Part shown: piece after piece, positions 1 to 64,000 of the stretch | Layout: the number at the start of each line of letters is the position of its first letter | How positions within the stretch are numbered: the stretch's first letter is position 1 | DNA from: an uncultured Gemmatimonadales bacterium | Lineage (GTDB): Bacteria; Gemmatimonadota; Gemmatimonadetes; Gemmatimonadales; GWC2-71-9 | DNA length: 64,000 nucleotides | Direction: 5' to 3' | Assembly (NCBI GenBank): GCA_963828735.1 | Contig: CAWHFW010000005.1 | Span: 64,001 to 128,000, forward strand | Notes under the pieces: model-generated | The model's database searches: none | Told to the model about the DNA's origin: nothing | What the model saw: only the letters and a program-made list of their open reading frames with translations | Position numbers and translations under genes: made by a program

Positions 1-9
1 ATCGGAGCC

Positions 10-585
10 TCACGAGCCGCCGAGGAGCGATGCCTCGACCAGCTCGACGACGATGTGCTCGAGCGCGAGGTGGAGGACCTGGATCAGCCCGGTCTCGTCG
101 GCGGGCACCACCACGGCCTCGTCCACCGCCTTCGCCAGCTCCCCACCGCCCCGGCCCAGGAAGCCCACGGTCGCCGCGCCGAGGGTGCGGGCCGCGCGGG
201 CGGCCTCGAGCAGGTTGGGGCTCTTGCCGCTCGTGCTGTGGAGCACCAGCAGGTCGCCCGGCCTGCAGTGGGCTTCCACCTGGCGGGCGAAGATCCGGTC
301 GAAGCCGAGGTCGTTGCCCGCCGCGGTCAGGATCGATGTGTCCGTCGTGAGGGCGACCGCCGCGAGTGGTCGGCGGTCCGCGGCGTACCGCACCACGTAC
401 TCGGTCGCCAGGTGCTGCGCGTCAGCAGCGCTGCCGCCGTTGCCGCAGAAGTAGAGCGTGCCGCCGCCGCGGAGGACCGCCACGTAGCGGTCGGCCACGC
501 GAGCGAGCTGCGGCGCCAGGAACTTGCTTGCGCCCGCGAGCGACGCGAGACGGTCGAGCGCGGCCTCGATCCGCTGTGCGCTCAC
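10..585 (-). CDS. gmhA: Phosphoheptose isomerase (SIS domain, GmhA/DiaA family)
   Basis: CGNGGSAADAQH, ALTTDTSILTA, ND.GFD.IFARQV and STSGKSPN motifs; GTG start overlaps the upstream stop (GTGA). Confidence 0.88.
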   Translation of the reverse strand: MSAQRIEAALDRLASLAGASKFLAPQLARVADRYVAVLRGGGTLYFCGNGGSAADAQHLATEYVVRYAADRRPLAAVALTTDTSILTAAGNDLGFDRIFARQVEAHCRPGDLLVLHSTSGKSPNLLEAARAARTLGAATVGFLGRGGGELAKAVDEAVVVPADETGLIQVLHLALEHIVVELVEASLLGGS

Positions 586-1343
586 TGGTCGCCTCCGAGC
601 AGGTGGCGCAGGCGCTGCATCCAGGTCCGGCGGATCTCCAGCGGCGGGACGTCGATCAGCGGTTCGTCCCGGAGGATCGCCCCGGGATTGCGCACCGTGA
701 GGAGCTCGGCCTGGGTCTCGCCGTCGAGGGCGCGGAGGAAGTCAGCGCCCCCCGCGATGGTGCGATCATCACCGTGATTGTCTCCCGCGAGGATGTCCGC
801 GAGTCCGGCCGCGACCAGCTGGCGCGCACGCTGCCCGCGCGTCTGCGGCGAGTGCAGGGTGGTGGCATCCACCTGCATGCGCGCCCCCAGGCCCCGCCAG
901 AACGCGACCGCCTCGACGGAGCAGCAGCCGTAGCGTTCGGGGTGAGCCAGCACCGGCACGAGGCCGGCGTCGCGCACGCGGGTGAGCGCGTTGGTGACGG
1001 CATCCGCGGCGACGAGCCGGGGAAACTCCACGAGGATGTAGTGCGTGCCGCCGAGCGTGATGCGCCGCATGCGATCGGGCTCGACCGGCAGTGGTCGGTC
1101 CAGCATGACCTCCGCGCCACGGTGAAGCCGCGGGAGCTCCGGCGCCTGGGCGCGAAGCGCCGCGAACGCCTGGTCGTGGCGTGCGGGCGGCGCGTCCACC
1201 GTTTCATTGGCTCGGAGATGGGGCGTGAGGCAGACGTCGGTGATGCCCCGCTCCGCCATCTGCCGCAGCACCTCGACCGACTGCTCCACCGTTCGGGAGC
1301 CGTCATCGACCGCGGGCAGCAGATGGGAGTGCAGGTCGATCAC
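582..1343 (-). CDS. PHP-family tyrosine-protein phosphatase (CpsB/CapC-like)
   Basis: IDLHSHLLPAVDDGS, TPH, LAHPERY and GDNH motifs; start placed at GTG 1343, overlapping the upstream stop. Confidence 0.85.
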   Translation of the reverse strand: MIDLHSHLLPAVDDGSRTVEQSVEVLRQMAERGITDVCLTPHLRANETVDAPPARHDQAFAALRAQAPELPRLHRGAEVMLDRPLPVEPDRMRRITLGGTHYILVEFPRLVAADAVTNALTRVRDAGLVPVLAHPERYGCCSVEAVAFWRGLGARMQVDATTLHSPQTRGQRARQLVAAGLADILAGDNHGDDRTIAGGADFLRALDGETQAELLTVRNPGAILRDEPLIDVPPLEIRRTWMQRLRHLLGGDQ

Positions 1344-1642
1344 GTGCCGGGTCGCGAGGCCTGGAGCAGCGAGGTGGCGAAAGCGCCGAGCGCCGCCGGC
1401 GCCTGCTCCGCCTGCGCAAGCAGGGCCAGGGTGATGAGCGCATCCGCCGCGAGGAGGTCGAGCGCCACGGAGCGATCGCCGGGGTGGGCCACCACACCAG
1501 ACAGCGCCTGGGCGCCCGCGGTTGCGAGCGTCGTCGGAATCGAGGCCTCGGCTCGCACGGCCAGCGCGTGCTGGCGAACCCGGTCGCGCAGCGCCGCCGG
1601 CGCGGCGGCGGTGTGGCGGTCCAGCCACTCGGAGAGTGTCAC
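1340..1642 (-). CDS. Small hypothetical protein
   Basis: ORF fills the gap with GTGA overlaps at both ends; contains ALDLLAADALITLA helix. Confidence 0.65.
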   Translation of the reverse strand: MTLSEWLDRHTAAAPAALRDRVRQHALAVRAEASIPTTLATAGAQALSGVVAHPGDRSVALDLLAADALITLALLAQAEQAPAALGAFATSLLQASRPGT

Positions 1643-4272
1643 GCCGCCGCGTCCGAGAGCCATGCGGACACGACCCCCTGCGCGGCCGCCCGCGCGGCGG
1701 CCAGCTTCGACGGGTCGCCCGCGCCCGCGGAGGCGAAGTGGGGTCGGCCACCGCCCTTGCCGCCGCTCAGGGCGGCGATGCGGTTCACCAGGTCGCCGGC
1801 CTTGCGCCCGGCGCCCACCAGATCGTCCGTCAAGGCCACGTGGATCGCCCCGCGGCCCGCGTTGCTGAACAGCACGAGCACCGAGTTCCGCTTGCCTTCG
1901 CGGAACCGGTCCGCGATCTGGCCCACCTCGCCCCGGTCGTCCGTCGCAACCTCGGCGATGGTGACCTGCACGCCCCGGACCTCCGCGGTGTCGCCGGCAA
2001 TCGCCGCGCCGCCGCCCGACTTGAGCGCGTCCGCCAGACGGGCCTCCAGCCGGTCACGCTCCTCGAGCAGCTGTTCGATCCGCCGGACGACGTGCTCGGG
2101 CTGCGCCTTGAGCGCCTCGGCGACCCGGGCCAGACGCTGCTCGATCTCGCGCACGGCGCGAAGCGCGCCCGTCCCCGTCACGGCCTCGATCCGACGCACG
2201 CCGGCCGCGACGCCGCTTTGCCCCAAGAATCGGAAGGTGCCGATCTGGCCCGTGGTGCGGACGTGCGTGCCTCCACAGAGCTCGATTGACGGACCCATCT
2301 GCACGACGCGCACCCGGTCCCCGTACTTCTCCGAGAAGAACGCCATCGCCCCGAGCGCCAGCGCGTCGGGGTAGGCCATCTCGCGCGTGGTCACCGGATC
2401 GTTCGAGAGCACGAGACGGCTCACGTCCTCCTCGATCGCCTGCAAGGTCGGCGGGTCGATCGGCCCGTGGTGCGAGAAGTCGAAGCGCAGGCGGCCCGGC
2501 TCGACGAGCGAGCCCTGCTGCCGCACATGCGTGCCGAGGTGCTTGCGCAAGGCGTGGTGCACCAGATGAGTCGCGCTGTGGTTCCGCTCGATGTCGTGGC
2601 GCCGCGGCGCGTCCACCTCGGCACGGACGATCTCGGGCTCGAACGTCCGCTCGAAGGTCCCGCTCACGATGGTGCCCTTGGCGTCCTTCCGCACCGCGTC
2701 CACCGGCACGGACCAGCCTGAGCCCCCCACCGCGCCGACGTCGCTCACCTGACCGCCGGACTCGGCGTAGAACGGGTTCTCGCGCAGCACCAGGTCCACT
2801 CGCGGTCCGTCCTGCCGGAACGCGAGGATGTCGGTGTCCGCCTCGGTGGACTGATAGCCTACGAACTTCTGTTTGCCTCGCTTGACGCTACGCCACTTGC
2901 CGGCCTGGGAGGTGTGGACCGCCGGGGCGCCCGCGGTGGTCTTGCCGGAGGTGCGCGCGGTCCTGGAGCGGGTCCGCTGTCCCTCGAGCGCCCGCTCGAA
3001 GCCCGCCGTGTCCACGCTGACGCCCCGCTCCTCGGCGATGATCGCGGTGAGATCGATCGGGAAGCCGAACGTATCGTAAAGCTTGAACGCATCGTCACCG
3101 GAGATCTGGCGCCCACCCGACGCGAAGATCTCCTCGAGACGGCGCAACCCGCCCTCGATCGTCTCGAGGAACCGGTGCTCCTCGTTCTCGGTGACCTCGC
3201 GCAGGTAGCCGGCCTTGGCCTCGAGCTCCGGATAGACGTCGCCCATCTCGGCGACGACCACGTCGGTGAGCGGCGCCAGCGTCGGCTCGCGGCGCCCGAG
3301 CAGCCAGGCGTGGCGCACCGCCCGGCGGAGAATGCGGCGCAACACGTACCCGCGCCCTTCGTTGCTCGGGTACACGCCGTCGGCCAGCAGGAAGCTCACC
3401 GCGCGAGCATGGTCGGCCAGCACGCGGTAGGACGCGCGCTCCTCCGACGCCCGATCGTAGGGGCGTCCCACAAGCTCGCCCACGCGGTCGATGAGCGGCT
3501 GGAACGCGTCGGTGTGAAAGTTGTCGTCCTCGCCCTGCATGACCGCGGCAATGCGCTCGAGGCCGGCGCCGGTGTCCACCGAGGGCTTGGGGAGCGGCGT
3601 GAGGGTCCCGTCCGCGGACCGGTCGAACTGCATGAAGACCAGGTTCCAGATTTCCAGAAACCGCCCGGCCTCCGCCAGCTCCTCGAACTCGGCCTGCGGG
3701 ATCTCGACGGGGCGGTCGCCCGGGCGCCATTCGAGGTCCACGTAGATCTCGGTGCACGGCCCGCACGGGCCAGTATCACCCATCTGCCAGAAGTTGTCCT
3801 TGTCACCCAGCCCGTAGATGCGGTGGTCGGGCAGGCCCGCGACGTCGCGCCAGTAGCCGCGTGCCTCGTCGTCCGTATGGTGCACGGTGACCCGCAGCCG
3901 GTCGGCGGGAATGCCGAGATACGCCGGGCTGGTGACGAACTCCCACGCGAAGTCGATGGCGTCGCGCTTGAAGTAGTCGCCGAAGGAGAAGTTCCCCAGC
4001 ATCTCGAAGAAGGTGTGGTGCCGCTTGGTGTGGCCCACCTGTTCGAGGTCGTTGTGCTTTCCCCCTGCCCGGACGCACTTCTGACAGGTGGTGGCACGCG
4101 CATAGTCGCGCCGCTCCTGCCCCAGGAAGGTGCGCTTGAACTGCACCATGCCGGCATTGGTGAACAGCAGCGTCGGATCGTCGGCAGGCACCAGTGACGA
4201 AGAAGGCACCTCACGGTGCCCCTTGGCGACGAAAAAGTCGAGGAATAGGCGTCTGATCCTGGCGGACTGCAT
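1639..4272 (-). CDS. alaS: Alanine--tRNA ligase
   Basis: DPTLLFTNAGMVQFK, HHTFFEMLGNFSFGDYFK, HSATH and ELCGGTHV editing motifs, GGKGGG C-terminus. Confidence 0.98.
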   Translation of the reverse strand: MQSARIRRLFLDFFVAKGHREVPSSSLVPADDPTLLFTNAGMVQFKRTFLGQERRDYARATTCQKCVRAGGKHNDLEQVGHTKRHHTFFEMLGNFSFGDYFKRDAIDFAWEFVTSPAYLGIPADRLRVTVHHTDDEARGYWRDVAGLPDHRIYGLGDKDNFWQMGDTGPCGPCTEIYVDLEWRPGDRPVEIPQAEFEELAEAGRFLEIWNLVFMQFDRSADGTLTPLPKPSVDTGAGLERIAAVMQGEDDNFHTDAFQPLIDRVGELVGRPYDRASEERASYRVLADHARAVSFLLADGVYPSNEGRGYVLRRILRRAVRHAWLLGRREPTLAPLTDVVVAEMGDVYPELEAKAGYLREVTENEEHRFLETIEGGLRRLEEIFASGGRQISGDDAFKLYDTFGFPIDLTAIIAEERGVSVDTAGFERALEGQRTRSRTARTSGKTTAGAPAVHTSQAGKWRSVKRGKQKFVGYQSTEADTDILAFRQDGPRVDLVLRENPFYAESGGQVSDVGAVGGSGWSVPVDAVRKDAKGTIVSGTFERTFEPEIVRAEVDAPRRHDIERNHSATHLVHHALRKHLGTHVRQQGSLVEPGRLRFDFSHHGPIDPPTLQAIEEDVSRLVLSNDPVTTREMAYPDALALGAMAFFSEKYGDRVRVVQMGPSIELCGGTHVRTTGQIGTFRFLGQSGVAAGVRRIEAVTGTGALRAVREIEQRLARVAEALKAQPEHVVRRIEQLLEERDRLEARLADALKSGGGAAIAGDTAEVRGVQVTIAEVATDDRGEVGQIADRFREGKRNSVLVLFSNAGRGAIHVALTDDLVGAGRKAGDLVNRIAALSGGKGGGRPHFASAGAGDPSKLAAARAAAQGVVSAWLSDAAA

Positions 4273-4391
4273 GGGGGGAAAATATAGTCCGGCCCCGACT
4301 TAGGGGCTATGGTCGGAGTGTGCGCGAACGTGAGCGGAATGCGAAGCCGAGAGGACCGGCTGGCGGAGGGAAGCCGGCCAGCTCCGAAAGA

Positions 4392-5042
4392 TCAGCGCGC
4401 TCCGACCCGTGCGTCCACGACCCGCGCGACCAGATCGGTGATGTCACGTCCGGAAAATCCGCGCCGCGCGAGATAGGCCAGGACGCGCCGCCGCTTGACG
4501 GACCGCGGCAGATCGCCCAGCTGGGCGGCTCGTTTGGCGGCGAGCGCCGCCGGCACCTGGGTGCGATCGCTCCCCTCCGGCCACTCCGCGGCGAGCGCAC
4601 GATCGATGAGCGCGCGCTCGACCCCCATCGCGAGCAGGTCACGCGTGAGGCGCGACGGACCGCGCCCCCGCTGTGCGCGCGTCTGCACGTACGACACGGC
4701 GAACGCCGCGTCGTCGAGCAGCCCGAGCGCGGTGGCGCGCTCCACGGCGGACTCCACCGCGGGCCGCGGGTGACCCTTGCGGATCAGCCTGCGGGCGAGA
4801 TCGGTCCGCGCGAACGAGCGGCGCTCGAGCGCCCGGAGGAGCGTCCGGAACGCGCCTTCCGCGTCCGCCGCGGCGACGAGTCGTTCGTGCAGCTCGGCAT
4901 CCACCGTGCGGCCCACCGCGAGTCCGGCCGCCTCGGCGAGCTCCATCGACACCACTCCGAACCGGACGCCATCGACCGTGACCCGAAGCGTACCGGGGCG
5001 CCGCGGATCCGGCTCGAGGCCCGTGAGAACCGGCAGGGTCAC
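4392..5042 (-). CDS. recX: Regulatory protein RecX
   Basis: Directly downstream of rec[15 protein letters not shown] and LARRGF motifs. Confidence 0.9.
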
Positions 5043-6097
5043 TCGTCGTCGTCCGCGGCGGTACCGGTGCCGGCGCTCACGCCGGCGTGCATGCCGAGCA
5101 GCTCCTTCACCTTGCCCTCGACCTCCGCCATGAGCGGCGGGTTGTCGCGCAGGAACAGCTTGGCATTCTCCCGGCCCTGGCCGATGCGCTGATCGCCGTA
5201 GGAGTACCAGGCGCCGGACTTCTGGATGATGTTCGCTTCGGAGGCGAGATCCACCAGCAGCGAAGTGTGGCTGATGCCCTCGTCGAACATCACGTCGAAC
5301 TCCGCCTGGCGGAACGGCGGTGCGACCTTGTTCTTCACGACCTTCACGCGCACGTGATTGCCGATGACCACCTCCCGCTCCTTGACGGGCCCGATGCGGC
5401 GGATGTCGAGGCGGAGCGAGGCGTAGAATTTGAGCGCCTTCCCGCCGGTGGTGGTCTCCGGGTTACCGAACATCACGCCGATCTTCTCACGCAGCTGGTT
5501 GATGAAGACCACGGCGCAATTGGAGCGGTTGATGGCGCCGGCCAGCTTCCGGAGGGCCTGGCTCATGAGCCGGGCCTGGAGGCCGACATGGCTGTCGCCC
5601 ATTTCGCCCTCGATTTCGGCCTTGGGGACGAGGGCGGCGACCGAATCGATGACCACGATGTCCACCGCGCCCGAGCGCACCAGGATCTCGACGATCTCGA
5701 GCGCCTGCTCGCCGGTATCCGGCTGCGAGACGAGGAGGTCCTCGACGTTGACGCCCAGCTTCTTGGCGTACTCGATGTCGAGCGCATGCTCCGCGTCCAC
5801 GTAGGCGGCGACGCCGCCCGCCTTCTGCACATTGGCCGCGAGATGAAGGGTGAGCGTGGTCTTGCCGGAGGATTCGGGGCCGTAGATCTCGGTGATCCGG
5901 CCGCGCGGGATGCCGCCCACGCCGGTGGCGGCGTCGAGGTTGATGGCGCCGGTGGGGATGGCGGCCACCTTCACCCGGGCCGACTCGCTGCCCATCCGCA
6001 TGATGGAGCCCTTGCCGAGCTGCTTCTCGATCTGGGAGATGGCGAGCCCGAGGGCCTTTCGGCGGTCGGCGTCGAGCCGGGATTCTTCTGCGGCCAT
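5039..6097 (-). CDS. recA: Recombinase RecA
   Basis: GPESSGKTT Walker [29 protein letters not shown]. Confidence 0.99.
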
Positions 6098-6155
6098 GGC
6101 GATCCTCTGGAATGTTGTTGTGACCGATTTTGCTACACATCAGTAGCTGCGAGCC

Positions 6156-6184
6156 AATGTAATACCGAACGATTGCCGAATCAA
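6156..6184 (-). promoter_or_regulatory. Sigma70-type recA promoter (TTGATT-17 bp-TACATT) overlapped by an ATTC-N7-GTTC direct repeat
   Basis: Hexamers and 17-bp spacing read directly in the AT-rich region upstream of recA. Confidence 0.6.
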
Positions 6185-6221
6185 TAGTTCTCTCGTGACC
6201 GATTTTGAGTCACATAACGTA

Positions 6222-6620
6222 TCATCCTCGCCAGGCATCCTCCAAGTGCTCGACCCGGCCCCGGCCGCCGCGGCGAAACACCTCGATCACGTCGAACCGG
6301 AAGACGTCCCCTACCCGTCCATGCCGCTCCCGCCAGACCTCCGCCACCCGCGTGATGGTCCGCCGCTTTCGCCAGTGCACGCTCTCCGCCGGTGAGCCCC
6401 AGGCCGACGACGTGCGCGTCTTCACCTCGATGAACGCCACCAGCGCGCCCTGCCGCGCGACCAGATCCAGTTCCTGGTGGCCCAGCCGGAACCGATGGGC
6501 CTCGATGGACCAGCCGCGCCCGACGAGGTACGTCATCGCGAGGCGCTCGCCCCACAGTCCGCAGCGCTGACGCGCATCCTTCCACTCGTGGCTGGGAACG
6601 AACGGGGGCCGCGCAGGCAT
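6222..6620 (-). CDS. yraN: YraN family protein (UPF0102)
   Basis: G.WGERLA, ELDLVA, FIEVKTR and RFDVI motifs; start at ATG 6620, 5 nt after a TACCGT -10-like box. Confidence 0.9.
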   Translation of the reverse strand: MPARPPFVPSHEWKDARQRCGLWGERLAMTYLVGRGWSIEAHRFRLGHQELDLVARQGALVAFIEVKTRTSSAWGSPAESVHWRKRRTITRVAEVWRERHGRVGDVFRFDVIEVFRRGGRGRVEHLEDAWRG

Positions 6621-6651
6621 GCCGCACGGTAGCGGCACGCACGCGGACGGT

Positions 6652-6679
6652 CGCCACCATTCCGGCGGGAACGGTGGCG
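6652..6679 (-). terminator. Hairpin downstream of the M28 peptidase gene (possible terminator)
   Basis: 12-bp stem with one G-U pair on the minus strand and a 4-nt loop; no clear U-tract. Confidence 0.35.
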
Positions 6680-6747
6680 TGAAATCGCCGTGCGATGATG
6701 ATGTCTGAGCTGATCCTTCGGCGATCGAAGGGCGCGATGCTGCGGCG

Positions 6748-8232
6748 CTACGGCCGTCGTCCCCGTCTTCCCGCGTTCCAGTCGTCCCAGACGCCGAACG
6801 TCTTCATCTGGTCCGACAGATCGGTGTTGCGGACCAACGAATCCACCTGCGGCGCGGTCTGGCGGGGCAGCGCCAGGTCGCCGTTGGCGAAGCCCCACGT
6901 CACCGCCGCCGCGATGGCGGCGTTCAGGCGAAGCTGCCGCAGGTCGGCCCGGCCGAACTCGTCCGAGCGGGCGTGGTAGTTGGGTCCGTAGTTGGCCGAT
7001 TCCTGGTTGCCGACGAGATTCGCGACGCCCTGCATCATGAAGTCGTAGTTGTCGGTGCCGACGATGGGAAGGTTGATGGGCGTGAACGGCCCGAGTCCGG
7101 CGACCGGCGTCAACGCCCGAGCGAGCGGCTCGAGGAGGTCCGACCTCCCTCCGGTGAAGAACCCGGTGATCCGCCCCGTGCCGATGTCGTACGCCGACGC
7201 CATGACGGTGTGGTCCAGCTCATCTCGATGGGCCACGGTGTAGCCGAAGGAGCCGAGCAGGCCCTGCTCCTCCCCGCTCCACAGGGCGAAGCGGATGGTC
7301 CGCTCCGGGACGAGACCGAGCCGGTGCATCTGACGCGCGATGTCGAGCACCATCATCGCGTTTGCGCCGTTGTCGAGTGCCCCCGTGCCCAGGTCCCAGG
7401 AGTCGAGATGTGCGCCGATGAGCACGATCTCGTCCGGCCTCGAACGGCCCCGGATCTCGCCGATCACGTTGTAGCTCTCGTACGCCGGGCCGGACTGCAC
7501 GTCGAGCGCGGCCGTGAGCGTGAGCCGCTTGCCCGCGCGCAACAGGCGGAGCGCGCGGGCGGCCGCGTCGCGCTCCATCATCATCATCGGGTGGGTCGTC
7601 GCCAGGCCGGTCGAGGCGTTGTGCCTCGCGAGCAGATCGTTCGGCCGGGAAGACATGTACACCAGGCCAGTCGCCCCCGCCGCGAACGCCCGACGCTCGA
7701 TACCGACCGCCTCGTTGTACTCCTTGAAGAGCCCATCGATGTCGTGCAGCTCTTCCGTCTCGATCAGGACGAAAGCGCCCCGTGCCGCGGTGCCCAGACG
7801 CGTGAAGTCCGCCTCGGCCCCCGCCCCGGCGTCGACCAATGGGAGGGTGAGGCCGGCCGCCGGGGTGCCGGTCGAGAACGGGAGCGCGGCGATCCTGGGA
7901 CGGAACTAGACGCCTTCGCCCTTCACCGTCGCGGAGGCCGAGCGCTCGAGCCAGAGCCCCGGCATCGTGAATGGCTCGCGCCGGACCGTGACGCCGGCCT
8001 CGCGAAACCGTCCGACGGCCCAGTCGACGGCTCTGAGGTTGGCCGGCGAGCCCGTCGTCCGGCCGCCGATCTCGTCGGTGAGGGTCTGCAGGTCCTGGAC
8101 GAGCGGCGTGTCCTCGAGAAGAGAGCCGACTAGGCGGCGGGCGCCGTCGTCCTGGGCGTGGAGCGGTCCGCTCGCGAGGAGCACCAGCAGCAGGGTGCCG
8201 GGCACGATGGGCGGGAGAGGGCGGCGCGTCAC
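6748..8232 (-). pseudogene. Secreted M28 family peptidase (carboxypeptidase Q-like) interrupted by an in-frame TAG at 7906-7908
   Basis: Signal peptide and DEIGGRTTGS before the stop; same frame continues to GAHLDSWDLGTGALDNG, GEEQGLLGS and YH..SD; 495 codons in total. Confidence 0.8.
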
Positions 8233-8264
8233 GGTCGACTCCGCGATGTGGAGGGGGAAAAGAG

Positions 8265-10517
8265 CTAGCTGCAGTACTCCTCGATCTGGTCGATCCCGAT
8301 GCGGACGTCGCGCGGCTTGCTGCCGTTCGCCGGCCCGAGGATCCCCGCCTCCTCGAGCTGATCCATGATGCGCGCCGCTCGCCCGTAGCCGATACCGAGC
8401 TTCCTCTGCAGCAGAGACGTCGAGCCACCCTGGTTCTGGACGCAGGCGATGGCGGCCTCCTTGAACTGCGGATCGCGCTCACCGGCCTCGGCTGCCCCCT
8501 CCCCGGCCCCTTCGCCCTCGCCCTCGGGCACCTCGTCGAGGATATTGGTCTCGGCGGACTCGACCACTCCGCGCTGGTCTCGCTCCACCTTCCACTGGCG
8601 GTACCGCTCCAGGATCTTCTCGCTTTCCTCCGTGGAAATGTAGGCACCCTGGAGCCGCATCGGCTCGCTCTTCCCCGGCTCGAGGAATAGCATGTCGCCC
8701 TTGCCCAGCAGCGCCTCCGAGCCGTTCTGGTCGAGGATGGTGCGGCTGTCCACTTTCGACGCCACCCGGAAGGCGATCCGGCTCGGGAAGTTGGCCTTGA
8801 TGAGCCCGGTGATGACGTTCACCGACGGCCGCTGCGTCGCGAGAATGAGATGCAGCCCGACCGCGCGTGCTTTCTGCGCCAGGCGGGCAAGCGGCGTCTC
8901 CACCTCGGACTGGACCGTCATCATCAGGTCCGCCAGCTCGTCCACCACGACCACGATCAGCGGCAGCTTGCCCTCGGTGTACGCCTCGGCCTCGGGCGGT
9001 GGCGGCGGCGTGTCCGGCGCCTCGGCGGCGATGTCCGTGAGCGTCACGCGCCGCGGCGCCGGATGCCGGAGCGACTTCCCCTCGAGCACCTTGCGATTGA
9101 ACTCGGTCATGTTGCGCGCGCCGTTGGCCTCGAGCAGCGCGTAGCGCCGCTCCATCTCGCCGACGGCCCACTTGAGCACCCGCGCGGCTTCCTTGTTGTT
9201 GGTGACGACCGGATGACGGAGATGGGGCAGGTCCTTATACATGGACAGCTCCACCATCTTCGGGTCGATCATCAGGAGGCGCAGGTCCTCCTTGTGCTGG
9301 TAGTGGTAGATGAGCGACGTGATGATCGCGTTGATCCCGACGGACTTGCCGGTGCCGGTGGCGCCCGCGATGAGCAGGTGCGGCATCTTGGCGAGGTCGG
9401 CGATGACCGGGCGGCCTTCGAGGTCCAGGCCCAGCGCGACCGGCAGAAGCCGCTCTTCGCCGCTCCACAGATCGTCCTCCAGCAGCTCGCGAAGGACGAC
9501 CACGCGCGACTTGGGGTTCGGGACCTCGACCCCCACCATGTCCCGGCCCGGGATGCGTGCGACCCGGATGGACCGCGCGCTCATCTTGAGCGCGAGGTCG
9601 TCGGCCAGGTTCACCAGCCGATTCATCTTCACGCCCGGCCGGAGCCGGACGCCGTACTGCGTCACGACCGGACCGGTGGTCCGGCCGGCCACGTCGCCTT
9701 CCACCTTAAACTCGGCCAACGTCTCCTCGAGACGCTCCTGCAGAACGTCGAGCTCACCCTCGCCGGCGTCGATGCCCCTGGTGCGCGGCGCCTCCAGCAG
9801 CTCGACCTCCCAGACGGGCCCCAGGTCCTTGTCGCCCGGCGCGCGGCGGGGCTCGGGCTTCTTCGCCGACTTGGCCTTGGTCGGCTTGCCATCGGGCTTG
9901 GGCGCCGTCTTCGGCTCGTCTCGCGCCTTGGCCACCTGGAGCTCGGCCGCCTCCGGCGTCTCCTTGGGGGCGTCCTTGGCCGTCTTCCGTCTGCCCTCGC
10001 CCTTCGCGATCTCGCCCTTGGCCGCCGCCGGTGCCTGCGGCTGGCGCTCGAGACGCTGCAGCGGATGCCAGGCGAACGTGCCGAGGGTCAGTGCCGACAG
10101 CGCGAGGAATCCCGCCAGCACCGCGCCCGCGGGGCCGATGCCGCGCGGAATGGCGACCGCGAAGAAGCCGGGGAGGGCGCCAACCATCTTGCCGAGGAAG
10201 CGACCGTTGTCGATGTCGAACACGGTGACGTGTCCGAGCACGCCGGCGAGATAGGGCAGCAGCACGCTCAGGCCGACGATGAGAAATGCCGAGCGCTTCA
10301 TGTCGAGGTTGCCCAGGCGCTCGAACCCCGCGAGCGCGAGCCCGATGCCGAGCAACGGGATGCCGAGTGCGCCCGCCCCGAGCCACTCCCAGAGTGTCTG
10401 GCCCAGGGAGTGGCCGATCGGGCCGGTCAGCGGGAACGGCAGGAGGGTCAGGCCGACGAAGAGACCGACGACGAGGGCGGTGATCGCGCCCAGCCGCCGG
10501 CGTGAATCGGAGCTCAT
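8265..10517 (-). CDS. ftsK: DNA translocase FtsK
   Basis: N-terminal TM segments; PHLLIAGATGTGKS; DELADLMM; ATQRPSV; gamma domain LQRKLGIGYGRAARIMD. Confidence 0.97.
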   Translation of the reverse strand: MSSDSRRRLGAITALVVGLFVGLTLLPFPLTGPIGHSLGQTLWEWLGAGALGIPLLGIGLALAGFERLGNLDMKRSAFLIVGLSVLLPYLAGVLGHVTVFDIDNGRFLGKMVGALPGFFAVAIPRGIGPAGAVLAGFLALSALTLGTFAWHPLQRLERQPQAPAAAKGEIAKGEGRRKTAKDAPKETPEAAELQVAKARDEPKTAPKPDGKPTKAKSAKKPEPRRAPGDKDLGPVWEVELLEAPRTRGIDAGEGELDVLQERLEETLAEFKVEGDVAGRTTGPVVTQYGVRLRPGVKMNRLVNLADDLALKMSARSIRVARIPGRDMVGVEVPNPKSRVVVLRELLEDDLWSGEERLLPVALGLDLEGRPVIADLAKMPHLLIAGATGTGKSVGINAIITSLIYHYQHKEDLRLLMIDPKMVELSMYKDLPHLRHPVVTNNKEAARVLKWAVGEMERRYALLEANGARNMTEFNRKVLEGKSLRHPAPRRVTLTDIAAEAPDTPPPPPEAEAYTEGKLPLIVVVVDELADLMMTVQSEVETPLARLAQKARAVGLHLILATQRPSVNVITGLIKANFPSRIAFRVASKVDSRTILDQNGSEALLGKGDMLFLEPGKSEPMRLQGAYISTEESEKILERYRQWKVERDQRGVVESAETNILDEVPEGEGEGAGEGAAEAGERDPQFKEAAIACVQNQGGSTSLLQRKLGIGYGRAARIMDQLEEAGILGPANGSKPRDVRIGIDQIEEYCS

Positions 10518-11257
10518 ACCGGCACTGCTGCGAGGGTCACCCGGCGTTCGTGGAAATGCGCCAGCACAGGATAGACGTCGAGGCGCGCGGCGTCGAGCAC
10601 GTCGTCCAGCAGACCGAGCTTGATCAGCTCGCGGCCTGCGCGGCTGCGACGGAGGGGGCGCTCCCAGTTCTCGCCATACCGGCGGACGAGATCCAGGCTC
10701 GCGATCGCCGCGTCGTTGAGGCCGCGTCGCGACCCGTGGCTTCCCAGAGCCGCGGCGATCAAACGGCCCGCGCAGTAGGCGTCGTCGAGCGAGAAGGCCC
10801 CGTCCCGACCGGCGCAGACGATGAGCAGGTCAGCGTCGCGCTCGAGCGTCTCGCGCGCCCTCTCGGCGGCGACGCCCAGGTTCGCGGCGCACGTGCCAAA
10901 CACCGCCGCCGCGCCTTGGCACGCCAGCAGCGCCTTGGTGCCGTTGGTGGTGGTGACGATCAGCGTCTTCCCCCGCACCGCCGGTTCGGTCATCTCCAGC
11001 GGGCTATTGCCGAGGTGGAACCCCGGAATGCGGAGGCATTGCTTCTCGCCGGCCAGCAGCACGTCCGTGCTGCCGATCGTCTGGGCGAGCCGGAGCGCCT
11101 CCTCGGTCGACGCCACCGGAATGAGCGCCTTGGCGCCGTGATGGAGCGCGGCGCACATCGAGGTCGTGGCGCGCAGGATGTCGATGACGAACGCCGTGCG
11201 GCCCTGGACCGCCGCGGGCGCGAGGCCGGCCGGCGCGAAGACGACGTCGATCCTCAT
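10514..11257 (-). CDS. comB: 2-phosphosulfolactate phosphatase family protein
   Basis: [19 protein letters not shown] and FSLDD motifs; ATGA overlaps with accC and ftsK. Confidence 0.88.
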
Positions 11258-12612
11258 GCCTCGGGCCGGAGGAGGTGGGACTCGCGCTCGAGGAATCGGG
11301 TGTCGACGCGGCCGGCGGCGAAGTCGGGATGCCGGATCACGCGGGCGAGGAACGGGATCGTCGTGGTGACCCCTTCGAGGATGAAGCTGTCCAGCGCCTG
11401 GCCCATCCGGGTGAGAGCCTCCTCGCGGTCGTTGCCGTGCACGATCACCTTGGCGAGCAGCGAGTCGTAATACGGCGGCACCGTATATCCGGCGTAGACA
11501 TGGGTGTCCACGCGCACCCCGGGACCGCCCGGAGGGTGGTAGGCGGTGATGAGGCCCGGACAGGGCTGGAAGTTCCGGTAGGGATCTTCCGCGTTGATAC
11601 GGCATTCGATCGCGTGCCCGCGAAGACGCCGCCCGTCCCCCTGGAAGCTGATCGGCTCTCCGGCCGCGACCCTGATCTGCTCCTTGACGAGGTCGAAGCT
11701 GGTCACCATCTCGGTGACCGGATGCTCCACCTGGATCCGGGTGTTCATCTCCATGAAGTAGAACGAGCCGTCCGTGTCGAGCAGAAACTCGAGCGTCCCC
11801 GCGCCGACGTAGGCGATGTTCGACGCCAACGCCACGGCGGCGTTGCCCATCCGCTCACGCAGGTCCGATGTGAGCGCGGGGCTCGGGCTTTCCTCGATGA
11901 GCTTCTGGTGGCGCCGCTGCACCGAGCAGTCGCGCTCGCCGAGGTGGACGACCTTGCCGTGCGTGTCGCCCATGACCTGAATCTCGACGTGGCGCGGATG
12001 CTCGATGTACTTCTCGACGTACACCGCGCCGTTGTTGAACGCGGCCAGGGCCTCGTTCTGCGCCAGGCCGAAGAGCTGCGGGAACTGTTCCGCCTCGTTG
12101 GCGATCCGCATCCCCTTCCCGCCCCCGCCCGCGGTCGCCTTGATGATGACCGGAAAGCCGATCGACTCGGCAAAGGCCAGCGCCTCGTCGGGGTCGTCGA
12201 TGGTGCCCGGCGAGCCAGGCACGGTGGGCACGCCGGCCTCCGAGGCCAGGCGGCGGGCCGTGGCCTTGTCGCCCATCTGGCGGATCTGATCGCCGCTCGG
12301 GCCGATGAACGTGATGTTCGAGGCCTTGCAGGTGTCGGCGAACTCGGCGTTCTCGGCCAGGAAGCCGTAGCCCGGGTGGATGGCGTCGGCGCCGGTGATC
12401 TCGGCGGCGGCGATGATGTTGGGGATCTTGAGGTACGAGCTCCGGCTCGGCGGCGGCCCGATGCAGACGTCGTCGTCGGCGAAGCGGACGTGCAGCGACT
12501 CCCGGTCGGCCTCCGAGTACACGGCCACCGTCTCGAGGCCGAGCTCCCGGCACGCACGAATGACCCGCAAGGCGATCTCCCCGCGGTTCGCGATCAGGAC
12601 CTTCTTAAACAC
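11254..12612 (-). CDS. accC: Acetyl-CoA carboxylase biotin carboxylase subunit
   Basis: [37 protein letters not shown] and [10 protein letters not shown] motifs. Confidence 0.98.
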
Positions 12613-12633
12613 GCGGGCCTCGGCCCTTCAGCA

Positions 12634-13824
12634 TCAGGGCGTGAGGTCCAGCGCCCGCGGCGCCGACGCGTCACCCGTGATCTCGGTGAACGTCCGGTCG
12701 GATGCCGAGTCGACTCCAGACACCCGGAGCGCGAACTCGCTCGGGTTGGTCGAGTAGAACAGCGCGCTCTCGTAGGAGATCATGCCGTCCTTGAACCACT
12801 TCATCAGCGACTGGTCGAACGACTGCATACCGTAGGAGACGGTGCCTTCGGCGATGAGATCGGGAATGTTGAGCGCTTTCTCGATGTCCCGGATGTTGTC
12901 CGCGACGGCGGCCGTGTTGATGAGCACCTCGGCGCCGGGAACCCGCCCGCGCCCGTCGGCCCGCGGCACCAGCCGGAGCGACACCACCGCCTGCAGCGCG
13001 GTGGCGAGCAGCATCCGGATCTCCTGGTGCTGATACGGTGGATAGAAGGAGATGATGCGGTTGAGCGTCTGGGTGGCGTCGGTGGTATGGAGCGTGCTGA
13101 ATACCAGGTGCCCGGTGTCGGCGGCCTTGAGTGCCGTGTCGAGCGTCTCCATGTCGCGGATCTCACCGACCAGGATCACGTCCGGGTCCTGGCGCAGCAC
13201 GTGGCGCAGGGCCGATGCGAACGAGAGCGTGTCGCTGCCCACCTCGCGCTGCGAGATGTTGGCCATCACGTCGCGGTGCAGGAACTCGATCGGGTCCTCG
13301 ATCGTGATCACGTTGACCCGGCGGTTCTGGTTGACGTGGTTGATCATCGACGCGAGCGCGGTCGACTTGCCCGAGCCGGTGATGCCGGTGACCAGCACCA
13401 GGCCGCGCGGCTTCAGCGAGATCTCCTCCAGCACCACGGGCAGGTGTAGGTCGGCGATCGTCTTGACCTCGTACGGAATGGCCCGGAAGGCGAAGGCCAG
13501 CGTGCCGCGCTGCTGGTAGATGTTGGTGCGGAACCGGCCCACGCCGGGGACGCCGATGGCGAAGTCGGCCTCCTTCTTCTCGGCGAACTCCTTCACCTGG
13601 CGCGGGGTCATCACCTGCTCGGCCAGCATCTTGAGGTCCTCGGGCTTGACCGGCGGCATCTCGAGCGTGTGGAGCTCGCCGTTCACCCGGACCGTCGGTG
13701 GGCGGCCGACCTTGAGGAGCAGGTCGGACGCGTTCCGCTGCACCATCTGCGCGATGGTCTGCTTGAAGTTGAACGTCGACGCCCCCGAAGCGGGCGCCGG
13801 CGTCTGCCCGCCCGCCTCAGCCAT
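12634..13824 (-). CDS. PilT/PilU family type IV pilus retraction ATPase
   Basis: GITGSGKST Walker A; TIEDPIEF Asp box; LRQDPDVILVGEIRD; GHLVFSTLHT His box; GMQSFDQSL. Confidence 0.93.
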   Translation of the reverse strand: MAEAGGQTPAPASGASTFNFKQTIAQMVQRNASDLLLKVGRPPTVRVNGELHTLEMPPVKPEDLKMLAEQVMTPRQVKEFAEKKEADFAIGVPGVGRFRTNIYQQRGTLAFAFRAIPYEVKTIADLHLPVVLEEISLKPRGLVLVTGITGSGKSTALASMINHVNQNRRVNVITIEDPIEFLHRDVMANISQREVGSDTLSFASALRHVLRQDPDVILVGEIRDMETLDTALKAADTGHLVFSTLHTTDATQTLNRIISFYPPYQHQEIRMLLATALQAVVSLRLVPRADGRGRVPGAEVLINTAAVADNIRDIEKALNIPDLIAEGTVSYGMQSFDQSLMKWFKDGMISYESALFYSTNPSEFALRVSGVDSASDRTFTEITGDASAPRALDLTP

Positions 13825-14353
13825 TGGGATCTACCCGGTAAAGGACCTGGCCGAATTCCACCGGCTGGGCGTCGTCCACGAGGATTTCGCGAACCACGCC
13901 CGCGATCTCGGCTTCGATCTCGTTCATGATCTTCATCGCCTCGATGATGCACACCGTCTGGCCCGGCGAGACCCGCGTCCCGGCTTTCACGTAGGGATCG
14001 GCACCCGGCTCGGGCGACTTGTAGAACGTCCCGACCATCGGGGATTTGATGTCCTTGAGCGCGGAGGAGGCACGCGGCGCCTCGCGGGTCTCCGCGTCGC
14101 CCCCCGCGGCCGGGGCGCTGGCCGCGGCGGGCGGAGCATAGTGGGCCGGGGCGGCGACCATGGTGGGGACACCGTTTCCGGTACGGGTGATGACCACCTT
14201 GGTACCGAACATGCCCTTGACCTCGATCGAGCCGATCTCCGGCGAATCGCGCAGCAACTGCGCGAGGCCCTGCACGTCCTGCAGCTCGATGGCCTTCATC
14301 CCCGGCACGTTCTGCAGCAGCTCCGCGAGCTGCTTCATGTCCTGGGGCGTCAT
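13817..14353 (-). CDS. accB: Biotin carboxyl carrier protein
   Basis: SPMVGTFY and EAMKIMNEI biotinylation motif; Ala/Pro-rich linker. Confidence 0.96.
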   Translation of the reverse strand: MTPQDMKQLAELLQNVPGMKAIELQDVQGLAQLLRDSPEIGSIEVKGMFGTKVVITRTGNGVPTMVAAPAHYAPPAAASAPAAGGDAETREAPRASSALKDIKSPMVGTFYKSPEPGADPYVKAGTRVSPGQTVCIIEAMKIMNEIEAEIAGVVREILVDDAQPVEFGQVLYRVDPNG

Positions 14354-14469
14354 AGGGAGGTGACGAGCCCGTTTACGCGGCGGTCGACCCGGATCACTTG
14401 CCCCTCCTCGAGAAAGAGCGGGATCTGCACGGTAGCGCCGGTTTCCAGGATTGGCGGCGTCGTTGTCAT
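14350..14469 (-). pseudogene. efp: Elongation factor P C-terminal remnant (39 aa: MTTTPPILETGATVQIPLFLEEGQVIRVDRRVNGLVTSL)
   Basis: LETGAxVQxPLFxxEGxxIxVD is the EF-P C-terminal signature; sits in the canonical pepP-efp-accB position; stop overlaps the accB ATG; translated by hand because it is below the ORF-track cutoff. Confidence 0.85.
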
Positions 14470-14479
14470 CGTCGATGGG

Positions 14480-15568
14480 TTACACCAGCTCGAGCAGGTC
14501 GGTGCGGCCGTCGGAGAGCACCTCTGCGCCGTCCGGGCCGAGGTGGACGTCGTCCTCCAGCCGGACCCCGCCCCAGCCCGGAAGATAGATGCCCGGCTCG
14601 ACGGTCACCACCGCATGCAGCGGAAGCGCGGATTCGGCCGTCGGAGCCAGCCGGGGCGCCTCATGCACCTCGAGACCCAGACCGTGGCCCAGCGAATGGC
14701 CGAAGGCGTCACCGAATCCGCGCGCCGCGATCACCTCCCGCGCGAGCGCGTCACCTTCACGTCCGGTCATCCCCGCACGGAGGTGGTCAAGCGCGCGGCG
14801 TTGCGCCGTGCGCACGAGATCGTAGACTGTCCGCTGGCGCTCGTCCGCCCGACCACCGACCACCATCGTTCGCGTGAGATCGGCGCAGTATCCGTCCACC
14901 TGCGCGCCGAAGTCAAGCAGCAGCCACTCCCCGGCCCCGACGATGCGCGTGCTGGTGCGCGCGTGGGGCAGCGCCGCTCGCGGCCCGCTCGCGACGATCG
15001 TGGGGAAAGGGTGCCACTCGCTGCCCCGGCGGCGGAGCGCCGATTCGAGCGCGGCGGCCACCTCCAGCTCCGCCTGGCCTGCGCGGATGGTGGGAAGCAC
15101 CTCGCCCAGCGCATCCTGCGCCAGGGCGGCGGCCGCCCGGATCGACGCGATCTCCTCCGGGGCCTTTACCGCACGCAGGCGCTCGACCAGGTCCGTCGAG
15201 GGCACCAGGCGCGCCCGGGTCAGCCCCCCGAGCCTCTCCGCGTCGCGAACCGTGAGCGCCTGCGCCTCGATCCCGATCGCGCCCAGGGGCTCGGCGGCCA
15301 GCACACGGCCCAGGCGGTCCCACACGCTCTTCTGATCGATCTCGACCGTCGCGGCGCCGCCTGCTTCGTTCGGCGCCTGGACGGCGTAGCGGAAATCGGT
15401 GATCAGTGTCGTGCTCGAGGCGCGCACCAGCAGCAGCGCGGCGGACCCGGTGAACCCGGTCAGGTACCGGATGTTGGGCAGGTGCGTGACGAGGAGGGCG
15501 TCGAGCCCCTCGTCGTCCAGCGCGACCCGCAGTGCGGCCTGCCGGTCGGCGCGGCGGTCAGGCCGCAC
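14480..15568 (-). CDS. Xaa-Pro aminopeptidase (M24B)
   Basis: [44 protein letters not shown] and GVRLED motifs. Confidence 0.95.
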
Positions 15569-15995
15569 GCAGTCGGCCCACCAACGCCTGCAGGGCCAGC
15601 AGGTAGCTCTGCGCGCCGAACCCGGCCACCAGGCCGACGGCCAGGTCCGCGATCATGGAGTGGTGCCGCGCGGGCTCTCGCGCGAAAATGTTCGAGAGGT
15701 GCAGCTCGACGAAGGGGACCTGCACGGCCAGCAGCGCGTCACGCAGGGCGAGGCTCGTGTGCGTCAGCGAGGCCGCGTTGATCAGCGCGCCGTCGGCGCG
15801 GCCCTTGAGCCGCTGCACCGCGTCCACCAGCTCGCCCTCATGGTTGGTCTGGAGCCATTCCAGCTCGACCCCGTGATCGCGCGCCGCCTCGCGCACCATC
15901 GCTTCGATCTCGGCCAGCGTCGTGCGTCCGTAGACCTCTGGCTCCCGCTGCCCCAGGAGGTTCAGGTTGGGGCCGTTCAGGACGCTGATGCGCAT
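15558..15995 (-). CDS. aroQ: Type II 3-dehydroquinate dehydratase
   Basis: [27 protein letters not shown] and ELHLSNI motifs. Confidence 0.97.
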
Positions 15996-17804
15996 TCAGC
16001 GCTTGAGATTCTGAAGCCAGGCGTGAAACTGGTCGAGGTCGTCGCTCTTCGGGTCGGCGGGACGCGCCGGGCGGGCGCCGCTTTCACCGGCTCCCCCGAA
16101 GAACTCGTCGTACGACACGCCGCCCGGTCCGGAGGCCGTGACGCCGCTCGCGGGCACGGCCGGCGGTGTTGGCGTGGAGTCCTCGCCGAACACCGAGCTC
16201 AACGAGAGGCTGTCGTGCGCCGGGCGCGTTGGCGCGCCGCCCGAGCCGGCATCCTGGACGGAGCGGGCCGGCTCCGCGTGCGTCATCGGGCCGGCCGGCG
16301 CTGCTGGAAGGCGCCCGGCGAGTAGTCCTTGAAGAAACAGCTGGACCGATTGTCCGCGGGTCTCGCGCACCGAGTACAACGGCGGCGGAGCCGCGACGGT
16401 CATCGGTTCGCCAGCGGCCGGCGCGGTGACGGGCTCCGCCGCGGACGCCGGTGCCGCGGCCATGCGCTCGAGCTCCGCCACCTTCTCCTCGAAGCGCGAC
16501 TCGCCGGTGCGATCCACCAGATGACGGAAGACCGTGAGTGCTTCGGCGGTGTGGCCCTGGCGGAGCAGCAGCTCTGCCATGGATTCCGTGACCACCAGGT
16601 CAGGCTCGGAAGGTCGCGGCGGCTCGGCCACAGGGGCAGCCCAGGCCGCCGGTGTTCCCGGCGCCACCAGCTCCTGTACCCTCTCGTCCGCTCCGACGGG
16701 CTCCGCGGTCGCGGCATCGGTCGTTGCCAACGGCTGTTCGTCTGCCGCCTCGGCCTCGGGCTCGGACGCCGGCTCGAAGGAACGAGGCTGCGGCGCTGCG
16801 GTCGCGGTCTCCTCCTTCTCGAGCGGCGGGCGCTCGGGCATCAGCGGCTCGGGCTCGCGGAGTCGACGAGCAGAGAGCAGCTCCTCCGAGGCGTTTGCAA
16901 CCTGGAACTCGCCGCCGCCCGAGCTCTGGAGGACGATGTCCTCGGCGGTCTCCACCTGCCACCCATCCGATGGATCGCGGGAGTCGCCGTGACGGGCTTG
17001 ATCCTCGCGTCCCACGAGACCAGAGAGCGGCTCGACGGTCTCGTCGAGGCTCACCGGCTGTTCGAGCTCGATGCCCACCGGCGGCACGGCGGCGTCGCCG
17101 GCGCTGAGGTCGAGCTCCTCCAGCTCCAGCGGCGGGGCCTCGGCCGCGGTCGAGCCGGAATCCTCCACCCAGGCAAGCGTTGCTTCCCGCGGCGGCTCGG
17201 GCATCGGCGGCAGGCGCATGGCCAAAGCGGCCGGCTCCTCCTCCGCATCCTCCAGGTCGGGCGCGGGCGATTCCGCTGTCGTCGCCTCGGCCATCGCCGG
17301 CTCGGCCAGGCCCGCGGCGTCACCGGCCGCTTCGAGGGTGGTCTCTGCCGTGACGGCCGGCGCGGCGTCGGGCGAGGCGGAGGATGCAGTCTCCGCCTGG
17401 CGGCGGCTGGCCTCTACCCGGCCGAGCTGATCGCGGGCCTCGTCATTGCTCCGATCGACGGTCAGCAGCAGCCGGAGCAACCGCTCCGCCTCGTCGAACC
17501 GAGCCTGTCGCTCGGTGATGTCGGCCAACGCCTTGAGGGCGATGACGTTCTCGGCGTCCAGCGAGAGCACATGATTGAAGGCCACCTCGGCCGCGGGCAG
17601 GTCGCCGAGGTCCAGGTGACAGCGGCCGAGCACGATGCTGGCCGGGATGTAATCGGGATGGAGTGTCAGACCCAGCCGGAGCAGCTCGAGGCCACGGGCC
17701 ACGTCGCCGTTTTTGCGGTGGACTTCGGCGAGGGGAGCGAACGTCAGTCCCTGCGGGTTTTCGGCGTACCGACGCTCCAACTTCTCGATCTCGCTAAGTG
17801 CCAT
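15996..17804 (-). CDS. TPR-containing protein with long acidic/Pro-rich linkers
   Basis: N-terminal TPR-like helices (FAPLAEVHRK..G, LGRCHLDLGD); VTESMAELLLRQG; amphipathic C-terminus DLDQFHAWLQNLKR. Confidence 0.8.
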   Translation of the reverse strand: MALSEIEKLERRYAENPQGLTFAPLAEVHRKNGDVARGLELLRLGLTLHPDYIPASIVLGRCHLDLGDLPAAEVAFNHVLSLDAENVIALKALADITERQARFDEAERLLRLLLTVDRSNDEARDQLGRVEASRRQAETASSASPDAAPAVTAETTLEAAGDAAGLAEPAMAEATTAESPAPDLEDAEEEPAALAMRLPPMPEPPREATLAWVEDSGSTAAEAPPLELEELDLSAGDAAVPPVGIELEQPVSLDETVEPLSGLVGREDQARHGDSRDPSDGWQVETAEDIVLQSSGGGEFQVANASEELLSARRLREPEPLMPERPPLEKEETATAAPQPRSFEPASEPEAEAADEQPLATTDAATAEPVGADERVQELVAPGTPAAWAAPVAEPPRPSEPDLVVTESMAELLLRQGHTAEALTVFRHLVDRTGESRFEEKVAELERMAAAPASAAEPVTAPAAGEPMTVAAPPPLYSVRETRGQSVQLFLQGLLAGRLPAAPAGPMTHAEPARSVQDAGSGGAPTRPAHDSLSLSSVFGEDSTPTPPAVPASGVTASGPGGVSYDEFFGGAGESGARPARPADPKSDDLDQFHAWLQNLKR

Positions 17805-17875
17805 CCGGAGTTCCGCTGGTCGAGGTTCGAGCCGGCGCGGGGGGAAACGTGCTAAGTCATTGCAGGAGGTCTGGG

Positions 17876-17904
17876 AGAGTAGCGAGCCACCCCGGCGCTG
17901 TCAA
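17876..17904 (-). promoter_or_regulatory. Sigma70 promoter TTGACA-17 bp-TACTCT for the TPR-aroQ-pepP-acc operon
   Basis: Consensus -35, 17-bp spacer and TANNNT -10 read directly. Confidence 0.6.
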
Positions 17905-17996
17905 CTGCTAACGTCTGCCCCGCCTTGAGGTTCTGTGTTGATGTGCTTAAGCTTATGGCTCTTTTGTCCCCCATAGGTCCGGAGTCGCGTCGTACT

Positions 17997-19814
17997 ATGC
18001 AAGCTTTCCGCAATGCGGCCAAACCACTGATGGTGGTCGTGGCCCTCACGTTCTTCGCCTGGCTCGTCGTCGACTTGAGCGGCATCACCGGCAACACCGG
18101 GCTGCTCACCAAGACGGCCGTCGGCAAGGTCAATGGCCGCAGCATCGACGCGCGGACCTACCAGACAGTCGTCCAGCAGAGCATCGACGCCCGACAGCGC
18201 GAAGCGCCCGGGGCGCTCGGACTCGAGGACTACCAGCAGATCCGAGACCAGGTCTGGGAGCAGTTCGTCCAGAACACCGTGCTCGACGCGGAGTACAAGC
18301 GCCGCGGCATCTCGGTGTCGGAGGACGAGATCGTCGAGGCGATGCGCAACTCGCCGCCGCCCGAGTTCCAGAAGATTCCGGAGTTCCAGACCGACAGCCA
18401 GTTCGACCTCGGCAAGTATCAGCGGTGGCTCACCTCCAGCGTCGCGCAGCAGTACCTCCCGTCCCTCGAGGCCCAGTACCGCGAGCAGATCGAGCGCTCC
18501 AAGCTGCTCCGCGTCGTCACGGCCGACATCTACCTCTCCGACGCTGCGCTCTGGGAGCAGTACCGCGACGAGCACGAGATGGTGAAGGTCGGCCTCGCGG
18601 CCGTCATCGCTCGCAACGTCGTGCCCGACACGGCGGTGAAGCTGAGCGATGCCGAGATCAGCGCGTATTACAAGGCGCACCTCGACGACTTCGACCGGCC
18701 CGCGACCTCGTATCTCAGCTTCGTGGCGCTCCCACGGCTCACGACCGCCGGCGACACCGCGATCGCCCGCGCGCGCGCCGACTCCGTCCGGGCGGAGATC
18801 GCCGGCGGCGCCCCGTTCGCCGACGTGGCGCGGCGCGAATCATCCGACAGCGTGAGCGCGGCGCAAGGCGGCGACCTCGGTGAGTGGACCAAAGGCGCCA
18901 TGGATCCGGTCTTCGATTCGGCCGCGTCCAAGCTCCCGCTCAACACCCTGTCGGAGCCTGTCCTGTCGCAGTTCGGGTTCCACATCATCGAGATGACGAG
19001 TCGGAAGGGTGACAAGAGGAAGGGCCGCCACATCCTCATTCCGATCGAGGTGGCCGGCGCACACCGCGACCAACTCGACGCACAGGCCGACAGTCTCGAG
19101 AAGCTCGCCGCGGACAAGGCGGATCCGGCGGCCCTCGACACGGTGGCGCGAGCCCTCAAGCTCCCCGTCGGCAAGACAGGGCCGGTCCAGGAAGGCACGA
19201 AGGTTCAGGTGGGCAGCCTGGCGGTGCCGGATGCCGGCGTCTGGGCCTCGACGGCCAAGCAGGGGCAGACGAGTCCCGTCATCGAGACCTCGATCGCTTA
19301 CTACGTGTTCCGGGCGGACAGCCTTCAGCCCGCAGGCGTCCCGCCGCTGGGGCAGGTCCGCGAGATCGTGGCCTATCAGGCGCGGGCCGAGAAGAAGCTC
19401 GAGCGAGGGCGTGAGATCGCCCGCGAGTTCCTCAAGCGCGTCCAGGCGGGGGGAACGCTCGAGGCCGTGGCGGACTCGATGAAGCTGCCCTACAAGGAAT
19501 TTGGGCCGTTCTCGCGGGTGAGCCCGCCGGTGGACGATCCCGTTGTGGTGGGTACGGCCTTCGGGCTCGACGTGGGTCAGCAGAGCGGCCTGATCGACAC
19601 CAAGCAGGGCATCTACGTCCTCAAGACGCTGGAGCACACGAAGGCGGACTCGGCCGCGTTCCTCAAGGAGCTCGACGCCTATCGCGCGCGGATGATCAAC
19701 CTCGCGCGCCAGGACCGGGTGCGGAACTACCTCGAGGCCCTGCGGCAGGCCGCCAAGGTGGTGGACGATCGGAAGAAGGTGCTGCAGCAGGCGGGGCCCG
19801 CGCCGACGTCGTAA
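17997..19814 (+). CDS. SurA N-terminal domain / PpiD-like peptidyl-prolyl isomerase
   Basis: N-terminal TM anchor; VGKVNG; parvulin motifs FADVARRESSD, GGDLG and SQFGFHII. Confidence 0.88.
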   Translation: MQAFRNAAKPLMVVVALTFFAWLVVDLSGITGNTGLLTKTAVGKVNGRSIDARTYQTVVQQSIDARQREAPGALGLEDYQQIRDQVWEQFVQNTVLDAEYKRRGISVSEDEIVEAMRNSPPPEFQKIPEFQTDSQFDLGKYQRWLTSSVAQQYLPSLEAQYREQIERSKLLRVVTADIYLSDAALWEQYRDEHEMVKVGLAAVIARNVVPDTAVKLSDAEISAYYKAHLDDFDRPATSYLSFVALPRLTTAGDTAIARARADSVRAEIAGGAPFADVARRESSDSVSAAQGGDLGEWTKGAMDPVFDSAASKLPLNTLSEPVLSQFGFHIIEMTSRKGDKRKGRHILIPIEVAGAHRDQLDAQADSLEKLAADKADPAALDTVARALKLPVGKTGPVQEGTKVQVGSLAVPDAGVWASTAKQGQTSPVIETSIAYYVFRADSLQPAGVPPLGQVREIVAYQARAEKKLERGREIAREFLKRVQAGGTLEAVADSMKLPYKEFGPFSRVSPPVDDPVVVGTAFGLDVGQQSGLIDTKQGIYVLKTLEHTKADSAAFLKELDAYRARMINLARQDRVRNYLEALRQAAKVVDDRKKVLQQAGPAPTS

Positions 19815-19862
19815 GCGCCGGCCTGGCGATTCGACAGGCAATTTCGAAGGTCAGGATGGCAC

Positions 19863-19894
19863 AAGGGGGGCATGCATGAATGCATGCCCCCCTT
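19863..19894. terminator. Bidirectional hairpin terminator between convergent ppiD-like gene and tatA
   Basis: AAGGGGGGCATGCA-TGAA-TGCATGCCCCCCTT, perfect 14-bp stem. Confidence 0.75.
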
Positions 19895-19941
19895 CGCTGT
19901 TCGGGAACGGCCCGAAGTCCGATCGGTGTCCGCCAGCCACC

Positions 19942-20199
19942 CTACTGCGACAGCCGCTTCGGCTCTCCGCTATTCGCGTTCGGCGCCTGCTGATTCTGCG
20001 CGTCCGGCTGGCGCGAGGCGAGATTGCGCTGCGCCTCGTCCGGCCCCATGATCGCTTCCGTGGTGTCGGTCAGGCTCCGCTTGAACTCACGAATGCCCTT
20101 GCCGATCGAGGACCCCACCTCCGGCAGCCGCTTGGCGCCGAACAGCAGGAGCACCACCACCATGATCAGCATGATTTCGGTAAAACCGAGGTTGCCCAC
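19942..20199 (-). CDS. tatA: Twin-arginine translocase TatA/TatE subunit
   Basis: LGFTEIMLIMVVVLLLFGAKRLPEVGSSIGKGIREFK. Confidence 0.95.
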   Translation of the reverse strand: MGNLGFTEIMLIMVVVLLLFGAKRLPEVGSSIGKGIREFKRSLTDTTEAIMGPDEAQRNLASRQPDAQNQQAPNANSGEPKRLSQ

Positions 20200-20208
20200 G
20201 GGGACCCC

Positions 20209-20478
20209 CTAGAAAATCGAGCGGGCGATCAGGTACGCCACCAGGACGCCGATCAGGGCCAGCAGCGAGACGTGCAGACCGATCGGGCCCAGGGTGAAGT
20301 TTATCACCAGGAGGTCGGCGGAGACAGGGCCGAAATTGGCCGTCCAGGTACTGGTGAAGAACGTACGCGCGGCGCTCTCCGGCAGCGTCTGCCGGAGAAG
20401 CGCGGTGAGTGCTCCGCCTCCGATGAACCCCGCGACGAGGATCCCGAGGTAGAACCCCGGCCGATGGGGACCGGCCAT
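20209..20478 (-). CDS. Small membrane protein, DUF4321-like
   Basis: Two hydrophobic segments flanking GPVSADLLVINFTLG. Confidence 0.7.
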   Translation of the reverse strand: MAGPHRPGFYLGILVAGFIGGGALTALLRQTLPESAARTFFTSTWTANFGPVSADLLVINFTLGPIGLHVSLLALIGVLVAYLIARSIF

Positions 20479-21467
20479 CAGCGCCTGCGATCCACGACGT
20501 AGGTGATCGCCGCCCGGAGCGCGTCGCGCGCGGGCGACGGCGGCAGCGCATCGAGCTCGCCGTCCGCCTGCTGGGCGAGCCGCAGCGCGCGCTCGCGCGC
20601 GTAGTCCAGTCCGCCCGCCTCCGCCACCGCCGCGACCACCTCGGCGATCTGCGGGTCGTCCGGCTCGGGAGTGTCCATCAGGGCATCCACCTGCGAGCGG
20701 GCCGCCGCGCCCATCCGCGGCAGCGCGGCGATGAGGGGCAGCGTGACCTTGTGCTCGCGCAGATCGGAGCCCGTCGGCTTACCGGTGACGGACGGGTCGC
20801 CGACGTAGTCGAGGAGGTCGTCCACGATCTGAAACGCCATGCCGAGCGCCTCGCCGTAGCGGCGGAGCGCGGCGCGCTCGCCGGGCGCCGCGCGCAGGGC
20901 GCCCACCTCGCATGCCCCCGACAGGAGCGACGCGGTCTTCGCCTGGATCAGGAGGTCGTACGCCTCTTCCGAGAACTGGAGCGGCTCGTGCGCCAGGAGC
21001 TGCCGCATCTCGCCCACGGTCATCTCGTTGGTCACGCGGCTCAGCACGCGGAGCGGCTCCAGGTCGTCGAGCCGCACCAGCTCGATCACGGCGCGCGAGT
21101 ACAGGTAGTCGCCCATGATGACCGACACCTGGTGGCTGAACAGCGAGTTGATGGTCGGCATGCCCCGCCGGAGCACCGAGTGGTCCACGGAGTCGTCGTG
21201 CACCAGCGTCGCCACGTGAATCAGCTCGATCACCGCGGCGAGGGTCACGGTGCGCGGGTCGCGCGACCCGGTCGCCTCGTCGGCCAGCAACAGCAGGGTC
21301 GGGCGGAACATCTTGCCCTGCATCTGGAAGAGATGCGAGTTGACCTGCGCGATCAGGCCGAAATCCGCCTCGACGATCCGGCGGACCTCGTGCGGCACGC
21401 GGTCGAGCCGGCCGCGCACCGGACTCTGCAAATCGGCGAGGGTGATCGGGACGATCTGAGAGCTCAT
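20478..21467 (-). CDS. Polyprenyl diphosphate synthase (IspB-like)
   Basis: GKMFRP; LVHDDSVD..RRG; KTASL; FQIVDDLLD; GKP.GSDLRE.K.TLP. Confidence 0.93.
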   Translation of the reverse strand: MSSQIVPITLADLQSPVRGRLDRVPHEVRRIVEADFGLIAQVNSHLFQMQGKMFRPTLLLLADEATGSRDPRTVTLAAVIELIHVATLVHDDSVDHSVLRRGMPTINSLFSHQVSVIMGDYLYSRAVIELVRLDDLEPLRVLSRVTNEMTVGEMRQLLAHEPLQFSEEAYDLLIQAKTASLLSGACEVGALRAAPGERAALRRYGEALGMAFQIVDDLLDYVGDPSVTGKPTGSDLREHKVTLPLIAALPRMGAAARSQVDALMDTPEPDDPQIAEVVAAVAEAGGLDYARERALRLAQQADGELDALPPSPARDALRAAITYVVDRRR

Positions 21468-23722
21468 TCGCGCCGCCCCGCCGTGAGTCGGTGGATGCGC
21501 TCGCTCAGGTCCATGAACTGGATGTCCACCGCCATCGCGCGCTCGTAGCTCGTGATGGCGTCAGCGCCCTTCCCCTGCGCCTCCAGCGCGCGGCCGAGCC
21601 AGTAGATCAGGCCGATCTTCGCCTCGTCGCCGCCGTCGACGCTATCGACGGCGCGCCGGAGCACCGCCTCGGACACCGCGAACTGGCCCTTCTCGAAGAA
21701 GGCCATTCCGAGCGCCTCCGACGTGCGGAGGCGGCCCTCGGGCGCCCGCAGGGCCTTCTGGAACTCCGCGATGGCCTCGTCGAGCAGCCCCATCTCCTTG
21801 AACGCCACGCCGAGGTCGTAGTGCGCCTGGTAGTCATCGGAATCGAGGTTCTGCTCGATGCCGCGCTTGAACTGCTCCAGGATCTCCTTGAACTCCCGCT
21901 GCTCGTCCTCGTCCTGCGGCTCGCGGCGCTCGATGCGCATGCGCGTGTCGCGGGGCGCGGACTCCTCGAAGATCATCGAGCCGAGGTCCACGAACGGATC
22001 GCTCCCGACGGCCGCCGGCGGCGGAGCTGGCGGCGGGGGTGTGGGAGGAGCCGGCGGGAGGGCGGGCATCGATGCGGCCGGCCGACTCGCCGGTGGCGCC
22101 GGCGTGCTCGCCGGTGCGGCCGGGGGCGCGGTCAGCGCCGTAACGGCCGCCGATGCGCGATCATTGGCGGGGTCGTGCTCCTGCACGCGGCGATACACGG
22201 CGAGGGCCTTGTCGGTCGCCCCTGCTCGGCCGAGCGCGTCGCCCAGCGAGAGGTAGGCATCCAAGAGCGGGGCCCGCTCACCGGTCCGGAAGGCCAGCTC
22301 GACCCGCTTCTGATGATGGTGGATCGCGTCCGGCTCCAGGGCGACGAGGCGGTCCCCGATCCCCGTTGCACCCTGCCAGTCCTCGGCACGCTCGTAGCCT
22401 TCGAGCGCGAGCCGCAGCTCCTCCGCGGCGCGGGGCAGCTCGCCCACGAGCAGCAGTCGGTCCGCCAGCTCGCGATGGAGATCCGGGTTGTCCGGATCGT
22501 CGACGATCCGGTCCTCGAACTCCGCGACCTCGTCCGCCGGCGCCCCCGCGTAGTCCTCCGCCCTCGGGTCCGCTTCCGCTCCCGCCTCGATCAGCGGCAG
22601 CCCCGTGGTGGCCGACGGCGATGGCTCCGCCGCCTCGTCTTCGATGAAATCGAGATCGAGGTCGTCCACGGCCGCCACCGTCTCGGTGAAGTCCACCTCG
22701 GTCGCCGCGAGGGACAGGTCGAGATCCTCAGCGGTATCGAGGAGGCCTTCGACCGGCGCCGCGTCCACCTCTTCGTCTATCGGCAGCACCGTCGACTCGA
22801 GGGGCAACCCCTCGAAGCTGAGATCGGCGGCCGGCGTCTCGAGCTCGAGTCCCGCCACCAGGCCGACGGGCTCGGTCGGCGCGTCGGCCTCGATCGTCTG
22901 TTCCAGCCCCGCGAGTGCCTCCGCCGCCGCCGGCTCCTCGACACCCGTGTAGTCCGGCTGAGTGAGCTCGAGTCCCTCTGGCGGCGGGGCGTCCACGGAC
23001 ACGGGCGGCTCCGCGGGCGCCGCCGCCGCGGGCGGCGTCGTCGGCACGTCGAGCCCGGTGTCGAGGAAGACGAGATCGCCCCGGCTCCGTGGGGTCGGCC
23101 GTGGGGGTGCAGGTGCCGCCGCATCTGCGCCCTCGCCGGCCGGCGCCACAGGATGCGCGGGGCCGCCGCCGGCGAGCTCGAGATCGCCGGCGATCTTGGC
23201 GAGCTGCTCGAGCGCCTCTTCTTCCCTCGAAGCCGCGCGCAGCAACTCGACCAGCATCATGCGGATTTCCTGGCTCCCCGAGAACTGATCCGCGAACTCC
23301 TTGACCGACTGAAACGCCTGGTCCAGCTGTCCGAGCCCGTTCATCCGTTCGAGGAATTCGATCAGGTTCCGCTTGGCCTCGATGACGACGTTCTTGCGGG
23401 CGTGGAGCTGGGCCAGCTTGAGGTAGGTCTGCGTTCGACCGGGGTTGACTCGCAGAATCTTTCCGCAGAGCGCGATCGCGTTGTTGAAGAACCCCTGATC
23501 CGCGTACAGGTCGACCGCCCGCTCATAGGAGCGCACCGCGGCCGCGGTATCGTTGATCTTGAGGTAGAGGTCGCCGACGCGATTGTAGAGCGAGAGGTCC
23601 GGGCTGGTATCGGCCCCGGATTCGATTTGCTGGATGGCTTTGAGGTAGACGTCGATCGCCTTTCGCCAGTCCTCCTTCTGCTCGAACTTCCGCGCCGAGT
23701 CTTTCAGCTTTTCCAGATTCAT
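21464..23722 (-). CDS. Multi-TPR protein with acidic low-complexity linker
   Basis: Three TPR clusters; C-terminal HYDLGVAFKEMGLLDEAIAEFQKA. Confidence 0.85.
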   Translation of the reverse strand: MNLEKLKDSARKFEQKEDWRKAIDVYLKAIQQIESGADTSPDLSLYNRVGDLYLKINDTAAAVRSYERAVDLYADQGFFNNAIALCGKILRVNPGRTQTYLKLAQLHARKNVVIEAKRNLIEFLERMNGLGQLDQAFQSVKEFADQFSGSQEIRMMLVELLRAASREEEALEQLAKIAGDLELAGGGPAHPVAPAGEGADAAAPAPPRPTPRSRGDLVFLDTGLDVPTTPPAAAAPAEPPVSVDAPPPEGLELTQPDYTGVEEPAAAEALAGLEQTIEADAPTEPVGLVAGLELETPAADLSFEGLPLESTVLPIDEEVDAAPVEGLLDTAEDLDLSLAATEVDFTETVAAVDDLDLDFIEDEAAEPSPSATTGLPLIEAGAEADPRAEDYAGAPADEVAEFEDRIVDDPDNPDLHRELADRLLLVGELPRAAEELRLALEGYERAEDWQGATGIGDRLVALEPDAIHHHQKRVELAFRTGERAPLLDAYLSLGDALGRAGATDKALAVYRRVQEHDPANDRASAAVTALTAPPAAPASTPAPPASRPAASMPALPPAPPTPPPPAPPPAAVGSDPFVDLGSMIFEESAPRDTRMRIERREPQDEDEQREFKEILEQFKRGIEQNLDSDDYQAHYDLGVAFKEMGLLDEAIAEFQKALRAPEGRLRTSEALGMAFFEKGQFAVSEAVLRRAVDSVDGGDEAKIGLIYWLGRALEAQGKGADAITSYERAMAVDIQFMDLSERIHRLTAGRRE

Positions 23723-23817
23723 GCGGCTCGGGCTGGAGAAGGGAGACCAGAGATAAGGCTAGGAGTGAGCGAAAAGTACCGGGCTGCCACCCCCCCGGCA
23801 AGCAGGTGCGCGCGGGC

Positions 23818-25347
23818 CTACGCGACCCCCGGATCGAGCTCGCCGAGGGCCACCGCGCGGGCCAGCCGCTCGAGGTCCGGAGCGGGCGGGCGGTCGGCCA
23901 CGAGGGGGGGCACCGCGGGACTGAGCCCCCGCAGACGGCGATACAGCGTCCCGACCCCGCGTCCCGGCGCGAGGGGCTTCAGGAACTCGAGGCCCTGCGC
24001 CGCGCACAAGAGCTCGGCCGCCACGACGCGCTGCGCGTTGGCCAAGATCCGCTGCGCCTTCCACGCCGACGCCATCCCCATGGGGACGAAGTCCTCCTGA
24101 TTGGCGTCCGTCGGTATGGAGCCGATGCTTGCCGGCATGGCGATGGCTCGCGACTCCGCGACCAGCGACGCCGCCGTGATCTGCACCATCATGAACCCGC
24201 TGGAGAGACCGGGGTCGTCGGTCAGAAACGCCGGCAGCCCCTGGGAGAGATCGGGGTTGACGAGGCGCTCGACTCTTCGCTCGGCGATCGCCTGCAGGGT
24301 CGTGAGCGTCATCGCCAGCACGTCCAGCGCCTGGGCCACGGGCTGACCGTGGAAGTTGCCGCCCGAGATGACGTCGCCGTTTCCGAAGACCAGCGGATTG
24401 TCGGTCGACGCATTGAGCTCGACGGCGACCGTCTCCTCCGCGAAGCGGATCGCGTCCGCCACGGCGCCAAGCACCTGCGGCGCGCACCGGAGACTGTACG
24501 CGTCCTGCACGCGAGGATCGTTCTCCCGGTGCGACTCGCGGATCTCGCTGTCGACGAGAAGCCCGCGCATCAGATCCGCGGCTTCCGCCTGGCCGCGATG
24601 CGGGCGGGCGGCGTGGATGCGCGGGTCGAGCGGGGCCGGCGTGCCGCGGAGCGCTTCGAGGCTCATCGCCGCCGCACCCACGGCGGTCCGCCAGAGCACC
24701 CGCGCGTCGTGGGCGAGCAGCGCGAGCAGCGCGGTCTGCGCCTGCGTGCCGTTGATGAACGCGAGGCCTTCCTTCGGCGCCAGGACGAATGGAGCGAGGC
24801 CGGCGGCCGCGAGGGCGTCGTGCGCCGGAGTCGTCCCCGTGCGACCCAGGACGTCGCCCTCTCCCATCAGCGCCAGGGCGATGTGGCTCAGCGGGGCCAG
24901 GTCTCCGCTCGCGCCCACGCTGCCCTGCTCCGGGACCAGCGGGACGATGCCCGCGTTGAGCAGCGCCACCACGGCGTCCACGAGCTCCGGCCGGACGCCG
25001 CTCGTGGGACGGAGGAGGACGTTGGCACGCAGCAGCATGACCGCGCGCACCACCTCCGCGCCCATCGCCGCTCCGACGCCGGCGGCGTGGCTTCGGATCA
25101 GGTTGACCTGGAGCTGGTCCAGCTTGTCCGGTGGCACCCGCACGTTGGCGAGTTTGCCGAAGCCGGTGTTGATCCCGTAGATCGTCTGCCCCGACGCGAT
25201 CGCGGCCTCCACCAGGCGTCGGCTGCCGAGCAGCGCCTGTCGCGCGCCGCCGTCCACGCCCACGCGGACCGACGGATTCCGGGCAACGCGCACGACGTCC
25301 ATGACCGTGAGCGAGCGGCCATCGAGCGTGCAGTCTGAGGCAGGCAT
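23818..25347 (-). CDS. hutH: Histidine ammonia-lyase
   Basis: YGINTGFG, SHAAG, GSVGASGDLAPL (MIO-forming ASG), QDAYSLRC and GGNFHG motifs. Confidence 0.95.
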   Translation of the reverse strand: MPASDCTLDGRSLTVMDVVRVARNPSVRVGVDGGARQALLGSRRLVEAAIASGQTIYGINTGFGKLANVRVPPDKLDQLQVNLIRSHAAGVGAAMGAEVVRAVMLLRANVLLRPTSGVRPELVDAVVALLNAGIVPLVPEQGSVGASGDLAPLSHIALALMGEGDVLGRTGTTPAHDALAAAGLAPFVLAPKEGLAFINGTQAQTALLALLAHDARVLWRTAVGAAAMSLEALRGTPAPLDPRIHAARPHRGQAEAADLMRGLLVDSEIRESHRENDPRVQDAYSLRCAPQVLGAVADAIRFAEETVAVELNASTDNPLVFGNGDVISGGNFHGQPVAQALDVLAMTLTTLQAIAERRVERLVNPDLSQGLPAFLTDDPGLSSGFMMVQITAASLVAESRAIAMPASIGSIPTDANQEDFVPMGMASAWKAQRILANAQRVVAAELLCAAQGLEFLKPLAPGRGVGTLYRRLRGLSPAVPPLVADRPPAPDLERLARAVALGELDPGVA

Positions 25348-25523
25348 GGCCCGAAGTAACCCGGGGCGGCGCACGGATTCAACCCCCGCACGTTCCCGGA
25401 TTGCCCGTGACACGCGAAGGGGCGAGGCGGCCCGTCACGACCCTCCGCCGTGGCGCACCGCCCCGCCCCTTCGCGCGTCGGCCGTGGCTCGTGGTGGCCG
25501 CGGGGACGCTGGGAGCTGATCAG

Positions 25524-26372
25524 CTATTTCGAGGCGTGCCGCACCAGGAGCTCGGGGTTGCCCGGGTCGGTCTGATAGGCCCAGTCGAGGATCAGGAAGT
25601 CGTGCCCGACGTGGCTGACGCGGACGGCGCCGTAGCGCTTGAACCCGTCACCGCCGTTCATCTCGAACACGTACCCATATCCCGGAATCGCGAGGATCCC
25701 CGACGTCCGGTACGCGCGGTCGGCCGCGAAGTCGATCGAGGTCAAGTCCTCCACGGGATTGTTCTCGTCGTAGTACTCGACGCCGGTGCCGGCGCGAACC
25801 GGCGTGAGATAGAGATCGCCGATGCCGTCGCGGTCCACGAAGAAGTCGATACTGGCGGCCGAGCCCGCGCGGATCAGGCCCAACTCCGCATCCTGGACGC
25901 CGCCGTCACCGTTGAGGTCGTCCCAGAAGCGGAAGCCGCTGCCCGCATCCTGGAACTCGAACGCGTAGAGGATCGTGTTCCGGGAGTCGGGGCGCGGCGT
26001 GTCGGACCGAACCGGCGATTGACCGCTCTCGGACCCGTCGATGCTCACCGCGGTGACCGCGTAGCAGTGGGGCACGCCGTTGGCAAGCGCGCCGACGATG
26101 AACTCCGGCGCCACGGTGGTTCCCTCGAGCTGCCAGGTCGAGCCGCACTGATTCTGATCGAGATCGTAGGAGGTGCTGTAGACCCGGTAGTTCTGGAAGT
26201 TGCCTGGAGCCGAGACGTACGAGTTGTCGGTCCAGGTGAGGGCGATGGCGCCGTCTAGCGAGGTGCTGGACAGGCTCGCGGGCACATCGGGAGGTGCGCC
26301 GGGCCCGGTCTGGTTGTCCGACGAGCATGCGGCCACCGCGGCGAGGGCGCCGAGCATCCACCAACCACGCAT
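25524..26372 (-). CDS. Lipoprotein with fibronectin type III-like domain
   Basis: Lipobox VAAC; ALTW..YRVY..YAVTAVS FN3 pattern; DLNGDG Ca-binding-like loop; GGAGA SD. Confidence 0.75.
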   Translation of the reverse strand: MRGWWMLGALAAVAACSSDNQTGPGAPPDVPASLSSTSLDGAIALTWTDNSYVSAPGNFQNYRVYSTSYDLDQNQCGSTWQLEGTTVAPEFIVGALANGVPHCYAVTAVSIDGSESGQSPVRSDTPRPDSRNTILYAFEFQDAGSGFRFWDDLNGDGGVQDAELGLIRAGSAASIDFFVDRDGIGDLYLTPVRAGTGVEYYDENNPVEDLTSIDFAADRAYRTSGILAIPGYGYVFEMNGGDGFKRYGAVRVSHVGHDFLILDWAYQTDPGNPELLVRHASK

Positions 26373-26404
26373 AGGTGTCTCCGAAGGGGTTTCGCCTGCG
26401 GATG

Positions 26405-26420
26405 AGCGAAACGCGTGCCA
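26405..26420 (-). promoter_or_regulatory. Putative sigma54 promoter TGGCACG-CGTT-TCGCT
   Basis: GG-N10-GC with the TGGCACG consensus, about 30 bp upstream of the lipoprotein start. Confidence 0.55.
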
Positions 26421-26501
26421 CCGTACCGATGCCATAAACCGTTACTGTACAGCTACTTATCGCGACAAACCGGCAGCCAGCCGTCCCGATCCGGGGACAG
26501 G

Positions 26502-29500
26502 TCAACGCTCGATGGTCGTCTGATCGTAGTCGAACTTGAGCTCCGGCAGGTCGGTCAGATAGATCGTGAAGTAGAAAGAGAAGTTGCCGTTCGGATTCTT
26601 CACGAAGTTGAAAGCCGCCCGCCACTCATGCAGCTCGCGCTCGAGCCGCACTACCTGCGACTCGAACTGCCCGTCGGTGATGTTGTACTGCGACGACCAC
26701 GAGAGGGACCAGAATGGCGTCGGCGAGAAGTTGGTGCTGAAGCCGAGGCTCTGCCGGTCGGGCGTGTCCAGCGGGTTGGGAACGCCGAACGGAGGTCGAG
26801 TCCGCGTGAGCTGATAGTTGAAATTCGAGGTGAATGCGTGGCCCGGCCGCCGAATTGGCACCTGGGTGGTCGAGAAGAATGATCCCGGACGAGTATGCCG
26901 CCCCGATTCCGCCACGTACGATGTCGGCACCTCCTCGGGCCTGCCGCCCTTCGACTTGCCGCCAAGCCCGAAGATGGAGCCGATGGCGCGGAAGGTGTTG
27001 GCCGAGATCGCGAAGCTCGCGCTCACATTCTGGAGGAAGGGCTCGAACTTCGACGTGTCGCTTCCGACGGCGCCCCGCCACAGATCGTGTGTCAGGCTGA
27101 GATTGAATCCCGGCAGCAGGTCGCTCAGGATCGAATTGGTGAGGGACTGCGTGGCCCACCCGGTGAAGCCAGGCTTCTTCGCCTGCTCGAAGTCGTAGCT
27201 GACGCCGCTGGTGCTGATGCTGAGCAATCGAATCTTCCGGCTGTTCTCCGCCGAGGTCGTGTCGCCGCTCTTGGGCAGGAACTTTCCTTCGAACGCCTGG
27301 GAGAGCGAGACGGTCAGGCGCTGCTCGGCGTCGCTCCGGAGCTCAACCGGCTGGCCTGGGAGGGCGATCGCCCGCGCGAATTCCTCGGACACGTCGGCGG
27401 CCGGCTGGTAGCTCCAGGTGACGACCGGCGAAAAGCTGTGGCGGATCCGTGCCAAAGGACCGATGCCTGGATAGAACCCGAACAGCGTCGGCGAGCCCGT
27501 CGCCCCGAACCGGAATCGCTTGCCCTGCTGCACCCAGGTGCCGTTCGTGTTGCGGTTCCGGATCGCGAATGTGCCGGTCGTAGCGTTCCCCACCCCGACC
27601 ACAGGCTGAATCTTCCAGCTGCCCCGGAAGAGAACGGGCAGATTGATGCCCGTGTCCCAGTCGAGCGAGCTCTGGAAGTCGCTCAAGAAGGTCCGCTGGA
27701 CGGTGATGCTGTCCGTGGGATCGGGAGTGGCAGGGTTGTCGGTGCGGAACGTCACTACCTCCTGGCCCTCGGACGACTGGTCGGTCACCTGGAGCGAGTT
27801 CGACCAGTTGAACCCGCCGAGTCGGATCGGCGTGTCGAAGCTCAGCGCCGTGATGCGAGAGCTCGCGTCCGTCGCGACCGTGTCGAAGAGCCCGCCCGGG
27901 AGCGCCAGCAGCACCGTGTCCCTGCCCGGGTTGCTGGTCGTGTTGTTCGTGAAGCTCAGCCCCGGCGACCACGAGATGTTCGAGCCCAGCGCGATCGGCA
28001 CGGGCGAGAGAGTCACGGCAGGCAGCAGCTGCTGGACGCTGCCGTCGGTGAGACTCTGGCGCCGGTTGCCGCCCAGCGTCAGGGTGCCCCATGGCAGCCG
28101 CTTCGAATAGTTGAGCGAGCTCGTGATCTGCTGCGTGTTCTGCAGGGGGTCGATCGCGTTCCCCTGGATGACGGTGGTGTTGCTCGCGTAGTTGATGTTG
28201 AAGTTGAGCGACGTGGTCAGATTGAACTGCTGGCTGTGATCCCACCGGAAGCTCAGCCCGGATCCACCTTCGGTCTGCCGCTGCTCGTTGATGCCGATCG
28301 ATCCGCTCATGAACCGGTTCAGCCATCGATATTGGCCGCTCACGCCGTACTGGACGTACCGGTTGGCGAACCAGTCGAGCCGCCCCGTCAGATCCAGATA
28401 GTCGCTTGGCGCCCAGTAGTAGCCGAGGTTGGTGATCTGACGGTTGTAGTTGTCCGTGGGCCGGATCAGGTCGTTGATGCCGAACTGCGGCACCAGGATG
28501 CCCGAGTGCCGCCCCGGCCGCACGTCCTGGAAGATGAACGGCAGCCAGAGGATCGGCACGTCGCGCACGTAGAGAACCACGGGTCGCGCGACCAGGACGT
28601 TTTTCGAGATCCACTTCATCTCGCGCGCGCTGAAGTGGTAGTGCGGCGTGGGCAGATCGCAGCTCGTGATCTGGCTCGAGCCCGCGTAGATGCGGCTCGA
28701 GCTCGAATCCTGGGCGACGTTCCCGCGGAGGAACCAGACGGTCGAGCCTTCGGTGAAGTTGGTCAGCGCCTCGTCCACGATGCCGCGGCGCTTGCAGGTG
28801 TCGTAGCGAATTCCCTCACCGACGAGCACCTGACCGCGGTCGAACAGATGGGGGTTCCCGTCGGCGTCGAGCAGGCAGCTGTCGCGTTGATACCGGATCG
28901 TGTCTGCCTCGAGCAGCGCTCCCTGCCGTTCGGTCAGCGCCTCGCCTTGCAGCAGCACGCGCTCGTCCTTGATGAAGACGGTCGCGGAATCGGCGCGATA
29001 TCGTGTCGACTGATAGCCGTGGCGCGCCTTGAGGTCCGTGAGGACGGAATCATCCGGCGCGAAGCTCCGGCTCGGTCCCGTGGGGATGCCGAGCCGCCCC
29101 GCGGTCGCGCTGTCCAGCGACTGACCCGGCTTTTTCCGGCGGAGGGAGTCCTGAAGCGAATCCGGCACGGCCTGCCGCACCTGCCCCGGCCTCGGCTTTG
29201 CCGGCACTTGGGCCTCGGCGCGCGGGACGCCGAAGCCGAGCCCCAGCAGCACCAGTGCCGCCGTGACGGCCGCCTTTCGGCGGCGGCGATGGATGATGAC
29301 CGCACCCGCGTATCCCACCTCGTAGAGGAGGAGCAGCGGAATGGTCATCATGATCATGCTGACGAGATCGGTCCCAGGCGACAGAATGGCCCCGGCGATG
29401 AACGCGGCGACGACCGCGAAGCGCCGGAACCGCGCCAGGTCGGCCGGGCTGATCACCTCGAGCCAGGCCAGGATCACGATGACGAGCGGCAGCTCGAAGG

Positions 29501-30014
29501 AGAGCCCGAGGGCCAGCACCACCTGAAGGACGAAGTCGAAGTATGCGTCGTAGGTGATGAATGGCTGGATCGCTTCGGTCTGGAAGCTGAACAGCACGCG
29601 AAGCGCCTGCGGCACGACGAAGACGTAGGCGGCGCCCGCCCCGATGAGAAACAGCACCAGGCCCACGAACAGCGCCGGCACCAGCGCGCGCTTCTCGCGG
29701 GAGTAGAGCGCAGGCGCGAGGAATGCCCACAGCTGCCACAGGATCACCGGCGACGCGAGCACGAGGCCGACGATAAAGCCGAGCTTGAAGACGATCATCA
29801 CCGGCTCGGTGGGGCTCGTGACGATGAGCTTTCCACCTGCGCCGGTGAGATACGGGGCGATCGGCTGCTTGAGGAGATTGACGAGCTGGAACCGCTGGAC
29901 CAGCCACAGGCCGAGCCCGAAGCCGACCACGATGGCGGCGAGCGAGCGGAGAATGCGCCAACGAAGCTCCTCGAGATGATCGAGGAAGGGCATCTCCCCG
30001 GGGGAGCCGGTCAT
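26502..30014 (-). CDS. tatC: TatC-LptD fusion protein (TatC aa 1-~242, internal signal peptide, LptD-like OstA domain plus beta-barrel from aa ~269)
   Basis: MPFLDHLEELRWR, FLAPALY..EKR, FELP and LSPGTD (TatC); TSCDLPTPHYHF, ARPVVLYV.DVPILWLPF, RHSGIL.P and RELHEW (LptD); one uninterrupted frame. Confidence 0.9.
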   Translation of the reverse strand: MTGSPGEMPFLDHLEELRWRILRSLAAIVVGFGLGLWLVQRFQLVNLLKQPIAPYLTGAGGKLIVTSPTEPVMIVFKLGFIVGLVLASPVILWQLWAFLAPALYSREKRALVPALFVGLVLFLIGAGAAYVFVVPQALRVLFSFQTEAIQPFITYDAYFDFVLQVVLALGLSFELPLVIVILAWLEVISPADLARFRRFAVVAAFIAGAILSPGTDLVSMIMMTIPLLLLYEVGYAGAVIIHRRRRKAAVTAALVLLGLGFGVPRAEAQVPAKPRPGQVRQAVPDSLQDSLRRKKPGQSLDSATAGRLGIPTGPSRSFAPDDSVLTDLKARHGYQSTRYRADSATVFIKDERVLLQGEALTERQGALLEADTIRYQRDSCLLDADGNPHLFDRGQVLVGEGIRYDTCKRRGIVDEALTNFTEGSTVWFLRGNVAQDSSSSRIYAGSSQITSCDLPTPHYHFSAREMKWISKNVLVARPVVLYVRDVPILWLPFIFQDVRPGRHSGILVPQFGINDLIRPTDNYNRQITNLGYYWAPSDYLDLTGRLDWFANRYVQYGVSGQYRWLNRFMSGSIGINEQRQTEGGSGLSFRWDHSQQFNLTTSLNFNINYASNTTVIQGNAIDPLQNTQQITSSLNYSKRLPWGTLTLGGNRRQSLTDGSVQQLLPAVTLSPVPIALGSNISWSPGLSFTNNTTSNPGRDTVLLALPGGLFDTVATDASSRITALSFDTPIRLGGFNWSNSLQVTDQSSEGQEVVTFRTDNPATPDPTDSITVQRTFLSDFQSSLDWDTGINLPVLFRGSWKIQPVVGVGNATTGTFAIRNRNTNGTWVQQGKRFRFGATGSPTLFGFYPGIGPLARIRHSFSPVVTWSYQPAADVSEEFARAIALPGQPVELRSDAEQRLTVSLSQAFEGKFLPKSGDTTSAENSRKIRLLSISTSGVSYDFEQAKKPGFTGWATQSLTNSILSDLLPGFNLSLTHDLWRGAVGSDTSKFEPFLQNVSASFAISANTFRAIGSIFGLGGKSKGGRPEEVPTSYVAESGRHTRPGSFFSTTQVPIRRPGHAFTSNFNYQLTRTRPPFGVPNPLDTPDRQSLGFSTNFSPTPFWSLSWSSQYNITDGQFESQVVRLERELHEWRAAFNFVKNPNGNFSFYFTIYLTDLPELKFDYDQTTIER

Positions 30015-30033
30015 GCGCAGGCCGCGCCCGGGC

Positions 30034-30852
30034 TTAGCGCCCGAGCGCCTTCAGGCGATCACGTGCCAGGGCGGCCTCGTCCGACTGCGGGTACTTCTGC
30101 ACCACGCGCTGGTAGGCATCCTTGGCCTTGGCGTTGTCCTTCCGCCGCTCGGCGAGAAGGCCCAGGTTGTACAGCGCCGACGGGGCACGGGCCGAGGTGG
30201 GATACTTGTCCACCACCTGCGAGTAGTATTCCGCGGCCGAGTCCGGGTTCTCGGCCGAAAAGCTCTGGCCGATGAAGTAGAGCGCGTCCGGCGCGCGCGA
30301 GCTCGTGGGGTAGGTCCGGAGCAGCTCGCGGAGGCCCAGCCGTGCGGTGCCGGTGCTGCCCCGCCGGAGCTGTGCCAACGAGGCCTCGTACATCGCGTCG
30401 GCGGAGGCGGACGACTGGGCGGCGGGCTGCGCGGTATCTCCGGGCGCGGTCGGCCCCGGTGCCCCGGTCGGACCGCCATCGTTGTTCTGCGCGGCCCGGG
30501 CCTCCAGCTGCGTCCTGAGCTCGCTCAAGCGCTGCTGGCTCTGCCCGGTGAGCTCCTGCAGCTGCACCAGCTGCTGCTGGATGTTGTAGAGGTCCTGGGA
30601 TACGTCGCCCTTGACCTGCGCCACCGTATGGCGGGTCACGGTCAGCGAGTCCATGATCTGGCGCTGCATCTGAATCACCTCACCGAGCTGCGCGGCCCGT
30701 GTGGAGTCGCGACGCAGCGTCTCGGCCCGGAGCAGCGCCACCTCGCCCTGCACCATCTGGATGTCGCCCTTGGAGACGCAGCCCGACAGCCCTCCCGCGG
30801 CCGAGGCGGCCGCGAGCAGGGTGGCGGTCAGGCGTCGAGACATGGAGCTCAC
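30034..30852 (-). CDS. cpoB: Tol-Pal system protein YbgF/CpoB
   Basis: Lipobox LSGC; coiled coil; TPRs with YP.S..APDALY; follows pal. Confidence 0.88.
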   Translation of the reverse strand: MSSMSRRLTATLLAAASAAGGLSGCVSKGDIQMVQGEVALLRAETLRRDSTRAAQLGEVIQMQRQIMDSLTVTRHTVAQVKGDVSQDLYNIQQQLVQLQELTGQSQQRLSELRTQLEARAAQNNDGGPTGAPGPTAPGDTAQPAAQSSASADAMYEASLAQLRRGSTGTARLGLRELLRTYPTSSRAPDALYFIGQSFSAENPDSAAEYYSQVVDKYPTSARAPSALYNLGLLAERRKDNAKAKDAYQRVVQKYPQSDEAALARDRLKALGR

Positions 30853-31424
30853 TGCGGGGCGACGAGGTGGTCCCCGCCGGCCGTGACCTGGAACTCGTCG
30901 CGGCGATTCTGCGCGTAGGACGTTTCGTCGTGACCCGGGTTGAGGGGACGCTCCTCACCGAAGGAGACGACGTCCATCCGGCTGGCGTCGATGCCCTTGT
31001 TCTCGAGGTAACGCTTGGCCGCCGCGGCGCGACGGTTGCCGAGGGCAAGGTTGTACTCGTCCGAGCCGCGTTCGTCCGCGTGGCCGCTGATCTGGATCTT
31101 CACGCTCGGGTTGGCGCCGAGGATGGACGCCTTCCGATCGAGCGTGGCCTGATCGGTTGACCGGATGACCGACTGGTCGTACTCGAAGTTGATCATAGCC
31201 GCCAGATCCGCCGCGACCGCCTTCGCGCGCTCGGCCGCCGCGTTGGCCGCCGCGATCGAATCCGCGCGCCGCTGCTCGGCGCTGTTATCGACCGGCGCCG
31301 GCTCGGGCGCGGGCGGGGCCTGGGTCGTAGTGTCGGGGGCAGGCTGTTCGGGCGCGGGCTTCCCACCGCAAGCGGTAGCGAGCCCGGCGGTGGCCAGGAC
31401 CAACAACAGGGTAGTGGCGCGCAT
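30849..31424 (-). CDS. pal: Peptidoglycan-associated lipoprotein
   Basis: Lipobox; GHADERGSDEYNLALGNRRA; SFGEERP; NRR. Confidence 0.95.
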   Translation of the reverse strand: MRATTLLLVLATAGLATACGGKPAPEQPAPDTTTQAPPAPEPAPVDNSAEQRRADSIAAANAAAERAKAVAADLAAMINFEYDQSVIRSTDQATLDRKASILGANPSVKIQISGHADERGSDEYNLALGNRRAAAAKRYLENKGIDASRMDVVSFGEERPLNPGHDETSYAQNRRDEFQVTAGGDHLVAPQ

Positions 31425-31443
31425 CAGGACTCCACGTTCGAGG

Positions 31444-32772
31444 TTAGGGGGTGACCGCGGTCCGACTCAGGCGGCGGGACCACGCAGGGAGCCGCGCCGC
31501 GCCAGGTGATCTCAGCTGGCGAACGCGGCCCGTCTCGACGTCAATGACCCAGAGCTGTCGGGCGCCGCTCCGGTCAGAGACGAAGGTGATATGACGGCCG
31601 TCGGGCGCCCAGGTGGGGTCCTCGTTGCGGCCGGACGACGTGAGCTGCCGGACCCGTCGCCCCGCCACGTCGACGAGGAACAGCTGGGGGCTGCCGGTGA
31701 CCTCACGATGGAACACGACGTTGGCCCCGTCGGGCGACCACTCCGGGGCGTTGGAGCTGCCCGTCGCGCCGAAATCGAACGGCGCGAGCAGTTCCTGATC
31801 GGTCCCGTCGGCGGCCATGACGTAGACTTGGGGCGGTCCCGCCCGCGTGGATACGAACGCGATGCGGCGGCCATCTGGAGAAAACGTTGGAGATAAGTTG
31901 TCCGCGTAGCGTCCCACGGTCAAGCGTTGCGCGCAGCAGCGATCGGCGATGTTCGCGAGGAAAATATCCGTCCCGGTCTCGTCCGAGTGCGCGTACGCGA
32001 GGAGCCGCCCGTCCGGCGAGAACGCGGGCGTGATGTTGAGCCCCGTATTCGTCCCCGGGACCTGCAGCGCCGCCCCGCTCGCGAGCGTCTGCACCATCAC
32101 GCCACCCCGGCCGCCGGCCAGTACCGTGTACGCGAACCGCTGGCCGTCAGGCGACCACACCGGCGAGAGCGAGGTCTGACCCGCCGGGGTGAGCGGCGTG
32201 ATCACCTCGCCGTCGCTGTCTATCCGATAGACCCGCCCACCCGAGACGAACAGCAGCCGGGTCGTCGCGACGCCTTCGGTGCCGGTGGCCCAGCGCGCGA
32301 CCTGGTCTGCGATGTTGTGCACCTGGTAGCGGAAGGTCGGGTCGGTCATTGCCGGGAGCTGGAAGGTCTCCTGGACCCGGACCTTTCCCGCGGACAGGTC
32401 GTGGAGCCGGACGGCCACGCCGCCGGTCACCTCGGACATCTCGACCCCGAATTCCGCCCCGAGCGCCTTGTAGATCCCGTAGCTCGTCCCACCGGCCTCG
32501 GCCCCGCCGCGGCTCGCCGGCGAGGTATCGAGGGGGACCATCTCGAACCGGTCACTGTAGTCCAGATCGCGGTGAACGATCGCCCGAGCGGAGTCGAGTC
32601 CGGCCCCGGGCAGGACGACGAGCCCGGGACGCACGCCGGGCTGGTACTCCACGCCGACGCGAACTTTATCGATGGCCTGCGTCGTGTCCTGGGCCGCGGC
32701 GCGGGTGGCGCCGAGTCCCACGAGGATCGCCGGCAGAACGAGTGCACGGAAGCGGGAAAGCGGTCGGGTCAT
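31444..32772 (-). CDS. tolB: TolB beta-propeller protein
   Basis: Repeated PD40 motifs (P.WSPDG); position between tolA and pal. Confidence 0.9.
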   Translation of the reverse strand: MTRPLSRFRALVLPAILVGLGATRAAAQDTTQAIDKVRVGVEYQPGVRPGLVVLPGAGLDSARAIVHRDLDYSDRFEMVPLDTSPASRGGAEAGGTSYGIYKALGAEFGVEMSEVTGGVAVRLHDLSAGKVRVQETFQLPAMTDPTFRYQVHNIADQVARWATGTEGVATTRLLFVSGGRVYRIDSDGEVITPLTPAGQTSLSPVWSPDGQRFAYTVLAGGRGGVMVQTLASGAALQVPGTNTGLNITPAFSPDGRLLAYAHSDETGTDIFLANIADRCCAQRLTVGRYADNLSPTFSPDGRRIAFVSTRAGPPQVYVMAADGTDQELLAPFDFGATGSSNAPEWSPDGANVVFHREVTGSPQLFLVDVAGRRVRQLTSSGRNEDPTWAPDGRHITFVSDRSGARQLWVIDVETGRVRQLRSPGAARLPAWSRRLSRTAVTP

Positions 32773-33464
32773 CTCGAAGTGGGCTTGAAGTAGAAGCTCA
32801 CGGGCAGGACGTCGGCGTCCCAACCGTCGGGGAGCGGACCAAAGCTCCGGGCGTTGCCAGCCGCTTCGACCGCGCCCTGAGCGCCCAGATCGAAGGCGAA
32901 GCTGCCCGAGCGGGTCACGAAACGGATGTCGCGCACCGACCCGTCGCGCAGGATCAGGAAGCTGATCTCGGCGAAGTTGTTCTGCCGGGCCGACTCGCGA
33001 TCCCAGTTGCGATAGACCTGCGTGACGATGTTCCTCAGGTACTCGGGAAACGGAAACTGGAGTCCCGGCGTCTTGATCGTCGCGACATCCGTCCCGGTGC
33101 TCGGCGTCTCGCCTTCGGCCGGTGTGACCGGTGCGCTGGTCTTGGGCGGAGGCTCGCGCTTGGTCTCGGTCGGCGGCGGCTTGGGCGTCGGCACCGCGGG
33201 AGCCTTGGTCGGCTTCGGCTTGGGCGCGGGCTTGACCGGCGCCGGCTTCTCCACCGGTGGCGTGGGAACAGCCTCGGTGGCGCGGCGCTTGTTCGGGGCG
33301 GGCGCGGGAGCGGCGACCAAGTTGACCTGGTAGGTCGGCGGCCCAGCCTTCGCCGGCTGCACCTGGGTAAAGGCCAGCGCCGCCACGCTTCCATGGACCA
33401 GCACGGTCCCGATCAGGCCCGCCGTGGTACCCGGCGTGCGCCCGCGATCGGCCCGCACGTTCAC
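32769..33464 (-). CDS. TolA/TonB family energy transducer
   Basis: TM helix with His; Pro/Lys-rich linker; TonB_2 C-terminal domain (ILRDGSV...SG..FD). Confidence 0.85.
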   Translation of the reverse strand: MNVRADRGRTPGTTAGLIGTVLVHGSVAALAFTQVQPAKAGPPTYQVNLVAAPAPAPNKRRATEAVPTPPVEKPAPVKPAPKPKPTKAPAVPTPKPPPTETKREPPPKTSAPVTPAEGETPSTGTDVATIKTPGLQFPFPEYLRNIVTQVYRNWDRESARQNNFAEISFLILRDGSVRDIRFVTRSGSFAFDLGAQGAVEAAGNARSFGPLPDGWDADVLPVSFYFKPTSR

Positions 33465-33892
33465 GGCGCGCCTTCCTCCGCGGCCACGAGGCCCACGTTC
33501 TGGATGCCCGATCCCCGGATCACGGCCAACACGCGAACGACCTCGCCGTAGGGCACTCGCCTGTCCGCCTGGAGGTACACGCCCTCCGGCTTTCTGGTGG
33601 CCACGAGTGAGCGGAAGGTCACCCGAAAATCGTTGTAGGAGACCGACGTCTGATCCACGGAGATGCGCCCGTCGCGGTCCACCGTCACCACCATGCCCTG
33701 CTTGGGATCGAGCGGCTTGGCCTCGGCCCGCGGGAGCTCGACGTCCACGCCGCCTTGCATCAATGGTGCCGTGATCATGAAGACGATCAGGAGCACCAGC
33801 ATCACGTCCACCAGTGACGTCACATTGACGTCCGCCATGAGCGGCAGGTCGCCACGCTGGCTCCCGAGACCGCCTCCGAGCCCGGCCGACAT
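33461..33892 (-). CDS. tolR: TolR/ExbD
   Basis: DVNVTSLVDVMLVLLIVFMITAP; AD..VPYG.V. Confidence 0.92.
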   Translation of the reverse strand: MSAGLGGGLGSQRGDLPLMADVNVTSLVDVMLVLLIVFMITAPLMQGGVDVELPRAEAKPLDPKQGMVVTVDRDGRISVDQTSVSYNDFRVTFRSLVATRKPEGVYLQADRRVPYGEVVRVLAVIRGSGIQNVGLVAAEEGAP

Positions 33893-34606
33893 CTAGAGCA
33901 GGCCCTCTCGGGCCATCGTGCCGATGAGCTCGTTGGCGAATCCTTCGAGCTCGCCCGCGAAGAGCCGCACGCGGTTGACGTAGAGGTTGTACGCGATGAC
34001 CGCGGGAATGGCCGCCGCGAGGCCCGCGAACGTGGCCACCAGCGCTTCGGCCACACCCGGAGCCACTGCCGCCAGATTCCCGGAGCCCTTGGTGGCGATG
34101 CCGGTGAAGGCGCTGATGATGCCGAGCGTCGTCCCGAGGAGGCCCAGCAGTGGACTCACCGAGCCGATGGTGGCGAGCCAGGGGATGTAGTGCCCCAGCA
34201 AGTCGCGTTCGGCCGCCACTTCCTTGCCCAACACCATCTTAAGTGCCTCGAGCTGGGTCGGCGTGAGCGTGCTACGGTCCGCGCCGCGCTCCTCGCGGAG
34301 CGCTCCGGGGCGAAGCTCGGAGTAGAACGTGATCGCCTCACGGAACAGGCGGTTGTAGGGCGAAGGCGGCTGCTTCATGACCGCGTGATACGCTTCCTGC
34401 AGCCGGGTGGTGCGCTCCATCTCGGCGAAGAAGCGGTCCGCCTGCTTGTTGAGCCGGCGGAACTGCCACCACTTGAGGATGATGATGAACCAGGAGACGA
34501 GCGAAAAGACGGCGGTGATGATCAACACGACCTTCGTCTCGGTGCTCGAGGTCAGGACCAGCTCGACCGCCGAGCGCGGCACGGCGCCACCCGTCTGCAG
34601 GATCAT
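33893..34606 (-). CDS. tolQ: TolQ/ExbB proton channel
   Basis: LATIGSVSPLLGLLGT; VAPGVAEALVAT..GL.AAIPAVIAYN. Confidence 0.93.
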   Translation of the reverse strand: MILQTGGAVPRSAVELVLTSSTETKVVLIITAVFSLVSWFIIILKWWQFRRLNKQADRFFAEMERTTRLQEAYHAVMKQPPSPYNRLFREAITFYSELRPGALREERGADRSTLTPTQLEALKMVLGKEVAAERDLLGHYIPWLATIGSVSPLLGLLGTTLGIISAFTGIATKGSGNLAAVAPGVAEALVATFAGLAAAIPAVIAYNLYVNRVRLFAGELEGFANELIGTMAREGLL

Positions 34607-35553
34607 CGCGCCTCCGTCCGGAACCAGTCCACGAGCAGGGGCAGACCGTCATCAAAGGTCCACTTGGGCGCCCATCCCAGCACCTTCTTCGCCTTGCCGA
34701 TGTCGAGGGCGCTCCGGAAGAGCTCGCCGGCGCGCGGCGGCGCGAACTCGAGCTCGGGCCTCTGCTTCATCACCCTTCCGACGGCGTCGGCCAGCTCGAG
34801 CACGCTGGTCTGACGCGACGTGGCGATGTTGAACGCCGGCCCGTCGAGCTCGCCGTTGACCGACAGCTTGACGGTGGAGGCGAGCACGTTGGCGCGCGCG
34901 ACGTCCTTCACGAACACGTAGTCCCGGGTCTGCTTGCCGTCACCGAACACGGTGAGCCTTTGCTTGTCGAGCAGGCGGGACACGAAGATCGAGACGACGC
35001 CGGCCTCGGACTTCGGATCCTGCCGAGGGCCGAACACGTTCGCGTACCGCATCGCCACGCCCTCGAATCCGCGGAGGGCGCCGAGCGCCCGGAGGTAGTA
35101 CTCGCCCGAGAGCTTGCTCACACCATAGGGGCTCACCGGGAGCTTCGGAGCGGTCTCGGGCGTGGGGATTACGTCCGGATCGCCGTAGACGACTCCGCCG
35201 CTGCTGGCGAAGATGACGCGCTTGACGCCCCCCTCGCCCGCGCCCTCGAGCAGGTTCACCAGCCCGACGACGTTGATGCCCGCGTCGAAGGCGGGCTGGT
35301 CGACCGAGACCCGGACGTCGATCTGGGCGGCGTGATGGTTGATGGTGTCGAACCCGCCCGTCGCCGCCAGCTTCCTCGCCTCGGGCGAGCGGATGTCGGC
35401 CCGGACGAACCGCGCGCCGGCCGGCACGTTGCGCTCGTGGCCGCGAGACAGGTCGTCAACGATGACGACCTCCCACCCCTCCTGGAGATAGGCCTCCGCG
35501 ATGTGGGACCCGATGAATCCTGCCCCACCGGTGACCAGTACCCGCCCGCTCAT
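34603..35553 (-). CDS. NAD-dependent epimerase (UDP-glucose 4-epimerase-like)
   Basis: VTGGAGFIGSH; YGVSK (YxxxK); RYANVFGPRQ; GDGKQTRDYV. Confidence 0.92.
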   Translation of the reverse strand: MSGRVLVTGGAGFIGSHIAEAYLQEGWEVVIVDDLSRGHERNVPAGARFVRADIRSPEARKLAATGGFDTINHHAAQIDVRVSVDQPAFDAGINVVGLVNLLEGAGEGGVKRVIFASSGGVVYGDPDVIPTPETAPKLPVSPYGVSKLSGEYYLRALGALRGFEGVAMRYANVFGPRQDPKSEAGVVSIFVSRLLDKQRLTVFGDGKQTRDYVFVKDVARANVLASTVKLSVNGELDGPAFNIATSRQTSVLELADAVGRVMKQRPELEFAPPRAGELFRSALDIGKAKKVLGWAPKWTFDDGLPLLVDWFRTEAR

Positions 35554-35668
35554 GCGCCGTGCCTCGCCATGATCGCTCCAATAGGGGATTGCTGAAGGAG
35601 TGGAACCGTCGCCCCGCAATATAGATACGCGAAGCACAGAAGGAACCGGGACACGCGGACGTGAAAGC

Positions 35669-35703
35669 GACGCGGCGCCGAGGAGCCCCCTCGGCGCCGC
35701 GTC
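35669..35703 (-). terminator. Hairpin terminator after the LysM gene
   Basis: 15-bp perfect stem (GACGCGGCGCCGAGG / CCTCGGCGCCGCGTC) with a 5-nt loop. Confidence 0.7.
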
Positions 35704-35722
35704 ATCACCTCACTCCCGGAGG

Positions 35723-36985
35723 TCAGGACGGGAGCTTGGCGACCTGGGTTGCATCCGCGCCCGGCGGAATGTCGGGCGACAGGATGTTCAGCAGGCGAGC
35801 CGTGGCGCTGTGCTCCCGCACGTGCACCACTTGGAGGGTGGCCATCACGTCATTGATGAGCTGGCGGCCGTCCGGCAGGCGCTGAGCACGCCGGCGGATC
35901 TCGAACAGGTCACCCGCCGCGACGCCATCCTGGCGTCCCTTGTCGAGGAACACGACCATCTGCGGTGCCTTGAGGTCCTGCCGGCCGGGGCCGCCCAGGA
36001 ACGTGGCGTGAACGCCCTCGGTGACCGGCACCGCGTGAGCTTCGCCCGACGGCGTGAACTTCTCCGCCGGCAGCACGTGCTGCCCCAGCCGGATCGGCCC
36101 GTAGGTGGCGACCACGATGGCCACGTAGCGGCCCTGGACCGTATCGGTCACCTGGGCAAGGCCAGTGGGGATGATCACGTCGCCGTGGGAGGGAATCTCG
36201 CGACCGATCTGGACCACGAGCAGCGTATCGCCGATCTGGTACGTGGCGCCGCGCGGCGCCTGGATGGCGATGATCGAGTAGGGCAGCGCGCTCGCGTTGA
36301 TGCTGCTCGCGCGGATCTGCTGCGGAGTCACCGGTCCGAGCACCGCGCCGTACGGCAGCCGCTGGTTCTCGGTCAGAAAGCCGGAGGAGTAGAACTCGCT
36401 CCGCCGAAGCGCGCGATAGGGCTGATGCTTGTAGTTCCGCAGGCTCTCCTCGATCATTGCCGTCCGCGGGGGACCGAACAGCCCCTGCTCCTCGCCGCGC
36501 TCGTTGGCCGAGACGGCCGTGAGCTGCGCGAGCGTCTTCTGCGACGGGTCCGACGGCATGTCCTGCTGCGCGTCGGCGACGGGCGCATCAGCGACCCCGG
36601 TGCCGGCAGGCGCAGTATCGGATACCGTTGCGGGGACCTGGGCCATGGCAGGCATGGCGACCGCGCTGTCCGCCGGAGCCGCGGCAACCGGCGCCGCGGC
36701 CTCGGGCGTATCGGTGGCGGGAACGGCCTTCACGCTGTCGCCGCCGGCGAGGCTGAGCACCTCACCCGGATAGATCCAGTGCGGATCCTCGACGACGCTC
36801 GTATTCAGACGGTAGATGTCCGGCCAGAGGAACGGATCGCCGCGATACTGCTTGGCGAGGTCCCACAGCGTATCGCCCTGGCGGACCGTATGGGTCTCGG
36901 GCGCGGCAGCCTGTGCGAGCGCGAGACCCGGGGTCAGGGTCAGGGCAAGCAGGCCCACCCACTTCCAGTGGAACGTGCGCGGCAT
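35723..36985 (-). CDS. Secreted LysM peptidoglycan-binding protein (TsaP-like architecture)
   Basis: Signal peptide ALA-Q; HTVRQGDTLWDLA..Y.GDPFLWPDIY..N...DPHWIYPG; C-terminal LDKG..DGV..GD. Confidence 0.88.
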   Translation of the reverse strand: MPRTFHWKWVGLLALTLTPGLALAQAAAPETHTVRQGDTLWDLAKQYRGDPFLWPDIYRLNTSVVEDPHWIYPGEVLSLAGGDSVKAVPATDTPEAAAPVAAAPADSAVAMPAMAQVPATVSDTAPAGTGVADAPVADAQQDMPSDPSQKTLAQLTAVSANERGEEQGLFGPPRTAMIEESLRNYKHQPYRALRRSEFYSSGFLTENQRLPYGAVLGPVTPQQIRASSINASALPYSIIAIQAPRGATYQIGDTLLVVQIGREIPSHGDVIIPTGLAQVTDTVQGRYVAIVVATYGPIRLGQHVLPAEKFTPSGEAHAVPVTEGVHATFLGGPGRQDLKAPQMVVFLDKGRQDGVAAGDLFEIRRRAQRLPDGRQLINDVMATLQVVHVREHSATARLLNILSPDIPPGADATQVAKLPS

Positions 36986-37061
36986 CGGGGTCTCCCAGCG
37001 ACTTCGGTGTCGGATATGGAGATGGCGTTCAGGAACCGGACAACGGTTCCGGGGCGGGAGG

Positions 37062-37078
37062 CGCAAATTCAACGCCAG
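37062..37078 (-). promoter_or_regulatory. Putative sigma54 promoter TGGC-GTTGAAT-TTGC for the LysM gene
   Basis: GG-N10-GC with TTGC -12 element. Confidence 0.5.
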
Positions 37079-37273
37079 TGAACAGGCGCCCGGAAAAGAG
37101 GGGCTAAGCCACTGGCGAAAATAGGCTTGGCTTACCGGCCGGGGCCGTGGGGCACCCGGCCGGCTCTGGCGAATGGCGGGGGGTCGGGAGTTATCCGGCT
37201 GCCATAAGGCGGGAAACGGGGGCGGCCGGGCCGCGGCCCCGCCCAACCCCCTGGGACGACCCCAGTTCACTGC

Positions 37274-37754
37274 TCAGAAGGGGAGATCGTCGTCCTCGGC
37301 GTCGAGCGCCTCCGGGAAGTCCTCGAACGATTCCTTGCCTTTGGGTGCCGCGGTGGCCGCCGCGCCGACCTTGCCGGGCGGGGAGAAGGACGACTCCGCA
37401 CCATCAGCCCCGACCCGAGAGAAGGATCAGCTCGCGGGCGGTGATCTCGGTGGTATAGCGCGTCTGTCCCTCGCGGTCCTGCCACGAGCGATACTCGATG
37501 CTCCCTTCGACGTAGACCTTGTCGCCCTTCTTGCAGTACCGCTCGGCGATGTCGGCGAGGGTCGAGCCCTTGTTGTTCCAGAGCACCACGCGATGCCACT
37601 CGGTCTTTTCCTGTTTCTCGCCGGCCTGGTTCTTCCACTGCCGGCTGGTCGCGACGGAGAGCGTCGCCACGCGGGAGCCGTTCGAGGTGCTGCGGACCTC
37701 GGGATCGGCGCCGAGGTTCCCGATCAGGATGGCTTTGTTCAGACTCCGGCTCAC
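37274..37754 (-). CDS. ssb: Single-stranded DNA-binding protein, frameshifted at ~37404-37411
   Basis: SLNKAILIGNLGADPE, KTEWHRVV and KGDKVYVEG; frame ends at TGA 37404; acidic tail ...EDDDLPF* is in another frame ending at 37274; AGGAGG SD. Confidence 0.92.
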
Positions 37755-37882
37755 ATGCACCTCCTAGATGCTGGCGTGGGGCCACGACCGTGGACCCGGG
37801 GAAAATGTAGGGCTCGCAAGTTGTGTCGTCAACCAAAGTTACGCTTTGACCAACAGAATCGCGCAGGGCGCCACGACACCCC

Positions 37883-38341
37883 TCACGCACTCTGCTCCAT
37901 GCCAAGCCGCAGCACCAGCGCATCCTCGCGCGGATTGCGGTAGTACGATGCGCGCTGACCCACCGGCCGGAAGCCGTGGCCGACGTACAGTGCCTGCGCC
38001 GAGATGTTGGATTCGCGAACCTCGAGAAACACCTCGTCCACCTTCCGGCGCCGAAACGTAGCCAGGCCCGCATCGAGCAACGCGCCACCGATGCCGCGGC
38101 GCCGGGAGTCGGGCGCGACGGCGAGATTGAGCACCTCACCCGTGCCGGCCACCTCGCGGCCGATCAGGTACCCGGCGACACCGCGCCCGGTCTCCGCCAC
38201 GAGGCCGAACGTCCAGGGCGAGGTGAGCGCCTCTCGAAAGCTTCCCTCACTCCAAGGATCGCTGAAGGCCCGCCGCTCGATGCCCATGAGCGCGCTGACG
38301 TCAGCCGCGACTGCCGATCGAATCCGGTAGGGGGCGTCCAT
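37883..38341 (-). CDS. rimI: Ribosomal protein S18 alanine N-acetyltransferase
   Basis: NLAVAP..RRRGIG; FLEVRESN; R..YY.NP.EDA; follows tsaB. Confidence 0.92.
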   Translation of the reverse strand: MDAPYRIRSAVAADVSALMGIERRAFSDPWSEGSFREALTSPWTFGLVAETGRGVAGYLIGREVAGTGEVLNLAVAPDSRRRGIGGALLDAGLATFRRRKVDEVFLEVRESNISAQALYVGHGFRPVGQRASYYRNPREDALVLRLGMEQSA

Positions 38342-39017
38342 GCGCCGTCTCCCAGCGAGCCTGCGCCTCGGCCGGCCGGCCGTAGCTCGGTTCCCAGCTC
38401 TCCACATGCTCGAGCCGCACCGCTCCTCCCGGCCGGTCGATCAGGCCGAGCAGGTCCCGCGCGTGCGGCGCGCCTACCGGTGGCGCGATGAGGGCCTGGG
38501 CGAACCCTTCCTCGAGCCGGCGGACCAAAAGCGGCGGCGCTTCTCCGACCAGCCGGGTCGGCCGGAGGCCCCTTCCCAGCAGATCCTCCGGCCGGTACAC
38601 GGACGGGGGGAGCAGCGCTTCGATGCCGTCCACGTGGAAGCCGAACGCCGCGGCGTAGAGCTCGCCGCGAAGCGCGTTGGCCACCGCAAGCACCGTCTCG
38701 CCCGGGCGCGCGACGCCACTCGCCCGCACCAACAGCGATGGCGCGGCCCAGACTGGAAGGTCTCGAGTGCGCGCCAGCGCCTTCGCCACCGCGACCCCCA
38801 CCCGGAGCCCGGTGAAGCTGCCAGGTCCGTCGCTGACCGCCAGGCCGGTGATGGCCGCGAGCCCGATGCCGGCATCCCGCAACAGCGCGTCGATCGCGGG
38901 CAGAAGCTCCGCGGCATGTCGGCGCGCGCCGACGATGCCACGCTCGACGGCATCGGCGGACGACGTCCCGATCGCGACCGACGCTCGGTCGGTGGCCGTC
39001 TCGATGGCCAGCCGCAT
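38301..39017 (-). CDS. tsaB: t6A tRNA modification protein TsaB
   Basis: LAIETAT; GPGSFTGLRVG; RGELY. Confidence 0.93.
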   Translation of the reverse strand: MRLAIETATDRASVAIGTSSADAVERGIVGARRHAAELLPAIDALLRDAGIGLAAITGLAVSDGPGSFTGLRVGVAVAKALARTRDLPVWAAPSLLVRASGVARPGETVLAVANALRGELYAAAFGFHVDGIEALLPPSVYRPEDLLGRGLRPTRLVGEAPPLLVRRLEEGFAQALIAPPVGAPHARDLLGLIDRPGGAVRLEHVESWEPSYGRPAEAQARWETAHGRPLPDSIGSRG

Positions 39018-39427
39018 CAGAGCGCCTCGAGCCCGCGGCGCGAGACGTCGGGAAGATGATGCAGGCGGAATCGCCGATCGGGCTCAGGCAGCCAGGCGCC
39101 CGCGCGCTCCGCCCATTCGACCAGGATCGCGTCACCCTCGGTCACCAGTCCCTCCCAGTCGAGATCGGCGGCTTCCTCGGGGGAGCGAAGGCGATAGCAG
39201 TCGAGGTGAAACACCGGACCGCGCCGCCCGCGATAGCGGTGGACGAGCGCGTACGTCGGGCTCGTAGCCTGGCCCGCCACGCCGAGCCCGCGCGCGATGG
39301 CCTGGATGAAGGTGGTCTTTCCAGCGCCCAGATCGCCCTCGAAGGCGAGCACGGCTCCGGGCGGTAACGACCGGCCCAGCGTTTCGCCTTCCTCGCCGAG
39401 CTGGGACAGCGTCAGCTCACGGATCAC
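39017..39427 (-). CDS. tsaE: t6A tRNA modification ATPase TsaE
   Basis: [25 protein letters not shown]. Confidence 0.95.
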
Positions 39428-41469
39428 GCTTGGCGGCGGAGCCTCGGCGCCGCACCCCGGCGGACGTCGGGCGCGCCCATTGCCTTGAGGTCGTTGAGCT
39501 GATCACGCAGCATCGCGGCGAGCTCGAACTCGAGGTTGGCCGCGGCTTCGCGCATCTGCCGCTCGAGCGACTGGATCGCGGCCGCGCGGCGCGCGGGATC
39601 ATGGAGATCCACCACGCCCAGCGCCCCCTGCTTGGGCTCGGGCCGCTCGGTTCGCGCATCGGCCACGTGGGTGGAGAGCCGGACCTCCTCCATGGACTTG
39701 ACGATGGAGCGCGGCGTGATGCCGTGCTCCTCGTTGTGGCGCTGCTGGATCACCCGGCGTCGCGTCATCTCGTCCAGCGCGCGCTGCATCGACCCCGTGA
39801 TCGAGTCGGCGTACATGATGGCCCGCCCGTTCACGTGGCGCGCCGCCCGGCCGATGGTCTGGACGAGGGAGCGGTCGCTGCGGAGAAAGCCTTCCTGGTC
39901 GGCGTCCAGGATGGCCACCAGCGACACCTCCGGCAGGTCGAGGCCTTCGCGAAGCAGGTTGATTCCCACCAGGACGTCGAAGTCGCCCAGGCGAAGCCCG
40001 CGAAGGATCTCCATGCGCTCGATCGCGTCGATGTCGGAATGGAGATAGCGCACGCGCACGCCGGCCTGCTGCAGGTAGTCGGTGAGGTCCTCGGACATCC
40101 GCTTGGTGAGCGTCGTGACCAGGACGCGCTCGTGGCGGGCCTCGCGGGCGCGGATCTCGTGAAGCAGATCGTCCACCTGGCCGCGCACCGGACGGATGTC
40201 CACCTCCGGATCCACCAGTCCGGTCGGCCGGATGATCTGCTCCACCACGGCGCCCTGCGAGAGCCGCAGCTCGAAGTCGCCCGGCGTGGCGGAGAGGTTG
40301 ATCATCTGCGGCACCAGCGACATGAACTCGTCGAACTGGAGCGGCCGGTTGTCCAGGGCCGACGGGAGGCGGAAACCGTACTCGACCAGCGTGAGCTTGC
40401 GGGCGCGGTCACCGTTGTACATCCCGCCGATCTGCGGGATGGTCACGTGGGACTCGTCCACCACGACGAGAAAGTCGGGCGGGAAGTAGTCGAACAGGCA
40501 CGCCGGGCGCTCGCCGGCGCGCCGTCCGCTGAGCGGCCGCGAGTAATTCTCGATGCCGGCGCAGGTGCCCACCTCGAGCAGCATCTCGACGTCGAAATTG
40601 GTGCGCGACTCCAGTCGCTGCGCCTCGAGCAGCTTCCCCGCCCCGCGCAGCTCGGTCAGCCGCTCGGCGAGCTCCGCCCGGATGGCAATGACGGCCCGCT
40701 CGATCTTGGACCGCTCGGTCACGAAGTGCTTGGCGGGATAGATGGCGCACTGCTCGAGCTGGGCGATGGTGGCGCCGCTGAGCGGGTTGATCTTGCTGAT
40801 CCGCTCGACCTCGTCGCCCCAGAGCTCGATGCGGATGGCCTGCTCGGCGTAGGCGGGAAAGATCTCGATCGAGTCGCCGCGCACGCGGAACGTGCCCTGC
40901 TCGAAGGCGACGTCGTTCCGGCCGTACTGGATGCGGACCAGCTCGCCGAGGATGTCGTCGCGCCCGCGCTGCTCGCCACGCCGCACGGTCACCATGAGCT
41001 TCCGGTACTCGAGCGGATCGCCGAGGCCATAGATGGCGCTCACGGTGGCGACGATGACGACGTCTTCCCGCTCCATCAGGCTGGACGTGGCGCGCAACCG
41101 AAGGCTTTCAATGTCCTGATTGATCGAGGCGTCCTTCTCGATGTAGACGTCGGTCGACGGGACGTAGGCCTCGGGCTGGTAGTAGTCGTAGTACGAGACG
41201 AAGTATTCGACCGCGTTCTTGGGGAGGAACTGGCGCAGCTCACCGTACAGCTGGGCCGCCAGGGTCTTGTTGTGGGACAGGACCAGGGTGGGCTTTCCGT
41301 GCGCCGCGATGGTGTGCGCCAGGGTCATCGTCTTGCCCGAGCCGGTGACGCCGAGCAAGGTCTGGTACTTGTCGCCCCGCTCGAGGCCGGCCGTGAGCTC
41401 GGCGATGGCCCTGGGCTGGTCGCCAGCGGGGGCAAAGGGGGCGACGACTTCGAAGCGGGGGGACGTCAT
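39424..41469 (-). CDS. uvrB: Excinuclease ABC subunit B
   Basis: [42 protein letters not shown]-terminal UVR domain; start at ATG 41469. Confidence 0.98.
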
Positions 41470-41603
41470 CGGGCAAATATAACCTGCCGGGGTTTGTTCG
41501 GAGAGGGGGGCCGGCCGCCTCCGACCCGAGCGCCCTGAGCCCCGCGACGGTGGGTCAGGGCCGGGCAGGCGCGGACGCACTCCGCCTGCCCGTCCCGCGG
41601 AGA

Positions 41604-42992
41604 TCAGCCCGTCAGCGCCGCGCAGAACTCCCCGAACACCGCGACGTAGCGATCCACGTCGGCGTCGGTGTGCTGCACCGATAGGGTCCACTGCTCTTCG
41701 TCGCCTGGCGTCATGAAGATGCCGCGGTTCAGCAACCAGGGGAACGACGCGGCGAACAGCTCCGGCTTCGTATCGAGGAAGTCCCGGTAGTCCTTCATGG
41801 GCTTCGGACGGTAGGACACGCAGCCTTTGGCTCCCAGATCGATCGTATGGGCGGGGAGCTGGTGCCGGTCGATCGCGGCTTGACACCCCTGCGCCAGGCG
41901 CGAGCCGAGTCGAGCGAGGTGGAGGTAGGCATCCGGGGTGAGGACCTCGGTGAGCGTCACCAGTCCGACATGCGACACGAGCGGGTTGCCGTTGTAGGTG
42001 CCCATCTGTGAGACGCCGCGCTCGATGAGCCGCATCAGGTCCTCGCGCCCGCCGAATGCGGCGGCGGGGAGGCCGCCCGAGATGGCCTTGGCGAGGCAGA
42101 CGAGGTCCGGCTGCACGCCGAAGCGTTCGATGGCCCCGCCCGCGGCGATGGTGAAGCCGGTCTTGATCTCGTCAAAGATGAACACCACGCCGTGCTTGGT
42201 GCACAGCTCGCGCACCCGCTGGAGGTAGCCGGGCTGCGGCACCACGATCCCGATGTTCATCATGGCCGGCTCCATGATGAGGCAGGCGATCTCGGAGCCG
42301 CGCTCCTGGAAAACGCGCTCGAGATGGTCCGCGTCGTTGAACGGGACGACCTGGATGTACTTGCCGGCGTCCTTCACCATCCCTTTCGACACGGGTGCGC
42401 TGCCGGGCCGGTCGCGGCCGCCCATGAGGTCCGCGTTGGGGACGATCGAGAACATCACGCTGTCGTGGTGCCCGTGGTACGAGCCTTCGACCTTGCAGAC
42501 CACGTCCCGACCCGTGGCGGCGCGCGCCACCCGGATCGCGTCCATGGTCGACTCCGTCCCCGAGTTGGTGAAGCGCAGCATTTCCAGGTTGAACCGCCGG
42601 CAGATCTCCTCGCCGAACGCCACGGCCGATTCGGTGGTGACCGCGAAGTGGGTCCCGCGGCTCGCCGCCTCGTGGATCGCCTCGACGATCCGAGGATGGG
42701 CGTGCCCGACCACCATCGCGCCGAACCCGCAGTGGAAGTCCAGGTACTCGGATCCGTCCTGGTCCCACACGTGACTGCCCCGGCCGTGGCTCACGTAGAT
42801 GGGATAGGGCTGCATCTTCTGAAAGGACGAGACGACCCCGAACGGCAGGGTGCGGCTCGCCCGCTCGAACAGTTGGGCTGACCGGGGGGTGCGCGTGAGC
42901 AGTCGAGCCATCTCCGCCTGCCCGATGTCCTGGGCGCGGGCGAGCAGCCGATCGCTCACCGACCGCTCGCCGGCGGCGAGGGTGGTGGTCAT
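41604..42992 (-). CDS. Class III PLP aminotransferase (glutamate-1-semialdehyde aminomutase-like)
   Basis: [44 protein letters not shown]. Confidence 0.88.
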
Positions 42993-43064
42993 GAGGTCAC
43001 CTGGCTTGTCGTGGGGTCGGGGATGCTATCGCCTCGGAGGGGTCACTCAATGGCTTCCAGCTTG

Positions 43065-43115
43065 AGCTTGGATTCCCGGACGGCAGTTGTCAACTCCCGA
43101 AGGCGAGTGCACATT
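43065..43115. promoter_or_regulatory. Back-to-back promoters sharing a palindromic -35 region (AGTTGTCAACT)
   Basis: Plus strand TTGTCA-17-CACATT; minus strand TTGACA-17-CAAGCT. Confidence 0.5.
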
Positions 43116-43123
43116 CTCCAAAC

Positions 43124-44347
43124 ATGCCTCCCGCCGACCCTTCCACCACTGCCGCGTCGACCGCCGGTGTAGCCGGCCGGAACGGCGCGCGCGACCCGGT
43201 CATCACGCTGGAGCACGTCGTCAAGCGGTTCGGCTCCTACGTCGCGGTGCAGGACGCCAACTTCGCGATCGAACGCAGCGAGTTCTTCTCGATGCTCGGC
43301 CCCTCGGGCTGCGGCAAGACGACGACGCTCCGGATGATCGCCGGCTTCGAGCAGCCCACCACTGGGCAGATCCTGCTCGAGGGCCACGATGTGTCGCGGG
43401 TGCCGCCGTATCGCCGCAACGTGAACACCGTCTTCCAGCACTACGCGCTCTTCCCGCACATGACGGTCACCGACAACGTCGCCTTCGGACCGCGAAGCCA
43501 GAAGCTGGCGCCGAACGAGACGGCGCGGCGGGTGCGTGAGCTGCTGGAGGTCGTCCGCCTGACGCAGTTCGCCGACCGCAAGCCCGCCCAGCTCTCGGGC
43601 GGCCAGCAACAGCGGGTGGCGCTGGCGCGGGCCCTGGCCAACTACCCGAGCGCGCTTCTCCTCGACGAGCCGCTCGGCGCGCTCGACCTCAAGCTCCGCC
43701 AGGCGATGCAGATCGAGCTCAAGCGCATCCAGCGCGAGGTCGGCATCACGTTCATCTACGTGACGCACGACCAGGAGGAAGCGCTGACCATGTCGGACCG
43801 GATCGCGGTGATGAACGAGGGCCACGTCGAGCAGATCGGGTCCCCGCAGGAGATCTATCACTCGCCGACTTCGGTGTTCGTCGCCAACTTCATCGGCGTC
43901 GCCAACCTGATTCCCGGAGTCGTGCAGGACGCCTCCGGCGCAAAGGCGACGGTTCTCGTCGCGGGGAGCTACCGCATTCCCGTACCCCAGGGCACCGCCC
44001 GGTTGCGTCCTGGCGCCCCTGCCACCGTGATGGTCCGGCCCGAGCGCCTCCGGCTGAGCGAGGCGGCGGCCGCGGGAAGCGGAACCGGCGTGCCCGTGAC
44101 CGTCGAACACGCGGTGTTCCAGGGACCGGTGGTCCGGTGCACGCTGCGCGCGCTCGATGGGACCCTGATCGTGGCGCACGTCGGCCCCGAGCAGCCCCTG
44201 CCGCCGCTTCAGCCCGGTCTCGGCCTCCGGGTCGAGTGGGACTACGACGCCGCCCGGCTGCTGCCACCACCCGACGGCGCGCCCGTCGAGGAGGAGGAGG
44301 AGGACATGCGCCACACCGTCGAGCGGGCGAGTGTGCCCCGCCCGTGA
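43124..44347 (+). CDS. potA: Polyamine ABC transporter ATP-binding protein
   Basis: [56 protein letters not shown] domain. Confidence 0.9.
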
Positions 44348-44387
44348 CCGTCATAACCCTTCACCGTCATCCGGCAGGAGCCATTCC

Positions 44388-45599
44388 ATGAGCCGACGAG
44401 AGTCCGACCAGCGCGATGCCGAGCTGCACGCCTTCCTTCGGGAGGCCATTACCCGCCGCGGGTTCATCCGACGGTCCGCGTTCGGCGCGGGCGGGCTGGT
44501 GCTGGGGAACAGCCTGCTCGCCGCGTGCGGAGGGGGCAAGGAAGGGGCGCCGGCCGCCGGCGCCGATTCGTCGGCGGCGACGGCCGCGGCGGGTGGCGGC
44601 GGAAAGACCCTCCGGATCTCGAACTGGCCGCTCTACATCGACAAGCAGACGGTGCCCGACTTCGAGAAAGCCACCGGCATCAAGACCGAGTACACCGAAG
44701 ACATCAACGACAACGGCGAGTTCTTCGCGAAGATCGGCGAGCCGCTCAAGCGGAACCAGAGCATCGACCGCGACATCATCGTGCTCACCGATTGGATGGC
44801 GGGCCGGATGATCAACCTGGGCTACGTCGCGCCGCTCGACGACTCCAAGTTCCCCAACCGGGCGAACCTGGTGGACAACGTGAAGGACGTGAGCTTCGAT
44901 CCCGGCCGCAAATACAGCGTGCCGTGGCTCTCGGGCATGACCGGCGTCGGCTACAACCCGAAGAAGACCGGCAAGGAGCTGACCAGCATCAACGACATCT
45001 TCGACCCCAAGTACAAGGGCCAGGTGACGATGCTGACCGAGATGCGGGACACGCTCGGGCTCGTCATGCTGGGCATGGGGAAGGATCCCACCAAGGCCGC
45101 CAAGGCTGACGTCGAGGCCGCCGCGGCCAAGATCAAGAAGGCACGGACCAGCGGGCAGATCCGGAAATTCACCGGCAACGACTACGCCGAGGACCTCGCG
45201 GCCGGCAACATCGCGATCGCCTTCGCCTGGTCTGGCGACATCCAGGGACTCGCCGCGGACAACCCGGATCTGAAATGGATCGCACCCAAGGAAGGCGCGA
45301 TGCTGTACTCGGACAACATGATGATTCCGAAGACGTCCGACCGGCAGGACCTCGCCATGGCCTGGATCAACTACGTGTACGATCCCAAGCACTCCGCCCA
45401 GATCGTGGCCGGCGCGCCCTACCTGTCGGCGGCCAAGGGCACCGGCGAGGAGCTGGCCAAGATCGCGCCGGACCTCGCCAAGAGCTCCCTCGTCAATCCG
45501 CCCGACGACCTCCGGGCGCGGCTGCACGTCTTCCGGGCGCTCAGCGACGCCGAGGACACCGAGTTCAACCGGATCTTCCAGGACGCCATCGGGGCATAG
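44388..45599 (+). CDS. potD: Polyamine ABC transporter substrate-binding Tat-lipoprotein
   Basis: TRRGFI Tat motif plus LAAC lipobox; ISNWPLYID; AWSGD; PKEGA..SDNM. Confidence 0.88.
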   Translation: MSRRESDQRDAELHAFLREAITRRGFIRRSAFGAGGLVLGNSLLAACGGGKEGAPAAGADSSAATAAAGGGGKTLRISNWPLYIDKQTVPDFEKATGIKTEYTEDINDNGEFFAKIGEPLKRNQSIDRDIIVLTDWMAGRMINLGYVAPLDDSKFPNRANLVDNVKDVSFDPGRKYSVPWLSGMTGVGYNPKKTGKELTSINDIFDPKYKGQVTMLTEMRDTLGLVMLGMGKDPTKAAKADVEAAAAKIKKARTSGQIRKFTGNDYAEDLAAGNIAIAFAWSGDIQGLAADNPDLKWIAPKEGAMLYSDNMMIPKTSDRQDLAMAWINYVYDPKHSAQIVAGAPYLSAAKGTGEELAKIAPDLAKSSLVNPPDDLRARLHVFRALSDAEDTEFNRIFQDAIGA

Positions 45600-45605
45600 C
45601 GAACC

Positions 45606-46448
45606 ATGGCAGGAACCGCTTCCGGGGGGTCGAGGCGCAGCCGCCTCGCCCCCTACCTGCTGGTGGCGCCGGGCATGCTGTGGCTCGTGGTGTTCTTCGT
45701 CCTGCCCACGATCACGCTGGCCCAGACCTCCTTCTCCGGGGCGGAGGGGGGGTGGCCGGCGTATCACAAGGCACTGACCGCATACGGCACCCACTTCTTC
45801 CGGTCGTTCCGCTACGCGTTCGCGGCAACGCTCCTGGCGCTCGCGCTCGGATATCCGCTCGCCTACTTCATCGCGTTCCGGGCGGGCAAATTCAAGAATG
45901 TGCTGCTGGGCCTCGTCGTTCTTCCGTTCTTCACCACGTTCCTGGTGCGCACCTTCGCCTGGAAGACGATCCTGAACGACGGCGGTCCGGCCGTCTGGCT
46001 GCTGCAGCGTCTCCACATCCTGGGTGAGGGCGGCCGTCTGCTCGACACCACGGTCGCAGTGGTGGGCGGCCTGACGTACAATTTCCTGCCATTCATGATT
46101 CTGCCGATCTACGTGAGCCTCGAGAAGATCGATCGGCGGCTGGTCGAGGCGGCCGAGGATCTCTACTCGACGCCGGTCGGCGCGTTCCGCAAGGTGGTGC
46201 TGCCGCTCTCGCTTCCCGGGGTGTTCGCCGGCAGCCTGCTGACCTTCATCCCGGCCATGGGCGACTTCATCAACGCCCAGCTCCTCGGTAGCCCCAACCA
46301 GCAGATGATCGGTACGGTCATCCAGAACCAGTTCCTCGAAGTGCGCGACTATCCGCTCGCGGCCGCGCTTTCCTTCGTCCTGATGACCGTCATCACCCTC
46401 GGCGTCCTGGCCTACGCCCGCGCGCTCGGCACCGAGGATCTCGCCTGA
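45606..46448 (+). CDS. potB: Polyamine ABC transporter permease
   Basis: GYPLAY; LVRTFAW; YNFLPFMILPIY.SLEKID..L.EAA.DL; FIPAMGDF. Confidence 0.9.
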   Translation: MAGTASGGSRRSRLAPYLLVAPGMLWLVVFFVLPTITLAQTSFSGAEGGWPAYHKALTAYGTHFFRSFRYAFAATLLALALGYPLAYFIAFRAGKFKNVLLGLVVLPFFTTFLVRTFAWKTILNDGGPAVWLLQRLHILGEGGRLLDTTVAVVGGLTYNFLPFMILPIYVSLEKIDRRLVEAAEDLYSTPVGAFRKVVLPLSLPGVFAGSLLTFIPAMGDFINAQLLGSPNQQMIGTVIQNQFLEVRDYPLAAALSFVLMTVITLGVLAYARALGTEDLA

Positions 46449-47260
46449 TGCGCCGCCTGTTCCGGTGGCTGATGGACGGGTACGCCATCCTGGTGCTCGG
46501 CTACCTGTTCCTGCCGATCTTCGTGATCATCCTGTACAGCTTCAACAAGCCGGCGGGCAAGTTCAACTTCGTCTGGAAGGCGTTCTCGATCGACGCGTGG
46601 CGAAATCCGTTCGCCTACGAAGCGCTGTACGAGTCCATGAAGCTGAGCCTGCGCGTGGCGGCGCTCTCGACGGCCGTGGCGACGGTGTTCGGAACCCTGA
46701 TCGCGCTCGCGCTGACCCGGTATCGGTTTCGGGGCAGCTCAGCCGTCAACCTGCTGCTGGTCCTGCCGCTTACCACGCCCGAAGTGGTGCTCGGCTCGTC
46801 GCTGCTCTCGCTGTTCCTGGACGTGAACGTTCGAACCGGCTTCAGCACCATCGTCATCGCGCACATCATGTTCTCGGTGAGCTACGTCGCGCTGACGGTG
46901 CGGGCGCGGATCCGCGGCTTCGACTGGACCCTCGAGGAAGCGGCGATGGATCTCGGGGCGCCGCCATTCCGGGTGTTCTACAAGGTCACCCTGCCGATCA
47001 TCGCGCCGGGCATCGTGGCGGCGGCGATGCTCGCCTTCGCGCTGTCCCTGGACGATTTCATCATCACGCTGTTCAACGCCGGCAACCGCGTGACCTATCC
47101 GCTTTACGTGTACGGCGCCCGTCGCGCGGCGTTCCCCCCGCAGATCAACGTGCTGGCAACCGCGATCCTCCTCCTCAGCCTTCTCGCGCTGGGCGCCACC
47201 GTGCTCTGGCAGCAGCGCACCCTCCGCCAGCGGGGAATGGCCGTCACGCCGCTCGCCTGA
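46448..47260 (+). CDS. potC: Polyamine ABC transporter permease
   Basis: YLFLPI..YSFN; PEVVLG; LEEAAMDLGA; FALSLDDF. Confidence 0.9.
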   Translation: MRRLFRWLMDGYAILVLGYLFLPIFVIILYSFNKPAGKFNFVWKAFSIDAWRNPFAYEALYESMKLSLRVAALSTAVATVFGTLIALALTRYRFRGSSAVNLLLVLPLTTPEVVLGSSLLSLFLDVNVRTGFSTIVIAHIMFSVSYVALTVRARIRGFDWTLEEAAMDLGAPPFRVFYKVTLPIIAPGIVAAAMLAFALSLDDFIITLFNAGNRVTYPLYVYGARRAAFPPQINVLATAILLLSLLALGATVLWQQRTLRQRGMAVTPLA

Positions 47261-47267
47261 CCTGCCG

Positions 47268-48650
47268 ATGACGCCGGATCCCATCGAACAGGCCTGCTTC
47301 TGGCTCGCCCGTCGCGCGCCGCGCCGCTGGTCCGAGCTGACGGGCACGCAGCAGGCCGAGATCGCCATTGTGGGCGCGGGACTCACCGGCCTGTGGACAG
47401 CCTTGTTCCTCAAGGCGCTCGAGCCGGAGCTCGAGGTCGCCGTCGTGGAGCAGGGGCTCGCGGCTCACGGGGCAAGCGGACGGAACGGCGGCATGCTGTC
47501 GGAGACGGTGGACCACAGCCATGGTCTCGCGATCGAGCATTTCGGTCCGGCCGAGGCGCGGGTCCTGGCCCGCCTCGGCGAAGCGAACGTGGCCGAGATG
47601 ACGGCCTTCCTCGCCGCGCGCGGCATCCGGTGCGACTACGAGCCGACCGGGCGCCTCATGGTGGCGCTCACGCCCGCTCACGTGGACGAGGCTCGCCGGA
47701 CGGTCGAGACCGCACGCGCCCTCGGACTCGACTCGTTTCACCTGCTCGACACGGAGGCGGTGCGCGCCGAGATCCATTCGCCGCTCTACCTCGGCGGCGT
47801 GCGCGTCACCGGCGGCGGGATCCTGGACCCCGTCAAGCTGGTGGATGGCCTCCGGGCCGAGGCCGAGCGGATCGGCGTGCGCGTGTGGGAGCGGAGCCCC
47901 GTGCTGGCGGTCGAGGCGTCGGGCGCCGGCGCGCGGGTCAGAACCGCTCGGGGCACCATCGCGGCGCGCCGGGCCGTCCTGGCCACGAGCGCCTACACGC
48001 ACCACCTCCTGCCGCAGGTGACGCGGCGCTTCATTCCACTCTACGACTACATCCTGGTGAGCGACCCGCTCACGGCCGATCAGCACGAGGCGATCGGCTG
48101 GCGCGGCCGCCAGGGCGTGACCGACGGCCGCTCGTTCTTCAACTACTACCGGCTCACCTCGGACGACCGGGTCCTGTGGGGGACGAGCGAAGCGGCCTAC
48201 TACGCGGGCAATCGGGTCGATCCCTCGTGCGACCACTCGCCGTCTCATTACGCCGCGCTGCGGGAGAGCTTCCGCCGGCATTTCCCGGCGCTTGGCGGGC
48301 TCGAGTTTCCGTACGCCTGGGGCGGCGCGATCTGTTCGACGACGCGGATGACGCCGTATTTCGGCCGGGCGCTCGGCGGCCGGCTCTGCTATGGGCTCGG
48401 GTATACCGGCCACGGCCTCGGCACGACCCGGCTTGCCGGGCGGATCCTGGCGCACCTGGCCCTCGACCGGCCGAGCGAGCTGCTGCAGCTATCGCTGGTG
48501 ACGCGGAAGCCGTTCCCCTACCCGCCGGAGCCGCTGCGCTCCTGGTCGGTCGCAGCGGTCACGCGCGCGCTCCGGCGCGTGGATCGGGGCGAGCAGCCGA
48601 ATGTGATGCTGCGAGTGTTGGAGCGGATGGGGATCGGATTCTCGAGCTGA
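47268..48650 (+). CDS. FAD-dependent oxidoreductase (PuuB/DAO-like amine oxidase)
   Basis: IVGAGLTGLWTA; GASGRNGG; YYRLT.D.R; GYTGHG; FPYPPEPLR. Confidence 0.88.
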   Translation: MTPDPIEQACFWLARRAPRRWSELTGTQQAEIAIVGAGLTGLWTALFLKALEPELEVAVVEQGLAAHGASGRNGGMLSETVDHSHGLAIEHFGPAEARVLARLGEANVAEMTAFLAARGIRCDYEPTGRLMVALTPAHVDEARRTVETARALGLDSFHLLDTEAVRAEIHSPLYLGGVRVTGGGILDPVKLVDGLRAEAERIGVRVWERSPVLAVEASGAGARVRTARGTIAARRAVLATSAYTHHLLPQVTRRFIPLYDYILVSDPLTADQHEAIGWRGRQGVTDGRSFFNYYRLTSDDRVLWGTSEAAYYAGNRVDPSCDHSPSHYAALRESFRRHFPALGGLEFPYAWGGAICSTTRMTPYFGRALGGRLCYGLGYTGHGLGTTRLAGRILAHLALDRPSELLQLSLVTRKPFPYPPEPLRSWSVAAVTRALRRVDRGEQPNVMLRVLERMGIGFSS

Positions 48651-48725
48651 AGGAAGGCGATGGCCGACGGGCGGAAGGTCGCGGCCGGTGCGAAAGGGTG
48701 GAGCCGGATCTCCGGGATCTCGACA

Positions 48726-48795
48726 GAGCGGAAGCGACCGAGGGATCTTCCCGAGGGATGGCCCGAGCCATCTGGAAAGATCCCTCGCTCCGCTC
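48726..48795. repeat. REP-like palindromic element, copy 1
   Basis: CGAGGGATCTT (48739-48749) pairs with AAGATCCCTCG (48777-48787); outer GAGCGGA/TCCGCTC pair; lies between convergent genes. Confidence 0.7.
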
Positions 48796-48834
48796 GGAAC
48801 AGTTGCCCCCGAGGAACGGGCGCGCCTCCGCTCC

Positions 48835-50196
48835 CTATCTCTCCACCTTCCCGAGCGCCAGGTCCAGCACCTCCAGCGTGAAATCCACGTCCGCCGCGGT
48901 GATGCACATCGGCGGCTTGATCCGGAGCGTGTTGCCGGACAGCCCGCCTTTGCCGACAAGCACGCCCATCTCGCGCATCGCCTCCCACACCGCGAGCGTT
49001 TCCTGCGTGGCCGGCTCCTTGGTCTCGCGGTCGCGCACGAGCTCGCAGCCCAGCATCAGGCCCATGCCGCGCACGTCGCCGATGAGGCGATGTCGTTGCT
49101 GCAGCTCCTCGAGGCCCGCCTTGAGGCGGCCGCCCACGGCGCTCGCGTTGTCCTGCAGGCCGTCCTCGTCGATGATGTCGAGCACCGCGAGGCCGGCAGC
49201 CATCGAGACCGGATTACCGCCGAAGGTGTTGAAGTGGATCCGTTGGGTCAGCGACTCGGCGATCTCCCGGCGCGTCGTCACCGCCGCGAGCGGCCAGCCG
49301 TTCCCGATCCCCTTGGCCATGGTCACGATGTCGGGGACGACGCCGGAGTTCTGGAACCCCCAGTAGTGAGCGCCCGTGCGGCCGAAACCGGTCTGCACCT
49401 CATCGGCGATGCAGAGCCCGCCATGCTCGCGCGCGATGGCGTACGCCTCACGCAGGTAGTTGGGCGCGCCGTGCGTCGCTCCGCCGACGCCCTGGATGGG
49501 CTCGGCGATGAACGCGGCGATCTTCCCCGGCGTCGAATAGCGGATCAGGTCGCGGATGTCCTCGGCGCTCTTGTGCGCGATCTCCTCGGGCGTGCCGTCG
49601 AAGGGGCTGCGGTACGGATCGGGGTTGATCGCGTGATGGATGCCGAGGTTGGGCTGCTGCGGAAACTTCCAGGTGTGGTGCGACGTGAGCGCCATCGTGG
49701 ACGGCGAGCCGCCGTGGTAGCCGTTGCGCACGCCGACCACGTCGTTGTTGCCCGTGAACGCCCGGGCCATCAGCACGGCGAGGTCGTTGGCCTCGCTCCC
49801 GCTGTTCACGAAGTACGTGACGTCGAGGCCGGCAGGCATCTTTCCCGCCAGGCGCTTCGCCATCAGCGGGAAATTGGGATGGAGATAGATCGTCGTGGTG
49901 TGCTGGATGGCGTCGACCTGCGCCTTGATCCGCTCGACGAACTTGGGATGCGAGTGGCCGCACGACACCGTCACGATCCCGGCGAACATGTCCAGATACC
50001 GGCGCCCGGTCTCGTCGTAGAGGTATTGCATGAACCCCTCGACCACCATCAGCGGCTCGCGGTAGTACAGGAACGTGCTCGGATGGCAGTACTGCCGCCG
50101 CATCGCGAGCACCTCCTGCTTGGAGGGGCCGCTGTACGGGCGCGGGGTGTGGTCGCTCGCCGGCATGGCCGGGCGAGCCGACGCGGTCAGGGTCAC
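48835..50196 (-). CDS. Class III aminotransferase (AGXT2 / beta-alanine-pyruvate transaminase-like)
   Basis: YFVNSGSEANDLA; YHG; EPIQGVGG; ADEVQTGFGRTG; TMAKGIGNG; NTFGGNP. Confidence 0.9.
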   Translation of the reverse strand: MTLTASARPAMPASDHTPRPYSGPSKQEVLAMRRQYCHPSTFLYYREPLMVVEGFMQYLYDETGRRYLDMFAGIVTVSCGHSHPKFVERIKAQVDAIQHTTTIYLHPNFPLMAKRLAGKMPAGLDVTYFVNSGSEANDLAVLMARAFTGNNDVVGVRNGYHGGSPSTMALTSHHTWKFPQQPNLGIHHAINPDPYRSPFDGTPEEIAHKSAEDIRDLIRYSTPGKIAAFIAEPIQGVGGATHGAPNYLREAYAIAREHGGLCIADEVQTGFGRTGAHYWGFQNSGVVPDIVTMAKGIGNGWPLAAVTTRREIAESLTQRIHFNTFGGNPVSMAAGLAVLDIIDEDGLQDNASAVGGRLKAGLEELQQRHRLIGDVRGMGLMLGCELVRDRETKEPATQETLAVWEAMREMGVLVGKGGLSGNTLRIKPPMCITAADVDFTLEVLDLALGKVER

Positions 50197-50218
50197 GGCA
50201 TGCTCCTGGGGAAGGGCC

Positions 50219-51730
50219 TCACTTCGACATCCAGTTCGTTCCGGCCTCGCGGTTCCACTTGGTCGTGATCTTCTTGGCCTTCGTCCAGAACTCGATCGAG
50301 CCGCGGCCGGTGATGTCGCCGACGCCGAACTTCGATTCGTTCCACCCGCCGAATGGGAAGGGCTCGCGGGGGACGGGAACGCCGACGTTGATGCCCACCA
50401 TGCCGGCGCTGGCCAGCTCCATCGTCCGACGCGCCAAGCCGCCGCTCTCCGTGAAGATCGAGGCGGCGTTGCCGTAGGGCGACGCGTTCTCGACCGCGAT
50501 CGCCTCGTCCAGGTCGCGTGCCCGCACGATGGCGAGTACGGGGCCGAACACCTCTTCCCGCGCGATCCGCATCTCGGGCCGCACGTGGTCGATCACGGTC
50601 GGACCGACCCAGAAGCCGCCTTCGTGCCCCGGGGCCGTGGCATTCCGCCCGTCCACCAGCACCGTCGCGCCCGCCTCCTCGGCGTCGGCGATGGCGTGCT
50701 CGATCCGTTCCTTCGCGGCGCGGGTGATGACCGGACCGACATCGCGACCCACGACCATCGCGCGCGCTTGCGCCGCGAGACGGTCCACGATGTGATCGGT
50801 CGCGGAGACCGCGACCATCACCGAGGCGGCCATGCACCGTTGTCCCGTACAGCCGCTCATCGCGGCGAGCACGCCGCCCGCGGCCATCTCGGGATCGGCG
50901 TCCGGCATGACGATCACGTGATTCTTCGCGCCACCGAGCGCGAGGACCCGCTTGAGAGCCGCCGTGCCCCGGCGGTAGACCTCCTTCGCGACGGCCGTGG
51001 AGCCCACGAAGCTCACCGCTTCGATGCCCGCATGATCCAGGATGGCCTCCGCCGCCTCGCGTCCGCCGTGCACCACGTTGAGCACGCCGTCGGGGAGTCC
51101 GGCCTCGCGCAGCAGCGCCGCAATACGACCCGCGCTCAACGGCACCTGCTCCGACGGCTTCATGATGAAGGTGTTGCCGAGGGCGATGGCGTTCGCCAGG
51201 GACCAGTGCGGCACCATCGATGGGAAGTTGAACGGATTGATCGAGGCGACGACGCCGAGCGGATGCCGCTCCAGGCGGCATTCCACACCACGGCTCACTT
51301 CCATGACCTCCCCGACGGCAATCTGTGGGAGGGAGCAGGCGAACTCCGTCAGCTCGATCGCCTTGAGGATCTCTGCCTCCGCCTCGCTCTTGATCTTGCC
51401 GTGCTCCTCGGTGATCAGTGCGCCCAGGTCGGTCAGGTGCCGCTCCAGCAGCGCCTTGTAGCGATAGAAGACCTGTACCCGCTCCTTGATCGGCGTGGCG
51501 GCCCAGCCGGGGAAGGCCCGGCGGGCTGCGGTGACGGCCTGGTCCACCTCGACGGCGCCGCCGAGCGGCACACGGCTGATGACCGCACCGGTCGACGGAT
51601 CGAGCACGTCGAGGAATCGAGGGCCGCCGGCGACGGACTGGCCGCCGATCCAGTGATGAACGTCCGGATGCGCGCGAGGAGCCCCGCGCTCTTGCGCGGC
51701 TGCGGTGGCTCTGAGATCAAGGGAGGTCAC
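50219..51730 (-). CDS. mmsA: CoA-acylating (methyl)malonate-semialdehyde dehydrogenase
   Basis: PFNFP.MVP.W; KPSE; SFVGST; GGAKNH; GQRCMA; EEVFGPVL; GINVGVPVP. Confidence 0.9.
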   Translation of the reverse strand: MTSLDLRATAAAQERGAPRAHPDVHHWIGGQSVAGGPRFLDVLDPSTGAVISRVPLGGAVEVDQAVTAARRAFPGWAATPIKERVQVFYRYKALLERHLTDLGALITEEHGKIKSEAEAEILKAIELTEFACSLPQIAVGEVMEVSRGVECRLERHPLGVVASINPFNFPSMVPHWSLANAIALGNTFIMKPSEQVPLSAGRIAALLREAGLPDGVLNVVHGGREAAEAILDHAGIEAVSFVGSTAVAKEVYRRGTAALKRVLALGGAKNHVIVMPDADPEMAAGGVLAAMSGCTGQRCMAASVMVAVSATDHIVDRLAAQARAMVVGRDVGPVITRAAKERIEHAIADAEEAGATVLVDGRNATAPGHEGGFWVGPTVIDHVRPEMRIAREEVFGPVLAIVRARDLDEAIAVENASPYGNAASIFTESGGLARRTMELASAGMVGINVGVPVPREPFPFGGWNESKFGVGDITGRGSIEFWTKAKKITTKWNREAGTNWMSK

Positions 51731-51841
51731 GGCTACACCCCGGTCGGGTAGAGAGGAGGCGCTGGAGGCGTCCGATGAGTCTGCCGGGCGGGCAACGGAA
51801 TGTCAATGCGGGACGGGCGGAAGGATAACGGGCCAAGGCCC

Positions 51842-51920
51842 TCATCCCGAACGAAGCGAGGGACCTTCCACGCCAGCCCTCGTGCAGTGGCGGAAAAGGT
51901 CCCTCGCTTCGCTCAGGAGA
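51842..51920. repeat. REP-like palindromic element, copy 2
   Basis: CGAAGCGAGGGACCTT (51852-51867) pairs perfectly with AAGGTCCCTCGCTTCG (51896-51911); TCATCCCGA left end. Confidence 0.75.
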
Positions 51921-51927
51921 GTGGTTC

Positions 51928-52407
51928 CTATTGCTTCTTCACCGCGAACGTCTTCGCCTCGGCGGAGTCCCCATTCAAATAGAGCATCACCATGTACGTT
52001 CCCGGCTTCCACCCCTTTGCCGGTGCGAGGTGAAGCTCCTTGTTGCCGGTATCCCCCGCCCCGATGGTCGTGGACGACGAATCCAGCGTCTTGCCCCCCT
52101 GTGCCAGCCAGCGCGCGGTAATGCTCCCTGCGCTCGGCGCTCCCTGAATGCCCGCCGACACGTACACCGTATCCGTGGGGGCGAACTGAAAGGTCGGCTC
52201 CGCGATCCGGTTTTCGGGGCCGAGGCGTTTTCCGATCATGACGGTGGCTAAGCGCTGCGGACCCGTCTTGGCCGCCTGGGCGGCGGAGTCGGCGGCGCGA
52301 GCGGCGGGGTCGACGGCCGCGGTCTCCGTTCCCTTGTCACTCTTGCCGCAGGCGACGAGTACGGCCGCGGTGAGCGCGGCGGGCAGCAGCATCCGGCGGA
52401 ACCCCAT
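51928..52407 (-). CDS. Uncharacterised lipoprotein (beta-rich), paralog A
   Basis: Lipobox LVAC; GGAGG SD; clear similarity to 58336-58791. Confidence 0.8.
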   Translation of the reverse strand: MGFRRMLLPAALTAAVLVACGKSDKGTETAAVDPAARAADSAAQAAKTGPQRLATVMIGKRLGPENRIAEPTFQFAPTDTVYVSAGIQGAPSAGSITARWLAQGGKTLDSSSTTIGAGDTGNKELHLAPAKGWKPGTYMVMLYLNGDSAEAKTFAVKKQ

Positions 52408-52518
52408 GGTCTGGCCTCCGATGAGCGTGCGTGACACCCGGCCCCGTGCCGGGAGGGAGTCCAACAGGTGGCGAAAACATGGGCGGAGGCGCCGTGACGG
52501 TGGTCACCGGTGACTCCG

Positions 52519-52932
52519 CTACCGCGATCCCGCCATGCCCAGCAGCCGTTTCCATTGCTCCGGCGGAACCGGGATGACGCTCAGCCGTGACATGCGGACG
52601 AGACCCAGATCCGCGAACGCCGGATCGGCCTTGATCTCCGCGAGCGTAACCGGCCGCGGAAGCCGGTCTCCCGCCTCCACGTCCACCACGGTGAGCTTGG
52701 CGTCCGTCGCCTTCGGATCGGGATACGGATCCGACACGATGCGGGCAAGCCCCACGAGCGATTTTTCGTCACCCGAGTGGTAGATGAAGACCTGGTCGCC
52801 CTTGGCCATGCCGCGAATGTGCTTGAGCGCGAGCGCGTTGGTGACGCCATCCCACACCGCGCGTCGCTCGCGCACGAGTTGATCGAACGGATAGGTATCC
52901 GTATCGGTCTTGAGGATCCAGAAGTTGGCCAT
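52519..52932 (-). CDS. EVE domain protein
   Basis: FWILKT..., WDGV.N..A, GD.VFIYHS, YPDP, LVRMSRLSV.PV. Confidence 0.92.
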   Translation of the reverse strand: MANFWILKTDTDTYPFDQLVRERRAVWDGVTNALALKHIRGMAKGDQVFIYHSGDEKSLVGLARIVSDPYPDPKATDAKLTVVDVEAGDRLPRPVTLAEIKADPAFADLGLVRMSRLSVIPVPPEQWKRLLGMAGSR

Positions 52933-52995
52933 TACCTGACCTCGAGCTCCTTGCTGCCCGCAGCCGCTGGGCGAGTGGCGGCGGGGCGGTCGATC

Positions 52996-55155
52996 TCAGG
53001 GAGTCGGCGAGTCCCGCCGCTCGATGTCCGTCACGCCCTTCACCTTCCGCACCGCCTTCAGGACCTTGCCGAGGTGCGGAAGGTTGTCGACTTCCACGAA
53101 GATGGTGCCGAAGACCGAGCCGTCCTTGGTGTGGAGGTCGGCGCCGCGGATATTGGTCCCCGTCTGGCTCACCGCCTCCATGATGTCCGCGTAGAGACCG
53201 CGCCGGTCCTCGCCCGTGACGGCGAGCCGCACGGCGAAGGCCTCGCCCGCCGTCTCCTGCCAGTCGATGTCCACCCGCCGCTGCTCCGCGGCGAGCGTGA
53301 GCAGATTCGGGCAATCGGAGCGGTGAATCGAGATCCCGCGGCCCTGCGTGACGTAGCCGACGACCGAGTCGCCCGGCACGGGCTGGCAGCACTGGGCGTA
53401 GCGGACCATCAGTCCGTCCACGCCCTGGATCTTGATGCCCCGGCCGAGGCGGATCCGGTCGATGACACGTCCGAACACCGTGGCCTTGGGCTCCTGAATT
53501 TCGTCCGACGCGAGATCCGGATAGAGCGCCTTGATCACCTGGCCGATGTTCACGTCTCCTCGGCCGACCGCGATCTCGAGCCCCCGGCCGTCGGCGAGCG
53601 ACAGCGTGGCCGCAGCCTTGGTGAGGCGCGCGTCGTCGGGCATCTCGAGGCGCCGCTTCCGCACCTCGCGCGCGAGGATCTCGCGACCGAGGCCGAGGCT
53701 GACCGTCTCCTCCTCGTGATTCACCCATTGCTTGATCTTGTGCCGGGCGCGCGCCGTGCGAACGTGGCTCAGCCAATCGCGGCTCGGCTTGGCGCCTGTC
53801 CCCGTGAGGATCTCCACCGTATCCCCGCTCTTGAGCTCCCGGTGGAGCGGGGCGATCCGGCCGTTGATCTTGGCGCCCTGGCACTTGAGCCCGACTTCGG
53901 TGTGCACGTGGAAGGCGAAGTCGATCGGCGTGGACCCCTTGGGCAGCCGCTTCACGTCGCCATGCGGCGTGAAGACGAAGATTTCGTCCTGGTAGAGGTC
54001 GATCTTCAGGAACTCGAGAAACTCCTCGGGACTATGCGTGTCCTGCTGGAGCTCGAGAAGCTGCCGGAACCAGCCGAGGTGGTGGTCCAGCTCGTCGGGT
54101 GTTCCGTCCCGTTTGTAGAGCCAGTGGGCCGCGATACCGTATTCGGCCGTTCGGTGCATTTCCTGGGTGCGGATTTGCACCTCGAAGAGCTGCCCTCCCG
54201 GTCCGAAGATCGTGGTGTGCAGCGACTGGTAGGCGTTCGACTTGGGGCTCGCGATGTAGTCCTTGATCCGCTCCTGGATGGGCGTCCAGTTGTGGTGGAT
54301 GATGCCCAGCACGTGATAGCAGTCGGGCACGCTGCGCACGATCACGCGGATGGCCATGAGGTCGTAGATCTCCTCGAAGCCCTTGTTCCGCCGCCGCATC
54401 TTCTGGAAGATGGACCACAGATGCTTCGGGCGCCCGGTGACCTCGAAGCCGTCGATGCCGGCGCGCTTGAGCTCGTACTCGAGCGGTGTGCGAAGCTTGA
54501 GGATGGTCTGCTCGCGCTGCGCGCGCTTGGACGCCACCTGATTGACCAGCTCGCGGTAGTCGTCGGACTCGAGGAACTTGAAGGCGAGGTCCTCGAGCTC
54601 CGCCTTCATGCCCGCCATGCCAAACCGGTGCGCGAGTGGCGCGTAGATCTCCCGGGTCTCGAGGGCGATGCGGCTCCGGCGCTCGGGCGGGAGGTGCTCG
54701 AGCGTGCGCATGTTGTGCAGCCGATCGCCGAGCTTGATGATGATGACGCGCGCGTCCTTCGCGATCGAGAGCAGCAGCTTCCGGTAGTTCTCGACCTGCT
54801 CCTCGGCGGACGATCGGAACGTGAGGCTCGAGATCTTCGTGAGCCCGTCCACGATCCCCGCGATCTCGCCGCCGAACTCGCGGGCGATGTCCTCGGTGCG
54901 GACCTCGGAGTCCTCCACGACGTCGTGGAGGAGGGCGGCGGCGATGGTGGTGCTGTCGAGAAGCTGCTCGGCCAGGATGAGCGCGACGGCGATGCTGTGC
55001 GAGACGAAGTCCTCGCCCGACATCCGTTTCTGGCCCCGGTGGGCGGACGCGCTGAAGCGGAGCGCGCGTTCGATCAGGTCGAGATCGAGCCGATCGGCGT
55101 GACGCTCGAGCACCGCCCGGAGGTCCGGGGCGATGTCGGGCAAGGTGCCGGTCAC
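52996..55155 (-). CDS. relA: Bifunctional (p)ppGpp synthetase/hydrolase (Rel/SpoT)
   Basis: H.GQ.R.SGE; LLHDVVED; DRLHNMRT; YQSLHTT; EVQIRT; TGS domain; CCQPVPGD; ACT domain. Confidence 0.96.
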   Translation of the reverse strand: MTGTLPDIAPDLRAVLERHADRLDLDLIERALRFSASAHRGQKRMSGEDFVSHSIAVALILAEQLLDSTTIAAALLHDVVEDSEVRTEDIAREFGGEIAGIVDGLTKISSLTFRSSAEEQVENYRKLLLSIAKDARVIIIKLGDRLHNMRTLEHLPPERRSRIALETREIYAPLAHRFGMAGMKAELEDLAFKFLESDDYRELVNQVASKRAQREQTILKLRTPLEYELKRAGIDGFEVTGRPKHLWSIFQKMRRRNKGFEEIYDLMAIRVIVRSVPDCYHVLGIIHHNWTPIQERIKDYIASPKSNAYQSLHTTIFGPGGQLFEVQIRTQEMHRTAEYGIAAHWLYKRDGTPDELDHHLGWFRQLLELQQDTHSPEEFLEFLKIDLYQDEIFVFTPHGDVKRLPKGSTPIDFAFHVHTEVGLKCQGAKINGRIAPLHRELKSGDTVEILTGTGAKPSRDWLSHVRTARARHKIKQWVNHEEETVSLGLGREILAREVRKRRLEMPDDARLTKAAATLSLADGRGLEIAVGRGDVNIGQVIKALYPDLASDEIQEPKATVFGRVIDRIRLGRGIKIQGVDGLMVRYAQCCQPVPGDSVVGYVTQGRGISIHRSDCPNLLTLAAEQRRVDIDWQETAGEAFAVRLAVTGEDRRGLYADIMEAVSQTGTNIRGADLHTKDGSVFGTIFVEVDNLPHLGKVLKAVRKVKGVTDIERRDSPTP

Positions 55156-55835
55156 AGCAGGCCGGCGCAGGCGAAGCTCACGAAGCGATCTCCCGCGATG
55201 ATGACGTGATCGTACAGGGGCAGGTCCAGCAGGCGACCCGCAGCCGCGAGCTGCTGGGTGACCGCCCGATCCTCTGCCGACGGGGTCGGATCCCCGCTCG
55301 GGTGGTTATGGACGACGATGATCCCTGCCGCGGCCTCCGCGATCGCGGCGCGGAACACCTCTCGGGGATGGACCAGGGAACTGTTCAGCAGCCCGCGGGT
55401 GACCAGCACCTCCCGCAATATCTGGCTCTGGCTATCCAGCGCGAGCAGGTGGAACTCCTCGACCTGCAGGTCCCGAAGCCTGCCTCCAAACAGGCGGGCG
55501 ACATCGTCCGGTTCCCGGATCCGCACCACCGGCGGGCGCTCTTCCCGCGCCAATCGGGCGCCCAACTCGAAGGCGGCGAGCAGCCGGGCAGCCTTCGTGG
55601 GCCCGACGCCGGACGTCCGCAGCAATTCCGCCGGCGGCCGAGTGGCGAGACGTCTGAGCGAGCCTTCGCCAACCTCGAGCAGCCGGACGGACACGTCGAG
55701 AACGCTGGATGTCGCGTCGCCTGTACCTATCAGGATGGCGATAAGTTCGGCGGTCGTCAACGCGGCGGGGCCGAGGGACCAGAGGCGCTCTCGCGGGCGA
55801 TCGGTCGCGGGCAGGGCGGAGGGCGATGGCAGCAT
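55152..55835 (-). CDS. radC: RadC / JAB-domain protein
   Basis: RPRERL; VHPREVF; HNHPSGDPTPS.ED; DHVII. Confidence 0.95.
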   Translation of the reverse strand: MLPSPSALPATDRPRERLWSLGPAALTTAELIAILIGTGDATSSVLDVSVRLLEVGEGSLRRLATRPPAELLRTSGVGPTKAARLLAAFELGARLAREERPPVVRIREPDDVARLFGGRLRDLQVEEFHLLALDSQSQILREVLVTRGLLNSSLVHPREVFRAAIAEAAAGIIVVHNHPSGDPTPSAEDRAVTQQLAAAGRLLDLPLYDHVIIAGDRFVSFACAGLL

Positions 55836-55933
55836 CCCGAAAGGTAGGGGCGTCCGCCAGCCTCGACGGTGCCAATATCCTGCTGCGGCACAGCAATTTA
55901 CGCCCGACCACCGGGGCCCAACCTTCGGCTCGG

Positions 55934-57472
55934 TCAGTCCCCTCGGAGCGCCGCCGCGAACTCCGCGCCGGTCGCGAAGCGCTCCTCCGGACGCTTGGCG
56001 AGCGCCCTCAGTACGGCCCGCTCGGTCTCGGCCGGAACACCGGGACAGATGGTCCGAAGGGAAGGAACCACGTCCGACAACTGACGGGCCAACACGGCCG
56101 CCTTGGTCGCTCCGGTGAACGGCGGCTCGCCGCCAAGCAGCTCATACAGCACGCAGCCCAGGCTGTAGATGTCGCTCCGGCCGTCCAGGTGGCGATCGCC
56201 TCGGGCCTGCTCGGGGCTGAGGTAGCCCGCGACACCCAGCACGATCCCCGACGCGGACAACCGCTCGCCGCCGGCCATCTCCAGCACTCCCGCGATCCCG
56301 AAGTCGGCGACCAGCGCCTGTCCCCCCTCCAGCAGGATGTTCTCTGGCCGGATGTCCCGATGTACCACCCCTTGTGTGTGGGCGTACGCCAGGGCCTCGG
56401 CCACATCGCGCACGATGCCGACCGCCTCTGCGATCGGCAGCTGAACATCGCGTTGGAGCCGCTGCCGGAGCGATTCGCCCCGCACGTATGGCATGACGTA
56501 GTAGAGACCGGCGGCTCCCGCCTCCCCCGTCAGCACGCCGGAGTCGTACAGCTGGAGAATGTGCGGGTGATAGAGGCGGGCGAGGATCGCGATCTCGCGC
56601 CGGAACCGGCGGGCGTCCGTCGCCGTCGCGAGCTCGGGCCTGAGAAGCTTGAGCGCCACGGACCGCTCGAAGCGCCGGTCGCGAGCCAGATAGACGGTGG
56701 CCGTGGAGCCTCGGCCGAGCTCGCGCTCGATCACGTAGCGGGCCGGTTCGGGAGTCAGGTCGGACTCGGGGTCGCGCTGGCGCCGCAGCCGCTCGACCAG
56801 TGCCTCGAGGTCCGGCACGGCCTCGCCCGGGAGCTCGGTGCGCACTCGCGCGGTGTACTCCCGCGCGGCCCGGGATGCCCCGATCCAGTCTCCGGTCGCG
56901 GCCAGCGCACGGACGAGCTCGCCGGCCGCGCGCTGGTCGAGCGGCTGGGCCACCGCCAGCTGCCGGCGAATGTCGAGCTCGGCCGTCTGGTGCCCCTCCC
57001 CTCCCGCCTGGTCCGCCAGCGCCCGCAGCGCTCGCGCGTGCTCATCCGCGAGCCGCGCCCGCTCCTGCTCCGCCCAACGCTCGAACTCGGGCGCCCCGCT
57101 CAGGTAGAAGCCATCGAGAAAGGGGCCGTGATAGAGGGCCACCGCAGCGGCCAGGTCGCCCTCGGCGAGGCGTGCCGAGAACTCGGTCAGGTCCACGCTC
57201 AGGAGCTCGGGATCGAGTCGGAGCGGGTCCGCGCCGGCGACCAGTCCCGGCGAAAGCTGGCGACGGAGGGAATAGACCAGCTGCTCCAGCGCGTGGCGGG
57301 CGTTGTCGGCCGAGCTCTCCGGCCAGAGGCAGGCGATCAGCTTGTCCCGGCTGAGCCCACGCGTGCCCGCGGCCGCCAGGAGGGCCAGCAGCGCGAGCCG
57401 ACGGCGCTGCGGCGTCACGTGGCGACCGTCATCGGTGAGGGCGAGCCCTCCGAGCATCTCAAGCCTGAGCAT
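55934..57472 (-). CDS. SARP-type wHTH-BTAD regulator fused to a C-terminal Hanks-type Ser/Thr kinase domain
   Basis: LLALLA...SRDKL...LWPE...AR..L.Q..YSLR and LYHGPFLDG..FERW (BTAD); GRGS.ATVY, VALK, HRDIRPEN, DFG, YLSPEQ and SDIYSLG (kinase). Confidence 0.88.
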   Translation of the reverse strand: MLRLEMLGGLALTDDGRHVTPQRRRLALLALLAAAGTRGLSRDKLIACLWPESSADNARHALEQLVYSLRRQLSPGLVAGADPLRLDPELLSVDLTEFSARLAEGDLAAAVALYHGPFLDGFYLSGAPEFERWAEQERARLADEHARALRALADQAGGEGHQTAELDIRRQLAVAQPLDQRAAGELVRALAATGDWIGASRAAREYTARVRTELPGEAVPDLEALVERLRRQRDPESDLTPEPARYVIERELGRGSTATVYLARDRRFERSVALKLLRPELATATDARRFRREIAILARLYHPHILQLYDSGVLTGEAGAAGLYYVMPYVRGESLRQRLQRDVQLPIAEAVGIVRDVAEALAYAHTQGVVHRDIRPENILLEGGQALVADFGIAGVLEMAGGERLSASGIVLGVAGYLSPEQARGDRHLDGRSDIYSLGCVLYELLGGEPPFTGATKAAVLARQLSDVVPSLRTICPGVPAETERAVLRALAKRPEERFATGAEFAAALRGD

Positions 57473-57524
57473 GAGCCTCGAGTGAGCAGGACGTGAGGAG
57501 GCGCTGAGGGGTTCCTCTTAGTGT
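57471..57524 (+). promoter_or_regulatory. Four 11-bp-periodic NTGAGNN heptamers followed 8 bp later by a TAGTGT -10 box (SARP-type promoter)
   Basis: ATGAGCC 57471, GTGAGCA 57482, GTGAGGA 57493, CTGAGGG 57504; -10 at 57519-57524. Confidence 0.65.
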
Positions 57525-57608
57525 AGGCCGCACGATTCAAATAGGGCAAGCGTAGGCGGCGCGGATGGGGCCGACCAGACCGCTTCCCAGGTACCCAGGA
57601 GGCTCCAA

Positions 57609-58049
57609 ATGCGGCTACTCCCCCTGCTCTCGACCGTCGTCCTGCAGGTGGCGGTGTTCACCGCCTGCTCCGACACCACGGCACCGGACCCCCAGTCCCC
57701 CACAGCCCCAGATCCGGGGGTCCTCTTGCTCTCGGTCATCCCGAGCTCCGCCGTTGTCGACGGCGGCAAGCTCCTCAAGCTGACGGCAAAGCTTCATCAT
57801 AGCGACGGCACGTACTCGCAGCCCGCAGGCGTGACCTGGTCCTCGGGGGACGGAACCATCGCCACTGTCAACGGCGCGGGGCTCGTGCAAGCGTTGCGGG
57901 CCGGTAGCACCCAGATCGTCGCCAGCTACCAGCAGAGTCGCGCGTCGTCGGTGGTGACGGTGATGGACCCGGTGATCAAGAAGCCGTTGGGGTGCCTGGC
58001 TCCGCTCCGGTCGGCAAGCAGCCATCCTCACGACAGAGCCTGCGCCTGA
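57609..58049 (+). CDS. Lipoprotein with bacterial Ig-like (Big_2) domain
   Basis: Lipobox FTAC; VTWSS.D..IATV...GLV.A...G...I.A pattern; AGGAGG SD. Confidence 0.82.
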   Translation: MRLLPLLSTVVLQVAVFTACSDTTAPDPQSPTAPDPGVLLLSVIPSSAVVDGGKLLKLTAKLHHSDGTYSQPAGVTWSSGDGTIATVNGAGLVQALRAGSTQIVASYQQSRASSVVTVMDPVIKKPLGCLAPLRSASSHPHDRACA

Positions 58050-58099
58050 CGTCCATGGGAGCGCCGCGCAGCCTACGACACCTTCCCACTCGGAGGAGC

Positions 58100-58255
58100 A
58101 TGATGCGGACTCGAACGCAGCGCAGGGTGGCGAGGATCGGGCGACCGGTCCTCGCCTTGCTGTGCCTCCTAGCCGCGGGGGCGGCGCAGGCAACGGCCCA
58201 GGTCCCGAGCGGGGCCAGGGCCACGACCTCGGACACCGCCGGCTTCCTGGCCTGA
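58100..58255 (+). CDS. Short secreted peptide or truncated gene (51 aa, mostly signal peptide)
   Basis: GGAGGAG SD; basic n-region, hydrophobic core and AQATA-Q cleavage site. Confidence 0.5.
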   Translation: MMRTRTQRRVARIGRPVLALLCLLAAGAAQATAQVPSGARATTSDTAGFLA

Positions 58256-58335
58256 ATCAGGACATCATCAAGCTAGAGCTCCGTCGCGCCGGCGCCAATT
58301 GGGGAGCGCCTGGAGTCGCGCGGTGAGCCCCTAAG

Positions 58336-58791
58336 CTATTTCTTGACCACGAACACCTTCGCGTCCGCCGAGTCGTCCCCGAGGAACAAGATCACCTTGT
58401 ACGTCCCGGGCTTCAGCCCCTTGGCCTGCGACAACCGGAACACGGCGTTCTCGCCCGCGGGCGGAAGCGGCTCGGACGACTGCTGGAGAATCTCGCCGGT
58501 CTGAGACCTCCAGGCTGCCGTCAAATGGTCGGACCCGCCCGAGCCGGCGGTCGCCACGGAGACGTAGACTGTGTCCTGGGGGGTGAACTGGAAGGTTGGA
58601 TCGGTGACGTGGTTGCCCGCCCCGATCTTTCGTCCGATCATGACGTTCGACACTCGGAGCTGGCCGCCTACCTGCATCGCCGACTCGGTCGTGTCCGTGG
58701 CCCCGGCGCGGCCCTGCGCCTGCCTCGAGCCCTCCGAGCAACTGCACACCGCGACCAACACCGGGACGATCACCAGCGAAACGTGAGCCAT
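58336..58791 (-). CDS. Uncharacterised lipoprotein (beta-rich), paralog B
   Basis: Hydrophobic N-terminus with Cys; GGAGG SD; similar to 51928-52407. Confidence 0.78.
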   Translation of the reverse strand: MAHVSLVIVPVLVAVCSCSEGSRQAQGRAGATDTTESAMQVGGQLRVSNVMIGRKIGAGNHVTDPTFQFTPQDTVYVSVATAGSGGSDHLTAAWRSQTGEILQQSSEPLPPAGENAVFRLSQAKGLKPGTYKVILFLGDDSADAKVFVVKK

Positions 58792-58902
58792 GGAGACCTC
58801 CGTTCGCACAGAGACATCGCTGTGCCGAACACGATGCGGCCCCCCGCTGCATCTGTCAACGGAGGGCCGTCGGCCACACATGGCCTCAGGGGTGCCGTCG
58901 AG

Positions 58903-62075
<3,173 letters not shown>

Positions 62076-62079
<4 letters not shown>

Positions 62080-62654
62080 TCTGGGTCCAAATATAAGCGG
62101 TGCCGGACCATATACTCCGCGACGGCATCGGGCACCCAGTATCGGATCGGCTCCCCGGCCCGGGCACGGCGCCGGATGTCGGTGGCCGAGATGTCCACGG
62201 CCGGGACCTTCACGGCGGCGGCGATCAAGGGCGAGGACGGGATCGGCGTACCGGGGCGGGAGAACACGACGATCCGCGCCAGCGCCGGCAGGTCGTGCGC
62301 GCGGTGCCAGGCATCGAGCTCGGAGGCCGCGTCGGCACCGAGCAGCAGCGTGAAGGCCGCCTCGGGCTCGCGAGCGCGAAGGGCCTCCAGGGTGTCCACC
62401 GTGTACGAGGGGCCCTCACGCTCGAGCTCCGCGCGCTCGATCGCGAAGCCGGGGCTCCCCGCGAGGGCCAACTCGAGCATCACGGCGCGATGCGAGGCTG
62501 GCGCGGCGTGGCGCCCCTGCTTGAACGGCTGCTCTCGGGCCGGGAGGAAGCGCAGCTCGTCCAGGCCGAGGGACTCCGCCGCGACGCGGGCGACGATCAG
62601 GTGGCCATGATGAATGGGGTCGAACGATCCGCCGAGGAGGCCGATGGAGGGCAT
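62076..62654 (-). CDS. nadD: Nicotinate-nucleotide adenylyltransferase
   Basis: [28 protein letters not shown]; start at ATG 62654. Confidence 0.95.
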
Positions 62655-62677
62655 GCGCCGGCGGCCGGTCGGACCGC

Positions 62678-62777
62678 CGTCATCCCGAGCGAAGAGAGGG
62701 ATGCCGCCCACCCGTCCGGAACCATGCCGTCGGTCCAGGACGCGCGGCCAGGATCCCGCACTTCGCTCGGGATGGCA
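62678..62777. repeat. REP-like palindromic element, copy 3 (CGTC-tagged)
   Basis: CATCCCGAGCGAAG (62681-62694) pairs with CTTCGCTCGGGATG (62761-62774); begins CGTCATCCCG. Confidence 0.75.
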
Positions 62778-62798
62778 GGGATGATGACCCGAAGGCGT

Positions 62799-63584
62799 TC
62801 ACGAGGCCTCCGTTCCCTTGGGGCACGCCTTCCCCGCCCCGGGCGCGGCCGCATGGAACCGGCGGATGTACCCGCAGGTCTCCTCCACGTCCTCCTTGTA
62901 GCCGAGCGTGCGGTAGGCCTGGACCAGGTGAATCAGGGCGTCCGGGGCCACCGCGCTTCGCGGGTAGGTGGCGACCAGATCCTTGAGGTAGAGGATCGCG
63001 GAATCGAATGCCTTCAGCCGCATGTAGTACAGCGCGGCCTTGTACTCCTTGAACGCGAATCGCTCCTGCAGGTCGTCGATCCGCTGCTGGGCCCGCTTCG
63101 CCGCGCTGGTGGCCGGATAGCGGTTGAGCAGCTCCTGATACGTCGCGAGCGCGGTCTGGCCGTAGGACGGATCCAGCTCGGGGCGCCGCCAGAGATCCGC
63201 GTAGACGTCGCCGACCCGGAGCAGCGCCTCTGGCGCGATGGGGTCGTTGGGCGTGTCGTCCGACGCTTTGCGAAACTCGCGCGCCGCGTCGAGGTTGCTT
63301 CCCATGGCGAACTGCGCCTCGCCCTGCCACATGTGCGCCTGCGGCGCCCGGGGGTCACCCGGCGGGAACTCGAGGAGGGCGCGGTCGAGATATTTGGTCG
63401 CATCGCTCCACTTGCCGCGCCGGACGGCGTTCACGGCCAGCCCCCACAGCGAATCGATCGCGGCGGAGCTCGCGGTCTCTGACAGCCGCGTCGTCGGCGT
63501 CGGACTGGCTTTCGGCGCGGGCGTCGATCCCCCGCAGGCAGCGAGACCCACCAGAACTACCAGGCAGCAACTGCGTCGAATCAT
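62799..63584 (-). CDS. bamD: Outer membrane protein assembly factor BamD
   Basis: Lipobox LAAC; TPRs; L..YP.S; KEY..ALYY.R.KA..SA..Y. Confidence 0.88.
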   Translation of the reverse strand: MIRRSCCLVVLVGLAACGGSTPAPKASPTPTTRLSETASSAAIDSLWGLAVNAVRRGKWSDATKYLDRALLEFPPGDPRAPQAHMWQGEAQFAMGSNLDAAREFRKASDDTPNDPIAPEALLRVGDVYADLWRRPELDPSYGQTALATYQELLNRYPATSAAKRAQQRIDDLQERFAFKEYKAALYYMRLKAFDSAILYLKDLVATYPRSAVAPDALIHLVQAYRTLGYKEDVEETCGYIRRFHAAAPGAGKACPKGTEAS

Positions 63585-64000
63585 CGTTCTCCCGTGCCGA
63601 CGCTATCACGCGCCGGCGTTGGCATCCCCAGCTCCGTCAGGTGGTTTGCGGCCGCCTGACCCGTCGAATCGGACGCGCCGCCCGTGACCACGGTCTGAAA
63701 CGCGAGTGCGGCGGCCAGCGTGTCGCCCTGCTCCAGCCGGCCGTCGCCGTATCGCAGCAGCGCGCGGCGCCCGGTCGGCGTCGTGGAATCCACCCGAGCC
63801 GCTTCCGCGAACCAGAGCACCGCATCCGCGAGTCGACCCGCCGAGTCGGCGCGCTCGCCCAGGGTGTACGCGCAGTCGGCGGCGCCGTCCCTGGCGGGCG
63901 CGCGCGTGGCGCTATCCTGGCTCCGACGAAGCACGGCCCGGAACTCGAGCAGCGCCTGTCCACATCCCGCGGTGGCCTGGAGCGCGCGGCCGTACCGCGT
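63581..64000 (-). CDS. Partial TPR-like hypothetical protein (5' end outside the window)
   Basis: Open frame runs to the window edge; TPR-like helices; stop overlaps the bamD ATG. Confidence 0.65.
   Translation of the reverse strand, partial: TRYGRALQATAGCGQALLEFRAVLRRSQDSATRAPARDGAADCAYTLGERADSAGRLADAVLWFAEAARVDSTTPTGRRALLRYGDGRLEQGDTLAAALAFQTVVTGGASDSTGQAAANHLTELGMPTPARDSVGTGER

Follow-up and report, generated by a model that had tools for sequence, protein, structure and literature searches.

FbcH of Bradyrhizobium japonicum, the cytochrome b-c1 precursor that Thony-Meyer, James and Hennecke are said to have described in PNAS in 1991, reportedly has a polytopic protein at the front and, behind it, a signal-like internal spacer that undergoes cleavage. 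By analogy, it appears to be the closest precedent for the gene analyzed here, a fusion of tatC and lptD. Each is one gene for two membrane proteins, and the fusion has the FbcH-type traits of a single ORF, two complete proteins and an internal signal-like spacer. The two products of FbcH, however, are both subunits of a single complex in the inner membrane, whereas those of the fusion serve machines that are unrelated and sit in different membranes, and would be separated at a predicted site. Dual Sec/Tat proteins, such as the actinobacterial Rieske protein (PMC5449189), resemble the fusion in having an even number of Sec-inserted helices, an arginine-led hydrophobic segment and a large exported part. 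Unlike them, the fusion is without a conserved twin-arginine consensus, its hydrophobic core is ordinary, and its passenger is a barrel rather than a cofactor-loaded folded domain. A literature search found no description of a TatC-LptD fusion.

The fusion lies in a window of 64,000 nt, the whole stretch of DNA that was analyzed, and comprises the following features:

26502..30014, minus strand: tatC-lptD fusion ORF, 1170 aa, with no internal stop, supported by Pfam domains and spanning contigs
29289..30014, minus strand: TatC, aa 1-242, with six hydrophobic helices and H13, E16, F98, Y104 and E107 kept
29274..29288, minus strand: basic cluster R243-K247, the positive-inside C-terminal tail of TatC and putative n-region of the internal signal
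29211..29273, minus strand: hydrophobic core and c-region, aa 248-268, like the N-terminal signal of unfused LptD
29211/29210, minus strand: predicted signal peptidase I site A268/Q269, where cleavage would occur
29088..29210, minus strand: Pro/Arg-rich N-terminal segment of mature LptD, aa 269-309, with pLDDT < 50 and a length that varies among relatives
28524..29048, minus strand: LptA-like beta-jellyroll, about aa 323-497 (approximate limits), by profile and fold
26502..28439, minus strand: LptD beta-barrel, about aa 526-1170 (approximate limits), by profile and fold

As the preliminary description had stated, one uninterrupted 1170-codon frame runs through a complete TatC, a linker resembling a signal peptide and an LptD of 902 residues, and the residue positions it gave (R243-K247 at 29288-29274, Q269 at 29210) were reproduced. 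A Pfam scan placed TatC at aa 12-226 (E 4.7e-62) and LptD_2 at aa 475-943 (E 5.9e-35), both above cut-off, and the fusion is the sole tatC and the sole LptD_2 (lptD-like) gene of the source genome. The region near 29200-29320, which had been singled out for read support, was crossed by contigs from two studies with no indels or joints listed: a 1450-nt contig of X1 (study P1) covered 28500-29805 with one other letter and no gaps, and a contig of X6 (study P3) covered 29159-29470 with no other letters; either DNA run may itself be the source sample. X2 had a hole at 29291-29301, between two contigs. RNA run X15, from a relative, covered parts of both domains and left the joint uncovered, and it has no bearing on whether there is a single transcript. 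Both domains occurred together in all 120 listed homologues, from a search that admitted only proteins of 643-2048 aa. The indel-free contigs across the joint and these two-domain homologues rule out an assembly error as the origin of the frame, and the TatC-LptD fusion is confirmed as real.

The N-terminal part had been described as a complete TatC, and domain, helices, fold and signal-binding residues all agreed with this. It scored 206.7 bits against TIGR00945 (cut-off 132.7), its hydrophobicity profile had six peaks, and the N-terminal model was a TatC fold (Foldseek E 1.6e-11, TM by target 0.80 to 9E01). Across an 80-row alignment, H13, E16, F98 and E107 were invariant and Y104 was kept in at least 90%; by motif reading, these correspond to the signal-binding residues H12, E15, F94, Y100 and E103 of E. 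coli (as listed in PMC13323110). The likeness to ordinary TatC (PF00902, TIGR00945; PDB 4B4A, 9E01) thus covers the full domain, but the chain of the fusion runs on into a signal-like segment and the 902-residue passenger.

The C-terminal part, noted earlier as an LptD-like protein of ~900 aa, was LptD by the LptD_2 profile and by fold. It scored 121 bits against PF19838 (LptD_2; cut-off 22.5) and matched LptD (E 3.1e-13) and LptA (E 3.3e-4) in a profile search, its best sequence matches all being LptDs. The model of the mature part had a pLDDT of 84.5, with residues 1-41 below 50, and the 30 fold matches listed down to rank 37 were LptD entries only (best E 1.4e-24). An LptA-like jellyroll and a large beta-barrel were present by profile and fold, as in known LptDs (PF19838 LptD_2; PDB 8H1S, 7OMM, 4Q35). 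In contrast to the solved LptDs, with which it shares 9-12% identity, the LptD part has an internal signal, no C-terminal Cys and no LptE by Pfam. Its scores were far under the cut-offs of the NCBIfam LptD models (23.1 against 944 and 21.9 against 683), and PF04453 gave no match to the fusion protein. Cys occurred in the whole chain only at 380, 407 and 452, with none in the C-terminal half. Disulfides join the N-terminal domain and the barrel end of E. coli LptD; this pattern is absent from the LptD part of the fusion and is possibly no defining trait of the LptD_2 group. PF04390 found no LptE in the 97.5% complete genome, which carries lpxC, lptF/G, Omp85 and one signal peptidase I. Because LptE by PF04390 and a C-terminal Cys are both missing, the assignment of LptD function rests on fold and context.

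The linker had been likened to a cleavable Sec signal, and our own site rule and its controls bore out the resemblance: a basic n-region, a short hydrophobic core and small residues at -3 and -1 are all present. The rule asks for small residues at -3 and -1 and for Q at +1, 14-21 residues past the start of the hydrophobic core. By this rule, which we set after the linkers had been seen and applied to related, non-independent genomes, 88 of the 89 fused loci that were anchored automatically had a site, against a mean of 23.4 and a maximum of 34 of 88 in shuffled controls; after TatC's own six helices the counts were 0, 6, 0, 1, 0 and 1 of 88. Two mis-anchored fused loci had the site visible by eye. 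Position -1 was A, G or S in 77, 9 and 2 fused linkers, position -2 held 15 different residues, and Q269 was invariant in all 80 aligned rows, which had been chosen for carrying the site. The signals of unfused LptDs from the same class had such a site in 52 of 62 cases and resembled the fused linkers in core hydrophobicity (2.68 against 2.88) and in spacing; among those 52, position -3 was A in 28 and L in 12, and position -1 was A in 46.

Some linkers depart from a typical signal. Leu, which is less typical than Ala, stood at -3 in 39 of 88 fused linkers, a basic residue lay within the c-region in 30 of 88 (unfused: 9 of 52), and the opening 20 residues of mature LptD carried a net positive charge (+1.6, against +1.2 in unfused LptDs). 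Basic c-regions and a basic early mature part can hinder Sec export, according to PMC5449189. AlphaFold2, which models no membrane, built TM6 and the linker (in aa 1-281) as one continuous helix, 217-261, with no hairpin and no docking; the model says little on either point, and it gives no support for a seventh inserted segment. The missing hairpin, the Leu at -3 and the basic c-regions would suit separation chiefly by some other protease (rhomboid, RseP-like or periplasmic). We consider this very unlikely, since unfused LptD signals, which are expected signal peptidase I substrates, share the same make-up at -3 and -1.

It was also noted earlier that no start codon with a Shine-Dalgarno sequence precedes the n-region, and indeed there is no in-frame ATG, GTG or TTG from mid-TM6 to the core. 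That LptD is made from an internal start near the linker, the long TatC-led product being minor, degraded or trimmed, is extremely unlikely. This is because 53 of 89 fused loci, like the present gene, have no such codon between TM6 and the core, and a codon of this kind with a Shine-Dalgarno-like word was found in 5 of 89 only; in its favor, the other 36 have some in-frame ATG, GTG or TTG there, and the EV codons of TM6 spell GAGG. As TatC has no stop, its chain would need processing even then.

The arginines of the linker could point to a different kind of signal, one that would be released once Sec has inserted the six helices and bound by the twin-arginine site of TatC in the same or a neighbouring protomer, so that Tat would export LptD or the remnant would regulate the Tat core. 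Tat signals that follow Sec-inserted helices inside a chain are known, and they depend on low hydrophobicity and on C-terminal positive charges (PMC5449189). Of 88 fused linkers 79 contained RR, mature LptD starts with a net positive charge, the binding residues of TatC are intact, and the genome has only one TatA/B-family gene. However, TatC reads RRxF via E15, F94, Y100, E103 and a Phe pocket at the cytoplasmic ends of helices 1-3 (PMC13323110), and fused linkers had RRxF in 0 of 89 cases, and so never the conserved S/T-R-R-x-F-L-K motif, RRx[FL] in 12 of 89, and no RR in 9 of 88. Moreover, the tails of unfused TatCs are equally basic (4.47 against 4.57 R+K per same 11 residues) and had RR in 67 of 85, the linker core is at least as hydrophobic as unfused signals, and the first Arg comes one or two residues past TM6, which would leave no slack for docking in cis. 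Tat cargo is folded, and barrels travel unfolded, which also counts against a Tat route. We therefore regard recognition by Tat as quite unlikely, and the suggestion that the Arg run docks in the twin-arginine site of TatC did not survive these comparisons. Judged by its sequence, the run is TatC's own basic, cytoplasmic C-terminal tail and not a Tat motif; the basic n-region of the preliminary description would stand in function, but it belongs to TatC.

Two neighbouring features bear on the setting of the gene:

30034..34606, minus strand: tolQ-tolR-tolA-like-tolB-pal-cpoB cluster, upstream, with the cpoB stop 19 nt before the ATG of the fusion
19942..20199, minus strand: tatA-family gene, six genes downstream, the genome's only PF02416 match

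The fusion had been placed at the end of a tol-pal operon. It does closely follow cpoB, but an operon end is not established, as same-strand genes run on past it to tatA. A terminator scan of 19500-36000 found no minus-strand site, and promoter and terminator scans did no better than shuffles.

Sampling of 125 genomes from the source organism's Gemmatimonadales family showed the fusion in 112, and it also occurred in 4 genomes from two other families. Split tatC-lptD pairs in other Gemmatimonadota (such as L058-L070 and L162-L171) have the same genes, place after cpoB, signal core and cleavage site, but their tatC stop overlaps lptD's own start and two chains are made from the outset. Among 74 split loci with adjacent genes, 54 had the TGA of tatC overlapping an NTG that is in frame with lptD (GTGA 38, CTGA 6, ATGA 5, TTGA 5), and the N-terminal signal of the split relatives' LptD ends in the same (A/L)xA before Q. 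The LptD tree requires at least 10 changes, which may be read as about 4 fusions and 6 reversions; a single origin with transfer to other families was rejected on this tree (p-AU 1.5e-57). In revertants G148, G112, G001 and G048, core and site were reused as an N-terminal signal, and in 6 genomes tatC was absent from the cluster and located elsewhere. Five genomes of genus g15 flagged "1 TAG" are not in-frame splits but carry the fusion, the TAG being its terminal stop; G007 and G298, which looked split by frame length, also have the fusion, truncated where their contigs end. In a set of 47 long TatC proteins, all 19 that matched both TatC and LptD_2 resembled Gemmatimonadota LptDs (57-100%). 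Of 80 named loci, 19 were fused, all from Gemmatimonadota and all MAG records, and the fusion occurred in 0 of 132 plasmid records covering 80%. These searches of long TatC proteins, named loci and plasmids found no fusion outside the phylum, which is weak evidence of absence because they were limited.

The gains and losses also bear on an uncut fusion, in which the linker and the flexible N-terminal segment would tether LptD to TatC across both membranes. The jellyroll faces the periplasm, the first ~40 mature residues are predicted to be flexible, and the gene follows the trans-envelope tol-pal cluster, all of which would fit. However, every fused linker examined has the (-3,-1)/Q site while neighbouring positions drift, and close relatives swap fused and split states repeatedly; with tatC elsewhere in 6 genomes, a tether is not needed, and we find it highly improbable.

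Overall, we interpret the gene as a Sec-inserted two-product polyprotein derived from overlapping tatC and lptD, from which signal peptidase I would free LptD by a predicted cleavage, with a probability of roughly 0.78. This interpretation builds on the single frame, the two folds, the conserved site, the split ancestors and the repeated gain and loss, all of which we regard as established. In the ancestor, tatC and lptD would have been adjacent with overlapping stop and start codons, and a frameshift or small deletion would have created one frame in which the LptD Sec signal retained its hydrophobic core and its cleavage site, the basic tail of TatC taking over as its n-region. From this we infer an insertion route, a cleavage and a fate for the remnant. 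SRP and SecYEG would insert the six helices of TatC co-translationally, and the linker, as a seventh segment oriented N-in/C-out, would begin export of unfolded LptD. Signal peptidase I would cleave after A268, and mature LptD from Q269 would be brought to the outer membrane by periplasmic chaperones and by BAM. TatC would remain in the inner membrane, and a remnant of 26 residues would be kept on it or trimmed. As a beta-barrel, LptD has to get to the outer membrane, and a seven-helix anchor in the inner membrane would obstruct this.

The preliminary description had explained the fusion by 1:1 synthesis of the Tat core and the LPS translocon. This is not borne out by the split relatives, with their overlapping stops and starts, or by the ~6 reversions in the family. 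As the split relatives are already translationally coupled, a functional link between TatC and LptD is not needed, and in all likelihood the fusion points to no new connection of Tat with LPS transport. It could have been selected, with the remnant as a seventh Tat-core helix that fills a TatB-like or signal-like position in a lineage with a single TatA/B-family gene, or with TatC handing LptD over in export. Its retention in one family (112/125) and repeated independent origin fit this, while the reversions and the drifting linker sequence speak against it, and we judge it improbable; if true, Tat assembly would be tied directly to outer-membrane biogenesis.

If the predicted cleavage takes place, the polyprotein would be a natural bacterial one whose two products reside in different membranes, one a polytopic protein of the inner membrane and the other a barrel of the outer membrane. 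LptD is essential in model Gram-negative bacteria. Here its export would be co-translational and come after six membrane helices, yet it would arrive at BAM all the same, and signal peptidase I would process a signal ~250 residues into the chain. The ~4 independent fusions and 6 reversions suggest that overlapping stop-start pairs become polyproteins and revert. The host is a soil bacterium. Databases label the fusion proteins "TatC" only, so a common soil lineage may be counted as lacking lptD.

The TatC-LptD fusion is real, conserved and repeatedly evolved. Pfam places TatC at aa 12–226 and LptD_2 at aa 475–943 of the fusion protein, both above cut-off, and its gene is the sole tatC and the sole LptD_2 gene in the genome. 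The joint coordinates given in the preliminary description are correct:

26502–30014, minus strand: tatC-lptD fusion ORF, a single open frame of 1170 codons
29288–29274, minus strand: basic cluster R243–K247
29210, minus strand: Q269

The continuity of the frame was borne out by contigs from two studies that span the joint without indels, one from sequencing run X1 (28500–29805, one differing letter) and one from run X6 (29159–29470, zero differing letters). Joint coverage was examined in 4 of the 24 listed runs; run X2 has an 11-base hole close to the joint, and RNA run X15 leaves it uncovered.

The TatC part has six hydrophobic peaks followed by a weaker seventh at aa 248, and a predicted model of aa 1–281 matches solved TatC structures. 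It has conserved counterparts of H12, E15, F94, Y100 and E103, described in PMC13323110 as E. coli TatC residues that bind Tat signals. The LptD-like nature of the C-terminal part, also proposed earlier, was upheld by the LptD_2 domain, by profile searches with the mature part, which led to LptD and LptA, and by its fold. The mature part was folded from a 109-row alignment (pLDDT 84.5); each of the 30 fold hits listed, which run to rank 37, is an LptD, with a best E of 1.4e-24, TM about 0.5 and identity of 9–12%. Several results speak against full LptD membership: scores for the NCBIfam LptD models were far under cut-offs, PF04453 had no match, Cys is absent from the barrel end, and a search for LptE gave no hit. 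Also encoded in the genome are lpxC, lptF/G and a single signal peptidase I, together with Omp85 proteins: there are eleven Omp85-family matches, nine of them above cut-off and two in frames >1070 aa.

The architecture recurs across genomes. Relatives carry the labels Gemmatimonadales and Gemmatimonadota, and we surveyed 300 other genomes from the phylum. In the window's own family, f1 (n = 125; 45 genomes from a first survey and 80 from a second, with frames cut by contig ends re-examined), 112 are fused, 10 are not fused and 3 are unresolved; without two unpublished fused genomes (G057, G182) the count is 110/123. Fusions were found in 3/68 searched genomes of family f2 (tatC is complete in 67 of these; one unpublished genome omitted), 0/3 of f3 (tatC in 2) and 1/79 of f4–f12 (G180), where 79 of 103 were searched once 23 members of over-sampled genera and a single unpublished genome had been dropped. 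Among 80 named records were 19 fused loci, all from Gemmatimonadota MAGs. Genome G047 (L180) has a second, unfused tatC adjoining a tatA, and G188 (L041) has a tandem pair of tatC genes ahead of lptD. Another TatC fusion, opposite in order, is P0145 (766 aa; 7 member sequences), in which apolipoprotein N-acyltransferase (PF20154, PF00795) carries TatC at its C-terminus.

In 54 of 74 adjacent but separate loci, the tatC TGA overlaps an NTG in the lptD frame (GTG, ATG or TTG in 48), and separate LptD starts with its own signal-like segment, most commonly ending (A/L)xA↓Q. The two genes were therefore probably translationally coupled before fusion, judging from these sequences. On a FastTree LptD tree (119 rows, 80 fused), the fused/split label requires at least 10 changes, every one forced by starred branches; this is a minimum for the sampled rows because they were deliberately picked to include non-fused cases. 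Such counts by themselves give no direction, but rooting on G049 would imply about 4 gains (f1, genus g47, G091, G180) and 6 losses within f1. The LptD data speak against a single origin: in a 32-row subset, with groups defined after the first tree was seen, grouping f1 with the four outside fusions was rejected (p-AU 1.5e-57), as was grouping the three f2 fusions (p-AU 3.0e-53). The stop-start overlap was regained in three f1 losses (G148; G112; G001/G048), and the other three (G025; G033/G236; G066/G172/G227) have a cpoB-lptD interval without tatC, and a tatC lies on another contig. Losses seen in one genome only could be assembly errors, which is less likely for those in paired genomes. In six f1 genomes, the tol-pal/lptD cluster lacks tatC and a tatC lies elsewhere (L043–L046, L053, L054, L142, L160, L174–L177). 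The reverted LptD signals of G001 and G048 (L050, L051) end LRC↓Q and LQS↓Q, respectively; the Cys at −1 in L050 is unusual for signal peptidase I and may mark a lipoprotein-like site.

We infer, with a probability of roughly 0.78, that Sec would insert TatC, that the linker would serve as an internal cleavable signal, and that signal peptidase I would then cut the chain and release LptD to BAM. A linker rule set after the data were seen (a 10-residue hydrophobic core and, within 8–25 residues, small −3, small −1 and Gln +1) was satisfied in 88 of the 89 fused loci that were anchored automatically, G000 (the window's genome) among them, kin among the loci not being independent. One further locus was unanchorable; both problem loci show a cleavage-like site by eye. 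Shuffled controls satisfied the rule in a mean of 23.4 and a maximum of 34 of 88, and positions after TatC's own helices in 0–6 of 88; unfused LptD did so in 52/62 cases in the same class and 3/11 in other classes (G188, with two tatC copies, omitted). From the motif in TM6, TatC's last helix, to the cleavage-like site is 35 to 74 residues: the TatC tail is kept whole in some fusions and shortened in most.

Counting against this mechanism, AlphaFold2 draws TM6 and linker as a single helix, a basic residue stands in the c-region of 30/88 fused versus 9/52 unfused loci, and the start of mature LptD is net basic. PMC5449189 describes basic c-regions and mature starts as traits favoring Sec release in dual Sec/Tat proteins. 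An uncut fusion with LptD tethered to TatC is very improbable, and a cut by another protease hardly less so. Involvement of Tat in handling the linker or LptD is also very improbable: RRxF occurs in 0/89 fused linkers, RR is absent from 9/88, and, since unfused tails are equally basic (over the matching stretch, 85 unfused TatC tails carry 4.47 basic residues and fused ones 4.57), the Arg run is, by this comparison, part of TatC itself. Least probable is production of LptD from an internal start: an in-frame ATG/GTG/TTG follows TM6 in 36/89 fused loci, 5 with a Shine-Dalgarno-like word, and the G000 gene has none there, in keeping with the earlier observation of no well-spaced Shine-Dalgarno sequence and start codon just ahead of the n-region.

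TatC-LptD is quite likely a variant on the cleaved bacterial polyprotein, with cleavage predicted, and was probably assembled from ordinary parts; FbcH, the Bradyrhizobium japonicum cytochrome b-c1 precursor, is reportedly a precedent. It is unusual in that one chain's products would go to two membranes. Among listings of open-licence PubMed Central and bioRxiv papers we found no description of the fusion, and no match to exact joined terms for it.

The tolQ-tolR-tolA-like-tolB-pal-cpoB genes precede the fusion gene with a gap of 19 nt; downstream, on the same strand, are a lipoprotein-like gene, hutH, and genes for a TPR protein, polyprenyl synthase, DUF4321 and a tatA-family protein, the last the only one in the genome:

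25524–26435, minus strand: 303-aa lipoprotein-like gene with a lipobox-like start, without Pfam match
19942–20478, minus strand: DUF4321 membrane protein gene and, directly after it, the tatA-family gene

All of these genes, from tol-pal through tatC-lptD and hutH to tatA, may be transcribed together as a single long unit. The DUF4321 gene overlaps the polyprenyl synthase stop. Because Pfam finds no LptE in the genome, the 303-aa protein is a candidate LptD partner. Its gene also comes after lptD in many relatives, both fused and unfused, and its Atlas neighbors are unnamed Gemmatimonadota clusters and WOR-3 proteins with fn3.
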